A stretch of 61,153 nucleotides of DNA, counting the filler, from Hausera hauseri (lineage: Eukaryota), in NCBI GenBank assembly GCA_046269625.1. It is 10 parts of 10 records of this genome, joined end to end, with 100 filler letters (N's around TTAATTAATTAA, not from the genome) between each part and the next. Parts side by side here need not be neighbours in the genome. Positions count along the whole stretch, not along the records: positions 56,283 to 61,153 come from JBJURY010408477.1; 9 more parts are not named here. One strand, 5' to 3'. The position numbers and the translations under genes were made by a program. Under the pieces are notes generated by a model. The model was not told the origin of the DNA, did not search any database, and saw nothing but the letters and a program-made list of their open reading frames with translations. Every line of letters starts with the position of its first letter. Positions within the stretch are counted from its first letter, which is position 1. Positions 1 through 61,153 of the stretch are shown in pieces.

Positions 1-1136
1 AAATTCTTATTTATATTGTCACACCTATCATAAATCTATTTATCTTTTATCTTTTGGTTGCTTTCTTTCTTTCATTTATTTGTTTTTGGTTTATGCAATA
101 TGTGTTCCACTTACATTTTCATACAGTACCATCTATATATGTTTTGGCCCTTTGCCAGTATTCTTTTATTTATTTTTTATAGAGGCGATTTACAATTATA
201 TGTCTTCTCGCTTCGTAAAGTTGAAAAAAGGGAAATTGCAAACCTTAACATTTTTTTTGTCTTTTTAGCACACCAAGAAGATTTTATTTTGTGTTTAAAG
301 CCTTAAAATTTTGGCAATCTTTTTTTTTTTTATTTAGATTCTTCTGAAAAATGTGACATACAAAAAAGTTTATGAAGAAAATTAAATTATTCAGTTTTAT
401 TTTTGTTTTTATTCTTTATTGGCATTTTGTTTGCATTTTATTTATTTGTTTCACTTTAATTCGTCATATTTTTTAAATCCATATTAATTTGTTGACCTTT
501 GGATTTATTTATTATTTTTATCTTTATTTTTTAAAGTTGTCATGATCGTGAAAATTATGTCTTGTTCGGGGAATTAAGTTTTCAAATTCAGAATGTGTTA
601 TTTTAAAGCCACTGTTTAAGCTTAGGAAGTTTCGATGTTTAAGTCAAAAGAATGTTATGTTTTGGTTTTCCATTCTATTTAAAGCTTGGCAGTGAGCCAG
701 AGAAATTCGTTCCTAGTTGTTCTTTTTTCGTGTGGCATGTTTCAAAATTACAAGTACATACACTTAAAAATAAAAATACACTAAAAATCAAAGTATATGA
801 AAATCAATATTTAAAATTAATGTCCATCTCTTTGTTTAAAAAGTTTGTGAAAGTCCTTTACGAAAGACACAAAATTTGCAAACATTAAAATAATACACAA
901 TTCTATCTTGGCATTTTGTTAAATTATTCTTCTTGGAAAATCAATCGATTATTTAAAACATACTATTATGCTGCATTAATATTTCATTAAACACTATGAA
1001 CATGTTTAACAGATAAATTCAAAATCAAAAGTATTCACTATATTTTATACTTTACCTTTTTTTTGGAGTATCTGAAAACATTACATTTAAAACACTTTGA
1101 AAATACTGGCAGTTACGATTTTATTTAAAAGTTTTT

Positions 1137-1148
1137 GTAACGGCACCA
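1137..1148 (-). promoter_or_regulatory. Candidate primer-binding site (tRNA-His-like), degenerate
   Basis: The minus strand reads TGGTGCCGTTAC, 11/12 to the complement of the tRNA-His 3' end (TGGTGCCGTGAC). It lies 5 nt after the putative LTR end. Confidence 0.4.
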
Positions 1149-1153
1149 TAAAA

Positions 1154-2352
1154 TATAATAAGGAATTTATGAATTGGTGCTAGACATTTAAAAAAGGGGT
1201 TCTATTAAGAACCAAAAGTGTGAAGCTGAAATAGAACAACTCTGAAAAGAAAGTTATTACAGGCACCTGAATTGCAAATATGGCGTGAGAGTTCGTTAGT
1301 GGAACTAAGTACATTGCGTTTTCATTCTTTCTTAAATAACCCAAAGATCGAACCTAAAATAGAATTACTATGCCAAGATACATAAAATACAAAAACATAA
1401 TACTTAAACACTAGTTTATTAACAAGAAACATATTAAGAAATTAAGGGTTTCGAAACCGGTATAAAAATTTTCAAACACATATCCATATGAGAATAAGTG
1501 CATCATTCATTTTAAGACATCAAAATCAAAGACATATATATCATTAACATATTTGAATTTACTTATATAAAATATTTAACTCACGGGAAACTTCCAAAAC
1601 CACAAAGAATTTAGCATTCGTCGTTTCATATATATATCCACTACACTGAAGAATCGAATTTATCATAATTTTCACTTCATGAATAGATATTCACTTTTTA
1701 TAGGAATCATTCATTTAAACCAACATATTTTCGTATTTCTGTAGATCTCATCCATTTTTGTAGACACATATTCTATATATCGAAACAAGCTTTTTTTTTA
1801 AAGCAGAATTTTAACCGTCGTACTCGAGGATCACAATTTTGCAGATTTTATGAAGACACACGATGAAGCAGGCACTTAATAAGAAAACAGCCGAAACACA
1901 AATACTTGATATATACATATCTTGATCCTTCATATGTCGAAATAAAACAAATTCTCATCAAATGGATTGCAGACCTTTAAGATATAAACGAAGCATTTTT
2001 ACTCCAGCGGAGTACAGGATTTTAACTTTCTCCTTTTCATCTTAACAGCTCTCTCTAAGAACTTATCTAAACACAAACGAACCTTACGAAAATTAAACTG
2101 CATCTCTTTATTTCCACACATTTCACCGAACAAATTGCAACTGCCACTTTTTGAAATCAACGGATTCTGAAGTTCAACGCTGAAGTTGTGACGTAAGTTA
2201 TTGCTCTTTTATTTGTCGAGATTTTTGCGTCACGTGTCTTTCTTATCAAATGACTCTGTTTTCTTTTTGATTCGTTTTTAAGCGAGGGCATATACGTTCA
2301 AATACTTGGTAGAAAAATGTGATTTTATGTGATATTTTAATTTTTTATCACA
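1154..2352 (-). repeat. Candidate LTR (~1.2 kb) of the C1 Gypsy element
   Basis: It starts TGTGATA 3 nt after a PPT (AGAGGGGAGG, 2365-2356). It ends in a degenerate TATTATA (expected TATCACA) just before a PBS-like motif. There is no second copy to confirm the limits. Confidence 0.45.
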
Positions 2353-3234
2353 TTACCTCCCCTCTAAGGAGTAAATTTAGGTATACACTTATGCTGTATA
2401 ACAGTTCCTCGTTGTACTAAGTTCAAGACTGTATAATTTTACATGTGCATATTACCTTTACAATTTATATTTTTTTTTTGAGACTTTCATAAGATATATT
2501 TTTGACATTATTTTTAAACATTTTATGACATATTTGTTTACATATTATGATCATTCATTCATTATATTATATTAGTATCATATCATGGCATAATTTTAAC
2601 ATCTGTTGAACATGTTCATTACATACATTTTTCATTAAATTTAACATCATTTTCAAATTATCTCAACATTACATTCACATTCCACACACAATGCATTCAA
2701 AGAAATGTTTTCAAAATGAGGCGTGATGTCGTTTAATACATCTTGTTTTCCTCTATTTTTTTTGCAATATCCCAAACCAATTAAACCTCTATTAAAAAGT
2801 ACCAGCCCTTAAAATAGAAATACAATGATGCTATGGCCATTTCACATCAATGCATAAAGAGAAAAAAAAATTTGGGAGAAAGCAAAATGTTTTTAAATTT
2901 TATCCTTTATGAAATAGCATTGGTGAAAAAAATGCTGTGAAATGTATTTTTATTTGAAGATGTTATTTGTTTCTTTTATTTTTCCTTATTTATCTTTTAT
3001 TTCGACATTATTTATTTCATTCAATCTTTTATTTATTTTCTTCATTATTTTTCTTATTTATTTTTCACATATTTATTTTATTTATCAACATTTATTTTAT
3101 TCTTTTTATTTAACATTCATTATCTTATTTTTTGCTTTTTAATTGTTATTTTCTTTCAAAATTCTCATCTATATTGTCACATTTATCATACATCTATTTA
3201 TCTTTTCTTTTATCTTTCGTGTTTTGCTTTCTTT

Positions 3235-6200
3235 TCATTTTTTTGTTTTGCTTTGAATAGTAGTATTTTGAAGATTTGGACGAGTTGGTTTTAGTAGAAA
3301 AAGTTTGCTTATATGTAATTTTTTTGTAAGTATTGTATCATTTTCTTCTTTTTCTAGAAGATAATTTTCATTTCTAAATATTTTTGTAATAGTCCATGGA
3401 CCATCATATTTCTTTTGAAAAGTACCTGGATGTTGAAAAATTTCTATATATACTTTATCATTTAATTGTAATTTCTTTGGTGATTTTCCTTTTAAATATG
3501 AACTTTGTGCCGCAAAATATTTTGATTCGTTTTCTGTAATTGCTTGTTGTCTTTCTAAAGCAAGTTCATTTATTTTTTTACGATATTCATCGAATTGTTC
3601 TACATACACTGGATTTTCTGTTGAATTTAATGGCATGTTTATCGGACGACCAAAAAATAATTCTGCTGGAGAGAATTGTGTAACGAGATGTTTTGAATTA
3701 TTGTAATGAAGTTTAAAAATTAAAAGTGCATCTGTCCATCTAATAACATTATCTGTGATGGCAGATATGCTTCCTTTCATAGTACGGTGAATTCTTTCCA
3801 AGAGGCCATTTGAAGCTGGATGGTAAACAGATGTTAAACGATGTTGGATGTTAAGATCTTTGAAAAATGTTTCTATTATTTGAGATGTAAAATTTGGACC
3901 GTTATCCGAGAGAATGATTTTAGGAATACCAAAAGTTGAAAAGTAAATTTTTAATTGTTGAATTATTATATTTGAAGTAGTATTAGCCAACGGAATAGCT
4001 TCCAGAAAACGTGAGTAGTGATCCACTATTGTTAGTATGAAAAACTTCCCATCATGGGACCGAGGAAGTTTACCTACAATGTCTATAGCTACAAATTCTC
4101 CTGGAGCTAAGTGTTGTTTTGAAATTTGTTTTGGTAAAATATTGTTTGATTTTGTTTTATGTTCCATACATTGTTTACATGTGTCACAAAAATTTTTTGT
4201 ATCCAAGTACATTCCTTTCCATGTATATTTTGCATGTAAAAATTGATAGGTTTTGTGTGTGCCAAAATGTGGGATGTGAGCTGCTTTTAAACACGCATTT
4301 ACCAAAGTTGGAGGTATAAGTATTTTATTGGATAAGATTTTATTTTTTGTTTTTTTTGATGTGTTGATGTATTGTTGCATGACCAAATTAGTATGGGAAT
4401 CAATAAAATATTTATTTGTTTTAGAGGGAAGTGTCTTATTTTGTATTTGTTGTCGAATTTTTTGAATATTTTCATCTTGTAACTGGTGTTTTTCAATATT
4501 TAAAATAGTTAAAGCATTATCTGATTCAAAGAGATTAATTGTGTTAAGATTTAAGTTATTATTGGGCATTCTTGATAGAAAATCTGCGGGGTTCTTACAT
4601 CCTGGGATGTGTTGTGTAGTATAGTCAAATTGCTGTAAATATAAAAGCCAGCGTGCAACAATATCAGGTTGTTTAGCAAGTTGAATATGAAAAGTCAAAG
4701 GTTTAGCATCTGTAAATATTGTAAATTTTTTACCATACAATTTATCATGAAAATGTCGACAAGAAGCAAAGATGGCAAAGAGTTCTCGACGAATGGATGG
4801 ATAACGTGCTTCAGCAGGGCTTAATTGTTTAGAAAAGAATTCAATGGGAAAAAATTGTTCGTTATGTTTTTGCATTAATATACCTGAAATAGCTATGTGT
4901 GATGCATCACAAACCAAAAATAGAGGTTTATCCTCCTGAAAGTTTTTTAATGTAGGCTTGTTCAAAAGTAAATCTTGTATTTTTTCAAAAGCTATTTGAC
5001 AATCTGCATTCCAATAGAAAGGAACATTTTTTCTTGTAAGATTTACAATTGGATGCACAACATCAGCATAATTTGGTACCATGTGTCTAAAATAATTAAG
5101 CATGCCAACAAAAGTTTGAACTTGTTTAACAGTTTTAGGTTTTGGAAATTTTTGCACTTTATTTATATTTTCTTCTGATGGTGCAAATCCATTTTTATTT
5201 ACATTAAATCCAAGGTATGTAATTTGTTGTTTACAAAGTTGTAATTTTTTTGGGTCCAAAGTCAAGTTAAATTGTTTTAATTTGTCAAAGACTTGTTGAA
5301 GAATGTTTGTCATTTCTTCTATCGAATCTGCTGCCACAATTATGTCATCTACAAAATATTGGACATTTTTACCTTTTAAATCATTCATGCATTTTGCTAT
5401 TAAGGTGTGGAAATATGCGGTGCTATTTTTCGCGCCAAAAAAAAGTCTGTTGGGATGGTAGTTACCGAACTCACAACAAAATGCTAATTTATGTTTATCA
5501 CATTCACGTAGTTGTATTTGAAAAAAAGCGGATTTTAAATCCAGAACGCTATAAAAGTTTTTACCAGAAATATTTTGCAAAATGTCTGAAATGTTTGGGA
5601 GGCAAATTTTGAATGGTTCCATGATACTATTCAATAAACGATAGTCAACTACCATACGAAATTTAAGATCTTTAGGAGACTGATTTGGTAGAGGCTTTTT
5701 TTTGACAAAAAGAATTGGAAAACTATAATTAGAAGTGGATGGTTCGATTATACCTGCATCCAGAAGCTGTGTTATTTCTTGTTTAGCAAATTCTTTGGCA
5801 ATTTTTGGAATTGGATAAGGCTTAGTTTGTATCGGAAAATTATGAAGTAACTGAATTTGAGGTATTATAGCATCAGTAGAACCAAGAGATTTGTAAGATT
5901 TAGAAAAAACTTGTGAATTATCCAGTAACATATGCAAAAGTGATGTCTGATCCTTATTTGACAAATGTTTTAAATCAAAATCCGTGGGAGAAAGTTCATC
6001 TTTACGAAGTTTAATGATATCAGATAAATTTAGATTATTTATCTGTAAAAAGTCTTGTTTCGGAGGAATCATCTGATCCTGCTGATCATATTGTTGAACT
6101 ATACCTAATCTGGTATTTTTTCTCAAATTGATGTTTATATTAGAATTATTCTCAACAATAGTATAAAATGTGTTTGCCTGCACAGTATGGATGGAAGAAT

Positions 6201-7071
6201 GGAAGTGAAATTCAAATTTTTTAGCCAAAGGAGTAAATAAAATAGTAGAATTATTAGGAATATTGTTTGGTATTTGTAATTGAATAATACTAAAAGAATT
6301 AGGTTGAATAGTTACATTATGTGTAACTTTAGCTATTGGTTGAGGAGTCGTAGTGGGAACAGTTGTTGGAAGTGGTGCTTGAATGGCAGAGTTTTGCACA
6401 TTTTGAGAGGGAGATGATTCCTGATATTCAAACGTGAAAGAGTCTACAATTAATTTATTGTTTTTGGTGTCAATTAAAACTTTATTTCTTTGTAGAAAGT
6501 CATACCCAAGAATGATTTGGTATTGGGATTGCCAGTTGTGCTGTGTCACAAAAAATTGGTTCTCAAACCATCTAGTATGAATTTTGAATTTGAGATTGAC
6601 TGCAGAATGATATGGTATTGTTGATTTATTTAGGGTATGAATGGTGACTGATCGAGATATGTAATTTATTTTAGTAGTATCTTTGATTTGTTCAAGAATA
6701 CTAGGTTGGATAAGGCTCAGATTAGCACCTGTGTCTAAAAGGGCGGGTATATTGTGATTGCCAAATTTTAACATTATTATAGGTAAAGAATTATTTGAAT
6801 TGTGACATGACATAAGGTGGAGCGATTCTGTTTTATTTGCATGATCTTTTTTATTTGACTCTTGATGTTGGTAGTCTTTTTCTCTAATTTTATTTTTTTT
6901 ATCATATTTATTAGAGTAGTCTTTTTTTTGCTTGTCATTATAAGATTTTCTACTTAAATATTTATACTCTTCTTTTTCTTTTAAAGATGGTAAATTTGGA
7001 TTTCGAAATGGTTTATGGGTGCTTGATGAGTGAAATCCAGTATAGTTATATGATGTACAAACACCCTCCAT
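3235..7071 (-). CDS. pol: Ty3/Gypsy Pol polyprotein (PR-RT-RNase H-integrase), intact 1278 aa
   Basis: Protease LLDTGA. RT FRMVVDYRLLN, LDLKSAFFQI, YFVDD. RNase H CDAS..ISGIL..RELFAI..TDAKPL. Integrase HHCC, IDIVGKLP, SDNG, SNGLLER, C-terminal DGPW. Confidence 0.95.
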   Translation of the reverse strand: MEGVCTSYNYTGFHSSSTHKPFRNPNLPSLKEKEEYKYLSRKSYNDKQKKDYSNKYDKKNKIREKDYQHQESNKKDHANKTESLHLMSCHNSNNSLPIIMLKFGNHNIPALLDTGANLSLIQPSILEQIKDTTKINYISRSVTIHTLNKSTIPYHSAVNLKFKIHTRWFENQFFVTQHNWQSQYQIILGYDFLQRNKVLIDTKNNKLIVDSFTFEYQESSPSQNVQNSAIQAPLPTTVPTTTPQPIAKVTHNVTIQPNSFSIIQLQIPNNIPNNSTILFTPLAKKFEFHFHSSIHTVQANTFYTIVENNSNININLRKNTRLGIVQQYDQQDQMIPPKQDFLQINNLNLSDIIKLRKDELSPTDFDLKHLSNKDQTSLLHMLLDNSQVFSKSYKSLGSTDAIIPQIQLLHNFPIQTKPYPIPKIAKEFAKQEITQLLDAGIIEPSTSNYSFPILFVKKKPLPNQSPKDLKFRMVVDYRLLNSIMEPFKICLPNISDILQNISGKNFYSVLDLKSAFFQIQLRECDKHKLAFCCEFGNYHPNRLFFGAKNSTAYFHTLIAKCMNDLKGKNVQYFVDDIIVAADSIEEMTNILQQVFDKLKQFNLTLDPKKLQLCKQQITYLGFNVNKNGFAPSEENINKVQKFPKPKTVKQVQTFVGMLNYFRHMVPNYADVVHPIVNLTRKNVPFYWNADCQIAFEKIQDLLLNKPTLKNFQEDKPLFLVCDASHIAISGILMQKHNEQFFPIEFFSKQLSPAEARYPSIRRELFAIFASCRHFHDKLYGKKFTIFTDAKPLTFHIQLAKQPDIVARWLLYLQQFDYTTQHIPGCKNPADFLSRMPNNNLNLNTINLFESDNALTILNIEKHQLQDENIQKIRQQIQNKTLPSKTNKYFIDSHTNLVMQQYINTSKKTKNKILSNKILIPPTLVNACLKAAHIPHFGTHKTYQFLHAKYTWKGMYLDTKNFCDTCKQCMEHKTKSNNILPKQISKQHLAPGEFVAIDIVGKLPRSHDGKFFILTIVDHYSRFLEAIPLANTTSNIIIQQLKIYFSTFGIPKIILSDNGPNFTSQIIETFFKDLNIQHRLTSVYHPASNGLLERIHRTMKGSISAITDNVIRWTDALLIFKLHYNNSKHLVTQFSPAELFFGRPINMPLNSTENPVYVEQFDEYRKKINELALERQQAITENESKYFAAQSSYLKGKSPKKLQLNDKVYIEIFQHPGTFQKKYDGPWTITKIFRNENYLLEKEENDTILTKKLHISKLFLLKPTRPNLQNTTIQSKTKK

Positions 7072-7080
7072 TAGTTTAAA
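7017..7080 (-). promoter_or_regulatory. -1 programmed ribosomal frameshift signal (gag/pol)
   Basis: Slippery heptamer T TTA AAC (7080-7074), a 7-nt spacer, then a 9-bp stem GGGTGTTTG/CAAGCACCC. pol is in the -1 frame. Confidence 0.75.
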
Positions 7081-7160
7081 TTTGAGTTTTTTCTGTAATA
7101 TTTATTATAATAAGGTCTAGATTGGTAGTTGTGCTGAAAATTCATTCCTCTTCTTAAACC
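7071..7160 (-). pseudogene. gag: Truncated 3' tail of gag (RGLRRGMNFQHNYQSRPYYNKYYRKNSNLN*)
   Basis: A basic N/Y-rich tail ends in TTTAAAC-TAA, overlapping the pol frame at -1. Upstream, the sequence switches abruptly to unrelated GC-richer DNA. Confidence 0.6.
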
Positions 7161-7250
7161 TCTAGTGCGAGGAAGGACTCGCTCTCCTCCATCTGCTCTG
7201 GTTGTCTGTCTGTATTGATTGACTGCTAACATCCGTTGTTTGACTTTCAG

Positions 7251-7343
7251 AGAGGAGGAGAGAAAGGAGAAGCCCGGGGTCGCATTTGGCGAGACCTGGC
7301 TGTTCTTTGGTTGTCGCCACCGAGACAAAGACTACCTGTTCAG
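7251..7343 (+). CDS. MTRR: Single 93-nt internal exon of a diflavin reductase, most like methionine synthase reductase
   Basis: tttcag acceptor with a gctaac branch point and an AG|gtaagc donor. It encodes EEERKEKPGVAFGETWLFFGCRHRDKDYLFR, containing the LFFGCR NADPH-domain motif. Confidence 0.8.
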
Positions 7344-7461
7344 GTAAGCTGAATATACCCAACATATTGTGTGTTAGTTAGCTTCTCCGTCTGGTCACAT
7401 ACGTGCAGCTGTTGTTTGAAATCTGTTTCTTCCACCTCAATTATTCTGAAGGTTTACTTAG

Positions 7462-7755
7462 ATGTATGTGGATGGATTTGATGAAAACCTTCTTTTGTAC
7501 AAAGGTCTAGGAGCGGCTTTTTTATTTATGAAAAGATTGCAGCATATCGCAAATGCGCTTCAAAATGTGAAATCACAACATATAGTTATTTCGTTATCTG
7601 AAAAAGCTGAATGGAAAAATACCACAAATTGTTATTTATGCAGTAATAGCTTTACTTTTGATAATCACAAAGTCAAGAATCACTGTCATATCACAGGCTA
7701 TTTCAGAGGAGCTGCTTGCAATTCATGCAATTTACGATGTCGAACAATCAACTTT
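7462..7755 (+). mobile_element. Fragment of a Polinton/Maverick-type protein-primed PolB region with endonuclease-VII-like Zn motif, truncated by the contig end
   Basis: YKGLGAA..CYLC..KVKNHCHITGYFRGAACNSCNL matches the C..C..kVrDHcH.TGkyRGaAh..CNL pattern. Confidence 0.75.
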
Positions 7756-7855
7756 NNNNNNNNNNNNNNNNNNNNNNNNNNNNNNNNNNNNNNNNNNNNT
7801 TAATTAATTAANNNNNNNNNNNNNNNNNNNNNNNNNNNNNNNNNNNNNNNNNNNN
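7756..7855. other. Artificial contig linker N44-TTAATTAATTAA-N44. Identical linkers at 17151-17250, 21801-21900, 26374-26473, 31775-31874, 42935-43034, 47616-47715, 52038-52137, 56183-56282. A 10-N gap is at 27546-27555.
   Basis: The same 100-bp N-flanked 12-mer, with stops in all six frames, occurs nine times. Confidence 0.99.
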
Positions 7856-7879
7856 GTTTTCATCACCCCGCCATTATCT

Positions 7880-7983
7880 GCTCTACTCCCATTCGCCAGT
7901 TTCCCTTTCCACGATGACGTGTTCTCCTCCCATTGGCTTCCTGCCTTCCTGGAGGGGGGGGTTGGCGCGAAGTCCTTACATCC
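7880..7983 (+). repeat. GC-rich interspersed repeat, likely an LTR 3' part; second copy at 26474-26573
   Basis: About 100 bp aligns by eye at roughly 80% identity (GCTCTACTCCCATT..CGATGACGTGTT..ATTGGCTTCCT..G-run..AAGTCCT). Both copies are at contig starts. Confidence 0.8.
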
Positions 7984-8398
7984 TACTACTGATGTAAATC
8001 AAACTAAAACAACCCAGCTTTACAAAAAGAAAACTCATCGAGACTGCGAACACCAATTCAAACCGAGAAAATTAGAATATCGCCAAGTAAACCAAAGGAG
8101 CAATTAACGGAAGTACATGTATTACGAAAGAAGGGTTCCGCAGACAACATACAGTTCACCACCGCCAGGGAATACCCCAGAATATTGGTAGCTACTGAAT
8201 ATTATAGTCAGCAAAAGGATCAAGGAAGCAATGTTTTTCGTCAAGTTGATGCCCGCAAAGGAAGTATGAGAATACGTACGTCTGGGAAAATCCAAAGCTT
8301 GGGAAATATGTTGCCCCAATATTACAATCAGAAAGGAATGGTAAACTCGTAGTCCCTATGGACAAGTCCGTAAGATATCACTTAAGAAACAATATTAG

Positions 8399-8995
8399 AA
8401 ATACCGATCGACTGGTGAAATTCCCGATTTAGATCGAGATGTCATCAGCGATTGGACCTTAGTGCCCGTGGGATGTGATCCCAAGAAGAGTTCAATAAAC
8501 ATGAAACAAAAAAGAGTATATGGTTATCTATACCAAGATGAAGAAGGACTAGCGATAGAACCCATTGAAATAACAATAAGAGTCGATTTGGACGACGAAA
8601 ACTGGGAAAAAGAAGAAAATGAATGCCCGGTGTGTGAGGCCAATTTAAAATAAGGTTATGTAGTTCTAGATAACTTGGATTGTGGACACAAGTACTGTCG
8701 AGATTGTCCAGAGAAATGGACGTTAGAAAACGGTAAAACCACGTGTCCTGTGTGTAGAGCAGAAGCGACGGACTTGAAGAATTACTCAAATGGCAATTAT
8801 ACCACAGTGGCCAGAATAAAGCCTCAGTTTACTTACGAGTTGGAGACAAACCCTAGAGAAAATCAAGCCGGTTCAAGTTTGGTACCTAGCTTAAGGCAGC
8901 GTATGGATTTATTACGGACAGACCATTTAAGGGTCACCTCTCCTGACACAATAGGCACATCCGAGGATGCCGCTCAGGGAGGAGAAATGTTGTGA
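8399..8995 (+). pseudogene. C3HC4 RING-finger ORF at the 3' end of an LTR element, one in-frame stop (8651-8653)
   Basis: ORFs 8462-8653 and 8675-8995 share a frame: CPVC-x14-CGHKYCRDC-x12-CPVCR. The ORF crosses the PPT and stops 8 nt into the LTR. Confidence 0.85.
8976..8987 (+). promoter_or_regulatory. Polypurine tract
   Basis: AGGGAGGAGAAA lies immediately before the TGTT that starts the LTR. Confidence 0.8.
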
Positions 8996-9734
8996 ATTAC
9001 TGGTAATAAAAGAGTGGTGGCATATTCCCTCGTTAATTAAAGTGACAAATGGTGGAGGTAATAAAAAGAGAGAAGCGACCTTCGATTATTGTAAATATAT
9101 AGCATTAATAAATTCATTAACTGTAAATACGCAGAAATAATAACTATTGTGTAGGAATGTTTATTGATAGTTAATAGCTAGAGTTGGTAATAAATTGTAT
9201 GTGTATCAATAACTCTCTGAAAGTGAAATGAAAAGAGAATTAAATCTAGTAGCGAGTGCTATAGAAAGACTATATATATTCAAGAGAATCAGACAAAAGC
9301 AGAACAGAGGAAACAAGAAAAGTGAGTCGAGAATTCTAAATCATCAGAAAACGAGAAACAGCCATTATATTGATCTTATTGATTCTTGGTGACGAGGTTG
9401 TATTTATTGTGGTAAAGATAATAAATGTTACTTTTAATTTCTTTTGCTTCTAAACTCAATATAGTTTTCCCTTCGCTTTTTAAAAGCGATTTGACTTCAT
9501 TAGGATTAAACTCTAGACTTAAACTATATAGATAAGAGGAAGAATTGAATAACGTGACGCAAGCATTTGCATTCAGTACCGGCAATAGTGTTCTAAAAGA
9601 AATTATATATAAGTTAGTCACAGACAGTCTATTCGAGAACGATAGACCGTACCTGCATATAACTCAAAAATAAATTTACTAAAACTATTGTTATATAGAG
9701 GGAGTTTGTGTAATTGCCACCCCAATATATAACA
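8988..9734 (+). repeat. LTR (747 bp) of the gag-env element
   Basis: TGTT...AACA termini between a PPT and a PBS. The 3' third is homologous to the two solo LTRs on C8. Confidence 0.88.
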
Positions 9735-9736
9735 TT

Positions 9737-9754
9737 TGGCGACCATCGCAGGAC
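9737..9754 (+). promoter_or_regulatory. Primer-binding site, tRNA-Arg(TCG)-type
   Basis: TGGCGACCATCGCAGGAC lies 2 nt after the LTR end. The pattern TGGCGACC..CAGGA is complementary to the metazoan tRNA-Arg(TCG) 3' end. Confidence 0.8.
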
Positions 9755-10086
9755 AGTTTGTAAATCGCTAGACTTTACTGTTGAGAGTTAAATACATACC
9801 GGTGAACAGCGCCACTTACACCGAACAATTTTGATATAGTTGGAAAAGAAAATTAAAATTGAGTACATAGGATATTTAACGGGGATAAATAACGTTAAAA
9901 TTGAGAACAAATATTGATAAGTCAAAGGTAAACCCTGTATTAAAGGATAATTCACCCATACGTCAAACACGTAGAAATATATACAGAGGCACACAAAAAT
10001 TAGATAAACGTTCAAATTCAGAGAACAGAATTGAGTTAGACGTCATCGAGCAAAACAAGCAATTTAGAATCCCACTTGAGAAGTAA

Positions 10087-13000
10087 GAAATCAATAAAGC
10101 AAATTTAGAGATAAATTACGCAACTAATATTGCAGCAGATAACCCACCAGTAGCGAAGAAACTAGACATTTTTACCTTTGATTCTCTGAATCTGCCATCA
10201 TATGATGGTGACCCGGACGGGCTTAATGAATTTTTGAGAACTTATAAGTTACACGCAGAAGGTGTCAGTCTCACCCTTGAAGTAATGATTAAACGCTTGT
10301 CATTATATTTGAAAAATTTAGCCGCTGACGCTTATAGTGAGCTCACTAATGATGAGAAGAAATCTTGGTCTTCCCTGGTAGCAGCATTAAACCGTAAATT
10401 ATTTCCGACAGTAACGCCACAACAGAAGCTTATGGCATTTCAAAATAGAGTGCAACAAAAGGGAGAATCGGTAACCCAATTTGCATTTGCATTAAAGAAA
10501 CTTGCTAATAGTTATGTAAGTACTTTGAGAATAACTAATGTAGCAAAAGCTAAAACAGACGCAGAACGCGATGCTGCGGAAAAGTCAACCCCGCCAGAAT
10601 TAGACGTCTTGATGTCAACTCAATTAATTAATGGTATTTGGTCCCGAGATTTAGTTAAACAGTTGATTTTGGCCAGACCTGAGAATTTCAAGAAAACTCT
10701 GCAATTGGCTCAAGACTTAGAAATGGCACTCGATAGATATGCCAGACACAACAATAGAAATGATAGAAATAATGATCGAAACGACCGCAATGACAGAAAT
10801 CGGAATGACAATCGTGGAAGAGATGATAGACGATTTAATGAAAAAAGAAATAGTAATAATGACTACAGGAGTAGTCAAAATAATAGTTATGCTAATGGCC
10901 GAAATATGAACAAGTCAAATTCCAATTCGAATAGAAATCAAAGAAACTACAAAAGTTCTAACTATTCAAATCGTGATGATGATAATCGAAATAATGATAG
11001 TCGAAGAAACGCAGATAGTACACAAAGTTTGCCAAACCAGTATAATAGAGGCATAAGTAGGTCTAAGTTACCTGTAAATGAAGATGGACGACAGAGAGTC
11101 GGCAGAAATGGAAATTTAGTTTGTTTTACTTGCGGTAAAGAAGGGCATATTGCAAAGTCATGTCCAAATCCGCGTAGTGTTTCATTTACTGTGCCCAATA
11201 AGATTAGTATGATTAAAGTTAATGAAAACTTAGAAGCAAAATATGGCGTTCGTGGAGATACAGGCACTATCATCGATATACAAGATTTAAGAAAATTCTT
11301 AGATGCTCAGCCAACTACTGCGAACTTACAAATTTTAATGGCCAGAAGAGAGTACGCGGATAAGTTGAGGTTACTAGAAGTATATCATGGCTTAGCCGAG
11401 CCAGAGACCGAATACGAATGCTCTATAGCACCGAAACAAAGTGATATGACACGGAAGAAGAGTGTTCCAACGAACATTAACCCATCTGATAAACCAGGCA
11501 CATCGACGGCGGTCGACTTAGACGAAGAACCTGAGTTTGCAGTTGAAAAAGTAACTAAGCTTACTGAAGATGATGCAGCAGAAAAAGAATTTATGGAGCC
11601 ATTAATACTGAAAATTACAAAAAATAGAGGCCGTAGCCCTTCACTAAAAACCAAGCGCAGAAGTCGTTCACGTTCCAGAATAACCAGAGAGAAAATTGAA
11701 GAAAAGGAAAACCCGAATGTCGATACACCAGAAATTGGGCCATATACACCTGTAGGAGTAGTGGAGCCGATAGAGTCAATTAATGAAATTAACGAAATCT
11801 GCCCACTTCCCATTAGTGAGGAAGAAACGGCAGACAATGACGATTTCAATTCAAAAAAGTGGAAAATCCGACGCTCATGGAAAAACGCCGACGAATTAAA
11901 GAAAATGAGAATTTATTGTTTAGAGCCCGAAATATTACAACGAAACTTAGAGAAACTCAAGCAGATTAGTGAACAAGTCGACATATCCGGGAAAGAACAG
12001 CAATACGCCGAGAAGTTATATAAAAGCTTGAAATTACGTAGCGAAGGGAAGTTCGTTGAAGCAATCGATGTGAGGCAGCCTGAAGAGGTGTCCCCGGAAA
12101 TATTATTAAAATGGAAACACGAATTGGAATCGTGGATTAAAAGTGGAGTCGAGTTTGTAGAAGGATGGAATAAGAACAAAGATAGAATTGACGTAAAAGT
12201 CACTGAGGCTCAAACGCTATTATCTACTCTAGAAGAGAACCCAAAACTGAAGAGAGTAGTCCGTAACTTAGAACGTATCATGAACGAAATTCGGTATGCA
12301 ATGATTAAACACCTTAGAGAAAAATCAGTTAACCACCGCAGTAATATCGATTTGGAAATATTGGGTATAGACCCGTTGGATGTTCCTCCCCTAACGGAGA
12401 TGATAAAAATCGCATTCGCTACGCCCAAACAATATACAAACCTGGAAAATCGGCTGAAGATAGAAAATGAGAAGCGAGCACAAATTTTTAGCTTGAGGAA
12501 CCGGATCATGTTCCCAAACCACGAGGATACTCAGTATACAATTAAGGCTTGTATCGTGGAATTAGACGAGTATAGGGATGAAATTAATTATATCGGTCGA
12601 ATCATGAATTTTCTAAAAGGACCAGACGATGAGTTAGAAGATGCCTATAAGATGCTAGATAGAGCCATAATGGCAAAACCTGTAATTACAAAGCAATTGA
12701 CGGAATGGTCCGAGTTAGTAACGCGACTAACCAAATTGGTAGAAGATCGTAAAGCGGAATTCCCGCAAAGCGATCCAACGGTGAAAAAGCAACTAGAGGA
12801 AAGTGCCCACGATTTGGCCACGTTGCGAATAGAAATAAATATCCGTACTCAATTTGAAGCGCTACGACAACTAAAATTTATGGAAAAGGAACGAGAAGTG
12901 TCGACGATGGAGGTAATCTACAAATTGATCGAAGAGACGAATTTTACGGAGAAACGGAGTATGATTTACGATGTAAATTCAAAGTTAAGGGTTGTCCGGC

Positions 13001-14247
13001 TAGAAGGGATTCAATACTTAACTGGAAAACAAATCGATGAAATTTCTGCACAAGACATTGAAATTCTGGATATTTGTCCAGGGCATCGAGATACGTTAAC
13101 GGACGCAATAAAGTTTCTGCATAGACCTCAAGAATGGATGTTGGGGTCAGATCAGAATTTCCATACCAGGTTGATAGAAATAGGAAACGACCCACATTTT
13201 AGTTTTCAGGAACACAAATTCGTGAAGAAATTGTCGGATGCGATGGACCCTGATTCCAAGGTCATAAATGAGATGTACGAGTTAGCGTATTTATTGGTAG
13301 AAATGGCAGAAATCAGTGACGAGCAGATGAGGCAATTGAGGCCCAAGATACAGAAGGTAGAAGAAACATCTATCAAAACAAAACAAAGAGCGACAAGGTT
13401 AGATGAATTAACAAAAGAGCTCGCAGTCTATCGTAACAAGTATGCTTTTACCAAAACAGAGATTAAAATAAACGAGAATTTGTACAAAGATGGCAAAAGG
13501 ATGATTCTCGAGTTAGCAGATTATCACCAAAAAGGACTCATCGACTCTAATGAATTCGGCGTTTTACTGAAAATGATTCAGTATGCCTGTGGAAACGGGG
13601 TAGGATTCCATACTACACAGATGAAAGAAATACAACCCAGACTGAAAGAAATTAGAAAAACTGTACAAAGAGTAAGAACAACTGGGGTAGATGACAGATT
13701 ACCAGATGTCGGGAACGACCCAGAATGGTACGCATACTTCAACGAAATTCTGACCGAAAAGCCCATGACTCCAGTACGATTAAACGAAACAGAAACAAGT
13801 CCACAGGATAAACGGTTTAATGTGGAGATGCTATTGGACTTAGCGCTAACTGAAAAGGATTTGACTGAATTAATTGACGTAAATATTACTGAGAATCAAT
13901 TACGGCAACTTATTCCAACTCTATCTAAATTTTCCAGTGAGAACACGATTTATAGCACGGTGCCGAAGCTCTTGATAAGGAAGTATGCTAAAACGTTAAA
14001 GAATAAATCCGTAGTAACGATGAAAGTGATGTTGTCATCCGAATGGATGGACGAGAAAGAATACGAGTTGACTACCTATTCCTATGTAAGGGATGTAAGA
14101 GAGTGGTTAGTAAACAATGGGGCAACGAACGAGCTGAATTACAAATTTTATTTTAGAGGTAGAATACTTGATGACCTCGAACAACTAATAGAAGTCGACA
14201 TTATTCCTGACGAAACAAATCGGGTAGTGGTAGTAATAACCAACTAA
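10087..14247 (+). CDS. gag: Gag (capsid + CCHC knuckle) with a ~1000-aa C-terminal extension ending in a ubiquitin-like domain
   Basis: The frame is open from 10087. LPSYDGDPDGLNEF capsid start, QQKGESVTQF, an N/R/D-rich linker, then CFTCGKEGHIAKSC. No protease motif was seen in the extension. Confidence 0.9.
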   Translation, partial: EINKANLEINYATNIAADNPPVAKKLDIFTFDSLNLPSYDGDPDGLNEFLRTYKLHAEGVSLTLEVMIKRLSLYLKNLAADAYSELTNDEKKSWSSLVAALNRKLFPTVTPQQKLMAFQNRVQQKGESVTQFAFALKKLANSYVSTLRITNVAKAKTDAERDAAEKSTPPELDVLMSTQLINGIWSRDLVKQLILARPENFKKTLQLAQDLEMALDRYARHNNRNDRNNDRNDRNDRNRNDNRGRDDRRFNEKRNSNNDYRSSQNNSYANGRNMNKSNSNSNRNQRNYKSSNYSNRDDDNRNNDSRRNADSTQSLPNQYNRGISRSKLPVNEDGRQRVGRNGNLVCFTCGKEGHIAKSCPNPRSVSFTVPNKISMIKVNENLEAKYGVRGDTGTIIDIQDLRKFLDAQPTTANLQILMARREYADKLRLLEVYHGLAEPETEYECSIAPKQSDMTRKKSVPTNINPSDKPGTSTAVDLDEEPEFAVEKVTKLTEDDAAEKEFMEPLILKITKNRGRSPSLKTKRRSRSRSRITREKIEEKENPNVDTPEIGPYTPVGVVEPIESINEINEICPLPISEEETADNDDFNSKKWKIRRSWKNADELKKMRIYCLEPEILQRNLEKLKQISEQVDISGKEQQYAEKLYKSLKLRSEGKFVEAIDVRQPEEVSPEILLKWKHELESWIKSGVEFVEGWNKNKDRIDVKVTEAQTLLSTLEENPKLKRVVRNLERIMNEIRYAMIKHLREKSVNHRSNIDLEILGIDPLDVPPLTEMIKIAFATPKQYTNLENRLKIENEKRAQIFSLRNRIMFPNHEDTQYTIKACIVELDEYRDEINYIGRIMNFLKGPDDELEDAYKMLDRAIMAKPVITKQLTEWSELVTRLTKLVEDRKAEFPQSDPTVKKQLEESAHDLATLRIEINIRTQFEALRQLKFMEKEREVSTMEVIYKLIEETNFTEKRSMIYDVNSKLRVVRLEGIQYLTGKQIDEISAQDIEILDICPGHRDTLTDAIKFLHRPQEWMLGSDQNFHTRLIEIGNDPHFSFQEHKFVKKLSDAMDPDSKVINEMYELAYLLVEMAEISDEQMRQLRPKIQKVEETSIKTKQRATRLDELTKELAVYRNKYAFTKTEIKINENLYKDGKRMILELADYHQKGLIDSNEFGVLLKMIQYACGNGVGFHTTQMKEIQPRLKEIRKTVQRVRTTGVDDRLPDVGNDPEWYAYFNEILTEKPMTPVRLNETETSPQDKRFNVEMLLDLALTEKDLTELIDVNITENQLRQLIPTLSKFSSENTIYSTVPKLLIRKYAKTLKNKSVVTMKVMLSSEWMDEKEYELTTYSYVRDVREWLVNNGATNELNYKFYFRGRILDDLEQLIEVDIIPDETNRVVVVITN

Positions 14248-14715
14248 CAGACTAAAGAAGAAGCTACACGTAAAGCCAAAACAGAACAATGCGTAGGACA
14301 AATTATGGGAGTCCGCGATGCTGCAATGTACTTTGAATACTTACAAACGGATGAAGACAAGGAACAATATGATATTAATTTGGTACCATTAAGTGAAATA
14401 ACCACTAAAAGCCAGAAATCAAAACGTCCGGTAGGTAGGCCTAGGAAACCACGTGAGGAAGTAGATTACAACGGAGAATTGATTATGGAATTGAAGCAAA
14501 TGTCGATTCCGACCTTTAATACGGAGAATGAAAAATTGAATGAGCTAACGAGAAATTTGATACGAATTGTAAATTATTCAAGCCTTCGAGGTGATGTATT
14601 AGAGGATAGAGAAAGGATAATTTTCGAAGCAGCCAAAACAATGAGGAGTTCACGTTTTAAATTATCAAAAAGCAGCTTAACTGACGAAGCGGTAATAGAA
14701 AGGATTATGGTGTAA
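14248..14715 (+). pseudogene. In-frame continuation of the polyprotein with an AT-hook-like motif (KRPVGRPRKP)
   Basis: Same frame as gag and env, bounded only by single TAA codons at 14245 and 14713. Confidence 0.65.
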
Positions 14716-17150
14716 AATACTAACGAAAAATTGAGAAAGGTATTGCTATATTTAGCCATTAAAATAAATCCTAATCGAGAGAACAAAATCAATAGAGCTA
14801 TAAGCCTAGCACGGAAAGCAGCAAGGAAGATGCCCTGCCTAGTAAACTGGTCGAGACTATTTGATAGGGAAGAAGATAAACGAAACAATAATAAATTTGA
14901 CGATATGCTGCGTAATTTGACGATGGCGGACCTTAGAGGCCAAAAAGTCGAATCAAATTGGCTAATTAGCCTACTCACTCTAATAATGCTAGTTAAGCAC
15001 ATAAGCGCTGTGACTATCTGTGATTGTGACAAGTTTAAATTAGGACAAAAATACTCCTTAATGGATCTGAAAGTATGCGAGGACGCCAGACCACACAAAT
15101 TAGAAACAAAAGAGAAAAGTTATTTCCTGTACCAACAACAAGAATTGATATCGTTGGATGGGATGAAATGTATGCTGAGACGATCGCGCAGTATTTTTCA
15201 CTGTGGCTTGATTCATGGACACTCATCTATAATTAAACCAACAACCCCATTGATTGCGATGAATTTAGAACGCCAACACTGTAAACAAGCCAGAGAAACT
15301 GGAAGGATACAATGGGAGAGCATGCAACTGGAATTGCAGCCGGGAAAAATAATAAGAGCATGTAAAGTAGTGGCCCGAATGTTAGATATGCATAGCGGAC
15401 ATTGTAATGGAGTAGAGTATCATACCGGGAAAGGATTAGAATGAAACGTAGTGGTTGTGGATTTCTACGAAGCAGAAATGCGTTCACAAAAAGTAATGTT
15501 CCACAGTATCACTAAGTTATATACCGAAAATCAGAAATGCCATTTACAAGACGGAACCTGTGCTTTTAGAAGCTCGGTTATAATATGGGAACATCCATCT
15601 GGACGAAATTGTAATTTCATTAAAATCAAAGAGTTAAAATTTAATGAAACAACGGGAAAGCGATATGTCGACAAATCAGAAACAAATTTGAGATCACGAG
15701 AATATGTGTCAGAGCACTCTACACCTACTATATTAATTTCAGACCAACATGGATTGAAGTTTATAAAAAAAGAAATGATGACTCGTTGCGATGTGGTGAT
15801 GTTTGCTACAAACTGTGAAGCGTTTTTCGTAGCGGAAACGGAAATAAGCGCGAAAACGTATAAGTTAGAAACACAGGATGTACGTATCGAAGATTACCTG
15901 AAAAACAGAGATGATTTCTTTTACTATAAAGGACAAGTAGGAATAACAGAATTGTATCATAAAATGATAATGAATGACTGCAAATTGGACACGGAAATTA
16001 TGCGAACTAAAATGGCTCTGATATATGCAAATCCAGAATTGGCTTCTCCAATAATTCCCATGAGAGAAGGAATTTTTGGCCGAGTAACGGGTGAAGTACT
16101 ACTTACCTACGAATATGAGAAAAGAGATGTACCCATTAACGTAGAAGAAAAATGCTGCATTCAGGAACTTCCTGTTATTTACCAAAATATGCCGAGACTG
16201 GCTACACCATTGACAAAAGTATTGCTGGATAACGCCACACAACCAACCATTCTTAAGAATTGTAAAGCGAGCCTAGGAGAATCCATGTTTAGACGAAGTG
16301 AGACAGATTGGGTCAGCTTGCCGAATGGAGGAATCATTGCCGCACCGAATAAATTGACGGGAACAAATCTCGCGAAAGGAATCACGGACGATAAATTTCA
16401 CGACACCTCATCAAAAGGTATATATCGACCAAAGGAAATTGAAGCCTTCAGATAATTCCTCGCTTTTCCGAGACAACGAACACATGAGTTAAATCGAGCG
16501 ATGGCCTCTGTAGTAGATGATACGCGATACCAAGCTAGATGGGAATCTTTATTCAGTGTGAATCATTATCAACGAGTAACAACTGAAATACTTTATAAAA
16601 TGTGGGGAAAATTTCTGATATTCGGACAAGCTGCATCTGGATTCTTAGCGATATATTTTCTAATACAAATGATCAAGGCAGTGATCCAAGCCGTAATAAA
16701 TGGGTATAAAATATTTACGTTAATTGGATTTTCATGTAAAGTTTTAAAAGCGATCATAACGCCTTTCGGGAAATTCTTGAAAGCCTACGAAGAAAACAAA
16801 TGGAAATCAGACTTAGAACGCCATGTCGGCTACCATAATCGCAAACGAAGAGGAAGACCAATATTCCTACGAAAGCGAAAATTCACACAAAACATTACAC
16901 AAAGAAACAATTCAAACGATGACGAGCCTAAGGGAGGAGAAGCACTTCCAGGAATAAATAAACATAAATATACTCTGTCGTTAAAGCGCCATTGCCCATG
17001 TTGCCTCCTACCGCCCCATTCTACGAAGACAAAAGGTCAATGGGCTCGTATCAGACGGAAATCTATAAAAGGACAATTAACGTAGAAGACCCTTACGAGG
17101 GAACAAAACGTTACGGAATTCTACGGAAAATGTGTTACCGACAATCCGCA
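14716..17150 (+). pseudogene. env: Chuvirus/gB-type (class III) envelope glycoprotein with internal signal peptide and TM region; two point stops and a late frameshift
   Basis: Signal WLISLLTLIMLVKHISA, then the Cys pattern CDC..YSL...C, C..R..FHCG..HSS, C.G..Y....*NVVV, C..QDGTC....IIW, C.QELPV, GIY..FP, MWGKFLIFGQAASG..TM. The TGA at 15442 sits where Trp is expected. Confidence 0.85.
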
Positions 17151-17250
17151 NNNNNNNNNNNNNNNNNNNNNNNNNNNNNNNNNNNNNNNNNNNNTTAATT
17201 AATTAANNNNNNNNNNNNNNNNNNNNNNNNNNNNNNNNNNNNNNNNNNNN

Positions 17251-20200
17251 TAAGATCTTTGCTCACTGTGGCCGAGGACTCCACGGCACTGAAAAGTTAG
17301 CCGAACTGGCAGACAAAGCTTATGAAATGCTGCACTCACACACAGCACCAACTGTTTCTGAGACATTAACAACAAACCACTAACAGCAAAATGCATTGAT
17401 GCAGCAACAAATTGCGCAATTACGCACAAACAATGAAATTTTGCAAAGAACAATTAATAACATAAACGAGAAATTAAATGAGTTAACGCTGCCTCGAAGA
17501 GGTTTTTCTAGGGCTGCTTTCCCTAATGTATTTTATCAACGACAAAGACGGTCGCCTTCGCCCGCGCGGTCGTCTATTTGTTACTATCACGACAAATTTG
17601 GTAACAATGCTCAGAAATGCTGAATCGGTTGTAAATTTTACTCTACCGATTTTAATACAAATAACATCGCTTGCATCTATCACGCAAAATTTGGAACAAA
17701 AGCACAAAAATGCCTACCTTGCTGTAACTACAACACGCACAATAAAATCAACACTACTAAAGTCACACAAAATAGCAGGCCAAACTCACCAGCTACGAAA
17801 AACTGATTTCGCCGCTAGGACACACGGCAAGTTCTAGCAAAGGCTACAACCTGCAAAAAATAGCCGACACATTTCCTTTGCTGGATTCACGTTGGAAGCA
17901 GAAGTCGTCACTCCAACAAAGCAAAACATTAATTTTCTCATAGACACTGGCGCAACAATCTTTTTACTGCCAACAACACAGCACATCCAAAACAATTTCA
18001 CTTCAAAAAAGCAATTGTTCACTGCGTCCGGTGAACCTTTACAAATTTTTGGTGTTACCAAATTAACTTTTACACTTCCAAATTTCCCAAACGCATTCAC
18101 TTGGAAATTTACAGTAGCCAATGTACGCACACCTATATTGGGTTTAGACTTTTTGTCCCACTATAATTTGCTTGTAGACTGAAAGCGATGCTTCTTAAAG
18201 AGTGGAAATAATTTTAATCAAATTAGCAGCATTTCGGTGACAACCCGGGCGATCGTTTCCAGCAAGTCAAAACAAAAGGATAGAACTTCCGATTTAAATT
18301 ATTTTTATAATCATCCATTATATAGAAAATTTTCTTAAGGCAACAAATACGATATTGCCAACTGCATGACACCAATTACTGATAATACAGATGCCAATAC
18401 CATCTTCAACACGAACATTCTGCACCTAATACCATCTAGTCACAACACCTGGTCTACAAGTCATACCCTCAACTGCATCTAGTCACAATGCGTCGACACC
18501 ATCTGAAAACTTCTCATCGTTGCTCTCTGACTTACAGCAATATATTTCGTCTTCCTGCACACGTCTGTTGCAAAAGGACAAATCATTCGTACCACCTCAA
18601 TCCACCTTTCATCACATAGTAACAGCACATCAAAGACCATTTCGTCAAAAGGTCCGCCCGCTATCGCCTCACCGCAGACAGGCAGTGGAGGCTGAGTTTC
18701 TCGAACTGGAAAAATCAGGAATAAACAGAAGATCCAAATCCACTTGGTCTTCACCACTACGTGTGGTTCCAAAAAAAGATGGTACCTTTTGCCCATGCGG
18801 TGATTACCTCCAACTCAACATCATAACAACAATGGATGACTACCCTCTACTATTAATCAACGATGTCCTTCACAGGCTCCATGGTTAGACCATTTTTTCC
18901 TGCATTAATTTACACAAAGCATACCACCAAATTCCGATGGCCCCAGCAGAGATTCCGAAAACGACTGTCATTACACCTTTCGACACTTTCGAATACCTTT
19001 TTATGCTCTTTGGACTCCGTAGCGCTTCCCAGACCTTCCAAAGGCATATTGATACAGTTTTCTCAGGTTTAGACTTTGCTTATCCCTATATCGATGATAT
19101 CCTCATTACATAATCTTCCTCGAAACAACACTCCGAGCACTTACGTTTAATCTTCCAGAGCTTGCACCAAAACAACTTGAAAAATAATTTCTACAAATGC
19201 TCTTTTCTTCAACATAAGGTAAACTTCCTAGGACATGTTATCAGCTCCTCCGGATATTCACCTCAGCCAGACCGCATCGCAAAGCTCAAAAACATACAGC
19301 TACCACGTACATCAACAGAGATGCATTCTTTCCTCGGAACCTTGCACTTTATTCATAAGTATATTCCACCCTGCTCCACTCTAACCGCTCCATTTGCATC
19401 ACTAAGCTCTGGCAAGAAAAAACAACCTATTCAGTGGACCGCCAAGCTAGTCAACGCTTTCGATCACCTTAAAGATAATCTAAAAACCGTTGAAATCCTG
19501 TCCTATCCCAACTCCCATGAAGAACTCTTCTTAATCACGGATGCATCCACAACAGCTGCAGGTGCTGTCCTCCATCAAGTCAAAAATGGATCCCATAAGC
19601 CATTAAAATTCTTTTCTCGAAAATTCACGGCACAGGAACAAAGATATTCCACCTTTGACAGAGAGTTGCTTGCAATGGTCCTTGCCGTAAAACACTTTAA
19701 GCATCTGCTAACCGCACGAACCTTTACAGTACAAACGGACCGCAAGCCCTTGCTTCAAATTCTCACCATGAAATCGCCTTCTCCACGTCAGGAGAGGCAA
19801 ATATCGTATTTGTCTACATTTAATTTTAAAACTGAGCACCTAAACGGAGTCGACAATTTAGTAGCTGACTTTTTGTCCCGATCAGTCAGATCGACTGATT
19901 TTACACAAATTTTTCCTCAATCCAAACTTCAACAAAACCAGCCACCTACTGGCATCCTTAGATCTTTTAAATCGTGCAAAACCATCGACGGTGTGGCCCT
20001 TGACACCTCCAAACCTAATAATCCTAAAGTCATCCTTTCTGAATCGCTTCAAAAAGAAGCATTCACAGCATCCATTTGTTGCACTATCCTGGTGCCAAGG
20101 CCACTTTTCGACTCTTACAACGCCAAGTAGTATGGCCATCGATGCGCTCTGACGTGCAGGTTTGGGTTAGGCAGTGTGTGACATGCCAAAAATACAAAGT

Positions 20201-21800
20201 TACTAAGCACTTAAAGCAACCACTATATCATTTTCCCTGCACGTCTAGTTTTGAATCTGTTCACATTGACCTTGTAGGCCCACTAGCCTTAGACAACGGC
20301 CATCAGTTCATCCTCACAATGATGGACCGTTCCTCGCGATGGCCAGAGGCTGTCCAGCTTCGCAGCACCAACACAGAAACAATCGCAGACGTTTTCATCC
20401 GCACTTGGATCAACAGGTTTGTATCACCTCGCAACATCATTTTGGACCAAGGCCCACAGTTCGAATCCAACCTGTTTAAAACTCTTGTCAATTAGTTGGG
20501 AATTAATCACATTCACACGTCACCCTATCATCCTCAATCGAATGGCCTTCTCGAACGCTTTCACCGAACGATGAAAACGTTTCTCAAAATACTTGCTGAG
20601 TTCAATCTCAGTTAGACTATACTCCTTCCGTACGTTCTGATTGGCTGGCGGAACACACCATCTACTTCTACAGGCTGTTCACCTGCAGAAGCATTTTTGG
20701 CACTTCTATCAGATCATTATTCGAGCTGGCTGAGTTGGACTATATTTCTACAGACGAAACTATACAAGCGGCACAGAGACACTTCGTTGCGATCAGCAAA
20801 CACTCATTTTGTAGACTATTACACGGAAATAAACCCTACATAGCCGGCGATTTATATACTGCCAAGTTCGTCTTGCTAAAGAATCAGACGCCGTGTGGTT
20901 TTCAACCTCAGTATGTTGGCCCTTACAAAGTAATTCGTTTACACTCTCAAAACATCATCATTCTCAATGACGACGAAGAAGTAACAGTCCACGTCAACAA
21001 CGCTAAGCCGGCTTTCTTTATTGACGATACGTCTACAATCGAAACCACTTCACCAACATCTTTACACGACGCGCAGCAATACAACAATTCACCCTCCATC
21101 TCTGCTCAATTATTTAACCCACTTTCGTCTACGTTTTCTCCCAAAATTTCTACTTCAATTTTTTCTTACAGGTCATCTTTTTTTCCATCCGATTTTGCAC
21201 CTTCACGCCTTTTCACACCGCTTTCATCCACTGATAACAACCTGCTTTCTCCTCTTACAATACCTCCTCCATCAGACACCACTTCAACTTCACCAATTTT
21301 TCCATCCACCCCTTTTATCATTCCAGCCTCTTGCATACCACCTTCCAACTACTTTCCTTCGCCTTCACCATCTTTTTGCTCTCTTCCGTTTTTTATCACC
21401 TTTTAAACACCTTTTATCATTCCTTTGTCTTCTAACACTCTCTTGAATACCTTTAATCATCCGTCTTCAACTATCTCTCTTCCTCCTTCACCTTATTCTT
21501 CTCTTCTTTCTGATTTATCTTTGCATGACACAACACTTACCGCGAAATTTGACAATTTTTCCCCAATTTCAAACTCTGCAAGCAAACACAGCAAAAAGAC
21601 AAAACATGCAGTCACATTCAGCAAGTATAGCAGGGAAAAGTCAGTAGAAGACACCCAACGTCTTGTCCAAACTAAGACCGACTGACATACACTTTTTTGT
21701 TTAGCGCTTGTTTTTTTCCGTTTGTCTTAATCTTTATAGTATTCACTTTGCCACGGGGGGCTGACGTGGTGCTCGCAGCTGCTGGTGCCCTTTGGCCCAT
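17251..21800 (+). mobile_element. Degenerate Ty3/Gypsy element, probably CsRn1/Kabuki lineage: gag tail, PR, RT, RH, IN, PPT, start of 3' LTR at ~21765
   Basis: CHCC-type knuckle CYYHDKFGNNAQKC*IGC, FLIDTGA, PCGDY, YIDDIL, TDAS..FDRELLA, HIDLVGPL..DQGPQFES, VGPY. Many stops and frameshifts. A G-run PPT precedes (c)GTGGTG. Confidence 0.9.
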
Positions 21801-21900
21801 NNNNNNNNNNNNNNNNNNNNNNNNNNNNNNNNNNNNNNNNNNNNTTAATTAATTAANNNNNNNNNNNNNNNNNNNNNNNNNNNNNNNNNNNNNNNNNNNN

Positions 21901-24168
21901 ACTAAAGAACTGGATATAATTATCCAACCAACGAGTCATTCATTAGTTATTACAGTGCCTGACCTGAAGAACACAAACATAAAATTTGAGTGCCATCTCA
22001 ACCATAAAGTGATTAGTGAAGGAGTTCTAACTCCTGAAGAACCAACATCCGCATGCATGTTTCTAAAAGCCGACACAAACTATAAAGTCATCATAATAGA
22101 ATTAGATGATGAAGGAGAAAAGTTAAGAACGGTTTTTCGTACAGAAAAGACTTTAAAACAAACAATAACCACCCCAAAAATTATACGAAGAGTGACGGTG
22201 CAGGAGCCAGAACAAACTTCTAATAAAAACCTTTGGATAATTAGTGTATTATGTGTCTTCTTAATATTACTAGCTATACTTCTACCTTTAGCAATTTACC
22301 GTTCAAAAATGAAGCAACGACGGCGTAAAATTAGGGAAATGTTAAATCAGTTAAAAATGTTAAGGAAAGACTCCCAAGAATCGTTAGTAGACATAAGTGC
22401 GCTTTTTTCACAAAAACAACGGCAAGTTGAAGAACTTACCGATCTGGAGCGGCAAATTCAACCGCTTAAAAGTAGGCAAGCCGAAAAGCTTGCCGACCAA
22501 AAGCGGCTAGTACAACCGCTAAAATATGAACAAACTGAGGAATTTCCAAATGAAGAGTGGCAATCCCGACCGCTTAAAACTATAACCATGTATTTATGCA
22601 CAAAAATTCAGGACCAGGCCGCAAGATTTTTAGCGACCTATATTTATAGACAGTCAAAATACAAAGATATTATTATATGTAGAAAATTTTGGCCGCTGTT
22701 GATATTAATTTTTTTAGTCGGCGAAGGATCCGAACAGGCCCAGCGACCGAACAGTTTTTACCACAATATTGTTGCCAATCTACTGGCGTCCAGCAAAAAT
22801 TATGTTTACTATAAACAAGCCCATATGATACCGAATCATCTAAAAGGACACACTATAAATCAAAGAAGTGGCCTTATAATCAAGTTACAAACACATTCTA
22901 CTAAATTATCCGATTTGATCGATCTTACAAGTAAAGCCATGGCCATTTACATTTCAGTATCGAAAGGAACAATTCAATTAAAAAGCAAAGTTCTCCCTAA
23001 CGGAATCACAGATATAATTAACATTCCATCCCCAACCACGATTAGATTGGACGACAAATTCTTCAAAAATGTAGAAATAACTATCAGAATCATGAATGAA
23101 ATTCATCCAATCTTATATATCGAAGTTATCAAACAAGAAAATATCTTCCATAATGAATTAAAACAATTCAATTACCCAATACCAATTCCTAATGACTCTT
23201 TATTAGAAAAAGGTGTATCATTCGCAAGATCAACTCAAATACGGAAAGAAGATATAGTAATTGTGACTACTAACTCTGCGTATGTCATGCAACCAGTCCG
23301 CAAGATGGAAGTAACACTGATAGAAGTAACCATTATGGATTTAGATGGTAAAATCGTTTTCGATAAAATATTATGTCCACGTGACAGAATAGATAATTAC
23401 AATAGTCACGTAACCGGCCTAAGAGAACCGGACATAATAGGACAAATAGATCTCTTACAAACTTATCCTTTGATCAAAACTCATCTTACTGGAAAAATTA
23501 TCGTTGGAATGAATGTATTTTATACTCTTAATTACATTCTTAGATGTAGTCATCATTTGGTCTTGGGTATACGAGATTTACTCTATCATGAGAAGGCCAA
23601 TCCGAAACAAGAATTTAATCCTAAATATATCTTAACTGCATTCAATAATGGCGTCTATCCTCAAAGAACAAAAGCCAAAGCGAAATCAATGTTGGACATA
23701 TATAATTCAATTCCAGAATATAAAAATGAAAACTTAATGGACAAACTATCCCCAACAGATATCCACATAACCGATATTGAAACTAAAGAAAATCCAGAGA
23801 AAACAAGAGATTCTGCAAGTAACAAACTCTCCCAGGCGTCCTCAATAGAAAATAACGAAGTAAAGGAAATAGTATTATCGTTAACGAAGGAACCTAAGAA
23901 ATTGAAACAGAAACAATCTGATCTGATGGATTTATCAACTCAAATTATGATCGATTTAACAAAAAATACCAGAAAGTCAATCTCGTCTAAAGAAACAATC
24001 ACCCTAAAACGGAAGATTAAAGAAGAAGACCAATGGTTAGAAATAGATGCAGTACGATACCGACGTCCCGATGGAACCTACAAAATTTACCCTCTGAAGC
24101 CGAGGACGGCTTCATCTAAGGAGGGAGGTGTCGAACATGTGAACCCAACAAGTGGACTAAACATGTAA
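21901..24168 (+). CDS. 3'-terminal ORF of an LTR element, 5'-truncated: FN3-like domain, TM helix, coiled coil, second hydrophobic segment, degenerate DEDDh (REXO4/ISG20-like) exonuclease domain
   Basis: The frame is open from the contig start. TSHSLVITV...LKADTNYKVII; TM LWIISVLCVFLILLAILLPLAIY followed by RSKMKQRRRK; VTIMDLDGKIVFDKILCP..IDNYNSHVTGL..LTGKIIVG..IRDL. The ORF runs through the PPT into the LTR. Confidence 0.75.
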   Translation, partial: TKELDIIIQPTSHSLVITVPDLKNTNIKFECHLNHKVISEGVLTPEEPTSACMFLKADTNYKVIIIELDDEGEKLRTVFRTEKTLKQTITTPKIIRRVTVQEPEQTSNKNLWIISVLCVFLILLAILLPLAIYRSKMKQRRRKIREMLNQLKMLRKDSQESLVDISALFSQKQRQVEELTDLERQIQPLKSRQAEKLADQKRLVQPLKYEQTEEFPNEEWQSRPLKTITMYLCTKIQDQAARFLATYIYRQSKYKDIIICRKFWPLLILIFLVGEGSEQAQRPNSFYHNIVANLLASSKNYVYYKQAHMIPNHLKGHTINQRSGLIIKLQTHSTKLSDLIDLTSKAMAIYISVSKGTIQLKSKVLPNGITDIINIPSPTTIRLDDKFFKNVEITIRIMNEIHPILYIEVIKQENIFHNELKQFNYPIPIPNDSLLEKGVSFARSTQIRKEDIVIVTTNSAYVMQPVRKMEVTLIEVTIMDLDGKIVFDKILCPRDRIDNYNSHVTGLREPDIIGQIDLLQTYPLIKTHLTGKIIVGMNVFYTLNYILRCSHHLVLGIRDLLYHEKANPKQEFNPKYILTAFNNGVYPQRTKAKAKSMLDIYNSIPEYKNENLMDKLSPTDIHITDIETKENPEKTRDSASNKLSQASSIENNEVKEIVLSLTKEPKKLKQKQSDLMDLSTQIMIDLTKNTRKSISSKETITLKRKIKEEDQWLEIDAVRYRRPDGTYKIYPLKPRTASSKEGGVEHVNPTSGLNM

Positions 24169-24859
24169 ATAATTTGTCGAACTGACCGATATTGTCGAAT
24201 CGATTGATAAACTGCTGTGAACTAATTGTTAAATTGTTAAATCGGTTGATAAATTTAAAAACAAAATTAAAATTAACTTTTGTTATTGTTTTCGGTTAAA
24301 TTTTCATTCTCATCCAATTATCTTGTTATTTTGAAAACCGAGTGTCAATTTCTTACATTTTTATGTAGAAAAGGGGTATATAAACCCCAACATTTTGCTA
24401 TAAAAACACACGCAAATTCTTCCCATGTCTACGCATGTTTTTCATGGTTGTAAGCGTATTTTTTTTATTAATTTATTGTCATTTTTAATTTTTATTAGAC
24501 AATATTAAAGTATTATTGATTTCATCTTTTTTTATTATACGTATAAAGAAATTAACCTTTGATAGTAAGTTTAAGTAATTATAAAATTAAGGTCCCTTTT
24601 TCTCAGCGTCCATAAAGCCGCTGATTTTAAACTCATTATAAATAAGGGAGAGACCGCCAGTATTGCCTCCTGGCGTCGTACTCACACATTAGGATCAACT
24701 AAAAATCATAAATAAGTCATAGCAATCCACAGATTGCTACTCCAGAAACAAAGTAAAGATAAGTTTGAGGTGTATTAACCCAAACTCGTAATTGATTGAT
24801 CTTAGGCTTGGTGAGTAAAATCTCCAAGCCAACTTGTAATAACCTTAAACTTATCAACA
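24129..24859 (+). repeat. 3' LTR (~731 bp) preceded by PPT AAGGAGGGAGG (24118-24128)
   Basis: TGTCGA...TCAACA near-inverted termini, an internal TATATAAA box, and a length similar to the other LTRs (711-747 bp). Confidence 0.7.
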
Positions 24860-25415
24860 TGGTGACTTACTTTACATTGAATTTAAATATTTTAGTCCTA
24901 TATATAAGGAAAGAGAAATAAGAGCTGATTGTGTGGATGAGTGAAATTGCAATCAATCGGAAATGTCAAAAGCACAACCACATTATTGATATTATACGTA
25001 ATATATTTAAGCAATTTCATTTAAGCATTGATCCCATTTTTCATAAAACCCATTAAACCAACAAATTTCAAATAAGAAAAGGTAACATATTCACCGTGAA
25101 TTGTGCTCATTTCTCTTAGTTAACACGATATCCATGATAAATAGTTGCAGTATCAATGATGATTTCGAACATAATCGTTAAATTATTTTATGTTCAGAAG
25201 TTCGTTCTATTTTTTCTAATAAATTAATTGAATTTTCAATTTTTAATAAAATTAACTAATGATTTTGTTGAACATAGTAACTTTGTTTTGCATCTTCTAT
25301 CAAATGTTTCAAGTTAAATAAAACAAACGAATGTCAAATCTATCATTCTCTTATATTGAAAAAGCAAACAAAACAGTTAACAAATGTATTAAATAACATT
25401 AAACTTTTAGTTTCA

Positions 25416-25826
25416 TCAACCTCTGCCGCTGACCTCTACGTAGGCGTCTTGAACTTTGACACTTATTTCTTCCTTAAACGATTTAAATCTTTCGACATAT
25501 TCTTGTAATTCTCCGGCACAACTTTTCAATTTTTCAATTTTCACCTCTGCAGAAAGTTCTGCAGATAATTTTATTTCTTCTACTTTCAACAAGATTGTTT
25601 CGATTCCCTTCAAAATGCCTTTTAACTTTAAGCTAACTTCATTACAATCAATTCGTCGAAGAAGTAAAGCTTTGACTTTGACCTCGACATCTGCATTGAT
25701 CTCCAAATTCAAAAGGTCTTTCACTAAGCTAAACTTAACATCAAGGTTAGCGCTACCACCTATTCCGGATCCCGACACGCCAAATGAATAAATTATTGGT
25801 ATCAATAAGATTGAAAGAAAAATCAT
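25416..25826 (-). CDS. Small putative secreted helical protein (136 aa), function unknown
   Basis: N-terminal hydrophobic signal MIFLSILLIPIIYSFG, an amphipathic L/I/V/K/E pattern, 2 Cys, and TATAAA ~35-40 nt upstream. It is more GC-rich than its flanks. Confidence 0.6.
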   Translation of the reverse strand: MIFLSILLIPIIYSFGVSGSGIGGSANLDVKFSLVKDLLNLEINADVEVKVKALLLRRIDCNEVSLKLKGILKGIETILLKVEEIKLSAELSAEVKIEKLKSCAGELQEYVERFKSFKEEISVKVQDAYVEVSGRG

Positions 25827-27712
25827 TTCAAATGATTAAAATGACACGAAACGCTTTTTAATTTATACCATTGCCACATTCAAAAGTTGTTTCAACACTT
25901 CATTTTGAAGTTAAACCTTATTTCACGTGCGCAACAATCGATAATATTTGTTTGACAATTTCAAACATTAAACAACATTAAAGTGGGACAAACAAGGAAA
26001 AACATAATAAATCTATAAGTTCTCTTTTGGAGACAACCTGTGGGCAGACTGATATTTCAATATCTTAAGCTTGCAGCACTCAGTTTAAGGGACCGTTTCA
26101 TACATAAGTATATTCAAAATCAGCAGTCATTGATGTTAAATGTTTTTAGGATGCTTTGGCATAAAATCAGTGATTTCTGCCTTGTGTTTGCTTCTATATT
26201 CAGACTTGATTAGTCTCACTGCAAATATACAAACACACTAGAACTGAGTTTTATCATAATCTTTAAGTAAAAACCCACCTTTTGTTTTAAGATAAATGTA
26301 AAATATTTACAATAACAAGATGAAATATATTGTTTAAAACAATATATTGTTCAAAACAGAATTAACATAATCANNNNNNNNNNNNNNNNNNNNNNNNNNN
26401 NNNNNNNNNNNNNNNNNTTAATTAATTAANNNNNNNNNNNNNNNNNNNNNNNNNNNNNNNNNNNNNNNNNNNNGCTCTACTCCCATTGGTCACTTTTCCT
26501 TCCCTCGATGACGTGTTTCCTCCGATTGGCTTCCTTCTTTCCCTGGGGGGGTTGGTGCCAAGTCCTCACTTCCATCTACTTACATTTTTTTGTGATTTCA
26601 ATTTTGCAATTCAGACAAATTATCATAACAATGTGAATATTTGTGTATAAGTAATAAATTCTTGCACATATCTGTCTTCTTGTTTTTGATTATGTTAAGC
26701 AAAGTAACCTATTAACTAAAATAATAATTAAATAATTAATATTCAAAAAAATTATTTTGTCTCCTCACTCATCAGACTTGCACCCCAGAATATTAGAATT
26801 ATTGGCCCTCCATTCACCAGATTTTCATCACAAGCACCCTAAAGAGAATAAATTATCGTATTACAAGTACCTTATTTAATATGAACTAAAATACAAATCA
26901 CTTAATTTAACTGATGACTAACCAGTCATAGAATTTGGGAATCTCAAATTCATAAATTCCGCAACTGCATTTTTACAAAATGCCAGTCATCGAAAATTAC
27001 TGGCATTTCGATCAAAAACCAAGTACCCCGATTTGGAGAAAAACTCGAAATCGCACACGGTTCGCACAACCCGTGTCACACTTTGCATGAATCAGAATCC
27101 CCATACAATCCGTGACATTTTCCAAATCCAAACCCATAATTCCCATAAGGACAGAAAATCTTCACGAATTGCCAATCAATAAGTATGAGTCAAAGCACGC
27201 GGTAGATTCTAAAAAATGTAAATGTAAATGCACAATTTTTTTAAATCCATCATGACTCAGAAAAAGGCGTCCAGAATTTTGAAAATTACAAAAGCCAATA
27301 CACTACTCGGGCAATGAGTTTTAAAAAAATCCAATTCTAAAATCACAATTCCCAGCCCCACGTACTTTCTATAACAAAGGCTGTTCTCCTAATTCAGTTT
27401 CACCAGATATTTACTAATAATAAAACTTTCTGACATGTTAATTCCAGATTTTATTACAATTTATACCATTTCCATATCTCAGTCAGATGTAAAAATATAA
27501 ATTATTACATGCCAACTGTGGTGCCCACCGCGGCTGGTGCCCTCTNNNNNNNNNNCCAGAACAGCAAATTCAGACGGAACTTAAAAAATTCAGTCAAACT
27601 CAACCGATGATTATGAACACTGAACAATATTTATTAGTGGTCCTAAAACATTAACAATAAAACCAATAATTTTGTTATCCGAAATATCACTGCAATCTGA
27701 ACCGACTATGAC

Positions 27713-27830
27713 TGTGGTACCCATGGCGGCCGGTGGCCTTTGGCCCATTTTGGTTGGGCGCGGCCGGATGTCCGTTATCGCCGCATCGGATCCATAGTCG
27801 GGCCCGATCTCCCGCCTCGAAGGTTCCACA
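27713..27830 (+). mobile_element. 118-bp solo-LTR-like insertion; related 5' ends at 27517-27545 and 21765-21800
   Basis: Termini TGTGGTACC...GGTTCCACA are inverted, with a near 4-bp TSD (TGAC/AGAC). The 5' end shares GGTG(G/C)CCTTTGGCCCAT with the LTR start of the C3 element. Confidence 0.75.
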
Positions 27831-28099
27831 AGACGATTTACCCACAGATGAATGAAGAAGAAAGTCTTTACGTTATTCCAAAATCTGTATTAATCGATTC
27901 AGTCACCTCACCTACGCAAAACTCTCAATCTCTTGTTATCCGTTATCAGAAACCCGACTCATTCATCAGACCCACCGACGAAATGCATTAAACCCGGTAA
28001 TAACTTTTAAGTATAAAACGGAGGTCCGAAAATGATGTTGGAGTAAGCAGATTTCCAAGTTGGTGTTGACACTGAAGAAAATGGGTAGAATACTCGAAT

Positions 28100-31000
28100 G
28101 TGTATTATTTACGGCTAGGCTGGCAAAATATGCCAATCCAGTCGTCAATTCCCTCGATAAATGGCGAGTATTCAGGTGACATCTGTTCAGAAAAACGTGT
28201 AATTGAAATATCACAATCGGCCTTTTTAGATATGTCTTATCAGAAAAGTGATTCTGTGATGCTTACTTGTCTTGCCAAGCAACAGTCTGAAGACCAAAAT
28301 CTAGACAAACTTATGTCGTCTTCTGTGATGGTTGATATTCCGATATCTAATACACATAAACAAAGTAACCAATCTCTGAAATCGAACGACGAAACACTGG
28401 AAAAAGCATCCATGCCAAGCGATTATGTGAAACCAATGACGACTCCAATCGTTGATGTTTCCAAAGCATCCGAGTCACATTTACATTCTGATACAACTGA
28501 ACAAGCAATCAGCGACGCAACAATGTACAGTTGTGCAGCTAATATTCATATTGAGGCGCAAAATCAAGAAAAGGCTGTTCCGGTATCATCTCTTATGCTG
28601 AATAATGTTTTTGTATCTGTTGAAAATCCGAGAAAATTCCAGCATCTAATCTTCAATATTGGTAATGAATACCGAAATGAGTCGATGTCTAAGGCCTCAA
28701 AGTCTTTAATTACTTGTGATAAAAATAAAAATTCGGAAACACCTATTCTGTGTGAAAGTGCCAAGGATGACTCGGAAACTCTGAATTTAATACCCGAACC
28801 TCAATCAGAAGAACAAAATGAGGAAAAAGCTGTTATTATTGATTCGTCCATAGATGATGTAGATTTACCTATTCGACATCGACTAAAAGGCATGCTTCCA
28901 GACACTGTTACTGAAGAAGAAAGTCTACAAGAATCTTATTCAAACAATATGAAATCATTTACGCAAAGTAACAGTACCGAACATACAGAAATGTTAATGC
29001 TGTGTGACATAAAAAGAAGTGAGTCTGATGCATTTAGTCTTATGGTCGAAAAGCCATCTGGTAAAGCTCTCACGGAAGAGGATTCTAGGTTAGAATTGGA
29101 ATTTATGGGTATACATAATGTTCCTGACAAATGTGATGACCGGGATCAGTTTATCGCCACAAATCTAAAGGTAGGATTATCTAAATCATCCATACGTAAT
29201 ACTAATATAAGAGACATATTAACAAAACCAGTTGTACAGATTACTAAAACGTCCCCACCAGAAACACATATTGATGTTACAGAGAATTCAATAGACGATT
29301 CAGAAACAGCTGGTTTACGTGATGAATTACTGACTGAAGCAAGTGATCGGCAAACAATAACTGTTGACCCTCCGTTGGTGAATTCCGACCAGGTTCGTGT
29401 CGAAAATCCAGAAATTAAACATTCGTCAAATTCAGAAATCAAAAGTTCAAAGATCTCTGTACCGGTTGTTGAAGTCCCCAAGGCTTTTCCATCAGATATA
29501 CGCAGTTTAACAGTTGACTCTGAAAATTGCGCAATGAGCAATTATGAGCAAGCTTATTATTCTAATCTGTTAGAAACTAATCCCGAAGTTGATCAAAGTA
29601 TTCAGTCGTCTAAAACTTGTCCACACGTTCATATATCAAAATTTCCTTCTTCAGAACTGTCTAACAATGATTATGTTGGGGATGATTCAAAAACACTTAG
29701 TTTTGTAGCTAATGTACAGACAAACGAACATAATCTAGATAAAGGCCCCAGTGTACAATCTGAAATTATGGATTGTATTAATCAACTCTCTGGAAATCAG
29801 GACAATGATCCGTCTCGAAATTCGGATGTAGACGTTGGCATGTCAGGATGTTCTCAATCGAAGCTTTTAAAACCTTCAAAATGTAATGAGAATACTAAAC
29901 GTTCAGGTAATCATATTAGTGAAGTGTCGAAAGTATCTTCAACTATTATTGGTGAAAATTTAAGAGATGATAAAAAAGAGTCTAAGTTGGCAATCGATAT
30001 ACAATCTAATGAACATAATCTGAGTGAGTGTAATATAATACAGCCGTCAATGTCGGATAGTATTCAAAAATATGTTGACATTGTACAAAAGAACCCATCT
30101 TTAAATTTAAATTTTGAAGAAGCGCCTTCAAAAAGTGCAAAGTATAAAGATTCACAACCTTCAGAAACTACTATTATTGAGTTAAGTAAAGAATTACCAC
30201 CGGAAATCGAAACTAAGGTTAGTGATACTGTAAAGAACGAGTCGAGTTTCATGGCTAAAGAAGGAAATCAGCAGCATATTGTTGGTAGCCGATTGAGTGA
30301 TGATGGTCAAAGTCAAGTAAATGACCAAACAAATTTGGATGATGGCAATGAAAAATCTGAAAAGTCTATATTACAAGCATCCGTAGAATCCGTCCCACGT
30401 TCCCAGTTAGAAATTGATGCTGATCTAACAATGAACGAATTCAAAGAATATTCAAAGACGTCTACGTTGACAGTTGAAGTACGATCAAAAGAATGTTATG
30501 AGGAGCCAAATCTTAAAATTAGTTCTAATATAACTGACGTGCCAAAGACACTTGATTATACAGCCGATGAAGAAAAGCAAATTGGTAGAACCCAGTTGTC
30601 GAAAGACATTCCAGCAAGTTTCAGTTCTGACAATGATAATTCTAAAAAGTTGCAATCCAAAGTTCCTCCGATAGAAGTAAGTGCTGATTTAACGTCAAGT
30701 AAATTTAAAGATTATTCAAAGACGTCTAGTCAAACGATTGAAGGGCAGGGTAAAATATGTAGTGAAGAGCAAAACCCTAGAATCGACGATAGTGCCATTT
30801 GTGAATCAAGAACATTTAATGACGACATTAGTGAAGGAAATCGACAGCAAAGTACCCACCAGATGACGAATGATGATCATAAAACTGTTGAAAATAAAGA
30901 AATATCCGAAACAAATCAGAATATTGGCAGTGATAACTCCGCAAAATCATTGGTAAAAGTTTCCAAGGAATCCAATCAAAGTAGCGATATTTCCCAGGTG

Positions 31001-31657
31001 GAAGTAAATACTGATATATCACGAGTGTTCAAAGAAAATTCACAAACGTCTACTATGACAATTGAAGCACAACCTGCAGTGTCTAGTGAAGAGAAAAACT
31101 TGACTGAAACATCCCAGCAGGATAAAGATACTTCCGAAGCTGTTAAAAGTAAAACAAATGATCCATATGTGTTGCAGAAACCGAAAACGTCTGATAAAGA
31201 TGAAAATGATATCAAGTCGGAATTAAATAGCTCTTTGAATAGTAAGGCGATTCAGTCTTTTACATTTTTAAGTGAAGACGAAAGCAAAATGACGAGTACA
31301 GTGAAGAATAATATGGCGGAACAAACTGAAACTTCCGACGCAGTTACATCGATTGTTGATTCAAATGATTCTTCACTGACAAAAGTAGAGTCTATTCCAA
31401 CGAGGCATTCAGATTATTCAGAAGACCTAAATTTTAAGCCTAAAAACTTTATTCCAAAAGTACCTTCTGATAATGTATATTATTTAACGTCTGTTCTTGT
31501 TCATTCCGGAAGTGCATATGGTGGTCATTATATTTGTTATAAAAAAACAGGTGGTCAGTGGTTTCTGACTAATGATTCATGGATTTCGCCAGTTTCATTC
31601 AAAGAGGTATTACGACATCAAGCCTATATATTATTTTATGAAAGGCTGAACGAATAA
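28100..31657 (+). CDS. Ubiquitin-specific protease (peptidase C19) C-terminal part with a very long S/E/D-rich repetitive insert; N-terminal Cys box not seen
   Basis: His box [40 protein letters not shown], and AATAAA at 31711. Confidence 0.8.
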
Positions 31658-34600
31658 TTATAATGTATTTAAGTATTGAGCAATGTTACTTTTAACTATC
31701 TTTTATGATGAATAAATTTGATATTATTTGTTGTTTCTTTCTTCTGCTAAAATTTAATTGTCTATTATATTTTTNNNNNNNNNNNNNNNNNNNNNNNNNN
31801 NNNNNNNNNNNNNNNNNNTTAATTAATTAANNNNNNNNNNNNNNNNNNNNNNNNNNNNNNNNNNNNNNNNNNNNGAAAAACGTTGAACAAGTCCCGAAGC
31901 CGGGCGGCTGTATATAATCATTTGCTGACACATATCCTGTTGGCGTTCCCCTTTCATCCTTTATGCGGGAAGCTCTTTTAACCATTCAAATGCTCCCGCT
32001 ACCTCCGGCTACGGCAACTGCGGTTTAGAAACGCCATCCGGTCGAGTCATGCACGCTAGAGGAGCGGAAACAATATTTAGCGCTTCGCAGTGCAAATCAG
32101 TTCCTCGAGCCAGCCGTCGGCGGGAAAACCAACGCCCGCAACCCCTCAACGGCGTTTTACACTTGACTGCGGATTAGTGCTGAAAAGAGGACTTGCGGTG
32201 TGCTGCTACTGGATTTTTGGCCCTTTCCCATAAATGCTAGTAGTCTCTGTAGTTATTTGTGACTATTAGCTGACACATGGAGAGCATGTCCGCTACAATG
32301 ACGGCAGACCGTTTGTTGCGATCCGAGTGATTTCAAACTGTCGATAATAGACCGCACACAAAAATCTAGATAATAGAGCAGAAGACCATTTATCTCTGGG
32401 CCAATGAAAATACAGAATATATTTACATGATGTGTCTCCGTCAAGCGCTCTCTGCGTCACTCAGGCCCTAGAGTGTCACCAAACTGCAAAGCATTCGGTA
32501 TACTGTTCTTGTCTCTGTCCTTGTAAACCAATGTCAGATCATCTGCATAGAGGTCATGCGTCAACGCATTCGATGTGTTCATGTGTCCGGTTGACAAGGC
32601 CGTCAAAATTATTGATAAGCGACGCCAAAGGACCAAGTCCTGCGGCGCACGACCCGCAAATATCAGTATCGGTGAGTATTTTGTACAAATACACAGTCTC
32701 GTCATAGTGTCAGGCAAGGCGTCCACTGCTCAGAGTCCCAACTAGTTCGGGACACAAAAATATTGTAGTCCTCCAAAGAGCAAACTGCAATCAACAAAGG
32801 AACGAGCACGCAAAAAAGAATCTGCGAGCACGGACCCAGTCAGCCAAGAATCACTAGCTCGTAAAAAATGGAAAAATAAGTGCGCCGGCAGGCCAACAGC
32901 TGACTGATTTGGATGAAAACGCGGTTGGTGATCAAAAATGTTCTCCGCTCGATTTACGCACCTCAGTAATACGGCATTGCATTTCATCTCGTTACACACA
33001 CCACTGGTTAGTGTTATTGTGAGATATGACATCAGCACTGAAGAAGTATACTTCGTCTCCAATGTCGGAAAGATACCACCCTTTTGCTAAACTTGACGAA
33101 CAATTCCAGTTTGCACACTCTTGTTGAATATATTCAAGAGCGTTTTTCCGTCGGCACCATCAATATGTTAAAGCATTCTGAAGGAATATTATCATTCCCG
33201 CCGTTCTGCACAAATAGATTATATGACTGTTTTCTTTTTAAAGTTCATAATGACGGATCGGAATACAGCAGCTAACTACAAGTAGCCGCATTGAGATAAG
33301 GGACGTGCCGTCGGATTCTATGAGTCTTTGTAAATATGCTTGTGAGAGATGCCGGGTATTTTCACTGGCAGGCAATATTTTACCGCCAACTCCCTGTCAG
33401 TGCGGTCTGGAGAGGTTCAAGCGCGCGGATCATGGAAATTACTCGCTAGCTAAATGTGTTGTTTCTTATCGCAAATACACAGACTTTTTGGAAATTCTTC
33501 AACGCCACTTTCAGTAATTGGTGCCGGCGTTCAACAATAGGTTCATCCTTTCGGTCAGTGTCCCTCCCGACCATGAATCTGTTTTTTAGCCTATCATCTC
33601 CTGCAGATAAAAGGACAGAAGCATACTAGCACAGAGAGAGACCACATGTAGAACCACTTGCCGAACCGCTGTATTAACGCAGATTGCTAATCAATAAATA
33701 AGCTCCATCCCATTTAGTTTTCTGCAGTTCTGTTTATCCTCAGTATCATAATTTTGCTAGTTTTCCGCAGCACAAATGCAGTGAGGCCGGCTTGCTTTCA
33801 TTCTTGGGATGGCAATATCATTGTCTCCTGACAACGATGCCAAACGTGAAATAAAAATGATCATTATGAAAACGTTGTATTAATCTTCAGCCTATTGTTT
33901 CGCATTTCTTCTACAGCGTGGCATTAGCAGACGACTTTTGCCCGTCTTGTGAATACGGCTGGTTTTGACAACCCCCATCGAAGTAATCATGATGAACATC
34001 ACAGAATATCTCAACTACATCGCCCGCGTGATAGGGAGGAATCCACGCATCCTAGCCCTAGAATGGTAATCGCATTCCACCCGGTGTATCCCCAAAAATG
34101 CTCTCCAACATAGTCCCATCTGTACAATGCTTGGAACAGATCTTTTGAGGAAATATGCAGACGTTCCAAAAAGGACTCCTTGCCGGAGACAAAAAGGCAG
34201 GCACAATTCAAAACTAAAAACAACTTGTTGCCTAGTTGGAACAGGTATAATTTCCTTGATTAGGATTGAGACACCTCCGCTTTGTGGATTTCCAGCGGCG
34301 GCATCATGCCGGTATTCTGTCGCGGCGAAGTATTACGATTCAGATGCAGACAACCTCGTCTCAAAGCTACGACCGTTTGTTACTGTGTAGGAATGTAACA
34401 TCTGAGGCAACGCTCGGCATTGTTCCTCAGCCGGCCAGTCGTATTCCCTCCCGTCCCCTTTGAAGAAGCGTCCCGACAAAAAATAAGGTGCCTCCACGGA
34501 TAGGGTGCTTTCTTCCAGGGAATTGCGGGTGGCGATAGAGGCTTTTAACTTACGCTATAAAAGTTACAGTTTCTGTACTTTATTGGTGTGAGAAGCTATC

Positions 34601-37600
34601 CAGAATACTGGAGAATGATGGTTGAGATCTGAGGATTTCTTTATACATCATTTATTTTTTTTTTTTGTCCGCTCCTTCACATCCGCCAAAACAGCCAAAC
34701 CTTTTCCAACAAACAGCCATCAGAGCTCCCGAATACGCGCAACCATGCAGGATTCTCCAAAGGGTCCGGAACGAGTCCTGGGACGCTCCCTCCAATCTGC
34801 CGAGTAGCTGACGCATATTGAATGCGGAAATGATCAAGAGGTGTACATGCATAGATATTTGTGCAGTTTGGGGAAGCTCCGCCGAGAGAGCGCTACGTTA
34901 TGGTGCAGGGCAAGTAATGGGAGAATAAAGTCCCATTCAACGAGTTATGCGTGCTTTCTTCAAGAACATTTAAGCATCAGCGGACAAGCCGCCTCGCATC
35001 TAAGGATAATATATTTCGAAGTTCCTTCTGGCAGGCCGCGCGCGTGCCGCCATGACGACACAAACTCGTTCAACAGACAAGCCCAGCATCCGAATCCGTT
35101 TGGATGCTTGTTGATTTTAGTTGCCAGAAATTTATCTGCAAGAAAATGGGTAGAGATAATATTTTACGTTGCCTAACATTTACAGATTATGCGACTTTTA
35201 TTCTCTTCTTGTTAGTTGCTTCATCTAAGAGCTTTCTAAAATTGTGTCTGTGTTTCAGATCAGAAGACAGGATCGCTGCACAATATTCTTGTTTGCTGTC
35301 TCGCTCAGTTTTGTAGAGTAATTATGTCTACATAATAATTTGGTTTCCTTCCGCTCTGTGGACGTCTCCGGTCTGATGATATTGGCTCAAAGTCGTCCCT
35401 GACGGTCGGCTTTTCTATTTAATATGGAAAAACAATTTTCCCAAAATAGAAACAGAACTCCGCTTCGCGAGCGTATTTTTGAGCACAGTAACTAATATTT
35501 CCCATTATTGGAGTAAAAATAATCAGCCACAAAGACTGAATCAAAATGCAGTCCTTTCAGATTGCCCGCCATTGTCTCAACATGATTCCAACTCAAATTG
35601 GTTCCGGTGGTCGCCAACTGCTTCTCAAACAGAACACCAATATAGATTATTCGTCCTTGTCTCTGCAATATCCCGTCAACTAGCACAGGCAACTACACTG
35701 AAGGCTAAGCAACCACTGAAACAATAATAACGCGAAGCCGAGACAGGCTCCTAACATAAACCGCAGTTTCTTAAATCGCCCGCCACAACGCGTTTGGAGT
35801 GTTGAATTCCTCTCATTAATCCATCGCTGGCAAGGAGCAGGAGCATTAACATCTTTGGCAACGAACAGCACCAACCCATGAGTGGCCGCCACTAAAGAGA
35901 GAGTGGTTCGACAGAAAAAGTGCGGCACGCAGAGAATGTCACCAATGTCGAGATATTGTAATAATTATTTGCGTTCAGATTTCCAGCAGTGCAGTGTGAA
36001 TAGCTGGTGTGCACCGAAATCACCTCAGCGATTAGAATGCTGATGGCGCCAAGCTTCGGAAGAATTCTGTCCCATAAAGCTCGTTCCGCTGAGAACGCCG
36101 GAGCCGTAGAGCACCCTTCTCAGAGTGCGAGGAAACACAAAGCCTGAGACAGAAGTGTAAACAAAATGAGGGTCATACAATAATCAAGAGCACAACCCGG
36201 AAGTCGTGAAGGCCGAGTGGACGAGAAATCGGCCAACATGTTGCTGACTGATCGACTTAGTCAGCGGGAACGTCAAGCCAAGAACCGGCCTCGCCCGCTG
36301 GAGACCTGTCGGCAGGAACGCAAAACAGCTAAAGCCAAAAAGCGCTGTAGAACAAAACAGAACAAATCAGCAATGAATGAGCCATTCATGAAGTTTCTGC
36401 CAACAACCGTTACTGAAGAATAATTAAACGGACACCAGCCAACAGAAGTTTCATCAGCACAGCATACAACAACCATCTCGAACGATGAAGTGAGATCTCA
36501 AAATACATTGCAGACACGCAAAGCAAAAAATCGAAAACCCGTATGCTTCTCCTCCTTCCTTGAAAATGCGGGAGGAAAGACAGTAATGAAAAAAGTGTGC
36601 TTTAAGCACGAAATCAGAAGCGGCCGTAGAGGTGCGCCGGCACAACCAAGAAGTATAAGCAGCGCTATTGTGCAATCGTGTGCTGCCAAAACTCATACAT
36701 CGGAACAGAGATGGGTGTCTGAAAAACCTTGCTCATCAGTGTTGCCTAAAATGTCGCGCTCATCCGAGCATGATGTCTCAGCAGGTGATGCTGCGCCTCC
36801 TGTGTTGCTATTCATTTTCCCACACATGGTGAAATAACGCAGTCACATCTCCCCTTCGCCAAAACTTATTCAGCAGCTTATCCTGTAGTCTGCGCAACAA
36901 CAACAGCATCCCAGCTGCTAAGGGGAACATTATTGAGTTTTATACTAATTCTTACAGGTATAAAATTTCCGGTCAAGTGATATCGAGTCAACGTGTCTTG
37001 AGTAAAGCCCCTTTCAGCGCGAGAAAAAGCCGTCTGATGCAGAGCAAGAGGAGCGCAGTGCGCGTTCATTTGTCCGTCTGTACCCACATGTAATTCTACC
37101 CAGTCATTTGGATCGGTCGCCAAAAGAGGCATTCCTCAAGTGCTCTGACGATGTTTTCTGACGGATCTGCGACACATTCTGGCTTGTGACACAAGCAGCG
37201 CTTGCAGATCAGCGCTTAAAAAGTTGGTGATTTCAGAAGCGTCCGGACATCCAAAAATTTTTGGGAGCTCGCCGCACGCATGGCGAACAAACATCCCGAC
37301 CATTTCCTTATCGAATGATAAGAACAGCAACACAACAGCCGGGACTGCTCTTTTTTATACCTTGGCGACTAACAGAGCATTAGCGTACAATCAGTAGCAA
37401 CTGCTTAACTCTTTTGAAGAAGTATTTGGCGTCATGTCGTCCTTGAACGCGGCGGCTGGCGACGCCATCCTTTTGAGAACATTGTTGTTGTTAGTTAACA
37501 TTTCGTTGGACCGCCGCTGCTTGCCACTATGGTCACAGACAGCTGGAGATCACCATATTTACAATACTATTCATCAGCTTCCGCGTTTAACAAAAAACAT

Positions 37601-40600
37601 GAGTATAGCACTTGGTATGCTTTTTTTATTTTTTAAACACGATCCTGATAACGCTTTGGCAGTTATCTGCACGGCCCTTCTAAGGCTCCGGGACAGCCGC
37701 GCCAGACGACAGAAGACGGATGGAGACGAAGACAAGGCTGTATGCAACACCTGCTTAGCAGCCGACACGCCCGCTGATCACAAATACCGAATGATTGCCC
37801 ACCCCTTTTTTTCCAAATAATCTTTGCACACTTCCAGTGGGCGAAAAAAAATAGTAAAGCTGTGCAATTGTGCGGCCAAATGCCCGTCATCAAACAAGTA
37901 AATTATGTTAATTACTTGGCCAGAATGCCGCCGCCAATCCAGCCTGTCACAAAAGTTATCCATTAGTGAATAATATCTCCGCGCGCGCACAGCCAACTAA
38001 TGACTTCAAGATAGTCACAACGTGGCAAACAGAATCGCCAACGAAAGATTTTCATTTGCGTGAGAACAATTTTACCAGCATTTTCTCCCTCAGTGCTGTT
38101 GAGTCGACTGTCTCCAGGAAAACAAGGTAATCTATGTTCTGCATTTTTCGCGTTGCTTGCGCTGATCCTTTCTAAGCCTGTAGAGCAGGTGCCCGGCCTC
38201 GACCAAAGACCCAAGAAGACTCGATCGGCACCCCGCACTCGTATAGATGATCATCCGTGTTAGAGGCGAGCAGGTTGCGATGTTCGATCTATGCAGGAGC
38301 AGATGAGCAATCCCAATGTTTCCGAATACAAAAAAGAGAATGAAGAGCTTGGGTTGAATGTGATCTGCCACAAAAGTAGAATAACAATAAATTATCTGAC
38401 TTCCTGTTCAACTGCATATCTCTTTTCTGTTCATCCAGGAGTTTTTATGAAGCAACTGTTTTTTTTCCTGTTTTTATTATCACGATCACGCTCAGACCTC
38501 TAATTATGCCAACAAGGCATATCGCCCTACGGCTTTTCATTCTTGACAACAATTATTCTTTTATTAGCACACACAAAGTTTACAATCCACGCAGCCAACA
38601 GCTCGTCAGTAGTTTAATAATTTGGATGGTATTGATACCGGCTGCTCCTTAATCGGCTTGCATGTTTAAGAAATGCCTCATATTTGAAGCACTTTTCAGA
38701 TACGACATGGTTTGGCTCGTTAGGTGTTCGTTATGTTTTAAAAAGATTTAGAAGCGCTTCGTTCTCTCCATTACTAGACAACACGAACGAGCGACAGACA
38801 ATGCTTCCGATAACGACAGCTTTGCGAATGGTTCGAAGTGTATGATTGGCACCCGCAACAGCAGCGGAACCAACGCATTCCCCTCTTTCACCAATTGAAT
38901 ATACTGCATGAAGCTGGGCGGGAAATCAAGCATCAAATCGTTTTGCGTGAATAGATTTACCTCTATAATCGGTTATGGCGCGCTGAATGCGAATATGGCA
39001 ACAGGCGCGCCCGGAGCCGAGACAACATGATATTATCGTCTGGATAGCACGATATTTCGGATGCGCGAATGCAATTACACCTGACGCGGATAAACGCACA
39101 CAGCAATCGCGCGCAGAATATAACACTGAACAACATGATTACAACCTTTTTGAGGCGCATCATTCACTGACCAGGAGATTAGACACAAAAAAAAAAAACG
39201 TTTACCGGCCACCCAATGCGATTTAGAAACAGAATAAATTTAGCAGAGTTATAATCAAAAAAGAAGCGCAGTATCCAGCATCTCGGAACTGCGCCTGTAC
39301 CGGGAATTAAAATGAGTTTAGTTGAAAATATGTAGCCTATACATGAAACCAAACTACGCTGTTTTGACGCCAAACACCAAAGCGCCAACCCACAAAGGAA
39401 GCATACACTCCAACAAAGCGGTCAAGGTTTCCTTTACTCGGAGCGGACAGAGTAACAACGATTCTTTGGAAAACACAATTAACAGCCTACAGCAAGTTAG
39501 AAAATAGCTTTCATCAGAACAGAGACAATTAATGCGATTGTTTGGGTCATAACTGACAGAATGTGTTGGAGCAAACGACTCCATTTCCAAGGTCAGCATC
39601 ACAAAAACCCCAGCTTCCATAAAGAAAATCACGCCAAGTATTGCTGATAGCATTCCTAAAGATCGCGCTATAAAGCACAGCATGCCAAGTTATTGAAGAC
39701 GCTTCACAGCTGGAACAAAAAACCGGTAACCGGTTCATGCGGCACGACGGCTTTTAACCGCGTGCAAAAGAACACAAATGGCGGGACGAGTGTTTTGTGT
39801 GCCGCCATCCAGTTCAAAGAATACGCATGAGATTATTAATGTGTTATTTAACTGCTGAAACAACACACCCATTCTCACCGGGAGAACAGGTATCGCAAAT
39901 GCTATACTACAAACGAGCGACCTCCCATATCAGACGATTGTCTTGGTGTGTTTCCGATGCTCTGCTTGTGTTTATTTGCCGGGGACTAGTGCAATACAGA
40001 CATGCAAAACAGGAAAGGTAAACGAATTATAGTGACGATAGATTAGAAACACCCTTAATTACAAAAGCGAATAAAGGTTCTGAATTGATGAAAGAGCGGC
40101 CGCAGTCACAGCAGCAGATATTTCTCACTTCCTATAAACTAATAATTGTATGTTCTTTAAAGAAAGCATAGACACAATTGAAAATATTTACAGAGCTGTT
40201 TGAACCTACGTGTTCGACAATTTCAAAATGGAGTACAAAATTGCAAACTGTTGTCCTATATACAATACCGGGAAGAGAAAGCAATACGTAAAAATGACGA
40301 ATGAATGAAATACCCTTCCCAAGCATGCTGGAGAGAAAGCCTATCCTTCCACTGCACTCGTCGCCGCGAGAATGAGTTTTTCTTTCTGCTGAAGCGGTAT
40401 AAACAAATTCGCTGTTGGACACAAAGTTTCTAGGCAAACGAAAGGGAAAAGAATGTTTGAACAGTACAACTGGGAAGAACGGCCAGAGGTGTCCATGAAC
40501 AAAGGCACTGGGAAAGGCATCAGTTCCCTTCCACATTTTGCGGGTCTACTTGACGACTGCTAGGCGAAGACAATGCGCCAATTTTGCATTACTATCAGGA

Positions 40601-41499
40601 CGCTCAAAACACTACAGATAGCTTTAATGTATATCGCTGGATACCATTAGGAAAGCCACAATGTTTCCTGTCGAATGAAAATATAATAACCCGAATAATC
40701 TACAAATATTGCAGAGCACAGCTCCCGCGGACATTTCCTGAGGATAGATCAAAACAGGGATAGGTCGGCGTTTCCGCAACTGAGGAAGGAAACATGGCAG
40801 AGCTGAAAGAAGATTCACAAAACACACAGCCATTGCATGTTGTGGACAAAATGATGTAGTTCATGATCATATCTGGGTATTTATGGATGAGAGTTGACAT
40901 GCATAGACAATTCTACACAGTCATTTGGGGAAATTCTTCAATACCAACGCAGCTGCTGTGACAATTGCAAAGCATCTTCTGTTAATAAAAAATAGAGAAG
41001 ACTTCAGCATACACCTTGCGGATCCTGCAATCACAACATCTTGTCAATATGCGTGTAAAACGCGATAGACGACAAGCCGATCGAGAGTATAGACCAGGAT
41101 ACAAATAACTGGCCACCCCACGGAGCCACACTACCAGGAGCGGCGCAAAAAAAAAAACAGCTGGAGAAATCTGCCGACACGAAGAAACTAAAAACTTTTA
41201 AAAATACTCAATACACATATATCCCACACTGAGATGTTGCGACAAGCACGTTTCATTTATTATTTTTTGACAATAGCTCGATATGAAGTAACAGCGACAC
41301 CAAGATTCTTGCGTGAACACGAAACGACTTTCGCGCCGGTATCAAAATACAAGTTGATTGATACCCTAGCAAGGATGAAGACATGCACAGTCCAAAGCTC
41401 TGGTAATCCACATGGAGAGAGTCTGGTAGCCTTATAGGCCAGAAGCTACAGACACCTCCCACGAGAGCACGACTGGAGTTTCCAACATGGTGCAATCCC

Positions 41500-42934
41500 G
41501 GCTAAGCGGAGAATAGGTACTATTATTCATCTCTTGAAATCCAACAAGCAGCTAATGCACCTAACATCCAATCGTCCAGTTGCACTCGCCAGCGCTGTCC
41601 GTAAAACAATTGAACAAATCACTGTGGCAGGACTGAGGGAAGATACAGTGCCACAGCCCTGTAATGAGTGAGCTGGATTCCATCCTGAATACACCAACGC
41701 CAATCAGCTTATGAAATTACAACACTAGCTTTGAAAACAGCAAGCCATGTACAAACAAGGAAATGTGTTTATTGATTACAGAAAAGGTGTTTGATAGAAC
41801 TGACCACATGACGCTCGGCAAGAGGCTTCGGCATCCTTCAAGCACATAATTACCCAATCAACTGTGTAAGTGACTGTCTCTGTGTTCACAGTGCACAAAT
41901 GAAGATAAGTAAAAGCGCCGTCTCACAAAGAATGCTTTGCAAGAGAGGTGTGCCGCATTGTGCTGGACTGGGACAGTTCCTGTTTTTATAATCATTATGC
42001 ACTTCCTTACTGGGTCACTAAAAAAACTGTCAGGCGTGATTGATGGACTCTTCGCTGACGGCTTGACAACCCCATGTCGTGATAGAACAAACACAACTAC
42101 ACAATCCACTCTAAAACTGGGATTGGACATTATCAACCAATGGTATAGTGAGCGCTTTGTTGCTATAAACCCTTCAAGAACAGTGTGTATGGTGTTTTGG
42201 TCTAAAGTGACAAACCCGCTTCTGCTGTCGTTTGCAATCAATAATGTCGGTTCTTGTTGACAGCAGAGGCTCCTCGGACTAAACGTGTAAATGTATGGAG
42301 GAGCCTGTTAACATGCCTGAAATATTGAGGCAGCGGGGAATACATATCTACAAATGCTGGAAGCAATATTCAGCACCGCATATGAGAGCTGATAACGGAT
42401 ACACTCCATACATTCTACCTAGCTCTGATGCACGGTTAAATCACTTATGGGATAGAATCCTACTGGCGCCATGAATCTAATACCTTCACTGTAAAAACTC
42501 AATGGGGTACAAGGTGAAGCTACACAACTTATGAACACATTACTTGCACCAACAGCTTTATCCGTTACCTTTCCAGAGACCAACCTCCCCACCACTCAAG
42601 GGACGGGTCGTGCTGAGATGTTTGAACTATAGCTTGGTTGGTCTGCGCGTTGGAAGCGAACAAGCGACTCTGGCCCAGGAACCGTTTTGTCCACAGCATC
42701 AGATACTCTCGTGACTATATCGCCTTCCCCTTCACTATACATCTCAGTCTCCATCCTAAGTTAAAGTTTACAATACAAGAGCCGAGGATTAGTTCACATG
42801 GTTTCCAATCACCCTAACATTTAGGTGTAGCCGTCAACCGACACATGCTGCGCTTGCTGGACAAACAGCTTTTGATGTATAATATTCAAAACGACAACGG
42901 CCCGAAGCTAATGTACGGATTGATCGTTCAATGA
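41500..42934 (+). pseudogene. Heavily decayed non-LTR retrotransposon RT (I/Ingi-like)
   Basis: Remnants in order across shifting frames: KVFDR, LGQFLF, LFADGL (for FADDL), INPSRT, TLHTFYLAL..ITYGIE. Boundaries are approximate. Confidence 0.6.
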
Positions 42935-43296
42935 NNNNNNNNNNNNNNNNNNNNNNNNNNNNNNNNNNNNNNNNNNNNTTAATTAATTAANNNNNNNNNN
43001 NNNNNNNNNNNNNNNNNNNNNNNNNNNNNNNNNNAGAAGTTTCAAATTGATAAAGACAATAAATTCTTCCATAATATTATTATTATTTATTTAATAGTTG
43101 AATTTCGCTAAAGGGAAATATAAACAGTTTTGACATTGAAAATTACTCTTATTGAATGTTATCTGTCTTACGGATTAAGTGGAAATAAATAAATATAAGG
43201 ATATATATTTGTAATATATCAATATAACTAAGTACTGGTATTATATTGTAAAATTGGAATTAAGAAACACAGCAATAACTTTTCTTTGTTTTTCTA

Positions 43297-44195
43297 ATGT
43301 CAAATAAGGATATAAAAAAATTTTTGGTATCCAAATCCGAACCAGCGAAGAGACAACGAATGTCGGACTCGCCTGAATCCAGGATGCGCCCCGCTTTAGG
43401 AGGAACTCAGCGGATGGATGATGAGGGGGCGAATGTACAGGTGGGGTTGGAGCACTGGCGCGAGATCAGTTTATGGAGGAAATGACAGCACTCATGACCC
43501 GTTTACTGGATGAGAAACTTTCAACACTTGCAACAAGAAACGACGTTATGTCTGTTAAAGATGAGGTGAAGAAAATATTTCAAGAAAATAAAATATTAAA
43601 GAGAGAAATTGATGAATTGAAAGATCAAAACTGTGAACTCCAAAGGAGATTAAACGAGATTGAAAACCGCTCAAGGAGGAACAATCTTATATTTAAAAAT
43701 CTGAGACATGAACGGAAAACAGATTATATTGAAGTAGTAAGAAACTTTTGTAAAGAAAATTTGGGAATCGAAGAGGATTTACGGATAAACAGGGCGCACC
43801 TTCTAGGGGAGAGGCGTTCGGCTGCACCTATTATTGCACATTTTCCAGACGATCGTGATATTCAGAGCATAATAAAGAGTTGCAATAAACTGAAGGGAAC
43901 CGGATTCGTGGTTCACAGGGATTTTTCAATGGAAACTAGAATTCAAAGAAGGAAACTCAGTGAGTTAGGGAATGAGATAAGGCGCTGTCACAGAGAAAAG
44001 GGAGTTGCAGTGATTGTGGATAGACTGATGGTGGATAGAACGGCATTCTACTTCGCAGGTGGGAGACTGAAGGCGGATAGAGAGGATGCGAATGAAAAAC
44101 TGAGGGAATTTCTTGGCGACAGGGCAGAGGATATAATAATAAGATTGGAGGAGCAATCAGTAGCGCAGGGAGGAGGAGGAGAGCGGAGGGAATGA
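43297..44195 (+). CDS. LINE ORF1 (coiled coil + L1-type RRM); probable frameshift near 43445
   Basis: A coiled coil is followed by IENRSRRNNLIF, INRAHLLG, PIIAHF and VHRDFS. The basic N-terminus from the ATG at 43297 is in a different frame. Confidence 0.8.
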
Positions 44196-47100
44196 GGAAG
44201 GCTAGTCTGTCAGGATTCACACAAATCATTTAAGGACCGAAACCTACAACGGAACTTCAATAATAATATTAGTAGTTTAAGAATATTATATTACAATATT
44301 GGAGGCTTGCGCAACAAGATTGGTAATCTGGAGTTTTTTGATTATGTTAGGGAATTTGATATCTTTTGTCTTTCAGAGACTTTTATTGAAACCGAAAATG
44401 TAAATTATTTCTTGAATTTTTTCCATGATTATAATTTGTGTTGGGAGTCAGCGGTTAGGACTAACTTGTTTGGACGGGCGAAGGGTGGGATGCTTTTGGG
44501 ATACAGGAAGGGATTAGAGGGAAAGGTAAAATTTGGAAAGGTCAGGGGTAGTAATATTTTTTATTTGTCCATGAAAGGGAAACACTGCATGATTTTACCT
44601 GTTTACCTCAGCGGTGGTAAAGATGCAGACTGGGTAAGGGATTTTAGGAAGTTGGAATGCATTCTTGGGGAATGTGGTGACGGTGGGAGCACAATTCTGA
44701 TTGGGGACTGCAACGGGAGGATAGGGGAGGAGCAGTTATTAGAAGATGAGCTAATCATGGAATATAATATAGGTACGAGGAGGAAATCTAAAGACAAGGT
44801 CTTGAATAAGAAGGGTAGGGATTTGGTTGATTTATTTGTAAATAACAACTTAGTAATATTAAATGGCAGGGTGAAGCAAGATCTGCAGGGGGAATTCACC
44901 TACATTGGTCCAATGGGATCCTCTGTTATTGATTTGTGTGGGGTATCATTGAATGCCATAGAAGCAATTAATTCATTCAAGATAGATCTGAAATGTTTTA
45001 CTGACCATATGCCTGTAACTATGGAACTGCTTTATGAAGACGCCAAGGAGAAGGATAATATCATATCGCTCCTGCCTAAGCTTTTATGGCGGGAAAACCA
45101 TGAAAATCAATATAAGGAAAAATTAACGAAGGCGTGTCAAAAACAAAACCCGAAAAAATCAAATGTTAATGAATATGTAGAATACCTAAATAGTGTAATA
45201 TATGAAGCGGCAGGTTATAAAGACGGGTCCATCAGAGTTAGAAAGAGTAAGTCCTGGAGTGGGCAACCCTGGTTTGATGGACAATGCCAAAAGGCCAGAA
45301 ATCGTATGTTTGGATTATTAAAGATGTATCGAAGGAATAATCTGCCTGAAATCAGGAATGAATACATAAAGGCTAGGAATTTTTACGCAGATATTCGCAG
45401 GAAGAAAAAACTTGAAAGGACAAAATCAATGATAGAGGCTTTTAAAGGGGTGAAGAACACAAAAAATTTCTGGGAGGCAGTTCGCTATTTTAAGAGAAAA
45501 AAAATTAAATGCTGCCCAGATATAAAACCAAACCAGTGGGTGGATTACTTCAGAGGATTGTTTGAAGGGAATAGTGATGAAAGTCTTATGATCTACGCTC
45601 CTCCATTGTATGGGGACGCCTCATTGGACCAGGAAATATCGTTACCTGAATTGATAGCAGTGATAAAGAAAACCAAAAATAAAAAAGCGCCAGGCATAGA
45701 TAGGATAACAAATGAATATTACAAGAACGCTTCCGAATCTTATTTGAACTTAGTGCTAGGATTATTTAATAAGATTTTTCAAACAGAAACAGTTCCGGCA
45801 ACTTTTGCAGAATCAATTATTTTTCCACTCCATAAGAAAGGGGACGTGTCCTTAACAAGTAATTATAGGGGTATTTCATTTATAAATGCCTTAGGAAAAA
45901 TCTTTTCAGGGGTACTATTAAATAGACTAGAAAGGTGGGTAACTGAAAAATGCATATTGTCTGAATTCCAGGCAGGATTCAGAAAGGGTTATGGAACAGT
46001 AGACAATATTTTTAACTTGTACTGCCTTAACAATCTCTGTGTTAGGAGGGGCAGAAAATTATATGCTTTTTTTGTAGATTTTAAGTCAGCGTTCGATAAC
46101 ATAAACAGAAAATCGCTTTTTTATAAGTTATATAATGTAGGTATCTCTACTAAATTTATAAATGTGTTAATGGGATTATATAAATACACAAAGTCATATG
46201 TGTGGACGAGGGAAGGTTTAACGGAAGGTTTTGAGACAAAGAACGGTGTGAAACAGGGATGTCTGTTATCTCCGTTAATTTTCTCATTGTTCATAAATGA
46301 TCTCCATCAGGAATTGGGAGGGGGGGTGACTGTTGGTGGTGTGGATGTCAGGATTCTTTTATATGCAGATGATATTGTGCTGATGGCCACAGACAGAATT
46401 ACACTCCAGAGGATGATTAACAGTCTGGCGGAGTACTGTCACAAATGGAGTCTTACAGTTAATTTGGAAAAATCAAAAATAATGGTCTTTAGAAAAGGTG
46501 GCAGACTGGCAAGCACAGAATGTTGGAATTATGATGGTAATCCCATAGAAGTTGTAAACAAATATAAATATTTGGGAATAATACTTACGCCATTGTTCTC
46601 ATTAAATGTTCATATGGAGGAGAAGGTCGCATCAGCTAAGTTTGCTATATACAATGTGTGGAACTCCTTTTATACAAGGCAAAATATACCAGTGTCCAGT
46701 AAGTGGGAAATATTTAACTCAGTGAACAGAGCGGTCGTTACCTATGGTGCACAGGTGTGGGGGTACAGAAGTTTTGACACGCTTGAGAAATTTCAAAGAT
46801 TCATTGTGAAGAAAATATTATTACTACCACAGTACACACCTAATTTCGCTATTTACTTGGAGATGGGTATTGATCTCATGTTTTCATACACATTAAGACT
46901 GCATCTGAGTTACATTTTTAAAGTTTTAAAGATGCCGGACAATAGATTGCCCAAGATACTAGCGAAATTAGTAATAGAAAGGAGATCCGGATGGTTTGAG
47001 AGCTGGCTGAGATTGGCAGAAAAATATGGTTGTAGTCTGGACAATAATATACATGGAATGGATAACTGGGAAAGTCAGTGGGAAAACCTCATTATCAAAA

Positions 47101-47300
47101 TTAGGGAAGTAACAAGGGGTAGTTGGATAGAAAAAGCGCGCTCGACCAATCAAGGTAGAATAAATTGGGATTTAGGAGACAAAACATATTTAGGAGAGGA
47201 ATATCATGGTCAAATGATCAGTGTCATTTTTAAAGCTAGGGCAGGAGTGTTACCGCTAAACGACTCACCACATAGAGATGAAGGAGCAAGGATTTGCTGA
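44196..47300 (+). CDS. LINE ORF2: apurinic endonuclease + reverse transcriptase (clade not resolved)
   Basis: LRILYYNIGGL, CLSETF, IGDCNGR, IDL, TDH; KAPGID, NYRGIS, QAGFR, FVDFKSAFD, GVKQGCLLSP, LYADD, YKYLG. A disrupted Cys/His motif follows the stop. Confidence 0.95.
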   Translation, partial: GRLVCQDSHKSFKDRNLQRNFNNNISSLRILYYNIGGLRNKIGNLEFFDYVREFDIFCLSETFIETENVNYFLNFFHDYNLCWESAVRTNLFGRAKGGMLLGYRKGLEGKVKFGKVRGSNIFYLSMKGKHCMILPVYLSGGKDADWVRDFRKLECILGECGDGGSTILIGDCNGRIGEEQLLEDELIMEYNIGTRRKSKDKVLNKKGRDLVDLFVNNNLVILNGRVKQDLQGEFTYIGPMGSSVIDLCGVSLNAIEAINSFKIDLKCFTDHMPVTMELLYEDAKEKDNIISLLPKLLWRENHENQYKEKLTKACQKQNPKKSNVNEYVEYLNSVIYEAAGYKDGSIRVRKSKSWSGQPWFDGQCQKARNRMFGLLKMYRRNNLPEIRNEYIKARNFYADIRRKKKLERTKSMIEAFKGVKNTKNFWEAVRYFKRKKIKCCPDIKPNQWVDYFRGLFEGNSDESLMIYAPPLYGDASLDQEISLPELIAVIKKTKNKKAPGIDRITNEYYKNASESYLNLVLGLFNKIFQTETVPATFAESIIFPLHKKGDVSLTSNYRGISFINALGKIFSGVLLNRLERWVTEKCILSEFQAGFRKGYGTVDNIFNLYCLNNLCVRRGRKLYAFFVDFKSAFDNINRKSLFYKLYNVGISTKFINVLMGLYKYTKSYVWTREGLTEGFETKNGVKQGCLLSPLIFSLFINDLHQELGGGVTVGGVDVRILLYADDIVLMATDRITLQRMINSLAEYCHKWSLTVNLEKSKIMVFRKGGRLASTECWNYDGNPIEVVNKYKYLGIILTPLFSLNVHMEEKVASAKFAIYNVWNSFYTRQNIPVSSKWEIFNSVNRAVVTYGAQVWGYRSFDTLEKFQRFIVKKILLLPQYTPNFAIYLEMGIDLMFSYTLRLHLSYIFKVLKMPDNRLPKILAKLVIERRSGWFESWLRLAEKYGCSLDNNIHGMDNWESQWENLIIKIREVTRGSWIEKARSTNQGRINWDLGDKTYLGEEYHGQMISVIFKARAGVLPLNDSPHRDEGARIC

Positions 47301-48236
47301 ATGTGTATCAATATATATTTGCTCAATAGTCGAGAGGTGGAAGACACCATCCATTTGGATGGTGTAAGGTTCTAAGGGAGAACAGGAGGACCTGTTTGTG
47401 GAACAAACTGCTCAGGGGAAGATACTTCCCATTTTGCACTTTCTTAATTTCATCGATTAATATTAAAGACGCTTGTGCTTTTGTGCTATTTCTGCGTTCG
47501 ATGTTCTTTTTTTCAGACTAATACAGTTTAAGGATTATTCTTAAATAACCCCCTCTCCTCACAAGTTTCTTAATCAACTTTTTTAAGTGTTTGTTGTTCA
47601 TGTCTTCTAATCTAANNNNNNNNNNNNNNNNNNNNNNNNNNNNNNNNNNNNNNNNNNNNTTAATTAATTAANNNNNNNNNNNNNNNNNNNNNNNNNNNNN
47701 NNNNNNNNNNNNNNNTAATTTACTATATAACTTATTGCAGCTGAATTTAATGCAATACAGGTATAAATTTAAATTTTTCTTTTTCCGCAGGCGTTAATTT
47801 GCAAACACCTTGTATTTTTCTCGTTACGTTTGAAGATAGCTTTTTATATTTATTTTCACATGTATGCAAATTCCGTTTACTCTATTTGTTGAATATCACA
47901 GAAGACCATATTTAGCAGTCTGACAATATGATTCATTTGAATGATGCAAGACGTTTGATCTCGTTTATTTCATTAAAAATTTGTAATACTCTTGTCCTCA
48001 ACTAACAAAGAAATGAATTTTACTGTAAATCCGGGTTTTTTGTAACACAATCAGATAGACGTACAAAATATAGTGCTGATTAATAACATGGAAACTTTTT
48101 GCCACGAAAGCCAAAATAACGCAATTTGAGCTTCTAAATGTAATAGAATTTCACACTTGTTCAAATCTTCCCACTTAGTTTAGGAATTTTGAACTTTTAA
48201 AGAATTTTCATTACTTTTCGCGAGTTAATATACTTT

Positions 48237-48947
48237 TGTTATATTTTGGGGGTTGCCCTACTCGTCTCCCACTATATAACAATAAGTTAAATCAAGGTTT
48301 CAAATTTACAGCAGGTAAGGTTTACCGTTCTCGGTAAATCAGGATGTGTTTTAAGAGTTTTATAAAATTTCTTGACTGCTGGTACTGCGTGCCAATCCTA
48401 TGCAGTAATTTTAGAAGATTCTCCTCTTAACTATAGAGATTTTAAGTAAAGAATTTAAAACATTAGGGTAATCTAATCGATCTTAAGGATCGACGAAAAA
48501 CTATAGAAGAAATTTAATACGTTTAAATAACACTAATTACCACAATTTACAATATGAATACTTCGATTCGTTCACAGTAAACGATAGTAATTAACAATTC
48601 TGAATTCACTAATTCGATGCTTCGGTATCTGCAGTATCCGGTTCCACTCTTATCAGTTATCGATTCGCTAATCTGTAATCTCCAAATTCCTTTCTGTCAA
48701 CTTCTCACTGACTTTTAACTTCTGACTGCATTCTGATTTCGCTCGCTATTTATAGTTGCGCACAACAGTTTTTCTGATTATATCATTTCCGCTGATTTAC
48801 ATTTATTATTTTTGATTTTTCCGGCATTGATTTCAATTGTTTTTAGTACAAAATTTCCATATTTGCACAACTTCCATTTCTGATTAATAAATAATTTTCA
48901 TAATATCATTAGGATTTAGCACTTTTACTATGTACATCTACGTAACA
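48237..48947 (-). repeat. Solo LTR (711 bp), homologous to the C2 LTR
   Basis: TGTTA...TAACA termini. Collinear blocks are shared with 49434-50177 and with the reverse complement of ~9465-9734 (CTATATAACAATA, GCAGGT..CGTTCTCG, GGTACTG, TCCTCTTA.CTATA). No TSD recognised. Confidence 0.85.
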
Positions 48948-49433
48948 CGGTTATAAATATTTCCTGTATCATAGATCAATGAACTTTTATTTAAAAACTA
49001 TGAAAAGGCATTCATTCCTATTAATTTCTAAAAGTCAGCCCGTCCTTCAGTCTACAAATTTTACAGTCTGTTCTTGTTTGAATTCCAGTATGCTGATGCA
49101 GTCTTTTTAAAGACTGGCGGTATTTTCTATTTGTTGAAAGTTCATTTATGCAACAGTCATTATATGGTGCATTAAAATATTTTATACAGTACAAAATATT
49201 CGACCTATGGGTGTGAAGACTTGTTTTTTAAATATTACCCACCCATGTATGGAAATATGAATGAAAAATAATGACGTTTTTTGTCGCAGACAAAATGATG
49301 AGATATATGCATTCTGTAAGCATTATGATGTTTGTGCCATTGTTTGTTTTGTATTGTTTTAAATTGCACAGATTTAAGCTTAAATAAATTTAAATTTAAA
49401 CCAACATACAGAGATCTTGTTTAAAATTCTGTA

Positions 49434-50177
49434 TGCTATATTGTGGGATGGCCCCTACTCGTCTCCCGCTATATAACAATAAGTTAAATCACTTTTAATT
49501 TTGTAGCAGGTGCGGTTTACCGTTCTCGGTAAATCAGGATGTACCTTATGACTTTTATAACGTTAATGATTGCAGGTACTGCGTGCGATTCCTGTGCAAC
49601 AGTTAATACGAGTTCTATCCTAACTATATAAATTACGTAGAATTTTAATGACTTAAGGTAGTCAAATCGATTTTAAGGATCGATGAAAAACTAAAGAAGT
49701 TAAAACGATTTCAAAAAAAACAAATTATAATTGTTACCAAATTCGTACAGAATTTCCAATCGTTCACTACAATAGTTGACAATCAATTTCTCTGAATTCT
49801 CGAAAAGACGATATCTCGATGTCAATCTTCCTTTTCTGTTATCTCGGTTTACTGAATCTGTAAGTCTCGGAATCTTTCGCTTTGTTTCTCGTTGGAGTCT
49901 AACTCCGAAAAGCTCTCCAAAAGTTCTGTCTTATCCGAAAATTCTGTCACTATATAGTGTTGGTTCCCAATGATTACATCATTTTCAGTGAATTTTTACA
50001 CATTAATTTCTATTTCTTTGATTATTTGATGTTCGTAGTCGATTATTACACATTCTTTCAATTCGAAATCTTTGCATAATCATTTATATTTCGAAATAAA
50101 TATTTGTATTAATATTCTAACTAAAATATTACAATACACTTAACAATTACTATTACTATTATGTACATTCCGTAACG
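49434..50177 (-). repeat. Second, diverged solo LTR (744 bp) of the same family
   Basis: TGCTATA...CGTAACG degenerate termini. It shares CCCTACTCGTCTCCC.CTATATAACAATAAGTTAAATC and GGTTTACCGTTCTCGGTAAATCAGGATGT with 48237-48947. Confidence 0.85.
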
Positions 50178-50409
50178 TAATTACAATTTTTTCGGTAGTC
50201 TTTACTTTCTATTTGTTTCAGTGACTAATGATGTCAAACAAGAGTGGTGGTAAAGCCGTATAGAAGAACAAGGATGTCGGAAGAGAGACTTTGGTAAGAT
50301 TTCAGTAGTCACGCGAAAGACGAGGCAATGTGCCGGCATAGGAGTCTTCCCTAGAAGAAAAGTGCAAAAATCCACTTCATATTCACATTAATGGATGACA
50401 CCAGTTTCT

Positions 50410-50850
50410 AGCTGGATCGTGTTTCCAACATTTCGAAAGAAAAATATCCTGCCTTATCGAACCGAAAATGTGCTCTTTTGCAGCACGACAATGTTCCACC
50501 ACATCGTGCTAAATTAACCCAACAAAAAATTAAAGAATTAGATGAATTTGAAGTATTATCACATCTTCCCTATAGCCCTGACATAGCACCAACAGACTAT
50601 GGCTTGTTTCGTTCAATGGATCATTTCTTGCATGGTCGGAGGTTTGGAACAGTTGAAGAGGTTGAAGAAGCTTGTCACGAGTTTTTTGCTTCTAAAAACC
50701 GTGATTGGTACCTAAGCAGATCAGATTACTTGCAGACTACTTTGATGAATAAATTGATGTTGTAATTAGTAATTGGGATGTTTTTTGTAAATAAAACGTT
50801 TTTGGGAGAGCCGAAATTTTTCTGCCCGGAAACTTTTTGGACGACTAGTA
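50410..50850 (+). mobile_element. mariner (DD34D) transposase 3' fragment with probable right TIR
   Basis: QHDNVPPH...LPYSPDIAPTDYGLFRSM. CGGAAACTTTTTGGACGACTAGTA at ~50827-50850 resembles a mariner end. Confidence 0.85.
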
Positions 50851-50929
50851 TGTGTACATTATAATAATTTGTATTTGTTTTATATGAATTGGATGTTTCA
50901 ATTTTTAAAATTCAGTAAGTCTACATACA

Positions 50930-52037
50930 TGGATCCTGACGTCTGGAAAGAGATAAGCCCTAACTACACTGCACCAACATGTAGCTTTACCGGAGATACA
51001 GGAGACTCACATCTGAATCTAGTACAATGGATATCGGTAGTGCATTTATTATTCCACAGATTTTTGAAATTATGACACCTGAAACGAACAAATATGCTGA
51101 ACAATTCATATCGTCAGATGTGTTGAAAAAGCATAGCAAAGTTTAGCGTTGGGAAGCTACAGACACAACTGAAATGAAGAAATTTTTGGGTTTGGTATTT
51201 CTCCAGGGCCTAGTCAAAAAGACATCCATTGAAGACTACTTGTACACAGACCCAATACTAGCAATGCCTGTTGTCAACAGTATCATACCACGTGACCGTT
51301 TTGAGTTGTTGAAGTTTTAGCACTTCACTGACAATAGCGAGGCTGCTAATGAAGACAGACTGCACCAATTGAAATTGATTTGTGACACCTTGCTTGCGGC
51401 ATTCCAAGATGTGTATTATCCCAGCAAACATGTATGAATTAATGAAGCTATGGTTCTGTGGCGTGGAAGGCTTGTATTCAGGCAGTACACACCTCGAAAA
51501 AAGAAATATGGAGTCCAGCTGTATTTGTTGTGTGATTTAAGTGGCGATATGTAGAATGCAATGGTTTATTGCAGAAAATTAAAAAACTTAATTTCAGGAT
51601 TTGGTTATTCAGAGGCAGTAGTTATGGAGCTGATGAATAAGTTATTTGACAAAGCCGTGAACTTTATGTGGACAATTTCTACACCGGTGTTTCATTGGCT
51701 CGAGAACTGTTGAAGAGCAAAACGCAGTTATGTGGAACATTTCGTAAAAACAGGAAACACTTGCCATCAGCAGTAATATCTGCAGAACTGCAGAAAGAAC
51801 GTTGTGTAAGCCGGCGCAATGGTCCAATTGTTGTGGTCAAGTGGAGAGACAACAGAGACGTCATGATACTGTCTACTTTCCACACAGACATGTGAATGTC
51901 ATGTCGCAAATCAAATCGTCAAAGTGAACAAATCCAGGAACCAGATGCCATATTTGATTACAACATGAACATGTGTGGCGTAGACCTCATATCAGCAGAC
52001 ATCATACTATTACCCATATTTTGCAAGTTATAGCATT
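50930..52037 (+). pseudogene. piggyBac-family transposase remnant
   Basis: EMKKFLGL, INEAMVLWRGRLVFRQY, KYG, DNFYT..LARELL..CGTFRKNRK, KWRDNRDV.ILST, DYNMNMCGVDL. Multiple stops and frameshifts. Confidence 0.9.
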
Positions 52038-52804
52038 NNNNNNNNNNNNNNNNNNNNNNNNNNNNNNNNNNNNNNNNNNNNTTAATTAATTAANNNNNNN
52101 NNNNNNNNNNNNNNNNNNNNNNNNNNNNNNNNNNNNNCGCTAAATGTTGGTGTCAAGAGTTTTTTCAATGGTCGAATATATTCAGGCGATAGTAGCTAAA
52201 TGTTTCAGAACAGCACGTTTTGAAGTAAAGGTCAGAGTTGATATAAATCAATACAATGTTCTATTTTATTCAATTACAAATTGATGGCTATCAAGTAAAA
52301 TAGCTCACCAATGTTTTGAGAATTTTTTCGTTCTAAACGTAAAAATTGACTTATTTTACATTACGAATATAAATCTTAGATGAGGAAATATAGTTCCAAG
52401 AAAGCAATTTTTATTATCCGCAAAAATCCGTTTTTCATTATTTTTTGAATTTTACAGTAATAAATAAGCCGGCGGGTATACAGTTTCGCCCGCATTAAAC
52501 ATGCACTCAAAATTTTAATAAACACAAAAATTTTACTTAGTGATGATGCTATGTGTAAATTAAAGTCGATTAAATGTTTGTAAGTTCTGGTTGCTATACT
52601 GCACAAGTGCCATTAAGCCTGTCATATTAATCCAACAATGCAATGAGCAGGCAACATGCCTCGAGTTCATTTTGTTTAAATGTTTTAATTGGTATTAGTG
52701 AATAACAATGTCATTTAAAGTTGATTTCAAAATATTTCTGAATTTCATTTCCACATGTTAAGTAATTTTATTTCGTTAATTTACCAATGCTATTAAATGT
52801 ATAA

Positions 52805-52925
52805 ATGATACATAAAGACAATCAGAATCTCTGGATTATAACACCAGACGAACGAGCGAGATTCGATTTACAATTCCACGGACTTAGCCCCATTAATGGA
52901 TTCGTTACTGGTGATCAAACAAAAG
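52805..52925 (+). pseudogene. N-terminal EH-domain fragment resembling intersectin/Dap160
   Basis: WIITPDERARFDLQFHGLSPINGFVTGDQ resembles the intersectin start WAIT.EERAKHD.QF..L.P..GFITGDQ. Similarity stops abruptly. Confidence 0.65.
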
Positions 52926-53434
52926 CGCATCACAGTGCATTTGTAGTTAATTCAACCCAAGATAATTTTTCGGAATCTTGCTTATCAACCATGAATTCTA
53001 TCGATTCGCTTAAATATCAAATCTTTTCGACTGTACCACATCAACGTACGAATCGTCATGATAACTTCCATGCTAATTCGAATGTCGATTTTTTAGGATT
53101 GGACTCAGGTATCATTAAGCAGAATACCGATTTCAGTTATTCATTGGGTAAAACCATGAATAGACCTACCCACACCTCTCAGTTTGCATATGAATGTTTA
53201 GTCTTGACAAAATTACTTCAGACAACATTTGTATGAAGATAACAACTCGAAAGTGTGCGATAATATATAAATGTTGAAATGAAGGTTACACTTTTGAAAA
53301 TTGTGAAATTTAGTCATAGTAACTAAAAATATTATTGAAATGATGCTATCATTGAAGCAGAATTTTTAATGTTTGATACAGAAATTTAGTTTTCATAATT
53401 TTTAAATTAAAACTTAAACTATTTTGAATTATTA

Positions 53435-53511
53435 CAGGGTGATCAGCAAATTATTATATAAATTAGTGCAAATGGCCCATACTAAAATCCGATTTTGTGC
53501 TGATCACCATG
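53435..53511. mobile_element. 77-bp Tc1/mariner-type MITE
   Basis: TIRs CAGGGTGATCAGCA / TGCTGATCACCATG (13/14), preceded by TA. Confidence 0.6.
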
Positions 53512-53800
53512 TGCATGACCACGCCTATTAGTCAGTAGTAGGAATAAATATCAAGAAAATTTGTGATATCGTTAATGACAACCCATCTATACATTTATAA
53601 TAAAAATATAAATTCTAAATGCATAATTCAACAGACGATACTTTTGTATTTCAGCGTCGATCCATTTGCAATATATGTTTATTTCATTTGTTCGTCATAC
53701 TATATACGCATATTTGATGATTTTACGGAATCCATTGCTTTATTGTCTAACTATTGTAATTTGTTTAAATAATGCAAGTGGCAAGAATTTAAATAATTTA

Positions 53801-55755
53801 ATGAGCAAAGAAAATCAATTTGAATATTTTACATATATTGTCGATAAGGCAGATGAATGGGATAGATTCCAACGGGATGTTAATTTATTGACGCAATCTG
53901 TGATAACGCCTATGCAGCGATTGCCTATGAGATTGCGACGACGAGCTGCTAGTCACAAGAAAAATCGGATTCCATTTCGCATCAGGAAACAAACGAAAAA
54001 CATAAAACAAGAAATTTCTAATCAAATCGTCAAACGTTGTCGCAAATACAGACGTCGTCATTTGAATAAGACTGTTGAATTTGACCGACGACAAACGAAC
54101 AAACGATGGATGGCTACACACGTTTGGCATGCTAAACGATTTAAAATGGAAACGAAATGGGGTTGGCGTATACCAGTCGTGCCAAATCAGAAATGTTTTC
54201 GTCCGTGTACGATGGGGATGCATAAGTAAACAATATTTTCGATTATTTGAACTGAATCTGGTTTTTCAGGAGTTGTGTCGTTATGGATGCTAGTTTTTGG
54301 CATGTTTTGGAATTTATCGGTAAAATGGACGATATATGGAATTGTCTCCGTTTAATGATAGATCCGGCTACTGTTGGCGAAGTGCGAGGGCAATTGGATG
54401 GTCGCAGTGAAGTGTTGGTTATGCTGCATTGTGCTGGGACGTTTCCGTACGGTGCTATTTGTCCAGTGCGGCTGGTGAAAATATCTGATGATGAAATTTC
54501 ACCTCAGACTGTTACAATTCTCCTATCGGTCCATCCCAGTGCGGCATCAGAATTGACTCAACAAATAATCATGACATTCAAATTGTCAACAGACGACAAT
54601 CACAATTGGACGGGACAACAACAACGTCCTATCACCATGATAGACAGAACTGGTGAATTATGCAGATTCCGTCTGATGGGTCCTCATTCACAAAATATCA
54701 TTGCTACATTAACAGGTGGAAAATTCCCTCGTGAAAATCTCTGTGAGACGACCATCGATGATCCTGCAGTATTGCGACCAGCATTACGACAGACAGACAT
54801 TCCACGAATGGACACGATTCCTGTGTTAGAATGTGACAGTGCAGTACCGTCACAATTTCAGTCGACAACGGCAACAGAAGGACAGCAGACGGATTTCAAT
54901 GGGAGATGTCCATTATTGTTCTTGCGTCAATGTTACGATGACCCGCGTTTCCCCGGTGGTTGGGATTTGTTAACACCATTTCGATGGGCTGCGTCTCTCT
55001 GGGTTACTCTCATTTCCCGTGGCGCCAGACCGACTTGTGTTCGTTACGTCAGCCGTTATATGGCCATAGAGGCAACGAGTCTCCTCGCTAAACTGGATTG
55101 TTTCCCATATTTCGCATTCCATGATACGCTAACAGGAAGAGCAGTAGCTGATGAATCCACTGCACAACAACAAACTCAGTGGATGCGCAAATCACCGTCA
55201 CGTCGTATCAATTACGCATTGTACGCAACAGACACCCCATTCAGTTGTCCATGGAATCAATTGATGTCTGATGAGAAGTTCTACGTCATGCGCAATTTGT
55301 CCCACCTCCGGGCAGTTGCACGACTCCTGTCAGGTGATTTACCGAACCTGAATGGTGTTCGATGGACACCAAACATGGCGGCATTCGATAGGATGGATGC
55401 GAACATGAGGCATTCGTTGGTGCCTATCATTATTGAATGTCGTCGTAAAGTATTACCGTATGCTGCCATACTTGCATCCGCAAATGGTGACGATGCGTTA
55501 GTCAATATGGAGCAGTTAGCAGCAGCTGATGGTGGTTCAATCGAATGGGTGCGCCCTCTCATTGGATTTGTCGTCATCGGTGACCAGTCACTAGCGGTTG
55601 GCAAATGTCGTGCATTCGGTTTCATTTCCTTTGTCAGATTGGTTGAAATATTCGCTAGCCATTTGCCCTGTGGTCGTGTATGGCTCAAGAATCCAAATAG
55701 TCGGCAGATGGTCTCCGCAGAAATGTACGTGTGTAAATATGGTTTAAATCGTTGA
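53801..55755 (+). CDS. POP1: RNase P/MRP subunit POP1; two exons (53801-54225, 54270-55755), ~636 aa
   Basis: QRLPMRLRRRAASH and WMATHVWHAKRFKM..WGW motifs, later GWDLL and IGFV..G. A 44-nt GT..AG intron restores the frame (MHK|SCVVMDASF). AATAAA overlaps the stop. The start codon is inferred. Confidence 0.92.
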
Positions 55756-56282
55756 ATAAATTTATTTATTTAATTTTGATTTCTGTAAAATTATTGTATG
55801 TGATGTTTATGTTGATTTCAATTTTGTTTGCGTCGATATTCCGCTAAGTTCGTCACGCGCTATCGATCATCACATCGATTTAGTTTCAAATATCATTTTA
55901 ACCGAGTAACTTTTATTTATTTACGCAGCATACAACGGGCTGCGGAGGACGTAATTTTTTCGTTATATACAAAGGGCGCAACGTATGATTCAAGGACGTA
56001 TTCTAAACGTTCCGATATTGTTTACGTCCCGCTCGGTTAAACGTTAATTAAATAACACGGAATTTACCAACTAAAAAGCACGTTTTACAACCTATACGAA
56101 CGTGAAATAATCAATATTTCAAAAATTACTGATATTTCACTATTATTGGTATAATAAGGGAAAAAATGAGTTTTATATATTTNNNNNNNNNNNNNNNNNN
56201 NNNNNNNNNNNNNNNNNNNNNNNNNNTTAATTAATTAANNNNNNNNNNNNNNNNNNNNNNNNNNNNNNNNNNNNNNNNNNNN

Positions 56283-59200
56283 ATACTTGCAACCTCAATA
56301 CAGCTTCGTCCATTTTTAAATCCGATCGACCTCGCGGATAATTGGGTAATTATTATTTCGTCCAGTAATGTTTCATTCATTTCATGTCTGGTGGGAATTC
56401 GTATGGTTCGTACTAATTTAGTATATTTACTTCGATAGTAATCTCCTTTTTTCTTTATAATCGTAAGGTATACATTATGGAGGCCTGAATCTTGCACTAC
56501 ACATTGCGTTTCATTGATCCATGGATGGATTAAACAATCATAGTTTCGTTTATTAGGGTTTCTGTCATTATCGTCCCATGGTATCAATTGTATTCCTATT
56601 AGATATTCTGGAGTCATTCGTCTTGACACGCTCCAAATCACACATTTTTCACCTTTCCTTGTATACGTTACTTTATGTCGTAAGCTCTTTAGCAATAAAT
56701 CTTCATTTATGGCCACAGCGTGGCGTATTTTGGCGTGCTCGATTTCTTGTTTTGTCAATTGGCTTAAAACTGTGGGCATTAATATGAGGAATATCAACAC
56801 GATATATTTCTTTATTCCATGGAGTTTATAAGGGATTTGTGTTTCGTCTACTTTTTCGCTGATACACCGAACTATCTCTTGTTCTTCTTTTCTTAACTTA
56901 CTCTCTTTAGCTGCTGGTTTGCATCTATTAACATGGACTTTAAGGGAGACATTATTTTTCTTTAAACAGATATTAGGTAAATCTACTTTTTCAACTTCAT
57001 ATGGCCCTTTATATGGCCTATCTAGTTTTGATGTCTTTCCTCTCTTATTTAGTGGCGTATACAGCATCATCTTATCGCCTACTTTGATTTTTGGCTGTTT
57101 TGTTTTTTCATCATAATATTTCTTATATTTCATCTTATAGTCCTTTTGATTTCCTTCTATTATCTTATACGCTAACTGGAGTCGTTCTTGCATTAATTGT
57201 TTGTATTCTTCTATCTCCATCAAATGAGAAGTAGGTCTCACGTTAAAATCTAGGTCAATGGGTAATCTTGCGTCTCTAAGGTACATCAAGTAAAATGGCG
57301 TTTCTTTGGTGGCTTCATGAACAGACGTTCGGTTTACAAAAACACATGCGTTGATATATTCATCCCAATCATCTTGTCTGATATTTACTACCGTTTGTAG
57401 TTTTCCTTTCAAATCACCGATATATCTTTCAACCATTCCGTTATTTTCTGGATGTCCAGGCGTGGATCGCAGTTTTAGTATTTTCATAATATCATATATG
57501 GCCTGCATTACATTTCCGGTTAAGTTGGATGCTTGATCGGTTAAGAGAATTCGAGGAGCTCCATAGTTAAACACTATATTTTCTACGAATCTTTCAGCAA
57601 TTGTTTCTGCTTTCATGTCCGCCATGGGTAAGGCAACCACCCAGCGAGTAAAATAATCTATAAAAACTAAGATGTATCTATTCCCGTTCCTAGTTAGTGG
57701 TAAAGGACCAGTGATATCCATGGCTGTAAATTCAAATGGTGCAGGTGGATTATCCCACACTTTAAGGGGAGCTTTGAATTTTGATCCTGTATTTTTCCTA
57801 GTGGCGCATAGTTTACAACTTTCGCACCATTCCTGCACGTCCTTTATCATGGTAGGCCAAAAATATTTCCGTTTTAATTTATTTATCGTCTTTTTCGCTG
57901 ACTGATGTCCGCCTAGTAATCCATCATGGTATTGTGTTAATAGAACTGACCTATTTTTCCGTGGAATTACTAATGATGGTCCATTTTGATGAATATAATA
58001 TAAGAATCCATCTTTTTCTTCGTATGCCTCGCTAAATCGGGCTAGATGTCTAGCCAATTCTTTGTTCGTTGGCAATAGTTTGTTTTGTATATAATTTCTG
58101 ATCGCTTTTATATCAGGATCTTCTTGTTGATTCTGTTTAATCTTTTCTATTGATCCATCCATACTCCAGACTGCTGCTATCACTTCTTTCTTTGTTTTTG
58201 ATTCATCTGTCATTCTTGACAAATAATCTGCATTCGCGTTTCGTGTTCCCGGCTTATACTGGAAGTTTAATGTATAGGGCTGTAATTTAAGAGCCCATCG
58301 TAGTAATCGACTATTTGGATTCTCGTGTTGTTTTAGCCATTGTAGTGGTCGATGATCAGTGTATATTAGTAGTGGCTTATTTTCACTGATGTAAGGTGAA
58401 AAAACTTCTAGGGCAAATATTACTGCCAGCAATTCCTTTTCGATTACTGCGTATTTCTTTTGGTGTTTGTTAAGCTTTCTTGAAGCATAAGCCACTGGAT
58501 GCTCCTTGCCATCTTCACCTTTTTGTGACAATACTGCTCCAACTCCGTAGTCACTTGCATCCGTTGCTAGTATGAATGGTTTAGTAGTATCTGGGTATAT
58601 TAAGATTGGGGCGGTTAACAATCTATCCTTTAAGTGTTCGAAGGCTTTTTGGCAATCGTTTGTCCAAAATACTTTTTCCAAATCTTCTCGTAACAATTCG
58701 TATAAGGGCTTGGCTATTTTGCTAAAATCCTTTATAAACCTTCGGTAATAATTGGCCAGTCCTAAGAATCGACGTAATTCTTTGACCGTAGTTGGTTTCG
58801 GGAAGTCTTTGATCTTTCCCAGTAACTTATCTTGAGGCCTTACTCCATGTCTATCAACTCGATGTCCGAGGAAATCCACTTCTGCCTGGGCAAATGAACA
58901 TTTCTTTGGGTTTATCTTCAATCCCATTATTTCACATCTGTCAAAGAGATCTTGTAAGTCTTTCAAATGTTGTTGAAAATTCGATGATGCTATTATCACG
59001 TCATCGATGTATACCAGAGCATGGGGTGCATCCAAGAGTAACAGTTCGGTTCCTCTTTGAAACGTGGGTGGACCATTCTTCAATCCAAATGGCATCCTAT
59101 TAAATTCCCATAGTCCTTCGCCTATTGAGAAGGCTGTTTTCGGTTTATCCTCCTCTTTTACTTCTACTTGCCAGTATCCTTTTTGTAAGTCGATAGTCGT

Positions 59201-61153
59201 AAATATAGTTGATCCATGTAATTTATCTAATATTTCGTCAATTCTGGGTAATGGATACGTGTCTGTTTCCGTTATTTCGTTCAATGCTCTGTAGTCTATA
59301 CAAAATCTCATAGATCCATCTTTTTTCTTAACCATTACTACTGGTGCTGTCCATGGTGAGCAACTTGGTCTAATTATTTTATTTTCTCTCATTTCTTGTA
59401 TTATCTTTCGAGCTTCTTGCTTCTTGTCATAAGCTAATCGATACGGTCTTTTCTTTATGGGTCTATCCTGTCCTTCTTTTAATTTAATACTATGTTGTAT
59501 TATTTTCATTGTTCCTAAATCGTAATCATTCTGCGCAAAGCGATTATTATTTTTCTCCAACAGCTGGATTAACATTTGTTTTTCTTCTTTGGTTATGATG
59601 TCACATTTTTGTAATTTTTCTGCCCAGTTGATCTTAATGGCTTTCTTTTCTTCTTTATTTTTATTTACCTTTTTCTTCAGCTTTTTCATCATCATCTCCT
59701 CGATTTTATCCACATCTGAAGTTACCAAATTAATTTCGTCTCTCACTATTTCTTCGACCTTTGTTGCTTTTCCCAGCCTAGTGTTCTTCCTCAATCTTTT
59801 CTCTTTAGTTCCTGTATTGCACATTCTCAGATAGACCTGTCCGTCCCTTACTCTGTCAACATGCGGTGCAACCAAAATTTCATATTTTTCCATTATTTGG
59901 GGGGTTGGTTCAAAGTAAATAGTTTTCATTAATACTTCTTTTTCCAATTTACCGGGTACTACTATTTCAGTACGTGGTGGTATTATAATATCCTCCATTA
60001 TTGCAACCATACTCTCATTTTGATCTTCGTTAAATACCTTAAGTTGTCCTGTTTTTACATCGAGGTATGTATTTTCTAATTGTTTTAATATGTCGCAACC
60101 AATTAACATCTCGTTGGTTAAGTTTTCCGCTATTCTTACGGTATGTTGTATCGTTTGATTGCAGATCTTAATTTTGGCATCCAAAACCATCTTGATCTCT
60201 TCTTCGGTACCAAATGCTCCGATATTTACTAGTGTTGTTTCCGGTTTCCGTAGTTTTCTCTTTAGTTCTCTTGGTAGTAAACTTTTTCCCATAATCGTAG
60301 TAGTCGATCCTGTGTCTATTAGGGCCGTCACTGGATATCCGTTTACTTCTATGTCTATCTCCGGTCTTGGGGTTGATTGTGATTCGTTTTCATCATTCAC
60401 TTTACATGTTGGTTCTCGGTTATATGGCGTCGGGTTTGCGCCATAATTTTGTCTCATCTGTTGCATTTGGTGTGTGGGGTATAATCCTATATGTTCCACA
60501 TAACGAGGAGCTGATGGATTTGCAAACATTGACTCGCTATAGATTTGTCCATGGTATTCATCTGCCGGGTCCAACTGGGGTATATCCGTTATTACTTTTC
60601 GATTATACCTTCTTTTTTGTGATTTTAACGAAAATCGCTTTAATCGGGTTATGTATCTATTATTCTTCGGCTTCGTATCTGTGTTATCGTCATTATAATC
60701 TCGACCGTTTAGTGTGCTATATGGTGAATTCCTTTCAATATCCTTACTTTTTTCCTTAAGTATCTTCTTTTTCCATTTCGCGTCCTGATTCGCTAAAAAA
60801 CAACTAGCTACCGCAGGGATTATTGCTATTAATATCTTCCATGAGCAGCCAACTGCTGCATGTATGCCATATGCCTTTCCAAGCGCTGTGAATATTGTTC
60901 GCAGAGCGCTTATAATAAAATATATAGCCAAGAATCCTGATGCTGCTTGACCGAAATATAAGAATTTTCCCCACATCTTTTCCATTACGTTCTTTGTAAC
61001 CTTTTTAAGGTAATCTCTTCCCATTAGGTTTTCCCATTGTGGTGAGCCTTCGCCATCCCACATCACTCTTCTTGTTAGCTCCGTTATTACTCTCTGTCTT
61101 TGTTGAGGAAACAACAACATCCGCCGATAATCTTCCAGGTTTTGTTGGGTATA
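56283..61153 (-). CDS. Uninterrupted polyprotein open at both contig ends: Env C-terminus/TM - PSAP linker - PR - RT - RNase H - IN - signal peptide - ectodomain (Ty3/Gypsy-type)
   Basis: The N-terminus aligns with the C2 glycoprotein (KMWGKFL.FGQAASGFLAIYF). Then ALIDTGS, RFCIDYRALN, MPFGLKN, VYIDD, TDASDYGVGAVL, HHCC, MDITGPLP, TDQ, NNGMVER, KGPY, and finally YIVLIFLILMPTVLS. Confidence 0.93.

Follow-up and report, generated by a model that had tools for sequence, protein, structure and literature searches.

Organization of the reading frame

The locus described here raises the question whether an LTR retroelement keeps gag, env and pol, in that order, in one reading frame, and whether the stop codons that interrupt this frame are signs of decay or of regulation. 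The window, which is the whole stretch of 61,153 nucleotides (filler included) analysed from Hausera hauseri (GCA_046269625.1), is made up of ten small contigs with N linkers between them; the element lies on the contig at 7856-17150 (9.3 kb). The plus-strand frame 9889-17082 of this contig comprises 2,398 codons, has stops only at 10084, 14245, 14713, 15442 and 16453, and ends at 17083; its five stops compare with 250 and 228 in the other two plus-strand frames. The frame contains, in order, a Gag capsid region, an Asn/Arg-rich stretch, a CCHC knuckle, about 930 charged residues, a weak ubiquitin-like domain, a GRP motif, a helical region, a signal-like segment, a Monjiviricetes-type fusion glycoprotein and a membrane anchor (Table 1). 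The preliminary description had proposed an LTR and primer-binding site followed by one frame of about 7 kb (Gag, a long extension, a signal and Env) with no pol between gag and env. The low number of stops and the Pfam matches to Gag, knuckle and Env confirm the former, and the latter is confirmed by a Pfam search of this contig, which gave no protease, RT or integrase signal between gag and env.

With a probability of about 0.85, the locus represents a degraded copy of a Ty3/gypsy LTR retroelement that is highly repeated and likely of a compact Burro-like type, the intact members of which probably make a single Gag-cargo-Env-Pol-accessory polyprotein. The copy in this contig is inactive. Particular to this element are a long extension for which no homolog was found and an LTR in common with an upstream element that bears a RING finger. 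Because the contig ends before any pol, the link of this element to Pol is borrowed from other elements.

Table 1. Features of the element, of the sequence upstream of it, and of a related element in the window
Feature	Position	Strand	Basis or remark
RING-finger accessory ORF, one stop at 8651	8399..8995	+	zf-RING_2 E 1.5e-9, stop read as X
Polypurine tract	8976..8987	+	12 purines then TG, directly before the LTR
LTR, TG...CA, 747 bp	8988..9734	+	between the purine tract of the upstream element and the primer-binding site of this element
Primer-binding-like site	9737..9754	+	starts 2 nt past the LTR end
65 open codons ahead of the first stop, without ATG	9889..10083	+	probably the Gag N-terminus
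Gag capsid region	10186..10737	+	Retrotrans_gag E 0.003, below cut-off (Pfam, piece 10087-14244)
Single CCHC zinc knuckle	11122..11163	+	zf-CCHC E 7e-6
Charged extension of ~930 aa, probably helical	11170..13950	+	no convincing family match
Putative ubiquitin/SUMO-like domain	13999..14220	+	weak profile matches
GRP motif, presumably AT-hook-like	14425..14454	+	motif at 14434
Helical region where relatives carry a Bcl-2-like domain	14470..14900	+	all-helical low-confidence model, pLDDT 42
Internal signal-like hydrophobic segment before Env	14956..15030	+	hydropathy peak 2.05
Chuvirus/gB-type Env ectodomain, stops at 15442 and 16453	15010..16608	+	PF24664
Env membrane anchor, two hydrophobic stretches	16609..16770	+	hydropathy; same pattern in C10
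Env tail	16771..17150	+	main frame stops at 17083; contig ends 65 bases later
C10, related element on another contig, one stop-free 1,623-aa frame	56283..61153	-	Env C-terminus through integrase

Long terminal repeat and probable upstream element

The contig carries a single LTR, which begins with TG at 8988 behind the purines, ends with CA at 9733-9734 and is followed by the primer-binding-like site. Two homologues, 65% identical to the 3' 340 bp of the LTR and with the same end point, occur in other parts of the window, both on the minus strand (48561-48237 and 49749-49433). The first 12 bases of the primer-binding-like site show, by eye, two differences from an Arg 3' end given in a part of the PMC13524379 supplement, and the site is likely of the tRNA-Arg type, judging from its sequence; no tRNA gene was found within the window. 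The RING-finger ORF, in which zf-RING_2 was matched also in the unbroken piece 8654-8992, probably marks the 3' end of an element lying upstream. Because this ORF and the purine tract precede it, the LTR also resembles the 3' LTR of that upstream element.

Gag, the long extension and the region before Env

The 65 open codons ahead of the first stop have a chance of about 0.003 at the local stop density, and Pfam gave no match for them. The main frame has no in-frame ATG upstream of 10285, which leaves the capsid region with no start codon ahead of it. The capsid region is 31% identical to the Gag of a related protein, P0018 (E 8e-18), which is the best Gag match to this element. The knuckle downstream of it is the only CCHC motif in the frame. 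E, K, R, Q and L make up 38-45% of the charged extension, which as a whole gave no Pfam match better than E 0.09 and no BLAST match among 150 relatives (of 610) selected by their Env.

Four weak, concordant signals, none of them past a curated cut-off, point to a ubiquitin-like domain after the extension. The weak matches are to Rad60-SLD_2 (E 0.053), ubiquitin (E 0.14) and ISG15 (E 0.042); in the Atlas, the first match stood at 0.91, with PF11976 on 22% of members; and the score against a two-sequence profile built from relatives was equalled by 3 of 500 shuffles. A single-sequence fold model of this domain was uninformative (pLDDT 43), and the fold search gave no match at E<=0.001. The GRP motif that comes next, which we take to be AT-hook-like, has similar counterparts before Env in five of 12 long relatives (P0006, P0008, P0009, P0017 and P0018). 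Weak Bcl-2 matches were obtained in relatives (P0007, E 0.001; P0018, 0.055; P0004, 0.2). The helical region of this element gave no Bcl-2 match in Pfam and nothing meaningful in a PDB sequence search, and a profile built from four Bcl-2-like sequences of relatives singled it out neither among 587 ORFs nor against shuffles (105 and 317 of 500), a test weakened by the stop that splits the region. A chromodomain-like look of 14290-14400, noticed by eye, was dropped for want of Pfam support.

Envelope protein and its probable continuity with Pol

Hydrophobic segments occur at 14956-15030 and 16609-16770 and nowhere earlier in the frame, and the gB/chuvirus-type Env is flanked by them as signal segment and membrane anchor. 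A hydrophobic core (1.7-3.3) is found at the same place before Env in all 12 long relatives examined. Monjiviricetes_fusion (PF24664) was matched in three pieces of 14716-17082 (E 5e-12, 1e-17 and 6e-17); a PDB sequence search with the ectodomain gave nothing meaningful. From 16968 onward, a second frame of the Env tail stays open for the remainder of the contig; it has a PTAP motif, and the C10 tail has PSAP. The similarity of either tail frame to the C10 tail was not above shuffles (525 and 351 of 1000). A frameshift in the Env tail of this copy is possible.

What follows Env is seen in C10, the frame of which contains the Env C-terminus, protease, RT, RNase H, integrase, a second hydrophobic segment and then an unassigned domain. 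C10 and the element described here are different elements, with Env sequences 41% identical over 112 residues. The place between protease and RT in C10 (59741-60040) resembles a dUTPase by eye only and had no Pfam match; in Burro, a dUTPase-like segment occupies this place.

Searching with the Env region, HMMER returned 610 proteins at E<=0.001, of which 150 were listed. Three word-index homologue searches with the same region found nothing, which reflects their sensitivity, since HMMER found the 610 relatives. The best relatives are long proteins with Env inside. Protease or RT follows Env within one protein in 11 of 14 relatives scanned (the best 16 matches less two short fragments), and a Gag or knuckle match precedes Env in four. 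Pol between gag and env, the pattern that the preliminary description had named as contrary to its proposal, did not appear in these 14, none of which has RT or integrase before Env; a counter-example is the distant match P0153, with integrase before Env. P0019 combines knuckle, Env, protease, RT, RNase H and integrase in one protein of 2,146 aa, and P0018 has Gag, knuckle, ubiquitin-like domain, GRP motif, Bcl-2-like domain and Env in the same order as here, its cargo matches being weak (E 0.03-0.06). One of 10 relatives is labelled as a protein of a bacterial MAG and is most likely animal DNA in a metagenome.

The preliminary description had inferred, with the help of C10, an ancestral polyprotein of more than 4000 aa. 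The single frame stands, as Gag, extension and Env here and as its continuation into Pol and a second hydrophobic segment in relatives. The length was not reached: the main frame and C10 add up to at least 3,801 aa, a sum over two different elements.

Proposed expression and processing

The order of the hydrophobic segments, taken together with standard signal-anchor and stop-transfer behaviour, suggests how such a polyprotein may be processed. Gag and the cargo would be made in the cytosol, and the internal hydrophobic segment would direct Env into the ER. Signal peptidase would free the N-terminus of Env, and Gag with its cargo would stay held at the membrane by the hydrophobic segment. The Env anchor would stop transfer and leave Pol in the cytosol, to be released by the element's own protease, and the second hydrophobic segment, past integrase, would start a further (accessory) membrane protein. 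Equal amounts of Gag, Env and Pol would result at one membrane, with neither splicing nor frameshifting. Threading and processing of the polyprotein at the ER membrane in this manner is plausible as a reading of the sequence.

A tentative and on balance doubtful extension of this scheme concerns the cargo. The hydrophobic tail of a captured Bcl-2-like domain might double as the signal of Env, and its cleavage by signal peptidase would leave Gag tail-anchored in the ER, replacing a matrix-type contact with the membrane. The 930-residue helical, ubiquitin-like and AT-hook-like modules, situated between the capsid and this anchor, might then constitute a membrane-tethered scaffold new among retroelements.

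In-frame stops and alternative readings

The stops were compared with contigs of two public runs that contain related DNA, X1 and X2; those at 14245 and 14713 were compared in X1 only. Contig depth mixes subfamilies in these data and gives no copy number. The coding region has depths in the thousands in the X1 contigs, and the LTR middle (9096-9405) has a depth of 28 in the same run; because of this difference, the family is considered highly repeated. The ~930-aa extension is considered family-wide because it is covered at a depth in the thousands in every bin (X1). The stop at 14245 is removed in 2,727 of 2,814 units of depth (97%, 63 contigs), that at 14713 in 197 of 211 (93%, 13 contigs), and that at 15442 has no counterpart in 5,402 of 5,450 (99%) in X1 and 112 of 112 in X2; the place in C10 that aligns with the stop at 16453 is a sense codon. 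No indel with a share of at least 45% was found within 14185-14775 (X1). Third codon positions account for 22 of the 40 differences listed, out of 60 found, in that interval (p 0.004), and because the differences favour third positions they fit coding constraint across the stops at 14245 and 14713. The stops at 14245, 14713 and 15442, three of the five, are damage to this copy that other copies do not have in common, and the consensus-type check that the preliminary description had proposed showed that they are not fixed.

These depths bear directly on a suggestion of the preliminary description, that the stop at 14245 or the one at 14713 is a regulated readthrough site setting the ratio of Gag to Env/Pol. 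A site at 14245 would be sensibly placed, directly after the ubiquitin-like domain and at a plausible domain boundary, but the great majority of depth at both positions in X1 lacks the stop and P0017 and P0018 have no stop in the corresponding region, and the suggestion is refuted, for the family as X1 represents it, to the point of being scarcely tenable. If the Env tail had a programmed frameshift or stop, Gag-Env would be the main product, with Pol made less or missing, as in a non-autonomous gag-env element. The closing of the main frame at 17083, the open second frame with its PTAP motif and the PSAP of C10 are in favour of this, as is the lack of an indel nearby among the 12 indels listed out of 50; it is nevertheless very improbable, because the frame runs on from Env into Pol in C10 and in 11 of the 14 scanned relatives, and one more frameshift is expected in a copy that is demonstrably decayed.

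A third reading accepts the continuous frame but has Env come mainly from a separate mRNA, spliced or internally started, in which case the hydrophobic segment would serve as a normal N-terminal signal peptide. In Drosophila errantiviruses env is, as a rule, expressed from a spliced mRNA; in the present copy, Met residues stand 11 and 17 positions ahead of the signal core, and Met occurs within 30 residues before the core in five of 12 long relatives. The other seven have no Met in those 30 residues (Mets inside the core being uncounted), and the in-frame fusion, for which there would be no need with an Env that is always produced separately, is kept across relatives that are only 24-32% identical, which makes a separate env mRNA quite unlikely as the main source of Env. 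At the other end of the element, the junction of RING finger, polypurine tract, LTR and primer-binding site could be an assembly chimera of collapsed repeats, with no true tandem insertion. The fragmentation of the assembly and the high repetition of the family speak for this, as do 60 records with different sequence upstream of 8935 and the fact that none of the contigs listed spans the LTR; against it, the depth of the LTR middle is as in single-copy DNA, and one contig of 289 bases agrees with 8138-8426 apart from one difference. We consider such a chimera unlikely. A decayed copy of an element with one continuous Gag-cargo-Env-Pol frame remains the preferred reading.

Comparison with known elements

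Planarian giant gypsy-like LTR elements of this kind were described in 2019 as Burro/GYPSM1 (PMC6431247, in which Grohme 2018 and Jurka 2007 are cited for them). According to the part of that paper concerned with Burro, env stands between gag and pol, in frame with both, within a polyprotein of 4,873-5,140 aa, and the single ORF holds gag, knuckles, Smc-like, Ubi2/SUMO-like (PF11976) and BCL2-like domains and env, followed by pol (PMC6431247). The novelty of layout that the preliminary description had implied is therefore not supported, an in-frame gag-env-pol arrangement having been published in 2019 (PMC6431247). Burro resembles the family described here in having gag and env in one reading frame, a single polyprotein (probable here), gag with CCHC, long cargo with a Ubi2/SUMO-like PF11976 domain (putative here), an env related to mononegavirus fusion proteins and in frame between gag and pol (for pol by way of relatives here), and RING cargo; decaying Burro copies with stops are reported as well (PMC6431247).

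Other features differ or are less certain here. Burro has two or three CCHC knuckles, whereas only one is present here. The incomplete stretch available here gave no Smc-like, MATH, BIR or ankyrin match in Pfam, its 930-aa extension is without an assigned domain, and its Bcl-2-like domain is unconfirmed. The internal region of Burro reaches up to 25 kb; the contig described here, on which the element is incomplete, has 9.3 kb. The element appears to work in the manner of Burro, but because of the single knuckle and the unconfirmed Bcl-2 cargo it is called Burro-like rather than a strict member of Burro.

Errantiviruses with the order GAG-ENV-POL and an HSV/gB-type Env are described, in part of PMC13524379, from Platyhelminthes, Nematoda and Bryozoa, for example Smed_errantivirus_1-6, of which Smed_errantivirus_5 and _6 span 16.9 and 18.0 kb, figures in which flanks of 3 kb are probably counted. 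They resemble the element described here in gene order (for the Pol end by way of relatives), in a gB-type Env flanked on both sides by a signal or membrane segment and in high copy number, as far as the passages on them in PMC13524379 go; those passages describe no cargo between gag and env and do not state a single ORF. By eye and without scoring, the Env described here is closer to the Platyhelminthes_C1a (planarian) rows than to the nematode rows in a portion of the PMC13524379 alignment. Env also precedes pol in the non-canonical ERVs of nematodes (Sacco et al. 2022, as cited in part of PMC13524379). This order is shared with the relatives of the element described here, and the hosts are nematodes. 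The nematode ERVs reportedly have a continuous gag-env-pro-pol ORF, and to our knowledge they have no long cargo region.

The layout is thus already published, and the finding adds one more abundant Burro-like family to the elements that have it. A literature search found no test of topology or protein ratios in elements with a Gag-Env-Pol fusion; Sacco 2022 and Grohme 2018 may address these. For the family described here, the in-frame stops at 14245 and 14713, before env, are settled as decay and not regulation, and the finding touches on a wider question, the control of membrane topology and protein ratios when Gag, Env and Pol of a retroelement are fused.

LTR-related sequences

Two pieces related to the LTR of the decayed Burro-like gag-env element lie 1.2 kb apart elsewhere in the window (see table); the DNA that follows each of them is unrelated and contains no primer-binding site. 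In the contigs of a public run, the middle of the LTR itself (9096-9405) has a depth of 28, which is single-copy-like, whereas high repetition is seen both at the start of the LTR and in the coding region.

Features of the window outside the gag-env frame of the Burro-like element
Feature	Position	Strand	Remarks
Open frame, 114 aa	8008-8349	+	5' of RING ORF
Continuation of C10 beyond integrase	56283-56820	-	signal-like segment and ectodomain of ~150 aa
Stop-free frame	21901-24168	+	open through contig start
Two LTR-related pieces	48237-48561 and 49433-49749	-	65% identity to 3' part of LTR at 8988-9734
Host-like gene, single frame, 1,193 aa	28076-31657	+	ubiquitin hydrolase C-terminal part at end
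Host-like POP1 (RNase P/MRP) gene	53627-55755	+	split over two frames; Pfam scan
Gypsy pol, unbroken, 1,288 aa	3235-7101	-	Pfam scan
Gypsy pol, decayed	17800-21400	+	Pfam scan
LINE-type element	43425-47300	+	ORF1-like frame and endonuclease-RT; Pfam scan

Host-like genes and other retroelements

The window also contains gypsy and LINE-type retroelements and two host-like genes, of which the ubiquitin hydrolase-type gene carries a very long acidic insert.

Accessory frames and Env-Pol relatives

Pfam searches gave no matches to the 114-aa frame that precedes the RING ORF, nor to the post-integrase region of C10, the related element with a continuous frame from the Env C-terminus through Pol. 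Among the protein relatives retrieved by HMMER with the Env region, P0004, P0006, P0008, P0009, P0011 and P0014 have two to four tandem aspartic-protease-like domains after Env. Another, the 2,627-aa Env-Pol relative P0005, is listed in NCBI under a Flavobacteriaceae MAG, annotated as a hypothetical protein, and is likely to derive from animal DNA mis-binned into a bacterial MAG.

In the stop-free frame at the start of its contig, a beta-rich stretch is followed by a membrane segment and a tail, then by another hydrophobic segment and a region that, judged by eye, resembles a DEDD exonuclease. The sole Pfam match to the whole frame was DUF4381 (E 0.0025), and three of its sub-pieces had no matches in a Pfam search. 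This frame possibly represents the accessory 3' end of an element of the Burro-like type.

Follow-up and report, generated by a model that had tools for sequence, protein, structure and literature searches.

An AlkB-like barrel and an ISG20-like domain without catalytic residues, predicted in frame with a membrane anchor at the 3' end of an LTR element of Hausera hauseri

The open frame and the element that carries it

The window, that is, the whole stretch of DNA analysed (61,153 nucleotides), consists of ten unrelated contigs of one genome, that of Hausera hauseri, with N-spacers between them. The ORF under study forms the 5' half of contig 4 (21901-26373), and the pol fragments at 19114-21406 belong to another contig. 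The frame had been annotated as intact, and 754 codons indeed run without interruption from 21904 to 24168. It likely represents the 3' end of an element polyprotein running into an accessory protein. The following features were identified in and behind it.

21904..24168, + strand: open frame of 754 codons plus stop; 5' end open at the contig edge
21904..22170, + strand: FN3-like ectodomain module with two Cys (weak)
22231..22338, + strand: transmembrane (TM) helix (22231-22299, Kyte-Doolittle maximum 3.13) and basic inner flank
22441..22717, + strand: linker of 92 codons with three hairpin-like repeats and an ATG at 22588; open solely in the ORF frame
22695..22717, + strand: candidate 3' splice acceptor (branch-point-like motif, T-tract, AG), phase 1 to the ORF
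22720..23145, + strand: AlkB-like double-stranded beta-helix domain (predicted fold), no conserved HxD...H triad
23245..23727, + strand: ISG20/ISG20L2/REXO4-like DEDDh domain with 0/5 catalytic residues
23728..24165, + strand: low-complexity charged tail with a short terminal motif
24091..24128, + strand: pre-PPT hairpin (folding z -3.14) and polypurine tract (PPT, 24118-24128)
24129..24859, + strand: 3' LTR, 731 bp, TG...CA, with a TATA-like motif at 24376

A PPT followed by a TG...CA LTR in multi-copy sequence is the 3' end of an LTR retrotransposon. The PPT lies inside the open frame and the stop codon 38-40 nt within the LTR. Because the stop codon falls just within the LTR, we regard the ORF as cargo of the element, as had been proposed, and the multi-copy depth up to the LTR end agrees with this assignment. 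Contigs of run X1 had summed depths of 37-12,700 over the element bins vs. 7-14 across most of the flank past 24900, with a drop from 124 to 10 across 24900; summed contig depths are not copy numbers, but their contrast reveals a multi-copy element and places both ends of the LTR. Five X2 contigs diverge from the window directly after 24131. Joints such as 22882-23365 and 23426-24063 were not scored as deletions and are possibly diverged subfamilies. The TATA-like motif of the LTR is shared with the LTR region of L019, one of the related loci described below. Within the tail, a short Y/G motif lies near 24030-24100, before the PPT, and by eye similar C-termini were seen in the homologues P0001, P0006, P0012 and P0021. 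The summed contig depth was maximal in the bin that contains this motif (24030-24100).

The first module of the frame resembles the post-signal modules of the related loci L014 and L021. A profile built from the query module and six modules of L014 and L021 gave 11 PDB matches with E values of 0.003-1.2, all of which we take to be FN3-containing proteins. Compared with the six L014/L021 modules alone (hhalign), the query module gave an E value of 0.017 and a probability of 2.6%, and a Pfam search with it returned no match. An FN3 identity of this module is plausible from these comparisons. The TM with a basic inside flank was found where it had been annotated, at 22231-22299 followed by RSKMKQRRRKIR. 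The predicted topology is type I, with the C-terminus in the cytosol or the particle interior. Because the TM and its basic flank predict type I, a module appended behind them would lie on the cytosol or particle-interior side.

The barrel-exonuclease family

A DEDDh pattern whose catalytic acidic positions are replaced had been read in the C-terminal part of the frame, and both statements survived scrutiny. The query had no significant family in Pfam. A single-sequence phmmer search led to ISG20 with an E value of 0.0075, and the 29-row family profile, in which one cellular-looking row (P0024) is included, led to ISG20L2 with 3e-33. RNase_T matched 13 of the 29 aligned rows. An AF2 model computed with the family alignment had a pLDDT of 90.4 and a pTM of 0.86 (from the single sequence, the pLDDT of 36 was not usable). 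The C-terminal domain of the model matched ISG20 and ISG20L2 with Z of 17.7 and rmsd of 2.3-2.4 over 154-156 residues, a DnaQ-like fold nearest to these two proteins. At the five catalytic columns of alignment A1 the query has N, A, T, Q, and K. In place of the D-x-E of ExoI stand N (23272) and A (23278), in place of the acidic residue of ExoII stands T (23524), and in place of the H-x4-D of ExoIII stand Q (23662) and K (23677). As judged by eye, moving the ExoI register by two still gave no acidic residue. Judged by model and alignment, the query domain is not an active DEDDh family member, though it has the DEDDh fold.

Directly upstream of the exonuclease domain lies a second domain that the initial annotation overlooked. 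Residues 1-140 of the model matched AlkB (2fdk) with Z of 12.2 and rmsd of 3.0 over 137 aligned residues, and matched Ofd2 (Z 12.1) and ALKBH7 (Z 11.9); cupins match too. The predicted fold is a double-stranded beta-helix as in AlkB and the 2OG-Fe(II) dioxygenases, and kinship with another barrel family is possible. The iron triad of these enzymes is HxD/E...H. With the triad register placed by secondary structure, no H-x-D/E was found in the query segment, and it is present in 2 of the 29 rows. The sole conserved His column of the barrel (H79; 18 of 24 rows) has Ser in the query. Other conserved residues of the barrel are IPNxLK, R49, and E/D135 (25 of 25 rows). By the model, the barrel, being without the AlkB metal ligands, is a non-member of the active AlkB enzymes, though its fold is AlkB-like. 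The two folds were not found in one protein among solved structures.

A scan of 1.84 billion representative proteins yielded 28 homologues of 100-593 aa, the best of which was P0001 (E 4e-31, 34% identity). Each homologue had one matching stretch, from query residue 277 onward, and none of the 28 matched the FN3-TM part. Fourteen homologues carry all five DEDDh residues, 12 carry none, and two truncated ones carry one or two. One of the 14 complete-site proteins, P0024, looks cellular, and 13 two-domain or partial family members have the full active site. The active rows carry H-x4-D and are of the DEDDh type. Among the 12 dead homologues, one of which is truncated, seven keep Glu at the ExoIII Asp column. 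At least 90% of the rows share the family motifs PR, G283, RD, E236, and D244 (70% for the D of RD). The lone captured host nuclease of the initial annotation is thus replaced by a retroelement family with an AlkB-like barrel and an exonuclease domain and with active and dead members. Because half of the members are complete nucleases, the ancestral ligand of the family would likely be nucleic acid.

In the tree, from which P0019 (100 aa) was omitted, the query groups with P0001 as its sister (100/98); each of the two is catalytically dead and has a full-length frame. Their identity over the two domains is 32-36%; the 36% in the exonuclease domain is barely above that of the tail (31% of 64). 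Four further dead pairs have 34-71% identity in the exonuclease domain. The tree has two to three changes of catalytic state on long branches and is also compatible with a single loss. Among active relatives, dN/dS was 0.01-0.06 for the exonuclease domain and 0.03-0.34 for the barrel (6 of 10 pairs estimable in each case), with dS near saturation in these pairs. The pseudoenzyme of the query may well be under selection. The 13 family members found by a protein profile search all belong to the P0002 group. A word-index protein search found none at E 0.001 among 7885 candidates near the query length and no relative among 381 longer candidates, the latter being weak evidence against fused forms. 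Among viral contigs, 51 pattern matches contained 0 relatives.

The linker, the candidate acceptor and the loci of relatives

The hairpin-like repeats of the linker start at 22448, 22502, and about 22556, with a spacing of about 54 nt and a folding z of -3.27. An open linker of this length had a P of 0.0009 by shuffling, and the other two frames contain 7 and 8 stops. From 40 of 60 differences listed between copies, 18 fall in the linker and none of these creates a stop (about 1 expected); 7 of the 18 are synonymous and 11 are not, which is neutral-like at the protein level. No indel was listed among 79 contigs over the linker. One copy has an in-frame loss of 108 nt. Another copy, of low depth (3.3), has a stop directly after 22443 and is shorter by 110 nt on balance. 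One contig, accounting for 19% of the depth, is without the ATG at 22588. Differences listed in the FN3/stalk region were synonymous in 11 of 17 cases (expected share 0.34), mostly in one haplotype and with little weight, and those listed in 22718-22900 (4 synonymous and 6 not, n=10) were close to the neutral expectation.

The acceptor-like tract, which the initial annotation also overlooked, ends at 22717, where the homology to the family begins. Contig depth rises from 121-248 over 22568-22681 to 746-1488 over 22682-22738. The T-tract and AG bases at 22695-22717 also encode a second hydrophobic stretch, FWPLLILIFLV, whose Kyte-Doolittle score (near 22670-22720) is only 1.85. The acceptor of the window has no ATG downstream, so that a spliced product would need a start codon in an upstream phase-1 exon. 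A flatworm-type spliced leader ends in AUG. Such a leader joined at 22717 was ruled out, since it would be out of frame and the acceptor needs a phase-1 donor. As read from the sequence, two products are possible, a spliced accessory protein and a read-through membrane fusion.

A metagenome scan (262 pattern matches) gave 21 loci of relatives from two assemblies, some of them duplicates. The ExoI D-x-E is present in 17 of 17 loci checked, and the scan pattern itself demanded D-x-E. In L021, a frame of at least 3219 aa encodes a Monjiviricetes-type fusion protein, protease-like domains, a signal/FN3-like/TM cassette, PR, RT, RH, and IN, and after IN another signal, two FN3-like modules and a TM, followed by a stop. 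The barrel-exonuclease ORF lies about 340 nt beyond this stop. In L021:1-9657, the segment between env and the true protease is enlarged by two protease-like domains and a further signal/FN3-like/TM cassette.

In four of the four distinct loci with a visible upstream TM protein (L002, L011, L014, and L021), this protein stops before the exonuclease ORF. The linker before that ORF is about 255-340 nt long in L002, L011, and L021, and L014 has small ORFs in between. Hairpin-like repeated units occur in the linkers of L021 and L011 with weak folding z (-1.57 and 0.26). A join of the FN3-TM part to the exonuclease is not the state of the family, as none of the 28 homologues and none of these four loci has it. 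The query linker, moreover, carries signals of a non-coding look, and the fusion protein is a candidate product. In L002:3-1679, a protease is directly followed by a signal, an ectodomain and a TM, without RT or IN, and the exonuclease ORF is next; L002 is possibly a non-autonomous derivative, judging from this gene order.

The exonuclease ORFs of the relatives are preceded by acceptor motifs. A T-rich AG lies within 6 nt of the start ATG at 14 of 19 loci vs. 15 of 498 internal ATGs; the motif set was chosen post hoc, and the loci, from two assemblies with duplicates, are not independent. The motif was also seen by eye in front of 12 of 13 accessory ORFs of other kinds. L017:1-6727 holds a seven-ORF array with three RING ORFs and a TRAF ORF ahead of the exonuclease ORF, and L020:54-4652 holds a five-ORF array with one RING and one TRAF ORF. 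These arrays encode RING, TRAF2/3-like, small coiled-coil, and barrel-exonuclease proteins, and most of the ORFs start right after a T-rich AG. This arrangement points to production of the accessory ORFs of the relatives from spliced subgenomic RNAs. Spliced RNAs are known for the gypsy-type element Cer1, according to the part of PMC3315495 consulted. L019 has an LTR, a PBS-like site and gag behind the exonuclease ORF.

Membership of the element in one family with those of contigs 2 and 10, as proposed earlier, fits via L021 and these two contigs, and it is seen through relatives only. Contig 10 has 40% identity to L021 over 1259 residues (pol), and contig 2 has 29% over 626 residues. A gB-type env in frame upstream of pol is present in L021 and contig 10, and contig 4 does not contain this part of an element. 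Contig 10 (56283-61153, - strand) has a 1623-codon open frame with a fusion-glycoprotein C-terminus, PR, RT, RH, IN, and a post-IN signal-like stretch; the segment at its edge resembles the start of the first module of the query, with no overlap in DNA. In contig 2 (8300-9000), a broken RING-finger ORF crosses the PPT into an LTR of about 747 bp (about 8988-9734), behind which lie a PBS-like site and then gag; the arrangement is tandem, and the same pre-PPT slot holds other cargo. The RING of contig 2 matches that of L017 with an E value of 0.004.

Function of the in-frame module and comparison with known elements

We postulate, with a probability of about 0.45, that the locus belongs to a multi-copy element, likely of the GAG-ENV-POL type, whose non-catalytic accessory protein binds RNA ends, is produced by splicing and is here also tethered by read-through. 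The AlkB-like barrel and the ISG20-like fold, both without catalytic residues, would bind RNA ends rather than cut them. The module would normally be made from a spliced subgenomic RNA via the acceptor at 22717. In the query subfamily the linker is open, and translation of unspliced RNA would place the module behind the FN3-TM anchor, on its cytosolic side. The tethered module might then be placed at budding membranes or inside particles, where it may hold or shield the RNA of the element from host 3'-5' exonucleases. We favour a non-catalytic RNA-end binder because the ancestral ligand is likely nucleic acid and because deeply diverged pairs of dead members still have intact frames. Maelstrom and EXD1 are precedents, being catalytically dead DEDD proteins that retain RNA binding, as described in the available part of PMC5408684.

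The join itself could be incidental. The pseudoenzyme would then be a separate spliced accessory protein in a subfamily that merely lacks the polyprotein stop, and the fusion would be a by-product. This account, which we rate as somewhat unlikely, draws on the FN3-TM part being unmatched in 28 of 28 homologues, on the four loci in which the frame stops past the TM tail and a linker or small ORFs are next, on the repeat units (weak in z) also seen in the L021 and L011 linkers, on the acceptor-like tract exactly at the start of homology, and on the copy with a stop after 22443 and the neutral-like linker differences. However, 92 open codons (P 0.0009) beside frames with 7 and 8 stops are not what a by-product would predict, and the frame is preserved by the 54-nt repeat spacing and by the 108-nt loss, with no indels listed. 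In addition, accessory domains of Burro elements alternate between a separate ORF and the polyprotein, as the available text of PMC6431247 describes.

The dead domains may instead serve as a protein-binding adaptor, or as a decoy that acts in a dominant-negative way on host defence or on the ubiquitin machinery, rather than as an RNA binder. RING and TRAF accessory ORFs adjoin the exonuclease ORF in L017 and L020, the RING remnant of contig 2 occupies the same pre-PPT place, and host DEDDh nucleases restrict retroelements (PMC10123124, as far as its consulted part goes). The 13 family members with a full active site argue against this role, since they make nucleic acid the likely ancestral ligand, and we consider it improbable.

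It is very improbable that the second hydrophobic stretch functions as an internal signal or membrane anchor, used by read-through or from a start at ATG 22588, which would leave the module separately anchored or exported. Internal signal-like stretches similar to RKFWPLLILIFLVGEG occur in contig 10 and L021, and the sister P0001 also starts with a hydrophobic stretch. But the score is only 1.85 and the stretch is a translated T-tract plus AG; that of P0001 ends in IQM, like the acceptor-plus-ATG read-throughs in L007, L009, L010, and L012; and ATG 22588 is missing in 19% of the depth (one contig). ISG20-like and AlkB-like folds are, moreover, of cytosolic or nuclear types. The long branches of the tree would suit an accessory nuclease that was once active and is now decaying without function, or a host gene that ends in an LTR unrelated to it, but either is hardly probable given the intact 754-codon frame with a high-confidence predicted fold, the dead sister at 34% identity, the multi-copy depth to the LTR end with the PPT inside the frame, and the same exonuclease family behind pol in L021.

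Returning to the tethered RNA-end binder, a broader picture can be drawn, which we regard as doubtful. An enveloped invertebrate retroelement lineage might be built like a complex retrovirus, with an env-pol that carries FN3-TM and a spliced accessory array (RING, TRAF, and barrel/ISG20-like proteins, active and dead). The doubly dead form, tethered to the particle membrane by read-through, would be a packaged RNA-end shield or a decoy against host ISG20/REXO4-type nucleases. Vertebrate retroviruses are well known to carry accessory genes for counter-defence, but few have been described in invertebrate gypsy-type elements. In this family one accessory protein exists in nature in active and in dead form, so that cutting and binding can be compared directly. 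It also appears to record the shift of a cargo gene from a separate, probably spliced ORF to one in frame with a membrane anchor.

Several parts of this arrangement are already known, each in other LTR elements: exonuclease cargo, env upstream of pol, RING/TRAF cargo, and AlkB capture, as far as the consulted parts of the sources cited here describe them. The Juno and Vesta LTR retrotransposons of bdelloid rotifers carry a DEDDy exonuclease as ORF3 (PMC5408684). Similar to the query, this is a DEDD-fold 3'-5' exonuclease in an extra ORF 3' of pol, but in the text available it is RNase D-like (DEDDy) with intact catalytic residues, and no TM or AlkB-like domain is described there. The query is of the DEDDh ISG20/REXO4-like type, has two domains and is in frame with a TM, and its family is both active and dead. 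Cellular ISG20/ISG20L2/REXO4 and the AlkB-family dioxygenases have the same two folds, whereas the query has neither catalytic set. In orchid Ty3/gypsy elements, an AlkB domain has been captured that is, by the title of PMC9289625, recent and a functional m6A demethylase; the query barrel is, by comparison, highly diverged, without the triad and joined to a nuclease fold.

GAG-ENV-POL errantiviruses with an HSV/gB-type env have been described in nematodes, bryozoans, and flatworms (Chary and Hayashi, PMC13524379). Like contigs 2 and 10 and L021, they have a class III-type fusion protein upstream of pol. The main text of that paper does not mention 'exonuclease', 'fibronectin', 'splice' or 'accessory', and no description of post-IN FN3-TM modules or 3' accessory arrays was found in what it makes available. 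The giant Burro/GYPSM1 gypsy elements of planarians have env in frame between gag and pol (PMC6431247, consulted part). Like the relatives here, Burro has RING and MATH/TRAF cargo, with accessory domains separate or in the polyprotein. It is longer than 30 kb and has BIR, BCL2, ankyrin, and dUTPase as cargo, and no exonuclease or AlkB-like domain is listed for it in the portion consulted. Burro LTRs add several kb, in contrast to the 731-bp LTR of the query element, whose cargo stands just before the PPT. BIR, BCL2, and ankyrin cargo was not seen in 19 partial ORFs of the relatives that were scanned; RING and TRAF were seen in L017 and L020. In searches of the openly readable literature, no paper on an AlkB-like/ISG20-like accessory protein in such elements came up, and within the same scope no active and dead forms, acceptor-fronted accessory array or in-frame TM link; related elements may be present in the supplements of PMC13524379, in Repbase or in subscription papers.

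Other features of the window were recorded. A 139-codon frame at 25416-25835 (- strand), hydrophobic at its start and located in the low-depth LTR flank, is possibly an exon of a host secreted protein. The end of the contig (26341-26373) is a short repeat with a summed depth of 27,000 in X1 and a 25-nt inverted match. A 1193-codon frame at 28076-31657 has a partial UCH domain at its end, and a POP1-like gene lies in two long frames at 53627-55755.

Follow-up and report, generated by a model that had tools for sequence, protein, structure and literature searches.

A Ty3/gypsy element in the Hausera hauseri assembly with a chuvirus-type Env read in frame into Pol, and a possible membrane-threaded polyprotein

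The last contig of the analysed window carries a Ty3/gypsy element in which the end of a viral fusion glycoprotein runs in one open frame into a complete Pol, and this env-PR join is genuine and family-wide. The window, meaning the whole stretch of 61,153 nucleotides, consists of 10 unrelated contigs with N-spacers between them; the element occupies 56283-61153 and its host is likely an animal. In the reading preferred here, for which the case is evenly balanced, the contig preserves part of a Ty3/gypsy element of Burro-like type that encodes a membrane-threaded polyprotein; its Env tail would drive budding and would hold Pol in the forming particle until PR frees it. The features identified on this contig, and on two others with members of the same family, are as follows.

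60779..61153, minus strand: C-terminus of a chuvirus-type fusion glycoprotein (PF24664), 125 aa; Pfam E 2.6e-21, hhalign, hydropathy
60371..60778, minus strand: aa 126-261, predicted cytoplasmic tail of Env plus spacer; motifs enriched among relatives and among the tails of stand-alone glycoproteins
60074..60370, minus strand: aspartic protease (PR), aa 262-360, DTG intact; Pfam RVP E 2.4e-11
58856..59476, minus strand: reverse transcriptase (RT), YIDD at aa 715; Pfam RVT_1 E 3.4e-35
58274..58591, minus strand: RNase H (RH); Pfam RT_RNaseH E 6.2e-40
56909..57967, minus strand: integrase (IN) with HHCC zinc finger, D-D-35-E core and GPY/F module; Pfam E 7.8e-20 and 1.2e-11, motifs
56756..56815, minus strand: second signal-peptide-like hydrophobic helix, aa 1447-1466, after IN; hydropathy 2.98 over 12 aa
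56285..56755, minus strand: first 157 aa of a beta-rich domain predicted to be extracellular; the contig ends within it
10087..17085, plus strand (contig 2): a broken, different member of the same family, with four internal stops and no pol on the contig
21901..24168, plus strand (contig 4): 3′ part of another family member, with an FN3-like unit, TM and exonuclease-like domain in the same frame

Read on the minus strand from 61153 to 56285, the contig holds 1623 codons with 0 stops and is open at both ends, in agreement with the stop-free frame of more than 1600 codons given in the preliminary description; the remaining two minus frames contain 30 and 18 stops in their first ∼950 bases. The order env(TM)-tail-PR-RT-RH-IN-signal-ectodomain lies entirely in this one frame. 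Its start, previously taken for the end of a viral glycoprotein, is indeed of chuvirus type, with Pfam Monjiviricetes_fusion (PF24664) matching aa 1-151 (profile 479-630 of 653) and hhalign against an alignment of 29 family glycoproteins giving 99.6%. This end comprises a membrane-proximal region and hydrophobic segments at aa 64-92 and 94-122, and the frame is open past the window end. The alignment to the contig 2 glycoprotein, described as gap-free, is so over the first ∼117 columns, the whole match being 38% over 134 aa (E 7e-27). Pfam placed PR at aa 262-360, RT at 608-766, RH at 855-960, the IN zinc finger at 1063-1121 and the IN core at 1138-1235, and a motif check found DTG, YIDD, the RNase H acidic residues, HHCC and D-D-35-E intact, bearing out a complete PR-RT-RH-IN. 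The Ty3/Gypsy assignment also stands, on the PR-RT-RH-IN order, the GPY/F module and an RT closest to Ty3/gypsy. Past the IN GPY motif the frame continues for 208 codons, a stretch that stayed open in none of 20,000 base shuffles. An Rfam search across the window gave no match. Since the contig, a 4.9 kb fragment ending inside coding sequence on both sides, lacks gag, the gag-env-pol order claimed for the element is seen directly only as env before pol and otherwise rests on relatives.

The reality of the join was investigated among related proteins. When RT alone was used to search proteins of 2842-5000 aa, a length window that favours fused proteins, all 11 matches at 52% or above (52-55%) carried PF24664 in the same chain, as did 1 of the remaining 109 matches listed; because every one of these closest-RT long proteins has the glycoprotein, the join is no accident. 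PF24664 was followed by PR within a single protein in 13 of the 17 top matches scanned, and locus L003 has gag, env and pol complete in one frame of 2693 codons, so that the env-PR continuity looked for in other copies was found. P0026, which itself lacks env, was scored as env-in-frame by inference, from a contig of the same length as that of P0002. No intact form with separate ORFs was found among the closest RT relatives, which were long proteins only; P0015 and P0017, considered as separate-env forms, were set aside, as in both the chain stops at the Env anchor, apparently through breakage or truncation.

That a collapsed repeat fused an env fragment to a pol of other origin, by artefact or by chance, can hardly be credited. 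The contig is short and comes from a multi-copy repeat, the best run could be that of the source sample itself, and among 32 run contigs listed of 13,845 pieces none spans TM to PR and none covers 60555-60749. Nevertheless, more than 20 independent proteins, as well as loci L001 and L003, show the same env-before-PR order. Around 60300-60900, listed run contigs connect TM with tail over 60750-60958 (1 difference) and tail with PR over 60260-60463 (23 differences), none of them crossing the whole interval, and depth in X1, X2 and X4 is non-zero in every bin of 60195-61153.

The same evidence bears on the idea that Pol is made mostly from RNA that bypasses env, through splicing or internal initiation, the long frame being rarely read through. 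Splicing is the usual means of separating env and pol in retroelements, and it could fix the problem of stoichiometry posed by a single frame, whose 1:1:1 Gag:Env:Pol ratio is unlike that of retroviral particles, a point against the membrane-threaded reading. A skipped region would not need to stay open, however, and the 137 codons from TM to PR are open here (1 of 20,000 base shuffles) and in the 13 of 17 relatives above, making this explanation highly improbable.

The family is multi-copy, but run contigs at 99% or more numbered only 180 of 1584 in X1 and 865 of 11973 in X2, and no full copy of the element was seen among the run contigs. Similarity is 85-95% for most run contigs, and the tail of one carries a frameshifting deletion; the suggestion that this copy is recent or active found no support. 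The 33 variants listed comprise 27 synonymous, 6 non-synonymous and 0 stop changes, which counts in favour of the preferred reading.

In a quick RT-RH tree the element fell inside a group of 18 such elements (SH-aLRT 96), branching early within its RT group. RT matches carry gypsy-type domain sets, and the best solved relative of the family profile is Ty3-G Gag-Pol (E 3.3e-111). Many relatives share the domain order, with gag upstream in the same frame, and of the 18 mapped relatives that bear env, 10 have a CCHC knuckle upstream of it. Members across the family retain a whole glycoprotein ectodomain in which cysteines are invariant. The likeness of this ectodomain to gB is weak by sequence: a 29-sequence family profile led to herpesvirus gB for 29 of 31 PDB matches, at E 0.11 or worse, the element's own ectodomain lying off the contig, and this weakness weighs against the proposed mechanism. 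A word-seeded protein search with aa 1-260 gave no match among 350 candidates of 892-2841 aa, a blank that reflects a limit of sensitivity, since a HMMER search without a word index found matches. Viral contig scans found no relative. Within the window, the contig 2 member contains gag-CCHC, a long coiled region, a ubiquitin-like segment, an internal signal peptide and a whole glycoprotein; the contig 4 FN3-like unit scored 19.1 bits against the family FN3-unit profile (0 of 300 shuffles as good), and its exonuclease-like domain matches L001 (E 3.7e-11). For the host, one search with the POP1 gene of a neighbouring contig of the window matched human POP1, a second had no match and a third resolved only to 'Eukaryota'.

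A fusion protein ahead of the enzymes is an already published layout for flatworm elements; the layout, whose novelty the preliminary description could not confirm, is therefore not new. In the parts of the account drawn on here, the Burro and GYPSM1 giant planarian Gypsy elements (Arkhipova and Yushenova 2019, PMC6431247), like the present one, have a mononegavirus-related Env in frame upstream of PR in the same ORF as pol, Burro env lying in frame between gag and pol. With the layout in print, the element mainly adds one member, early-branching in its RT group. As in Burro, relatives carry ubiquitin-like (L002, E 0.0047, and again the contig 2 member), Bcl-2-like (P0015, E 0.00096) and ankyrin (P0151, E 5.5e-6) cargo. 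Burro-type features in the same parts of that account include a length above 30 kb, an ORF in which env is preceded by gag and by ubiquitin-like and Bcl-2-like modules, and a dUTPase-like domain between PR and RT (PMC6431247); in the element, the ∼200 aa between PR and RT, where such a domain was sought, had no Pfam match at E 0.1. The element, with one PR and a compact pol, was set beside Burro by description, the tree being built without a Burro sequence. A post-integrase membrane protein, an exonuclease and late-domain motifs are not mentioned in those parts of the Burro account.

Similar arrangements occur elsewhere. GAG-ENV-POL order is described in nematodes, bryozoans and flatworms in the main text of Chary and Hayashi (eLife, PMC13524379), whose HSV/gB-type 'errantiviruses' of Nematoda, Bryozoa and Platyhelminthes resemble the element in having a Ty3/gypsy pol with a gB/chuvirus-type env before it; a gB-like (class III) ectodomain fold and several near-identical (>98%) intact copies are traits of those elements. 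That main text does not state a shared env-pol frame and does not mention fibronectin, late domains, exonuclease or Burro. Nematode endogenous retroviruses (NERV), as cited there, are Metavirus elements with a captured RNA-virus glycoprotein before pol. The element also shares its glycoprotein family, PF24664, with chuvirus glycoproteins and with the chuvirus-G-bearing BEL/Pao elements of mosquitoes, in which, in the portion of that report used here, G stands alone (PMC7642597). In the element, by contrast, it is fused to gypsy Pol. NERV reportedly has one continuous gag-env-pro-pol frame, and is said to be nematode-restricted, with helicase or small accessory ORFs.

Between TM and PR, the preliminary description had placed a linker of ∼130 aa. 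The 137 open codons are there, and they are better read, from their motifs, as largely a predicted Env cytoplasmic tail. A basic (positive-inside) patch directly follows TM, and a PSAP motif at aa 213-216 (60506-60517) is followed by an LYP motif at aa 224; patch and motifs fit the earlier proposal that Pol lies behind the Env anchor in the cytosol. In a first set of tails, P[TS]AP, PPxY or YPx(1-3)L/I occurred in 8 of 15 (1.8 expected; 0 of 5000 shuffles), and in tails of held-out relatives in 9 of 10 (2.3 expected; 0 of 3000 shuffles), counts that exclude a 'strict' pattern shaped after the data were seen. Against the mechanism, the element's tail lacks a full YPxL and 7 of the 15 first-set tails lack any such motif. 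A plain endocytosis-motif reading of the tail was set aside, because generic YxxPhi motifs are no more frequent than expected (8 of 10 against 7.9). No published description of late-domain motifs in the Env tail of such elements was found.

These motifs need no link to Pol, since stand-alone glycoprotein tails carry them too (15 of 26; 2.4 expected); two named chuvirus G proteins among the matches, P0051 and P0056, both have PTAP in the tail. The single frame might then be a translation strategy only, in which PR frees Pol early, Gag or RNA packages Pol and Env travels separately, the way it does in other enveloped retroelements; one frame is compatible with such early cutting, which counts against Pol staying on Env. 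In many relatives the region from Env to RT has taken up additional PR copies and further cargo, with up to 7 PR-like stretches in P0151, which suggests a series of cleavable modules under loose constraint. A YP motif lies ∼30-55 aa upstream of the first PR in most members and, by the retroviral rule, YP could be an aromatic-proline protease site. YPxL-type motifs, however, stand before the first PR in 14 of 24 cases but before none of 29 later PR copies; their absence there speaks against a general site for release by PR, and the lack of an intact separate-ORF form among the closest RT relatives also tells against a mere translation strategy. We regard it as somewhat unlikely, though the most serious of the alternatives.

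After IN the frame runs through the helix at aa 1447-1466, which is preceded by lysines and occurs at the same position in 16 of 18 relatives. A signal-ectodomain-TM module follows IN in 15 of the 18, typically FN3-like, and in most relatives this second ectodomain is FN3-like and TM-anchored: the relatives' unit modelled as FN3 (pLDDT 88.9, plus Foldseek; fibronectin E 3.3e-5). The element's own domain has two N-glycosylation sequons and no Pfam match. Against the family FN3 profile it scored -0.5 bits (92 of 300 shuffles as good; hhalign 0.07%), and its single-sequence model (pLDDT 37.6) gave structure matches only at Z 3.6-5.0, many of them FN3 sandwiches. This miss, together with P0227 and P0249, which lack the module, speaks against the proposed mechanism. 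No published description of a post-IN membrane protein in such elements was found.

Under the membrane-threaded mechanism, Gag would be made in the cytosol and Env sent into the ER by its internal signal peptide; the Env anchor would return the chain to the cytosol, where Pol would begin as the tail of Env. A second protein destined for the lumen would start at the helix after IN, and what is left of that helix could tether Pol to the membrane at its far end. Host signal peptidase would cut at the two signal peptides and the element's PR at the remaining sites, ESCRT would be recruited by the PSAP/YPxL-type motifs, and the second surface protein may serve as attachment partner of the gB-like fusogen. 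Two hydrophobic segments follow the Env ectodomain, and the topology fails if both cross the membrane.

Such an element may instead never leave the cell free, its membrane proteins anchoring ER assembly or fusing neighbouring cells, with spread intracellular or from cell to cell. The main text of the errantivirus paper calls the transmission route outside Drosophila unknown (PMC13524379), and the element is known here from sequence alone. The retention of a whole glycoprotein ectodomain with its cysteines, of late-domain-like motifs and of a second surface protein nonetheless makes this improbable.

A further extension of the membrane-threaded reading, offered tentatively and judged rather unlikely, is that these are true enveloped viruses. 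Their polyprotein would be flavivirus-like and membrane-threaded, with Pol tethered at both ends, by the Env anchor ahead of it and by the signal-peptide remnant after it; not Gag but late domains of the Env tail, acquired from a chuvirus-type glycoprotein, would drive budding; and a swappable post-IN slot, mostly FN3-like, with Ig-like or other domains in basal members including this element, would supply the attachment protein for the gB-like fusogen. If true, this would be a two-protein entry system undescribed for any retroelement. The entry mechanism of gB-type elements is called unknown, and herpes gB needs partner glycoproteins, in the same main text (PMC13524379); a tangible candidate for that role is the family-wide second surface protein after IN. 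A budding route open to testing is suggested by the late-domain-like motifs of the tail. The element helps to complete the anatomy of gag-env-pol single-frame elements and, if both the partner protein and tail-driven budding hold, enzyme loading and assembly would follow a route unlike Gag-Pol packaging.

The element under study lies on the last (56283-61153) of the window's ten unrelated contigs and their spacers. On the minus strand of this contig 1623 codons are free of stops, with both ends open, which upholds the long env-to-Pol frame of the preliminary description; the viral-type glycoprotein end at its N-terminus was likewise recovered, and the catalytic motifs of the protease-reverse transcriptase (RT)-RNase H-integrase part are, as had been stated, all intact. 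Each spacer consists of N44, 12 bases and N44, and ORFs listed across spacers reach into these Ns, as does a "1640 aa" frame; a gap of 10 Ns interrupts one of the contigs.

Features of the element (minus strand, aa along its frame) and of the rest of the window
aa 1-151, minus strand: C-terminal part of a Monjiviricetes (chuvirus-type) fusion glycoprotein (Env; Pfam E 2.6e-21)
After the glycoprotein, minus strand: protease, RT, RNase H and integrase, in that order (Pfam)
aa 1447-1466, minus strand: signal-peptide-like helix after integrase, same frame
3235-7101, minus strand: separate, distant gypsy pol frame, 1288 codons, 0 stops, 31% RT-RNase H identity to the element
7856-17150, plus strand: broken family member (contig 2) with gag-CCHC, coiled region of ~900 aa, ubiquitin-like segment and whole glycoprotein
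8657-8995: broken RING-finger frame (PF00097 E 4.8e-7) upstream of the contig 2 gag, where an LTR or leader is presumed
17251-21800: broken gypsy element
21901-24168, plus strand: contig 4, with FN3-like unit, transmembrane segment (TM), further signal-like helix and exonuclease-like domain in one frame
28076-31657: ubiquitin-specific protease exon
43425-47300: LINE (ORF1 and endonuclease-RT)
53627-55755: divergent POP1 gene with short introns

The glycoprotein start matched a 29-sequence family alignment with 99.6% probability and the broken contig 2 glycoprotein with 38% identity over 134 aa, bearing out the alignment proposed earlier, gap-free for about the first 117 columns. The contig 2 member carries four internal stops, and its ubiquitin-like segment matches relatives (E 4.7e-13). 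Between the Env anchor and the protease, 137 codons are open in just 1 of 20,000 base shuffles, and splicing seems a very improbable account of the arrangement.

On sequence comparison, the env-protease join is genuine, a point settled by relatives. With aa 1-370 as query, HMMER returned 185 matches, and 13 of the 17 top matches scanned carry glycoprotein then protease in one protein. In an RT-only search limited to proteins of 2842-5000 aa, a length window that favours fused forms, the glycoprotein domain was present in all 11 matches of at least 52% identity vs 1 of the 109 others (120 matches listed). In metagenome data, locus L003 encodes gag, env and pol in one complete frame (2693 codons); at locus L001 an env-pol frame of 3426 codons precedes an exonuclease that has its own ORF. 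An artefact is thus rated as barely credible. In 10 of 18 env-bearing relatives mapped, env is preceded by a CCHC knuckle, so the gag-env-pol order proposed earlier is established for the family but not for this contig. A quick RT-RNase H tree of 44 sequences (SH-aLRT support, no bootstrap) placed this copy as an early, long branch within a group of 18 env-pol elements (SH-aLRT 96). Two protein relatives lie just outside the main group: in P0249 a more distantly related glycoprotein stands in frame ahead of the protease, and P0250 is a gypsy polyprotein of 3096 aa that has helicase domains and no hydrophobic segment. A full env-pol-membrane polyprotein of the family, P0006 (HBK71150.1), is deposited under a Flavobacteriaceae MAG, probably through eukaryotic contamination.

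Four public runs were compared with the contig, as run contigs only; the best run may be the source sample. Runs X1, X2 and X4 each gave coverage in all bins across 60195-61153. Among the pieces listed (32 of 13,845), one bridges anchor to tail (60750-60958, 1 difference) and another tail to protease (60260-60463, 23 differences), while none covers 60555-60749 or spans the whole anchor-to-protease join. In one X1 contig 10 bases are missing from the tail, so broken copies exist. Run contigs at least 99% alike to this copy are a minority (180/1584 in X1, 865/11,973 in X2), and the suggestion of a recent or active copy is not supported as regards recent activity. From 40 listed variants, the best-supported subset of 845, seven near 56410, clustered in one contig, were dropped; the remaining 33 (27 synonymous, 6 non-synonymous, 0 stops) hint at purifying selection.

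The ~130-aa "linker" noted earlier before the protease is present, but appears to be largely Env tail, and a basic patch directly follows the anchor. Classical late-domain patterns (P[TS]AP, PPxY and YPXnL, as listed in PMC8402826) were found in 8 of 15 stretches between anchor and protease (1.8 expected; 0/5000 shuffles) and in 9 of 10 later-fetched relatives, one of whose stretches overran the first protease (2.3 expected; 0/3000 shuffles); since the sequences are related, these shuffle statistics overstate independence. YPxL-type motifs stand ahead of the first protease in 14/24 elements, and ahead of later protease copies in 0/29. Stand-alone family glycoproteins, two named chuvirus proteins included, carry motifs in 15/26 cases, which implies that the motifs arrived with the glycoprotein; in the tails of such chuvirus-type glycoproteins (620-720 aa; P0051, P0056 and 24 others) P[TS]AP was found in 6/26 (0.16 expected) and YPxL-type motifs in 10/26 (1.7 expected). 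In this copy PSAP lies at aa 213, and there is an LYP that lacks the final leucine. Chuviruses are not known to have a matrix protein, and the motifs suggest that they may bud through the glycoprotein tail.

The frame extends 208 codons beyond the integrase GPY motif (open in 0/20,000 shuffles), and its helix at aa 1447-1466 is followed by a beta-rich region that carries two glycosylation sequons and is cut off by the contig end; the preliminary description, correct as to env followed by protease-RT-RNase H-integrase, had overlooked this signal helix and ectodomain. Among 18 relatives whose sequence continues past integrase, the signal helix, ectodomain and TM occur together in 15; one (P0243) has a signal helix and Ig-like domain, and two (P0227, P0249) no such module. 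A 13-sequence profile of the common ectodomain unit matches fibronectin (E 3.3e-5), and its predicted model (pLDDT 88.9) has FN3 domains as best PDB matches (TM-score up to 0.66); the unit is FN3-like. Contig 4 opens with such a unit (19.1 bits on the family profile; 0/300 shuffles), and its exonuclease-like domain is in frame; the homologous exonuclease at L001 (PF00929 E 1.4e-5) occupies an ORF of its own further downstream. The domain of this copy did not match the family FN3-unit profile (-0.5 bits) and its model was too poor for fold assignment, so the slot may hold differing cargo in early-branching members. Other ectodomains were seen in the slot of three of these:

P0243: Ig-like
P0228: short, cysteine-rich ectodomain
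L003:7700-8521: ectodomain of no assigned fold

Several aspartic-protease-like copies, some after integrase, were seen in P0151 (up to 7 stretches), P0002, P0001 and L001:2-10282; at L001 a second signal-FN3-TM module is inserted between protease copies.

We infer a membrane-threaded scheme in which Gag would be synthesised in the cytosol and Env would be routed into the ER by the kind of internal signal peptide that relatives and contig 2 carry. The Env anchor would bring the chain back across the membrane, so that Pol would begin as Env's tail, and the post-integrase helix would start a second luminal protein. Cleavage of the chain would fall to signal peptidase and the element's own protease; Pol could enter particles tethered to Env, the Env tail would recruit ESCRT and the second surface protein would serve attachment. 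As a whole this scheme is given an even chance. Its main rival, early release of Pol and packaging in the ordinary way, is plausible at appreciably lower odds, and intracellular spread is considered unlikely.

The env-before-Pol arrangement is real and family-wide, and its main point is already described. Planarian Burro elements (PMC6431247) have env in frame upstream of the protease, and their ubiquitin-like, Bcl-2-like and ankyrin cargo also occurs in relatives of this copy; in the broad sense of the term, this copy appears to be a further Burro-like gag-env-pol gypsy element. Chary and Hayashi (PMC13524379), who cite Sacco et al. 2022, describe gB-type elements with GAG-ENV-POL order from nematodes, bryozoans and flatworms. 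Against the PDB, 29 of 31 matches of the family glycoprotein profile are gB (best E 0.11), a weak link. Neither the post-integrase membrane protein nor the Env-tail motifs were found in the literature searched; beyond the material searched, they could be mentioned in figures, in the authors' sequence files, or in Grohme 2018, Jurka 2007 or Sacco 2022. The interest lies in this second surface protein and in the motifs of the Env tail, which open the assembly route to testing.

Follow-up and report, generated by a model that had tools for sequence, protein, structure and literature searches.

A predicted fibronectin type III ectodomain behind a signal-peptide-like segment, in frame after the integrase of an Env-bearing Ty3/gypsy element from Hausera hauseri

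Does an Env-bearing retroelement of Hausera hauseri encode a second exported protein behind its integrase, besides its fusogen? The question was raised by an initial annotation, in which the frame of an integrase seemed to continue into a signal peptide and a further surface protein. The DNA analysed is a stretch of 61,153 nucleotides, referred to as the window. It is composed of ten contigs with N spacers of 100 bases between them, and adjoining contigs are not physically linked. The contig of interest, C10, is 4.9 kb long and occupies positions 56283–61153. Its minus strand holds one frame from 61153 to 56285, which is 1623 aa long and open at both ends. The Pfam matches along this frame follow the order of the C-terminal part of Env, protease, RT, RNase H, integrase zinc finger and integrase core (Table 1). 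The Env is of the gB/chuvirus type and stands upstream of Pol, in frame with the protease. Two hydrophobic segments were found in its C-terminal part by hydropathy (60946–60791). The Pol shows the Ty3/gypsy (Metaviridae) order protease-RT-RNase H-integrase with intact motifs, and trees place it among Ty3/gypsy Pol sequences. C10 is a portion of a Ty3/gypsy element in which Env is fused ahead of Pol.

Table 1. Features of contigs C10 and C4, with positions counted along the window.
Feature	Positions	Strand	Basis
Monjiviricetes/gB-type Env, C-terminal part; upstream part cut off by contig end	60701..61153	-	PF24664 E 2.6e-21, profile 479-630, frame residues 1-151
Aspartic protease, in frame after Env tail	60074..60370	-	PF00077 E 2.4e-11
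Reverse transcriptase	58856..59332	-	PF00078 E 3.4e-35
RNase H	58274..58666	-	PF17917 E 6e-40, PF17919 E 3e-38
Integrase zinc finger and core	57449..57967	-	PF17921 E 7.8e-20, PF00665 E 1.2e-11
Integrase C-terminal GPY/F module	56918..57091	-	GPY motif in sequence; alignment with relatives
35-aa linker ending in Y-x-L motif	56813..56917	-	Y/F/H-x-L/M motif after integrase in 8/9 clade members
Internal signal-peptide-like segment KKYIVLIFLILMPTVLS	56762..56812	-	Basic n-region, 11-residue core, VLS/Q site; same feature in 8/8 relatives
Predicted fibronectin type III (FN3) domain, 3 Cys, one NET sequon	56387..56692	-	Trimmed 102-residue single-sequence model (56692-56387), pLDDT 66.3, pTM 0.61
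Second NET sequon; a further beta domain likely begins here and is cut by contig end	56285..56386	-	Sequence; two strands in low-confidence full model
C4: FN3-like domain, membrane segment, basic cluster	21901..22320	+	HMM, hhalign, hydropathy 3.13

The signal-peptide-like stretch noticed after the GPY/F module in the initial annotation was recovered at 56812–56762, two bases past the upper coordinate of 56810 given there. It is preceded by a linker, which is likely the site where the element's own protease would release the integrase. The signal peptide call is based on hydropathy, on the -3/-1 rule and on comparison with the relatives. The 11-residue hydropathy of the segment (2.86) is the highest of the whole C10 frame, and its 15-residue value (2.49) is exceeded in the frame only by an Env membrane segment. 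By rule, the segment has the basic n-region, the hydrophobic core and the small residues at -3 and -1 of a signal peptide. Three basic residues are located ahead of the core, a proline is located at -5, and VLS/Q is the single candidate -3/-1 site.

The segment is followed by 159 residues up to the contig end, with four Cys and two NET sequons (56515 and 56377). This agrees with the earlier description of a beta-rich, Cys-containing sequence of at least 155 aa carrying two NET sequons. SIGF, which had been given as its end, is not the end, as the frame continues 10 residues further to the contig end. Neither an anchor nor a stop is seen in this tail before the contig end. The FN3-like character suggested at first sight was examined by structure prediction. 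The full 160-residue model (pLDDT 41) gave nothing usable by Foldseek or by a wide structure search (best Z 4.1). With the trimmed model, fibronectin III modules and cytokine-receptor domains were the top Foldseek hits, with a probability of up to 1.0, TM values of 0.55–0.66 and E values of 0.03–0.09. Its realignment to fibronectin III modules, which re-examines the Foldseek hits and is not a wide search, gave a Z of 8.6 and an rmsd of 2.5–2.8 with 83–93 of the 102 residues aligned. The trimmed model thus bears out the FN3-like character. An Atlas match of the ectodomain as FN3 (0.84) serves as a lead only. Pfam fn3 did not match the ectodomain, zero families were reported at E up to 1, and the fold had no match in a viral structure library at E 0.001 or better. 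According to this one single-sequence model, the ectodomain of C10 likely adopts an FN3 fold. No homologue of it was present among 90 candidate proteins of 892–2841 aa, and no match was found in viral contigs (0/30). Two candidates from a metagenome scan, L001 and L002, were rejected as bacterial chance matches. These searches returned no homologue besides near-identical copies, and no resemblance to any particular host receptor was found.

Parts of C10 are present in 8 runs from 8 studies, with no RNA run among them, and four runs were compared in detail. The junction between integrase and ectodomain is bridged in three of these four, one of which may be the source of the studied DNA. A contig of X4 leads from the integrase end to the ectodomain (56636–57103) with 7 differences and no gaps, and contigs of X1 and X3 bridge the linker, the signal-like segment and the ectodomain start. 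One low-depth contig of X2 omits 112 bases of the ectodomain. Copies of about 85–88% identity (31 differences in 255 bases; 42 in 277) are gapless over the signal-like segment and the ectodomain start. The four indels listed in 56283–56900 are all in the linker, and their sum is 0 or -3, by which the frame is kept. The best-supported 40 of 114 differing places comprise 24 silent changes, 16 replacements and no stop. For the ectodomain, the 30 listed differences comprise 18 silent changes, 12 replacements and 0 stops, where a silent share of about 0.28 is expected (p 2e-4). The dN/dS is 0.26 for the ectodomain versus 0.07 for Env/Pol (27 silent of 32 listed), and these ratios are rough because each list is limited to the 40 places with the best support, out of 114 in one case and 845 in the other, and is no random sample. 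Four of the eight listed differences in the signal-like segment are silent, which is not significant, and both replacement changes in its hydrophobic core remain hydrophobic. No Cys of the ectodomain is affected by any listed change. GC and GC3 are the same in the ectodomain (0.365/0.31) and in Pol (0.365/0.33). The conservation among related copies, on which the initial annotation had made its reading depend, is evident in the excess of silent changes, the gapless alignment and the lack of stops. The post-integrase segment and the ectodomain are confirmed as real, conserved sequence with no assembly join.

Relatives were collected through polyprotein searches, which detect only fused frames. 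The 136 relatives consist of 16 proteins of greater length plus the best 120 among 417 that are near in length, and an integrase match was obtained in 136 of these relatives and the element on contig C1 taken together. A hydrophobic segment behind the integrase is present in ten of the 136, namely P0021, P0002, P0028, P0019, P0018, P0020, P0008, P0003 and two distant algal gene models. The first six named are the six best integrase matches. The 126 others mostly have just short tails after the integrase. C10 and the eight P-numbered relatives form one clade with a UFBoot of 100 in a 22-sequence RT-RH-IN tree. The support is 0.97 on RT-RH alone (38 sequences), and the same nine group at 0.60 in a 133-sequence tree, from which 5 of 138 were omitted for short matches. 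An in-frame signal-peptide-like segment with a -3/-1 site occurs in all eight clade relatives, versus any such segment in 2 of the 128 other integrase matches. The slot is conserved across relatives, as a property of this clade of nine elements. Since the nine are kin, it counts as one gain with repeated change of cargo.

The cargo is diverse. The ectodomains of the relatives are mutually unlike except for the pair P0002/P0018, which is Cys-rich. That of P0003 matches Ig (PF13927, E 1.5e-5, below the curated cut-off), and that of P0020 appears as tandem FN3 (Atlas 0.90). P0021, P0019 and P0028 are FN3-like by motif and partly by profile, and no fold was assigned for P0008. The density of sequons in the ectodomains exceeds that of the RT-IN region 3.7-fold (36 in 2196 residues versus 34 in 7730; p 9e-8). 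A second anchor with a tail follows in five of the eight relatives, and none was detected at the threshold used in the other three. The tails carry trafficking-type motifs, with PPxY in two of the five. Env is also carried by P0002, P0003, P0008 and P0018, and P0002 has the full Gag-Env-Pol order with Gag present. P0019 and P0020 have no Env match in the recorded frame, and the sequences of P0021 and P0028 begin inside Pol and are uninformative on Env. Outside the clade, the Gag-Env-Pol elements P0025 and P0131 end without a signal-like segment. Residues 45–240 of P0020 hold a signal-FN3-like-TM cassette directly ahead of the protease, which is the position of Env, in addition to two FN3-like domains after the integrase. 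Extra aspartic-protease-like copies are found after the integrase in P0002 and P0021 and ahead of the main protease in P0019, and P0021 has ankyrin repeats after the integrase.

Some further observations were made on these proteins. P0028 is labelled by its source as a Turicibacter MAG protein, yet it falls inside the retroelement clade and is likely eukaryotic DNA in a bacterial bin. In the Env tail of C10, a Y-P motif precedes the protease by a short distance (about 60490–60470, minus strand), and it recurs in P0002 and P0003; we take it to resemble an ALIX-type late domain. Two distant Ty3/gypsy polyproteins, P0013 and P0015, have extra domains between RNase H and integrase or near it, which are a deoxynucleoside kinase with a PHD finger, or a DNA methylase-like domain with a PHD finger.

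The ectodomain had also been compared with the FN3-TM region of contig C4. The proposed equivalence is confined to fold and slot, and no sequence kinship was detected. The first domain of C4 matched the FN3-like profile of the relatives in a leave-one-out HMM test (E 0.01, 11.1 bits; best decoy 3.9) and their FN3-like family by hhalign (E 0.0012, with 0 of 100 shuffles as high). The C10 ectodomain scored 1.5 bits against this profile, which is within the decoys, and 78 of 100 shuffles were as high. The family profile is weak, as P0019 and P0028 were also within the decoys in the leave-one-out test. The best BLASTP E value between the C10 ectodomain and C4 was 4.2, and C4 lacks Pol and does not match C10 at the DNA level. 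C4 is probably the corresponding tail of another element of the same kind, on a separate contig without Pol. Its frame (21901–24168, plus strand) has a second hydrophobic segment after the FN3 domain and the anchor. Residues 472–541 gave a weak ISG20/REX-type exonuclease match (E 0.053), in which the first acidic motif is seemingly missing by eye.

On the observed domain order, frame, conservation and clade-wide slot, a mechanism was built from standard ER topology. The polyprotein would be threaded through the ER. The Env anchor would place protease-RT-RNase H-integrase in the cytosol, and the second signal segment would restart translocation. This topology requires that just one of the two hydrophobic segments of Env cross the membrane. 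Signal peptidase would cut at VLS/Q and free an N-glycosylated FN3 protein, which would be anchored farther downstream, as in five relatives, and would have no covalent link to the particle. Until it is released by its own protease, Pol would be tied to the membrane at both ends, by the Env tail and by what is left of the signal segment. The idea that Pol is flanked by membrane segments, which had been put forward from the start, follows from the order of Env-TM, Pol and signal segment. The tie to the membrane would also account for the arrival of Pol in particles in the absence of direct fusion to Gag. Flavivirus-type polyproteins are cut at internal signal peptides, and the likeness of the C10 polyprotein to them is an analogy only, with no homology. 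The sequence supports the view that a second exported protein is made besides the fusogen. Considering that no anchor is visible in C10 and that none was detected in three of the eight relatives at the threshold used, the second protein may be secreted.

What the second protein does was judged against several explanations. We slightly favour the reading that a C10-type element yields a second, probably membrane-anchored FN3 glycoprotein, which acts on the host as an accessory and is no obligatory trigger of the fusogen. For the accessory, host-acting role taken by itself, the chance is roughly even. The most likely job would be the binding or mimicking of a host surface molecule, as a decoy or in adhesion. 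The accessory role is favoured because the protein would be freed from Env-Pol, because unrelated folds are swapped in the slot, and because the slot occurs without a visible Env (P0019, P0020) while other Env-bearing elements (P0025, P0131) lack it. The PPxY in two of the five tails, the signal-FN3-like-TM cassette ahead of the protease in P0020, and the sharing of the slot with ankyrin repeats and extra proteases also speak for it. A different role would be that of the attachment subunit in a two-part entry machine. The protein would then sit on the particle and bind the target cell, the gB-type Env would carry out fusion, and a swap of the ectodomain would change the target tissue. The model for this is found in herpesviruses, where gB works beside gD and gH/gL, which serve it; the likeness of a gB-type fusogen beside a surface protein of Ig/FN3 fold is again an analogy only, with no homology. 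FN3 and Ig are binding folds, one frame would give both proteins in equal amounts and in one membrane, and both are present in four of the eight relatives (P0002, P0003, P0008 and P0018). However, Mononegavirus-type G proteins function alone, and a triggering partner is expected to be hard to exchange among unrelated folds. Signal cleavage would also separate the protein from Env-Pol, P0025 and P0131 have Env but no such in-frame tail, and P0019 and P0020 have the tail but no Env match in the recorded frame. Both Pfam and the classification in the main text of eLife 108449 make the Env gB-like, which fits the attachment role, but on the whole we regard that role as rather unlikely. Its broader form, equally doubtful, is a lineage of retrotransposon-viruses with two-protein entry, in which a conserved gB-type fusogen and a receptor-binding protein open to free exchange (FN3, Ig or Cys-rich), derived from host-like surface proteins, would be cut from one membrane-threaded polyprotein and Pol would be packaged via the Env tail. 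If true, an LTR element would divide its labour in the manner of herpesviruses and would have a natural cassette by which target cells could be changed.

Two other explanations concern the origin of the protein rather than its role. A real protein could be translated chiefly from a message that is spliced or starts internally, like the ORF3/env of errantiviruses, with the fusion to Pol being incidental. Other LTR elements have ORF3 at the position of the slot, and the ORF3s captured by them are varied, with small TM proteins among them (text of PMC5408684). A Met is located at most 15 residues before the hydrophobic core in four of the nine clade members. But C10 and P0020 have no Met between the integrase end and the core, all nine members are in frame without a stop, and the linker indels keep the frame, which makes a separate message improbable. 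A chimeric assembly, or a dead copy to which a neutral fragment of a host receptor gene is attached, would be conceivable for a short contig of a repeat family whose ectodomain had no homologue in the searches. The bridging of the junction in three runs, the excess of silent changes, the GC and GC3 equal to those of Pol and the identical layout in eight relatives leave such an origin very little room.

Gag-Env-Pol elements as such are already known. The planarian Burro/GYPSM1 elements are giant Ty3/gypsy elements whose single polyprotein has a Mononegavirus-like Env in frame, with Gag on one side and Pol on the other (text of PMC6431247). They resemble C10 in the Env in frame ahead of Pol and in extra host-like domains, of which ankyrin repeats are also found in P0021. 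The cargo described in that text comprises MATH, BIR, BCL2, ubiquitin-like, dUTPase and ankyrin domains, and a post-integrase signal peptide or FN3/Ig ectodomain is not listed there. For the dUTPase-like domain, which Burro has between protease and RT, C10 had no Pfam match at E up to 1, and the HHpred used in the Burro paper is more sensitive. The full relatives in this study have 2700–3200 aa versus about 5000 for Burro. Errantiviruses whose Env is of the HSV/gB type and whose order is GAG-ENV-POL occur in Nematoda, Bryozoa and Platyhelminthes (main text of eLife 108449, PMC13524379; Sacco et al. 2022 as cited there), and share with C10 a Ty3/gypsy Pol with a gB-type Env ahead. In that main text, fibronectin, immunoglobulin, accessory, polyprotein and second glycoprotein are all unmentioned, and the chromodomain is the sole module noted after the integrase. 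In rotifer LTR elements, a variable slot behind pol holds TM proteins, Cys-rich TM proteins or DEDDy exonucleases (text of PMC5408684). The rotifer cargo consists of separate ORF3s replacing env, whereas that of C10 is in frame with Pol and additional to the Env ahead of Pol. In the literature covered, which is mostly open-access running text, a signal peptide with an FN3/Ig ectodomain behind the integrase was nowhere found described, and PMC8532177 contributed nothing further. Within that coverage, the second, post-integrase slot for a surface protein is apparently unreported.

Other contigs of the window also hold retroelements and genes. On C2 (10087–17085, plus strand), a second Gag-Env element was found, whose Gag has a CCHC knuckle. 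About 1000 residues without assignment follow the Gag and end in a ubiquitin-like stretch (by eye), after which a signal-like segment is present. Its Monjiviricetes Env is 38% identical to the C10 Env over 134 aa, and its frame has four stops (14245, 14713, 15442 and 16453). The layout is reminiscent of Burro. An intact Ty3/gypsy pol is located on C1 (3238–7101, minus strand), and a broken one on C3 (18430–21406, plus strand; by eye). LINE-like ORF1/ORF2 were seen by eye on C7 (43425–47300, plus strand). A ubiquitin hydrolase is located on C5 (28076–31657, plus strand) and POP1 on C9 (53627–55755, plus strand). A 139-aa frame with a signal-like start (25419–25835, minus strand) gave only a weak DUF7795 match (E 0.012).

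The mechanism of cell entry by envelope-bearing retrotransposons of invertebrates is elusive outside Drosophila, according to the main text of eLife 108449. Annotation surveys end at the integrase and would overlook the slot described here. The topology proposed for the polyprotein predicts that Pol would be packaged without direct fusion of Gag and Pol, and the small soluble ectodomain would be a testable object. With a second exported protein retained behind the integrase in every member while the outer domain changes, the clade offers a concrete candidate for the choice of target or for the modulation of the host.
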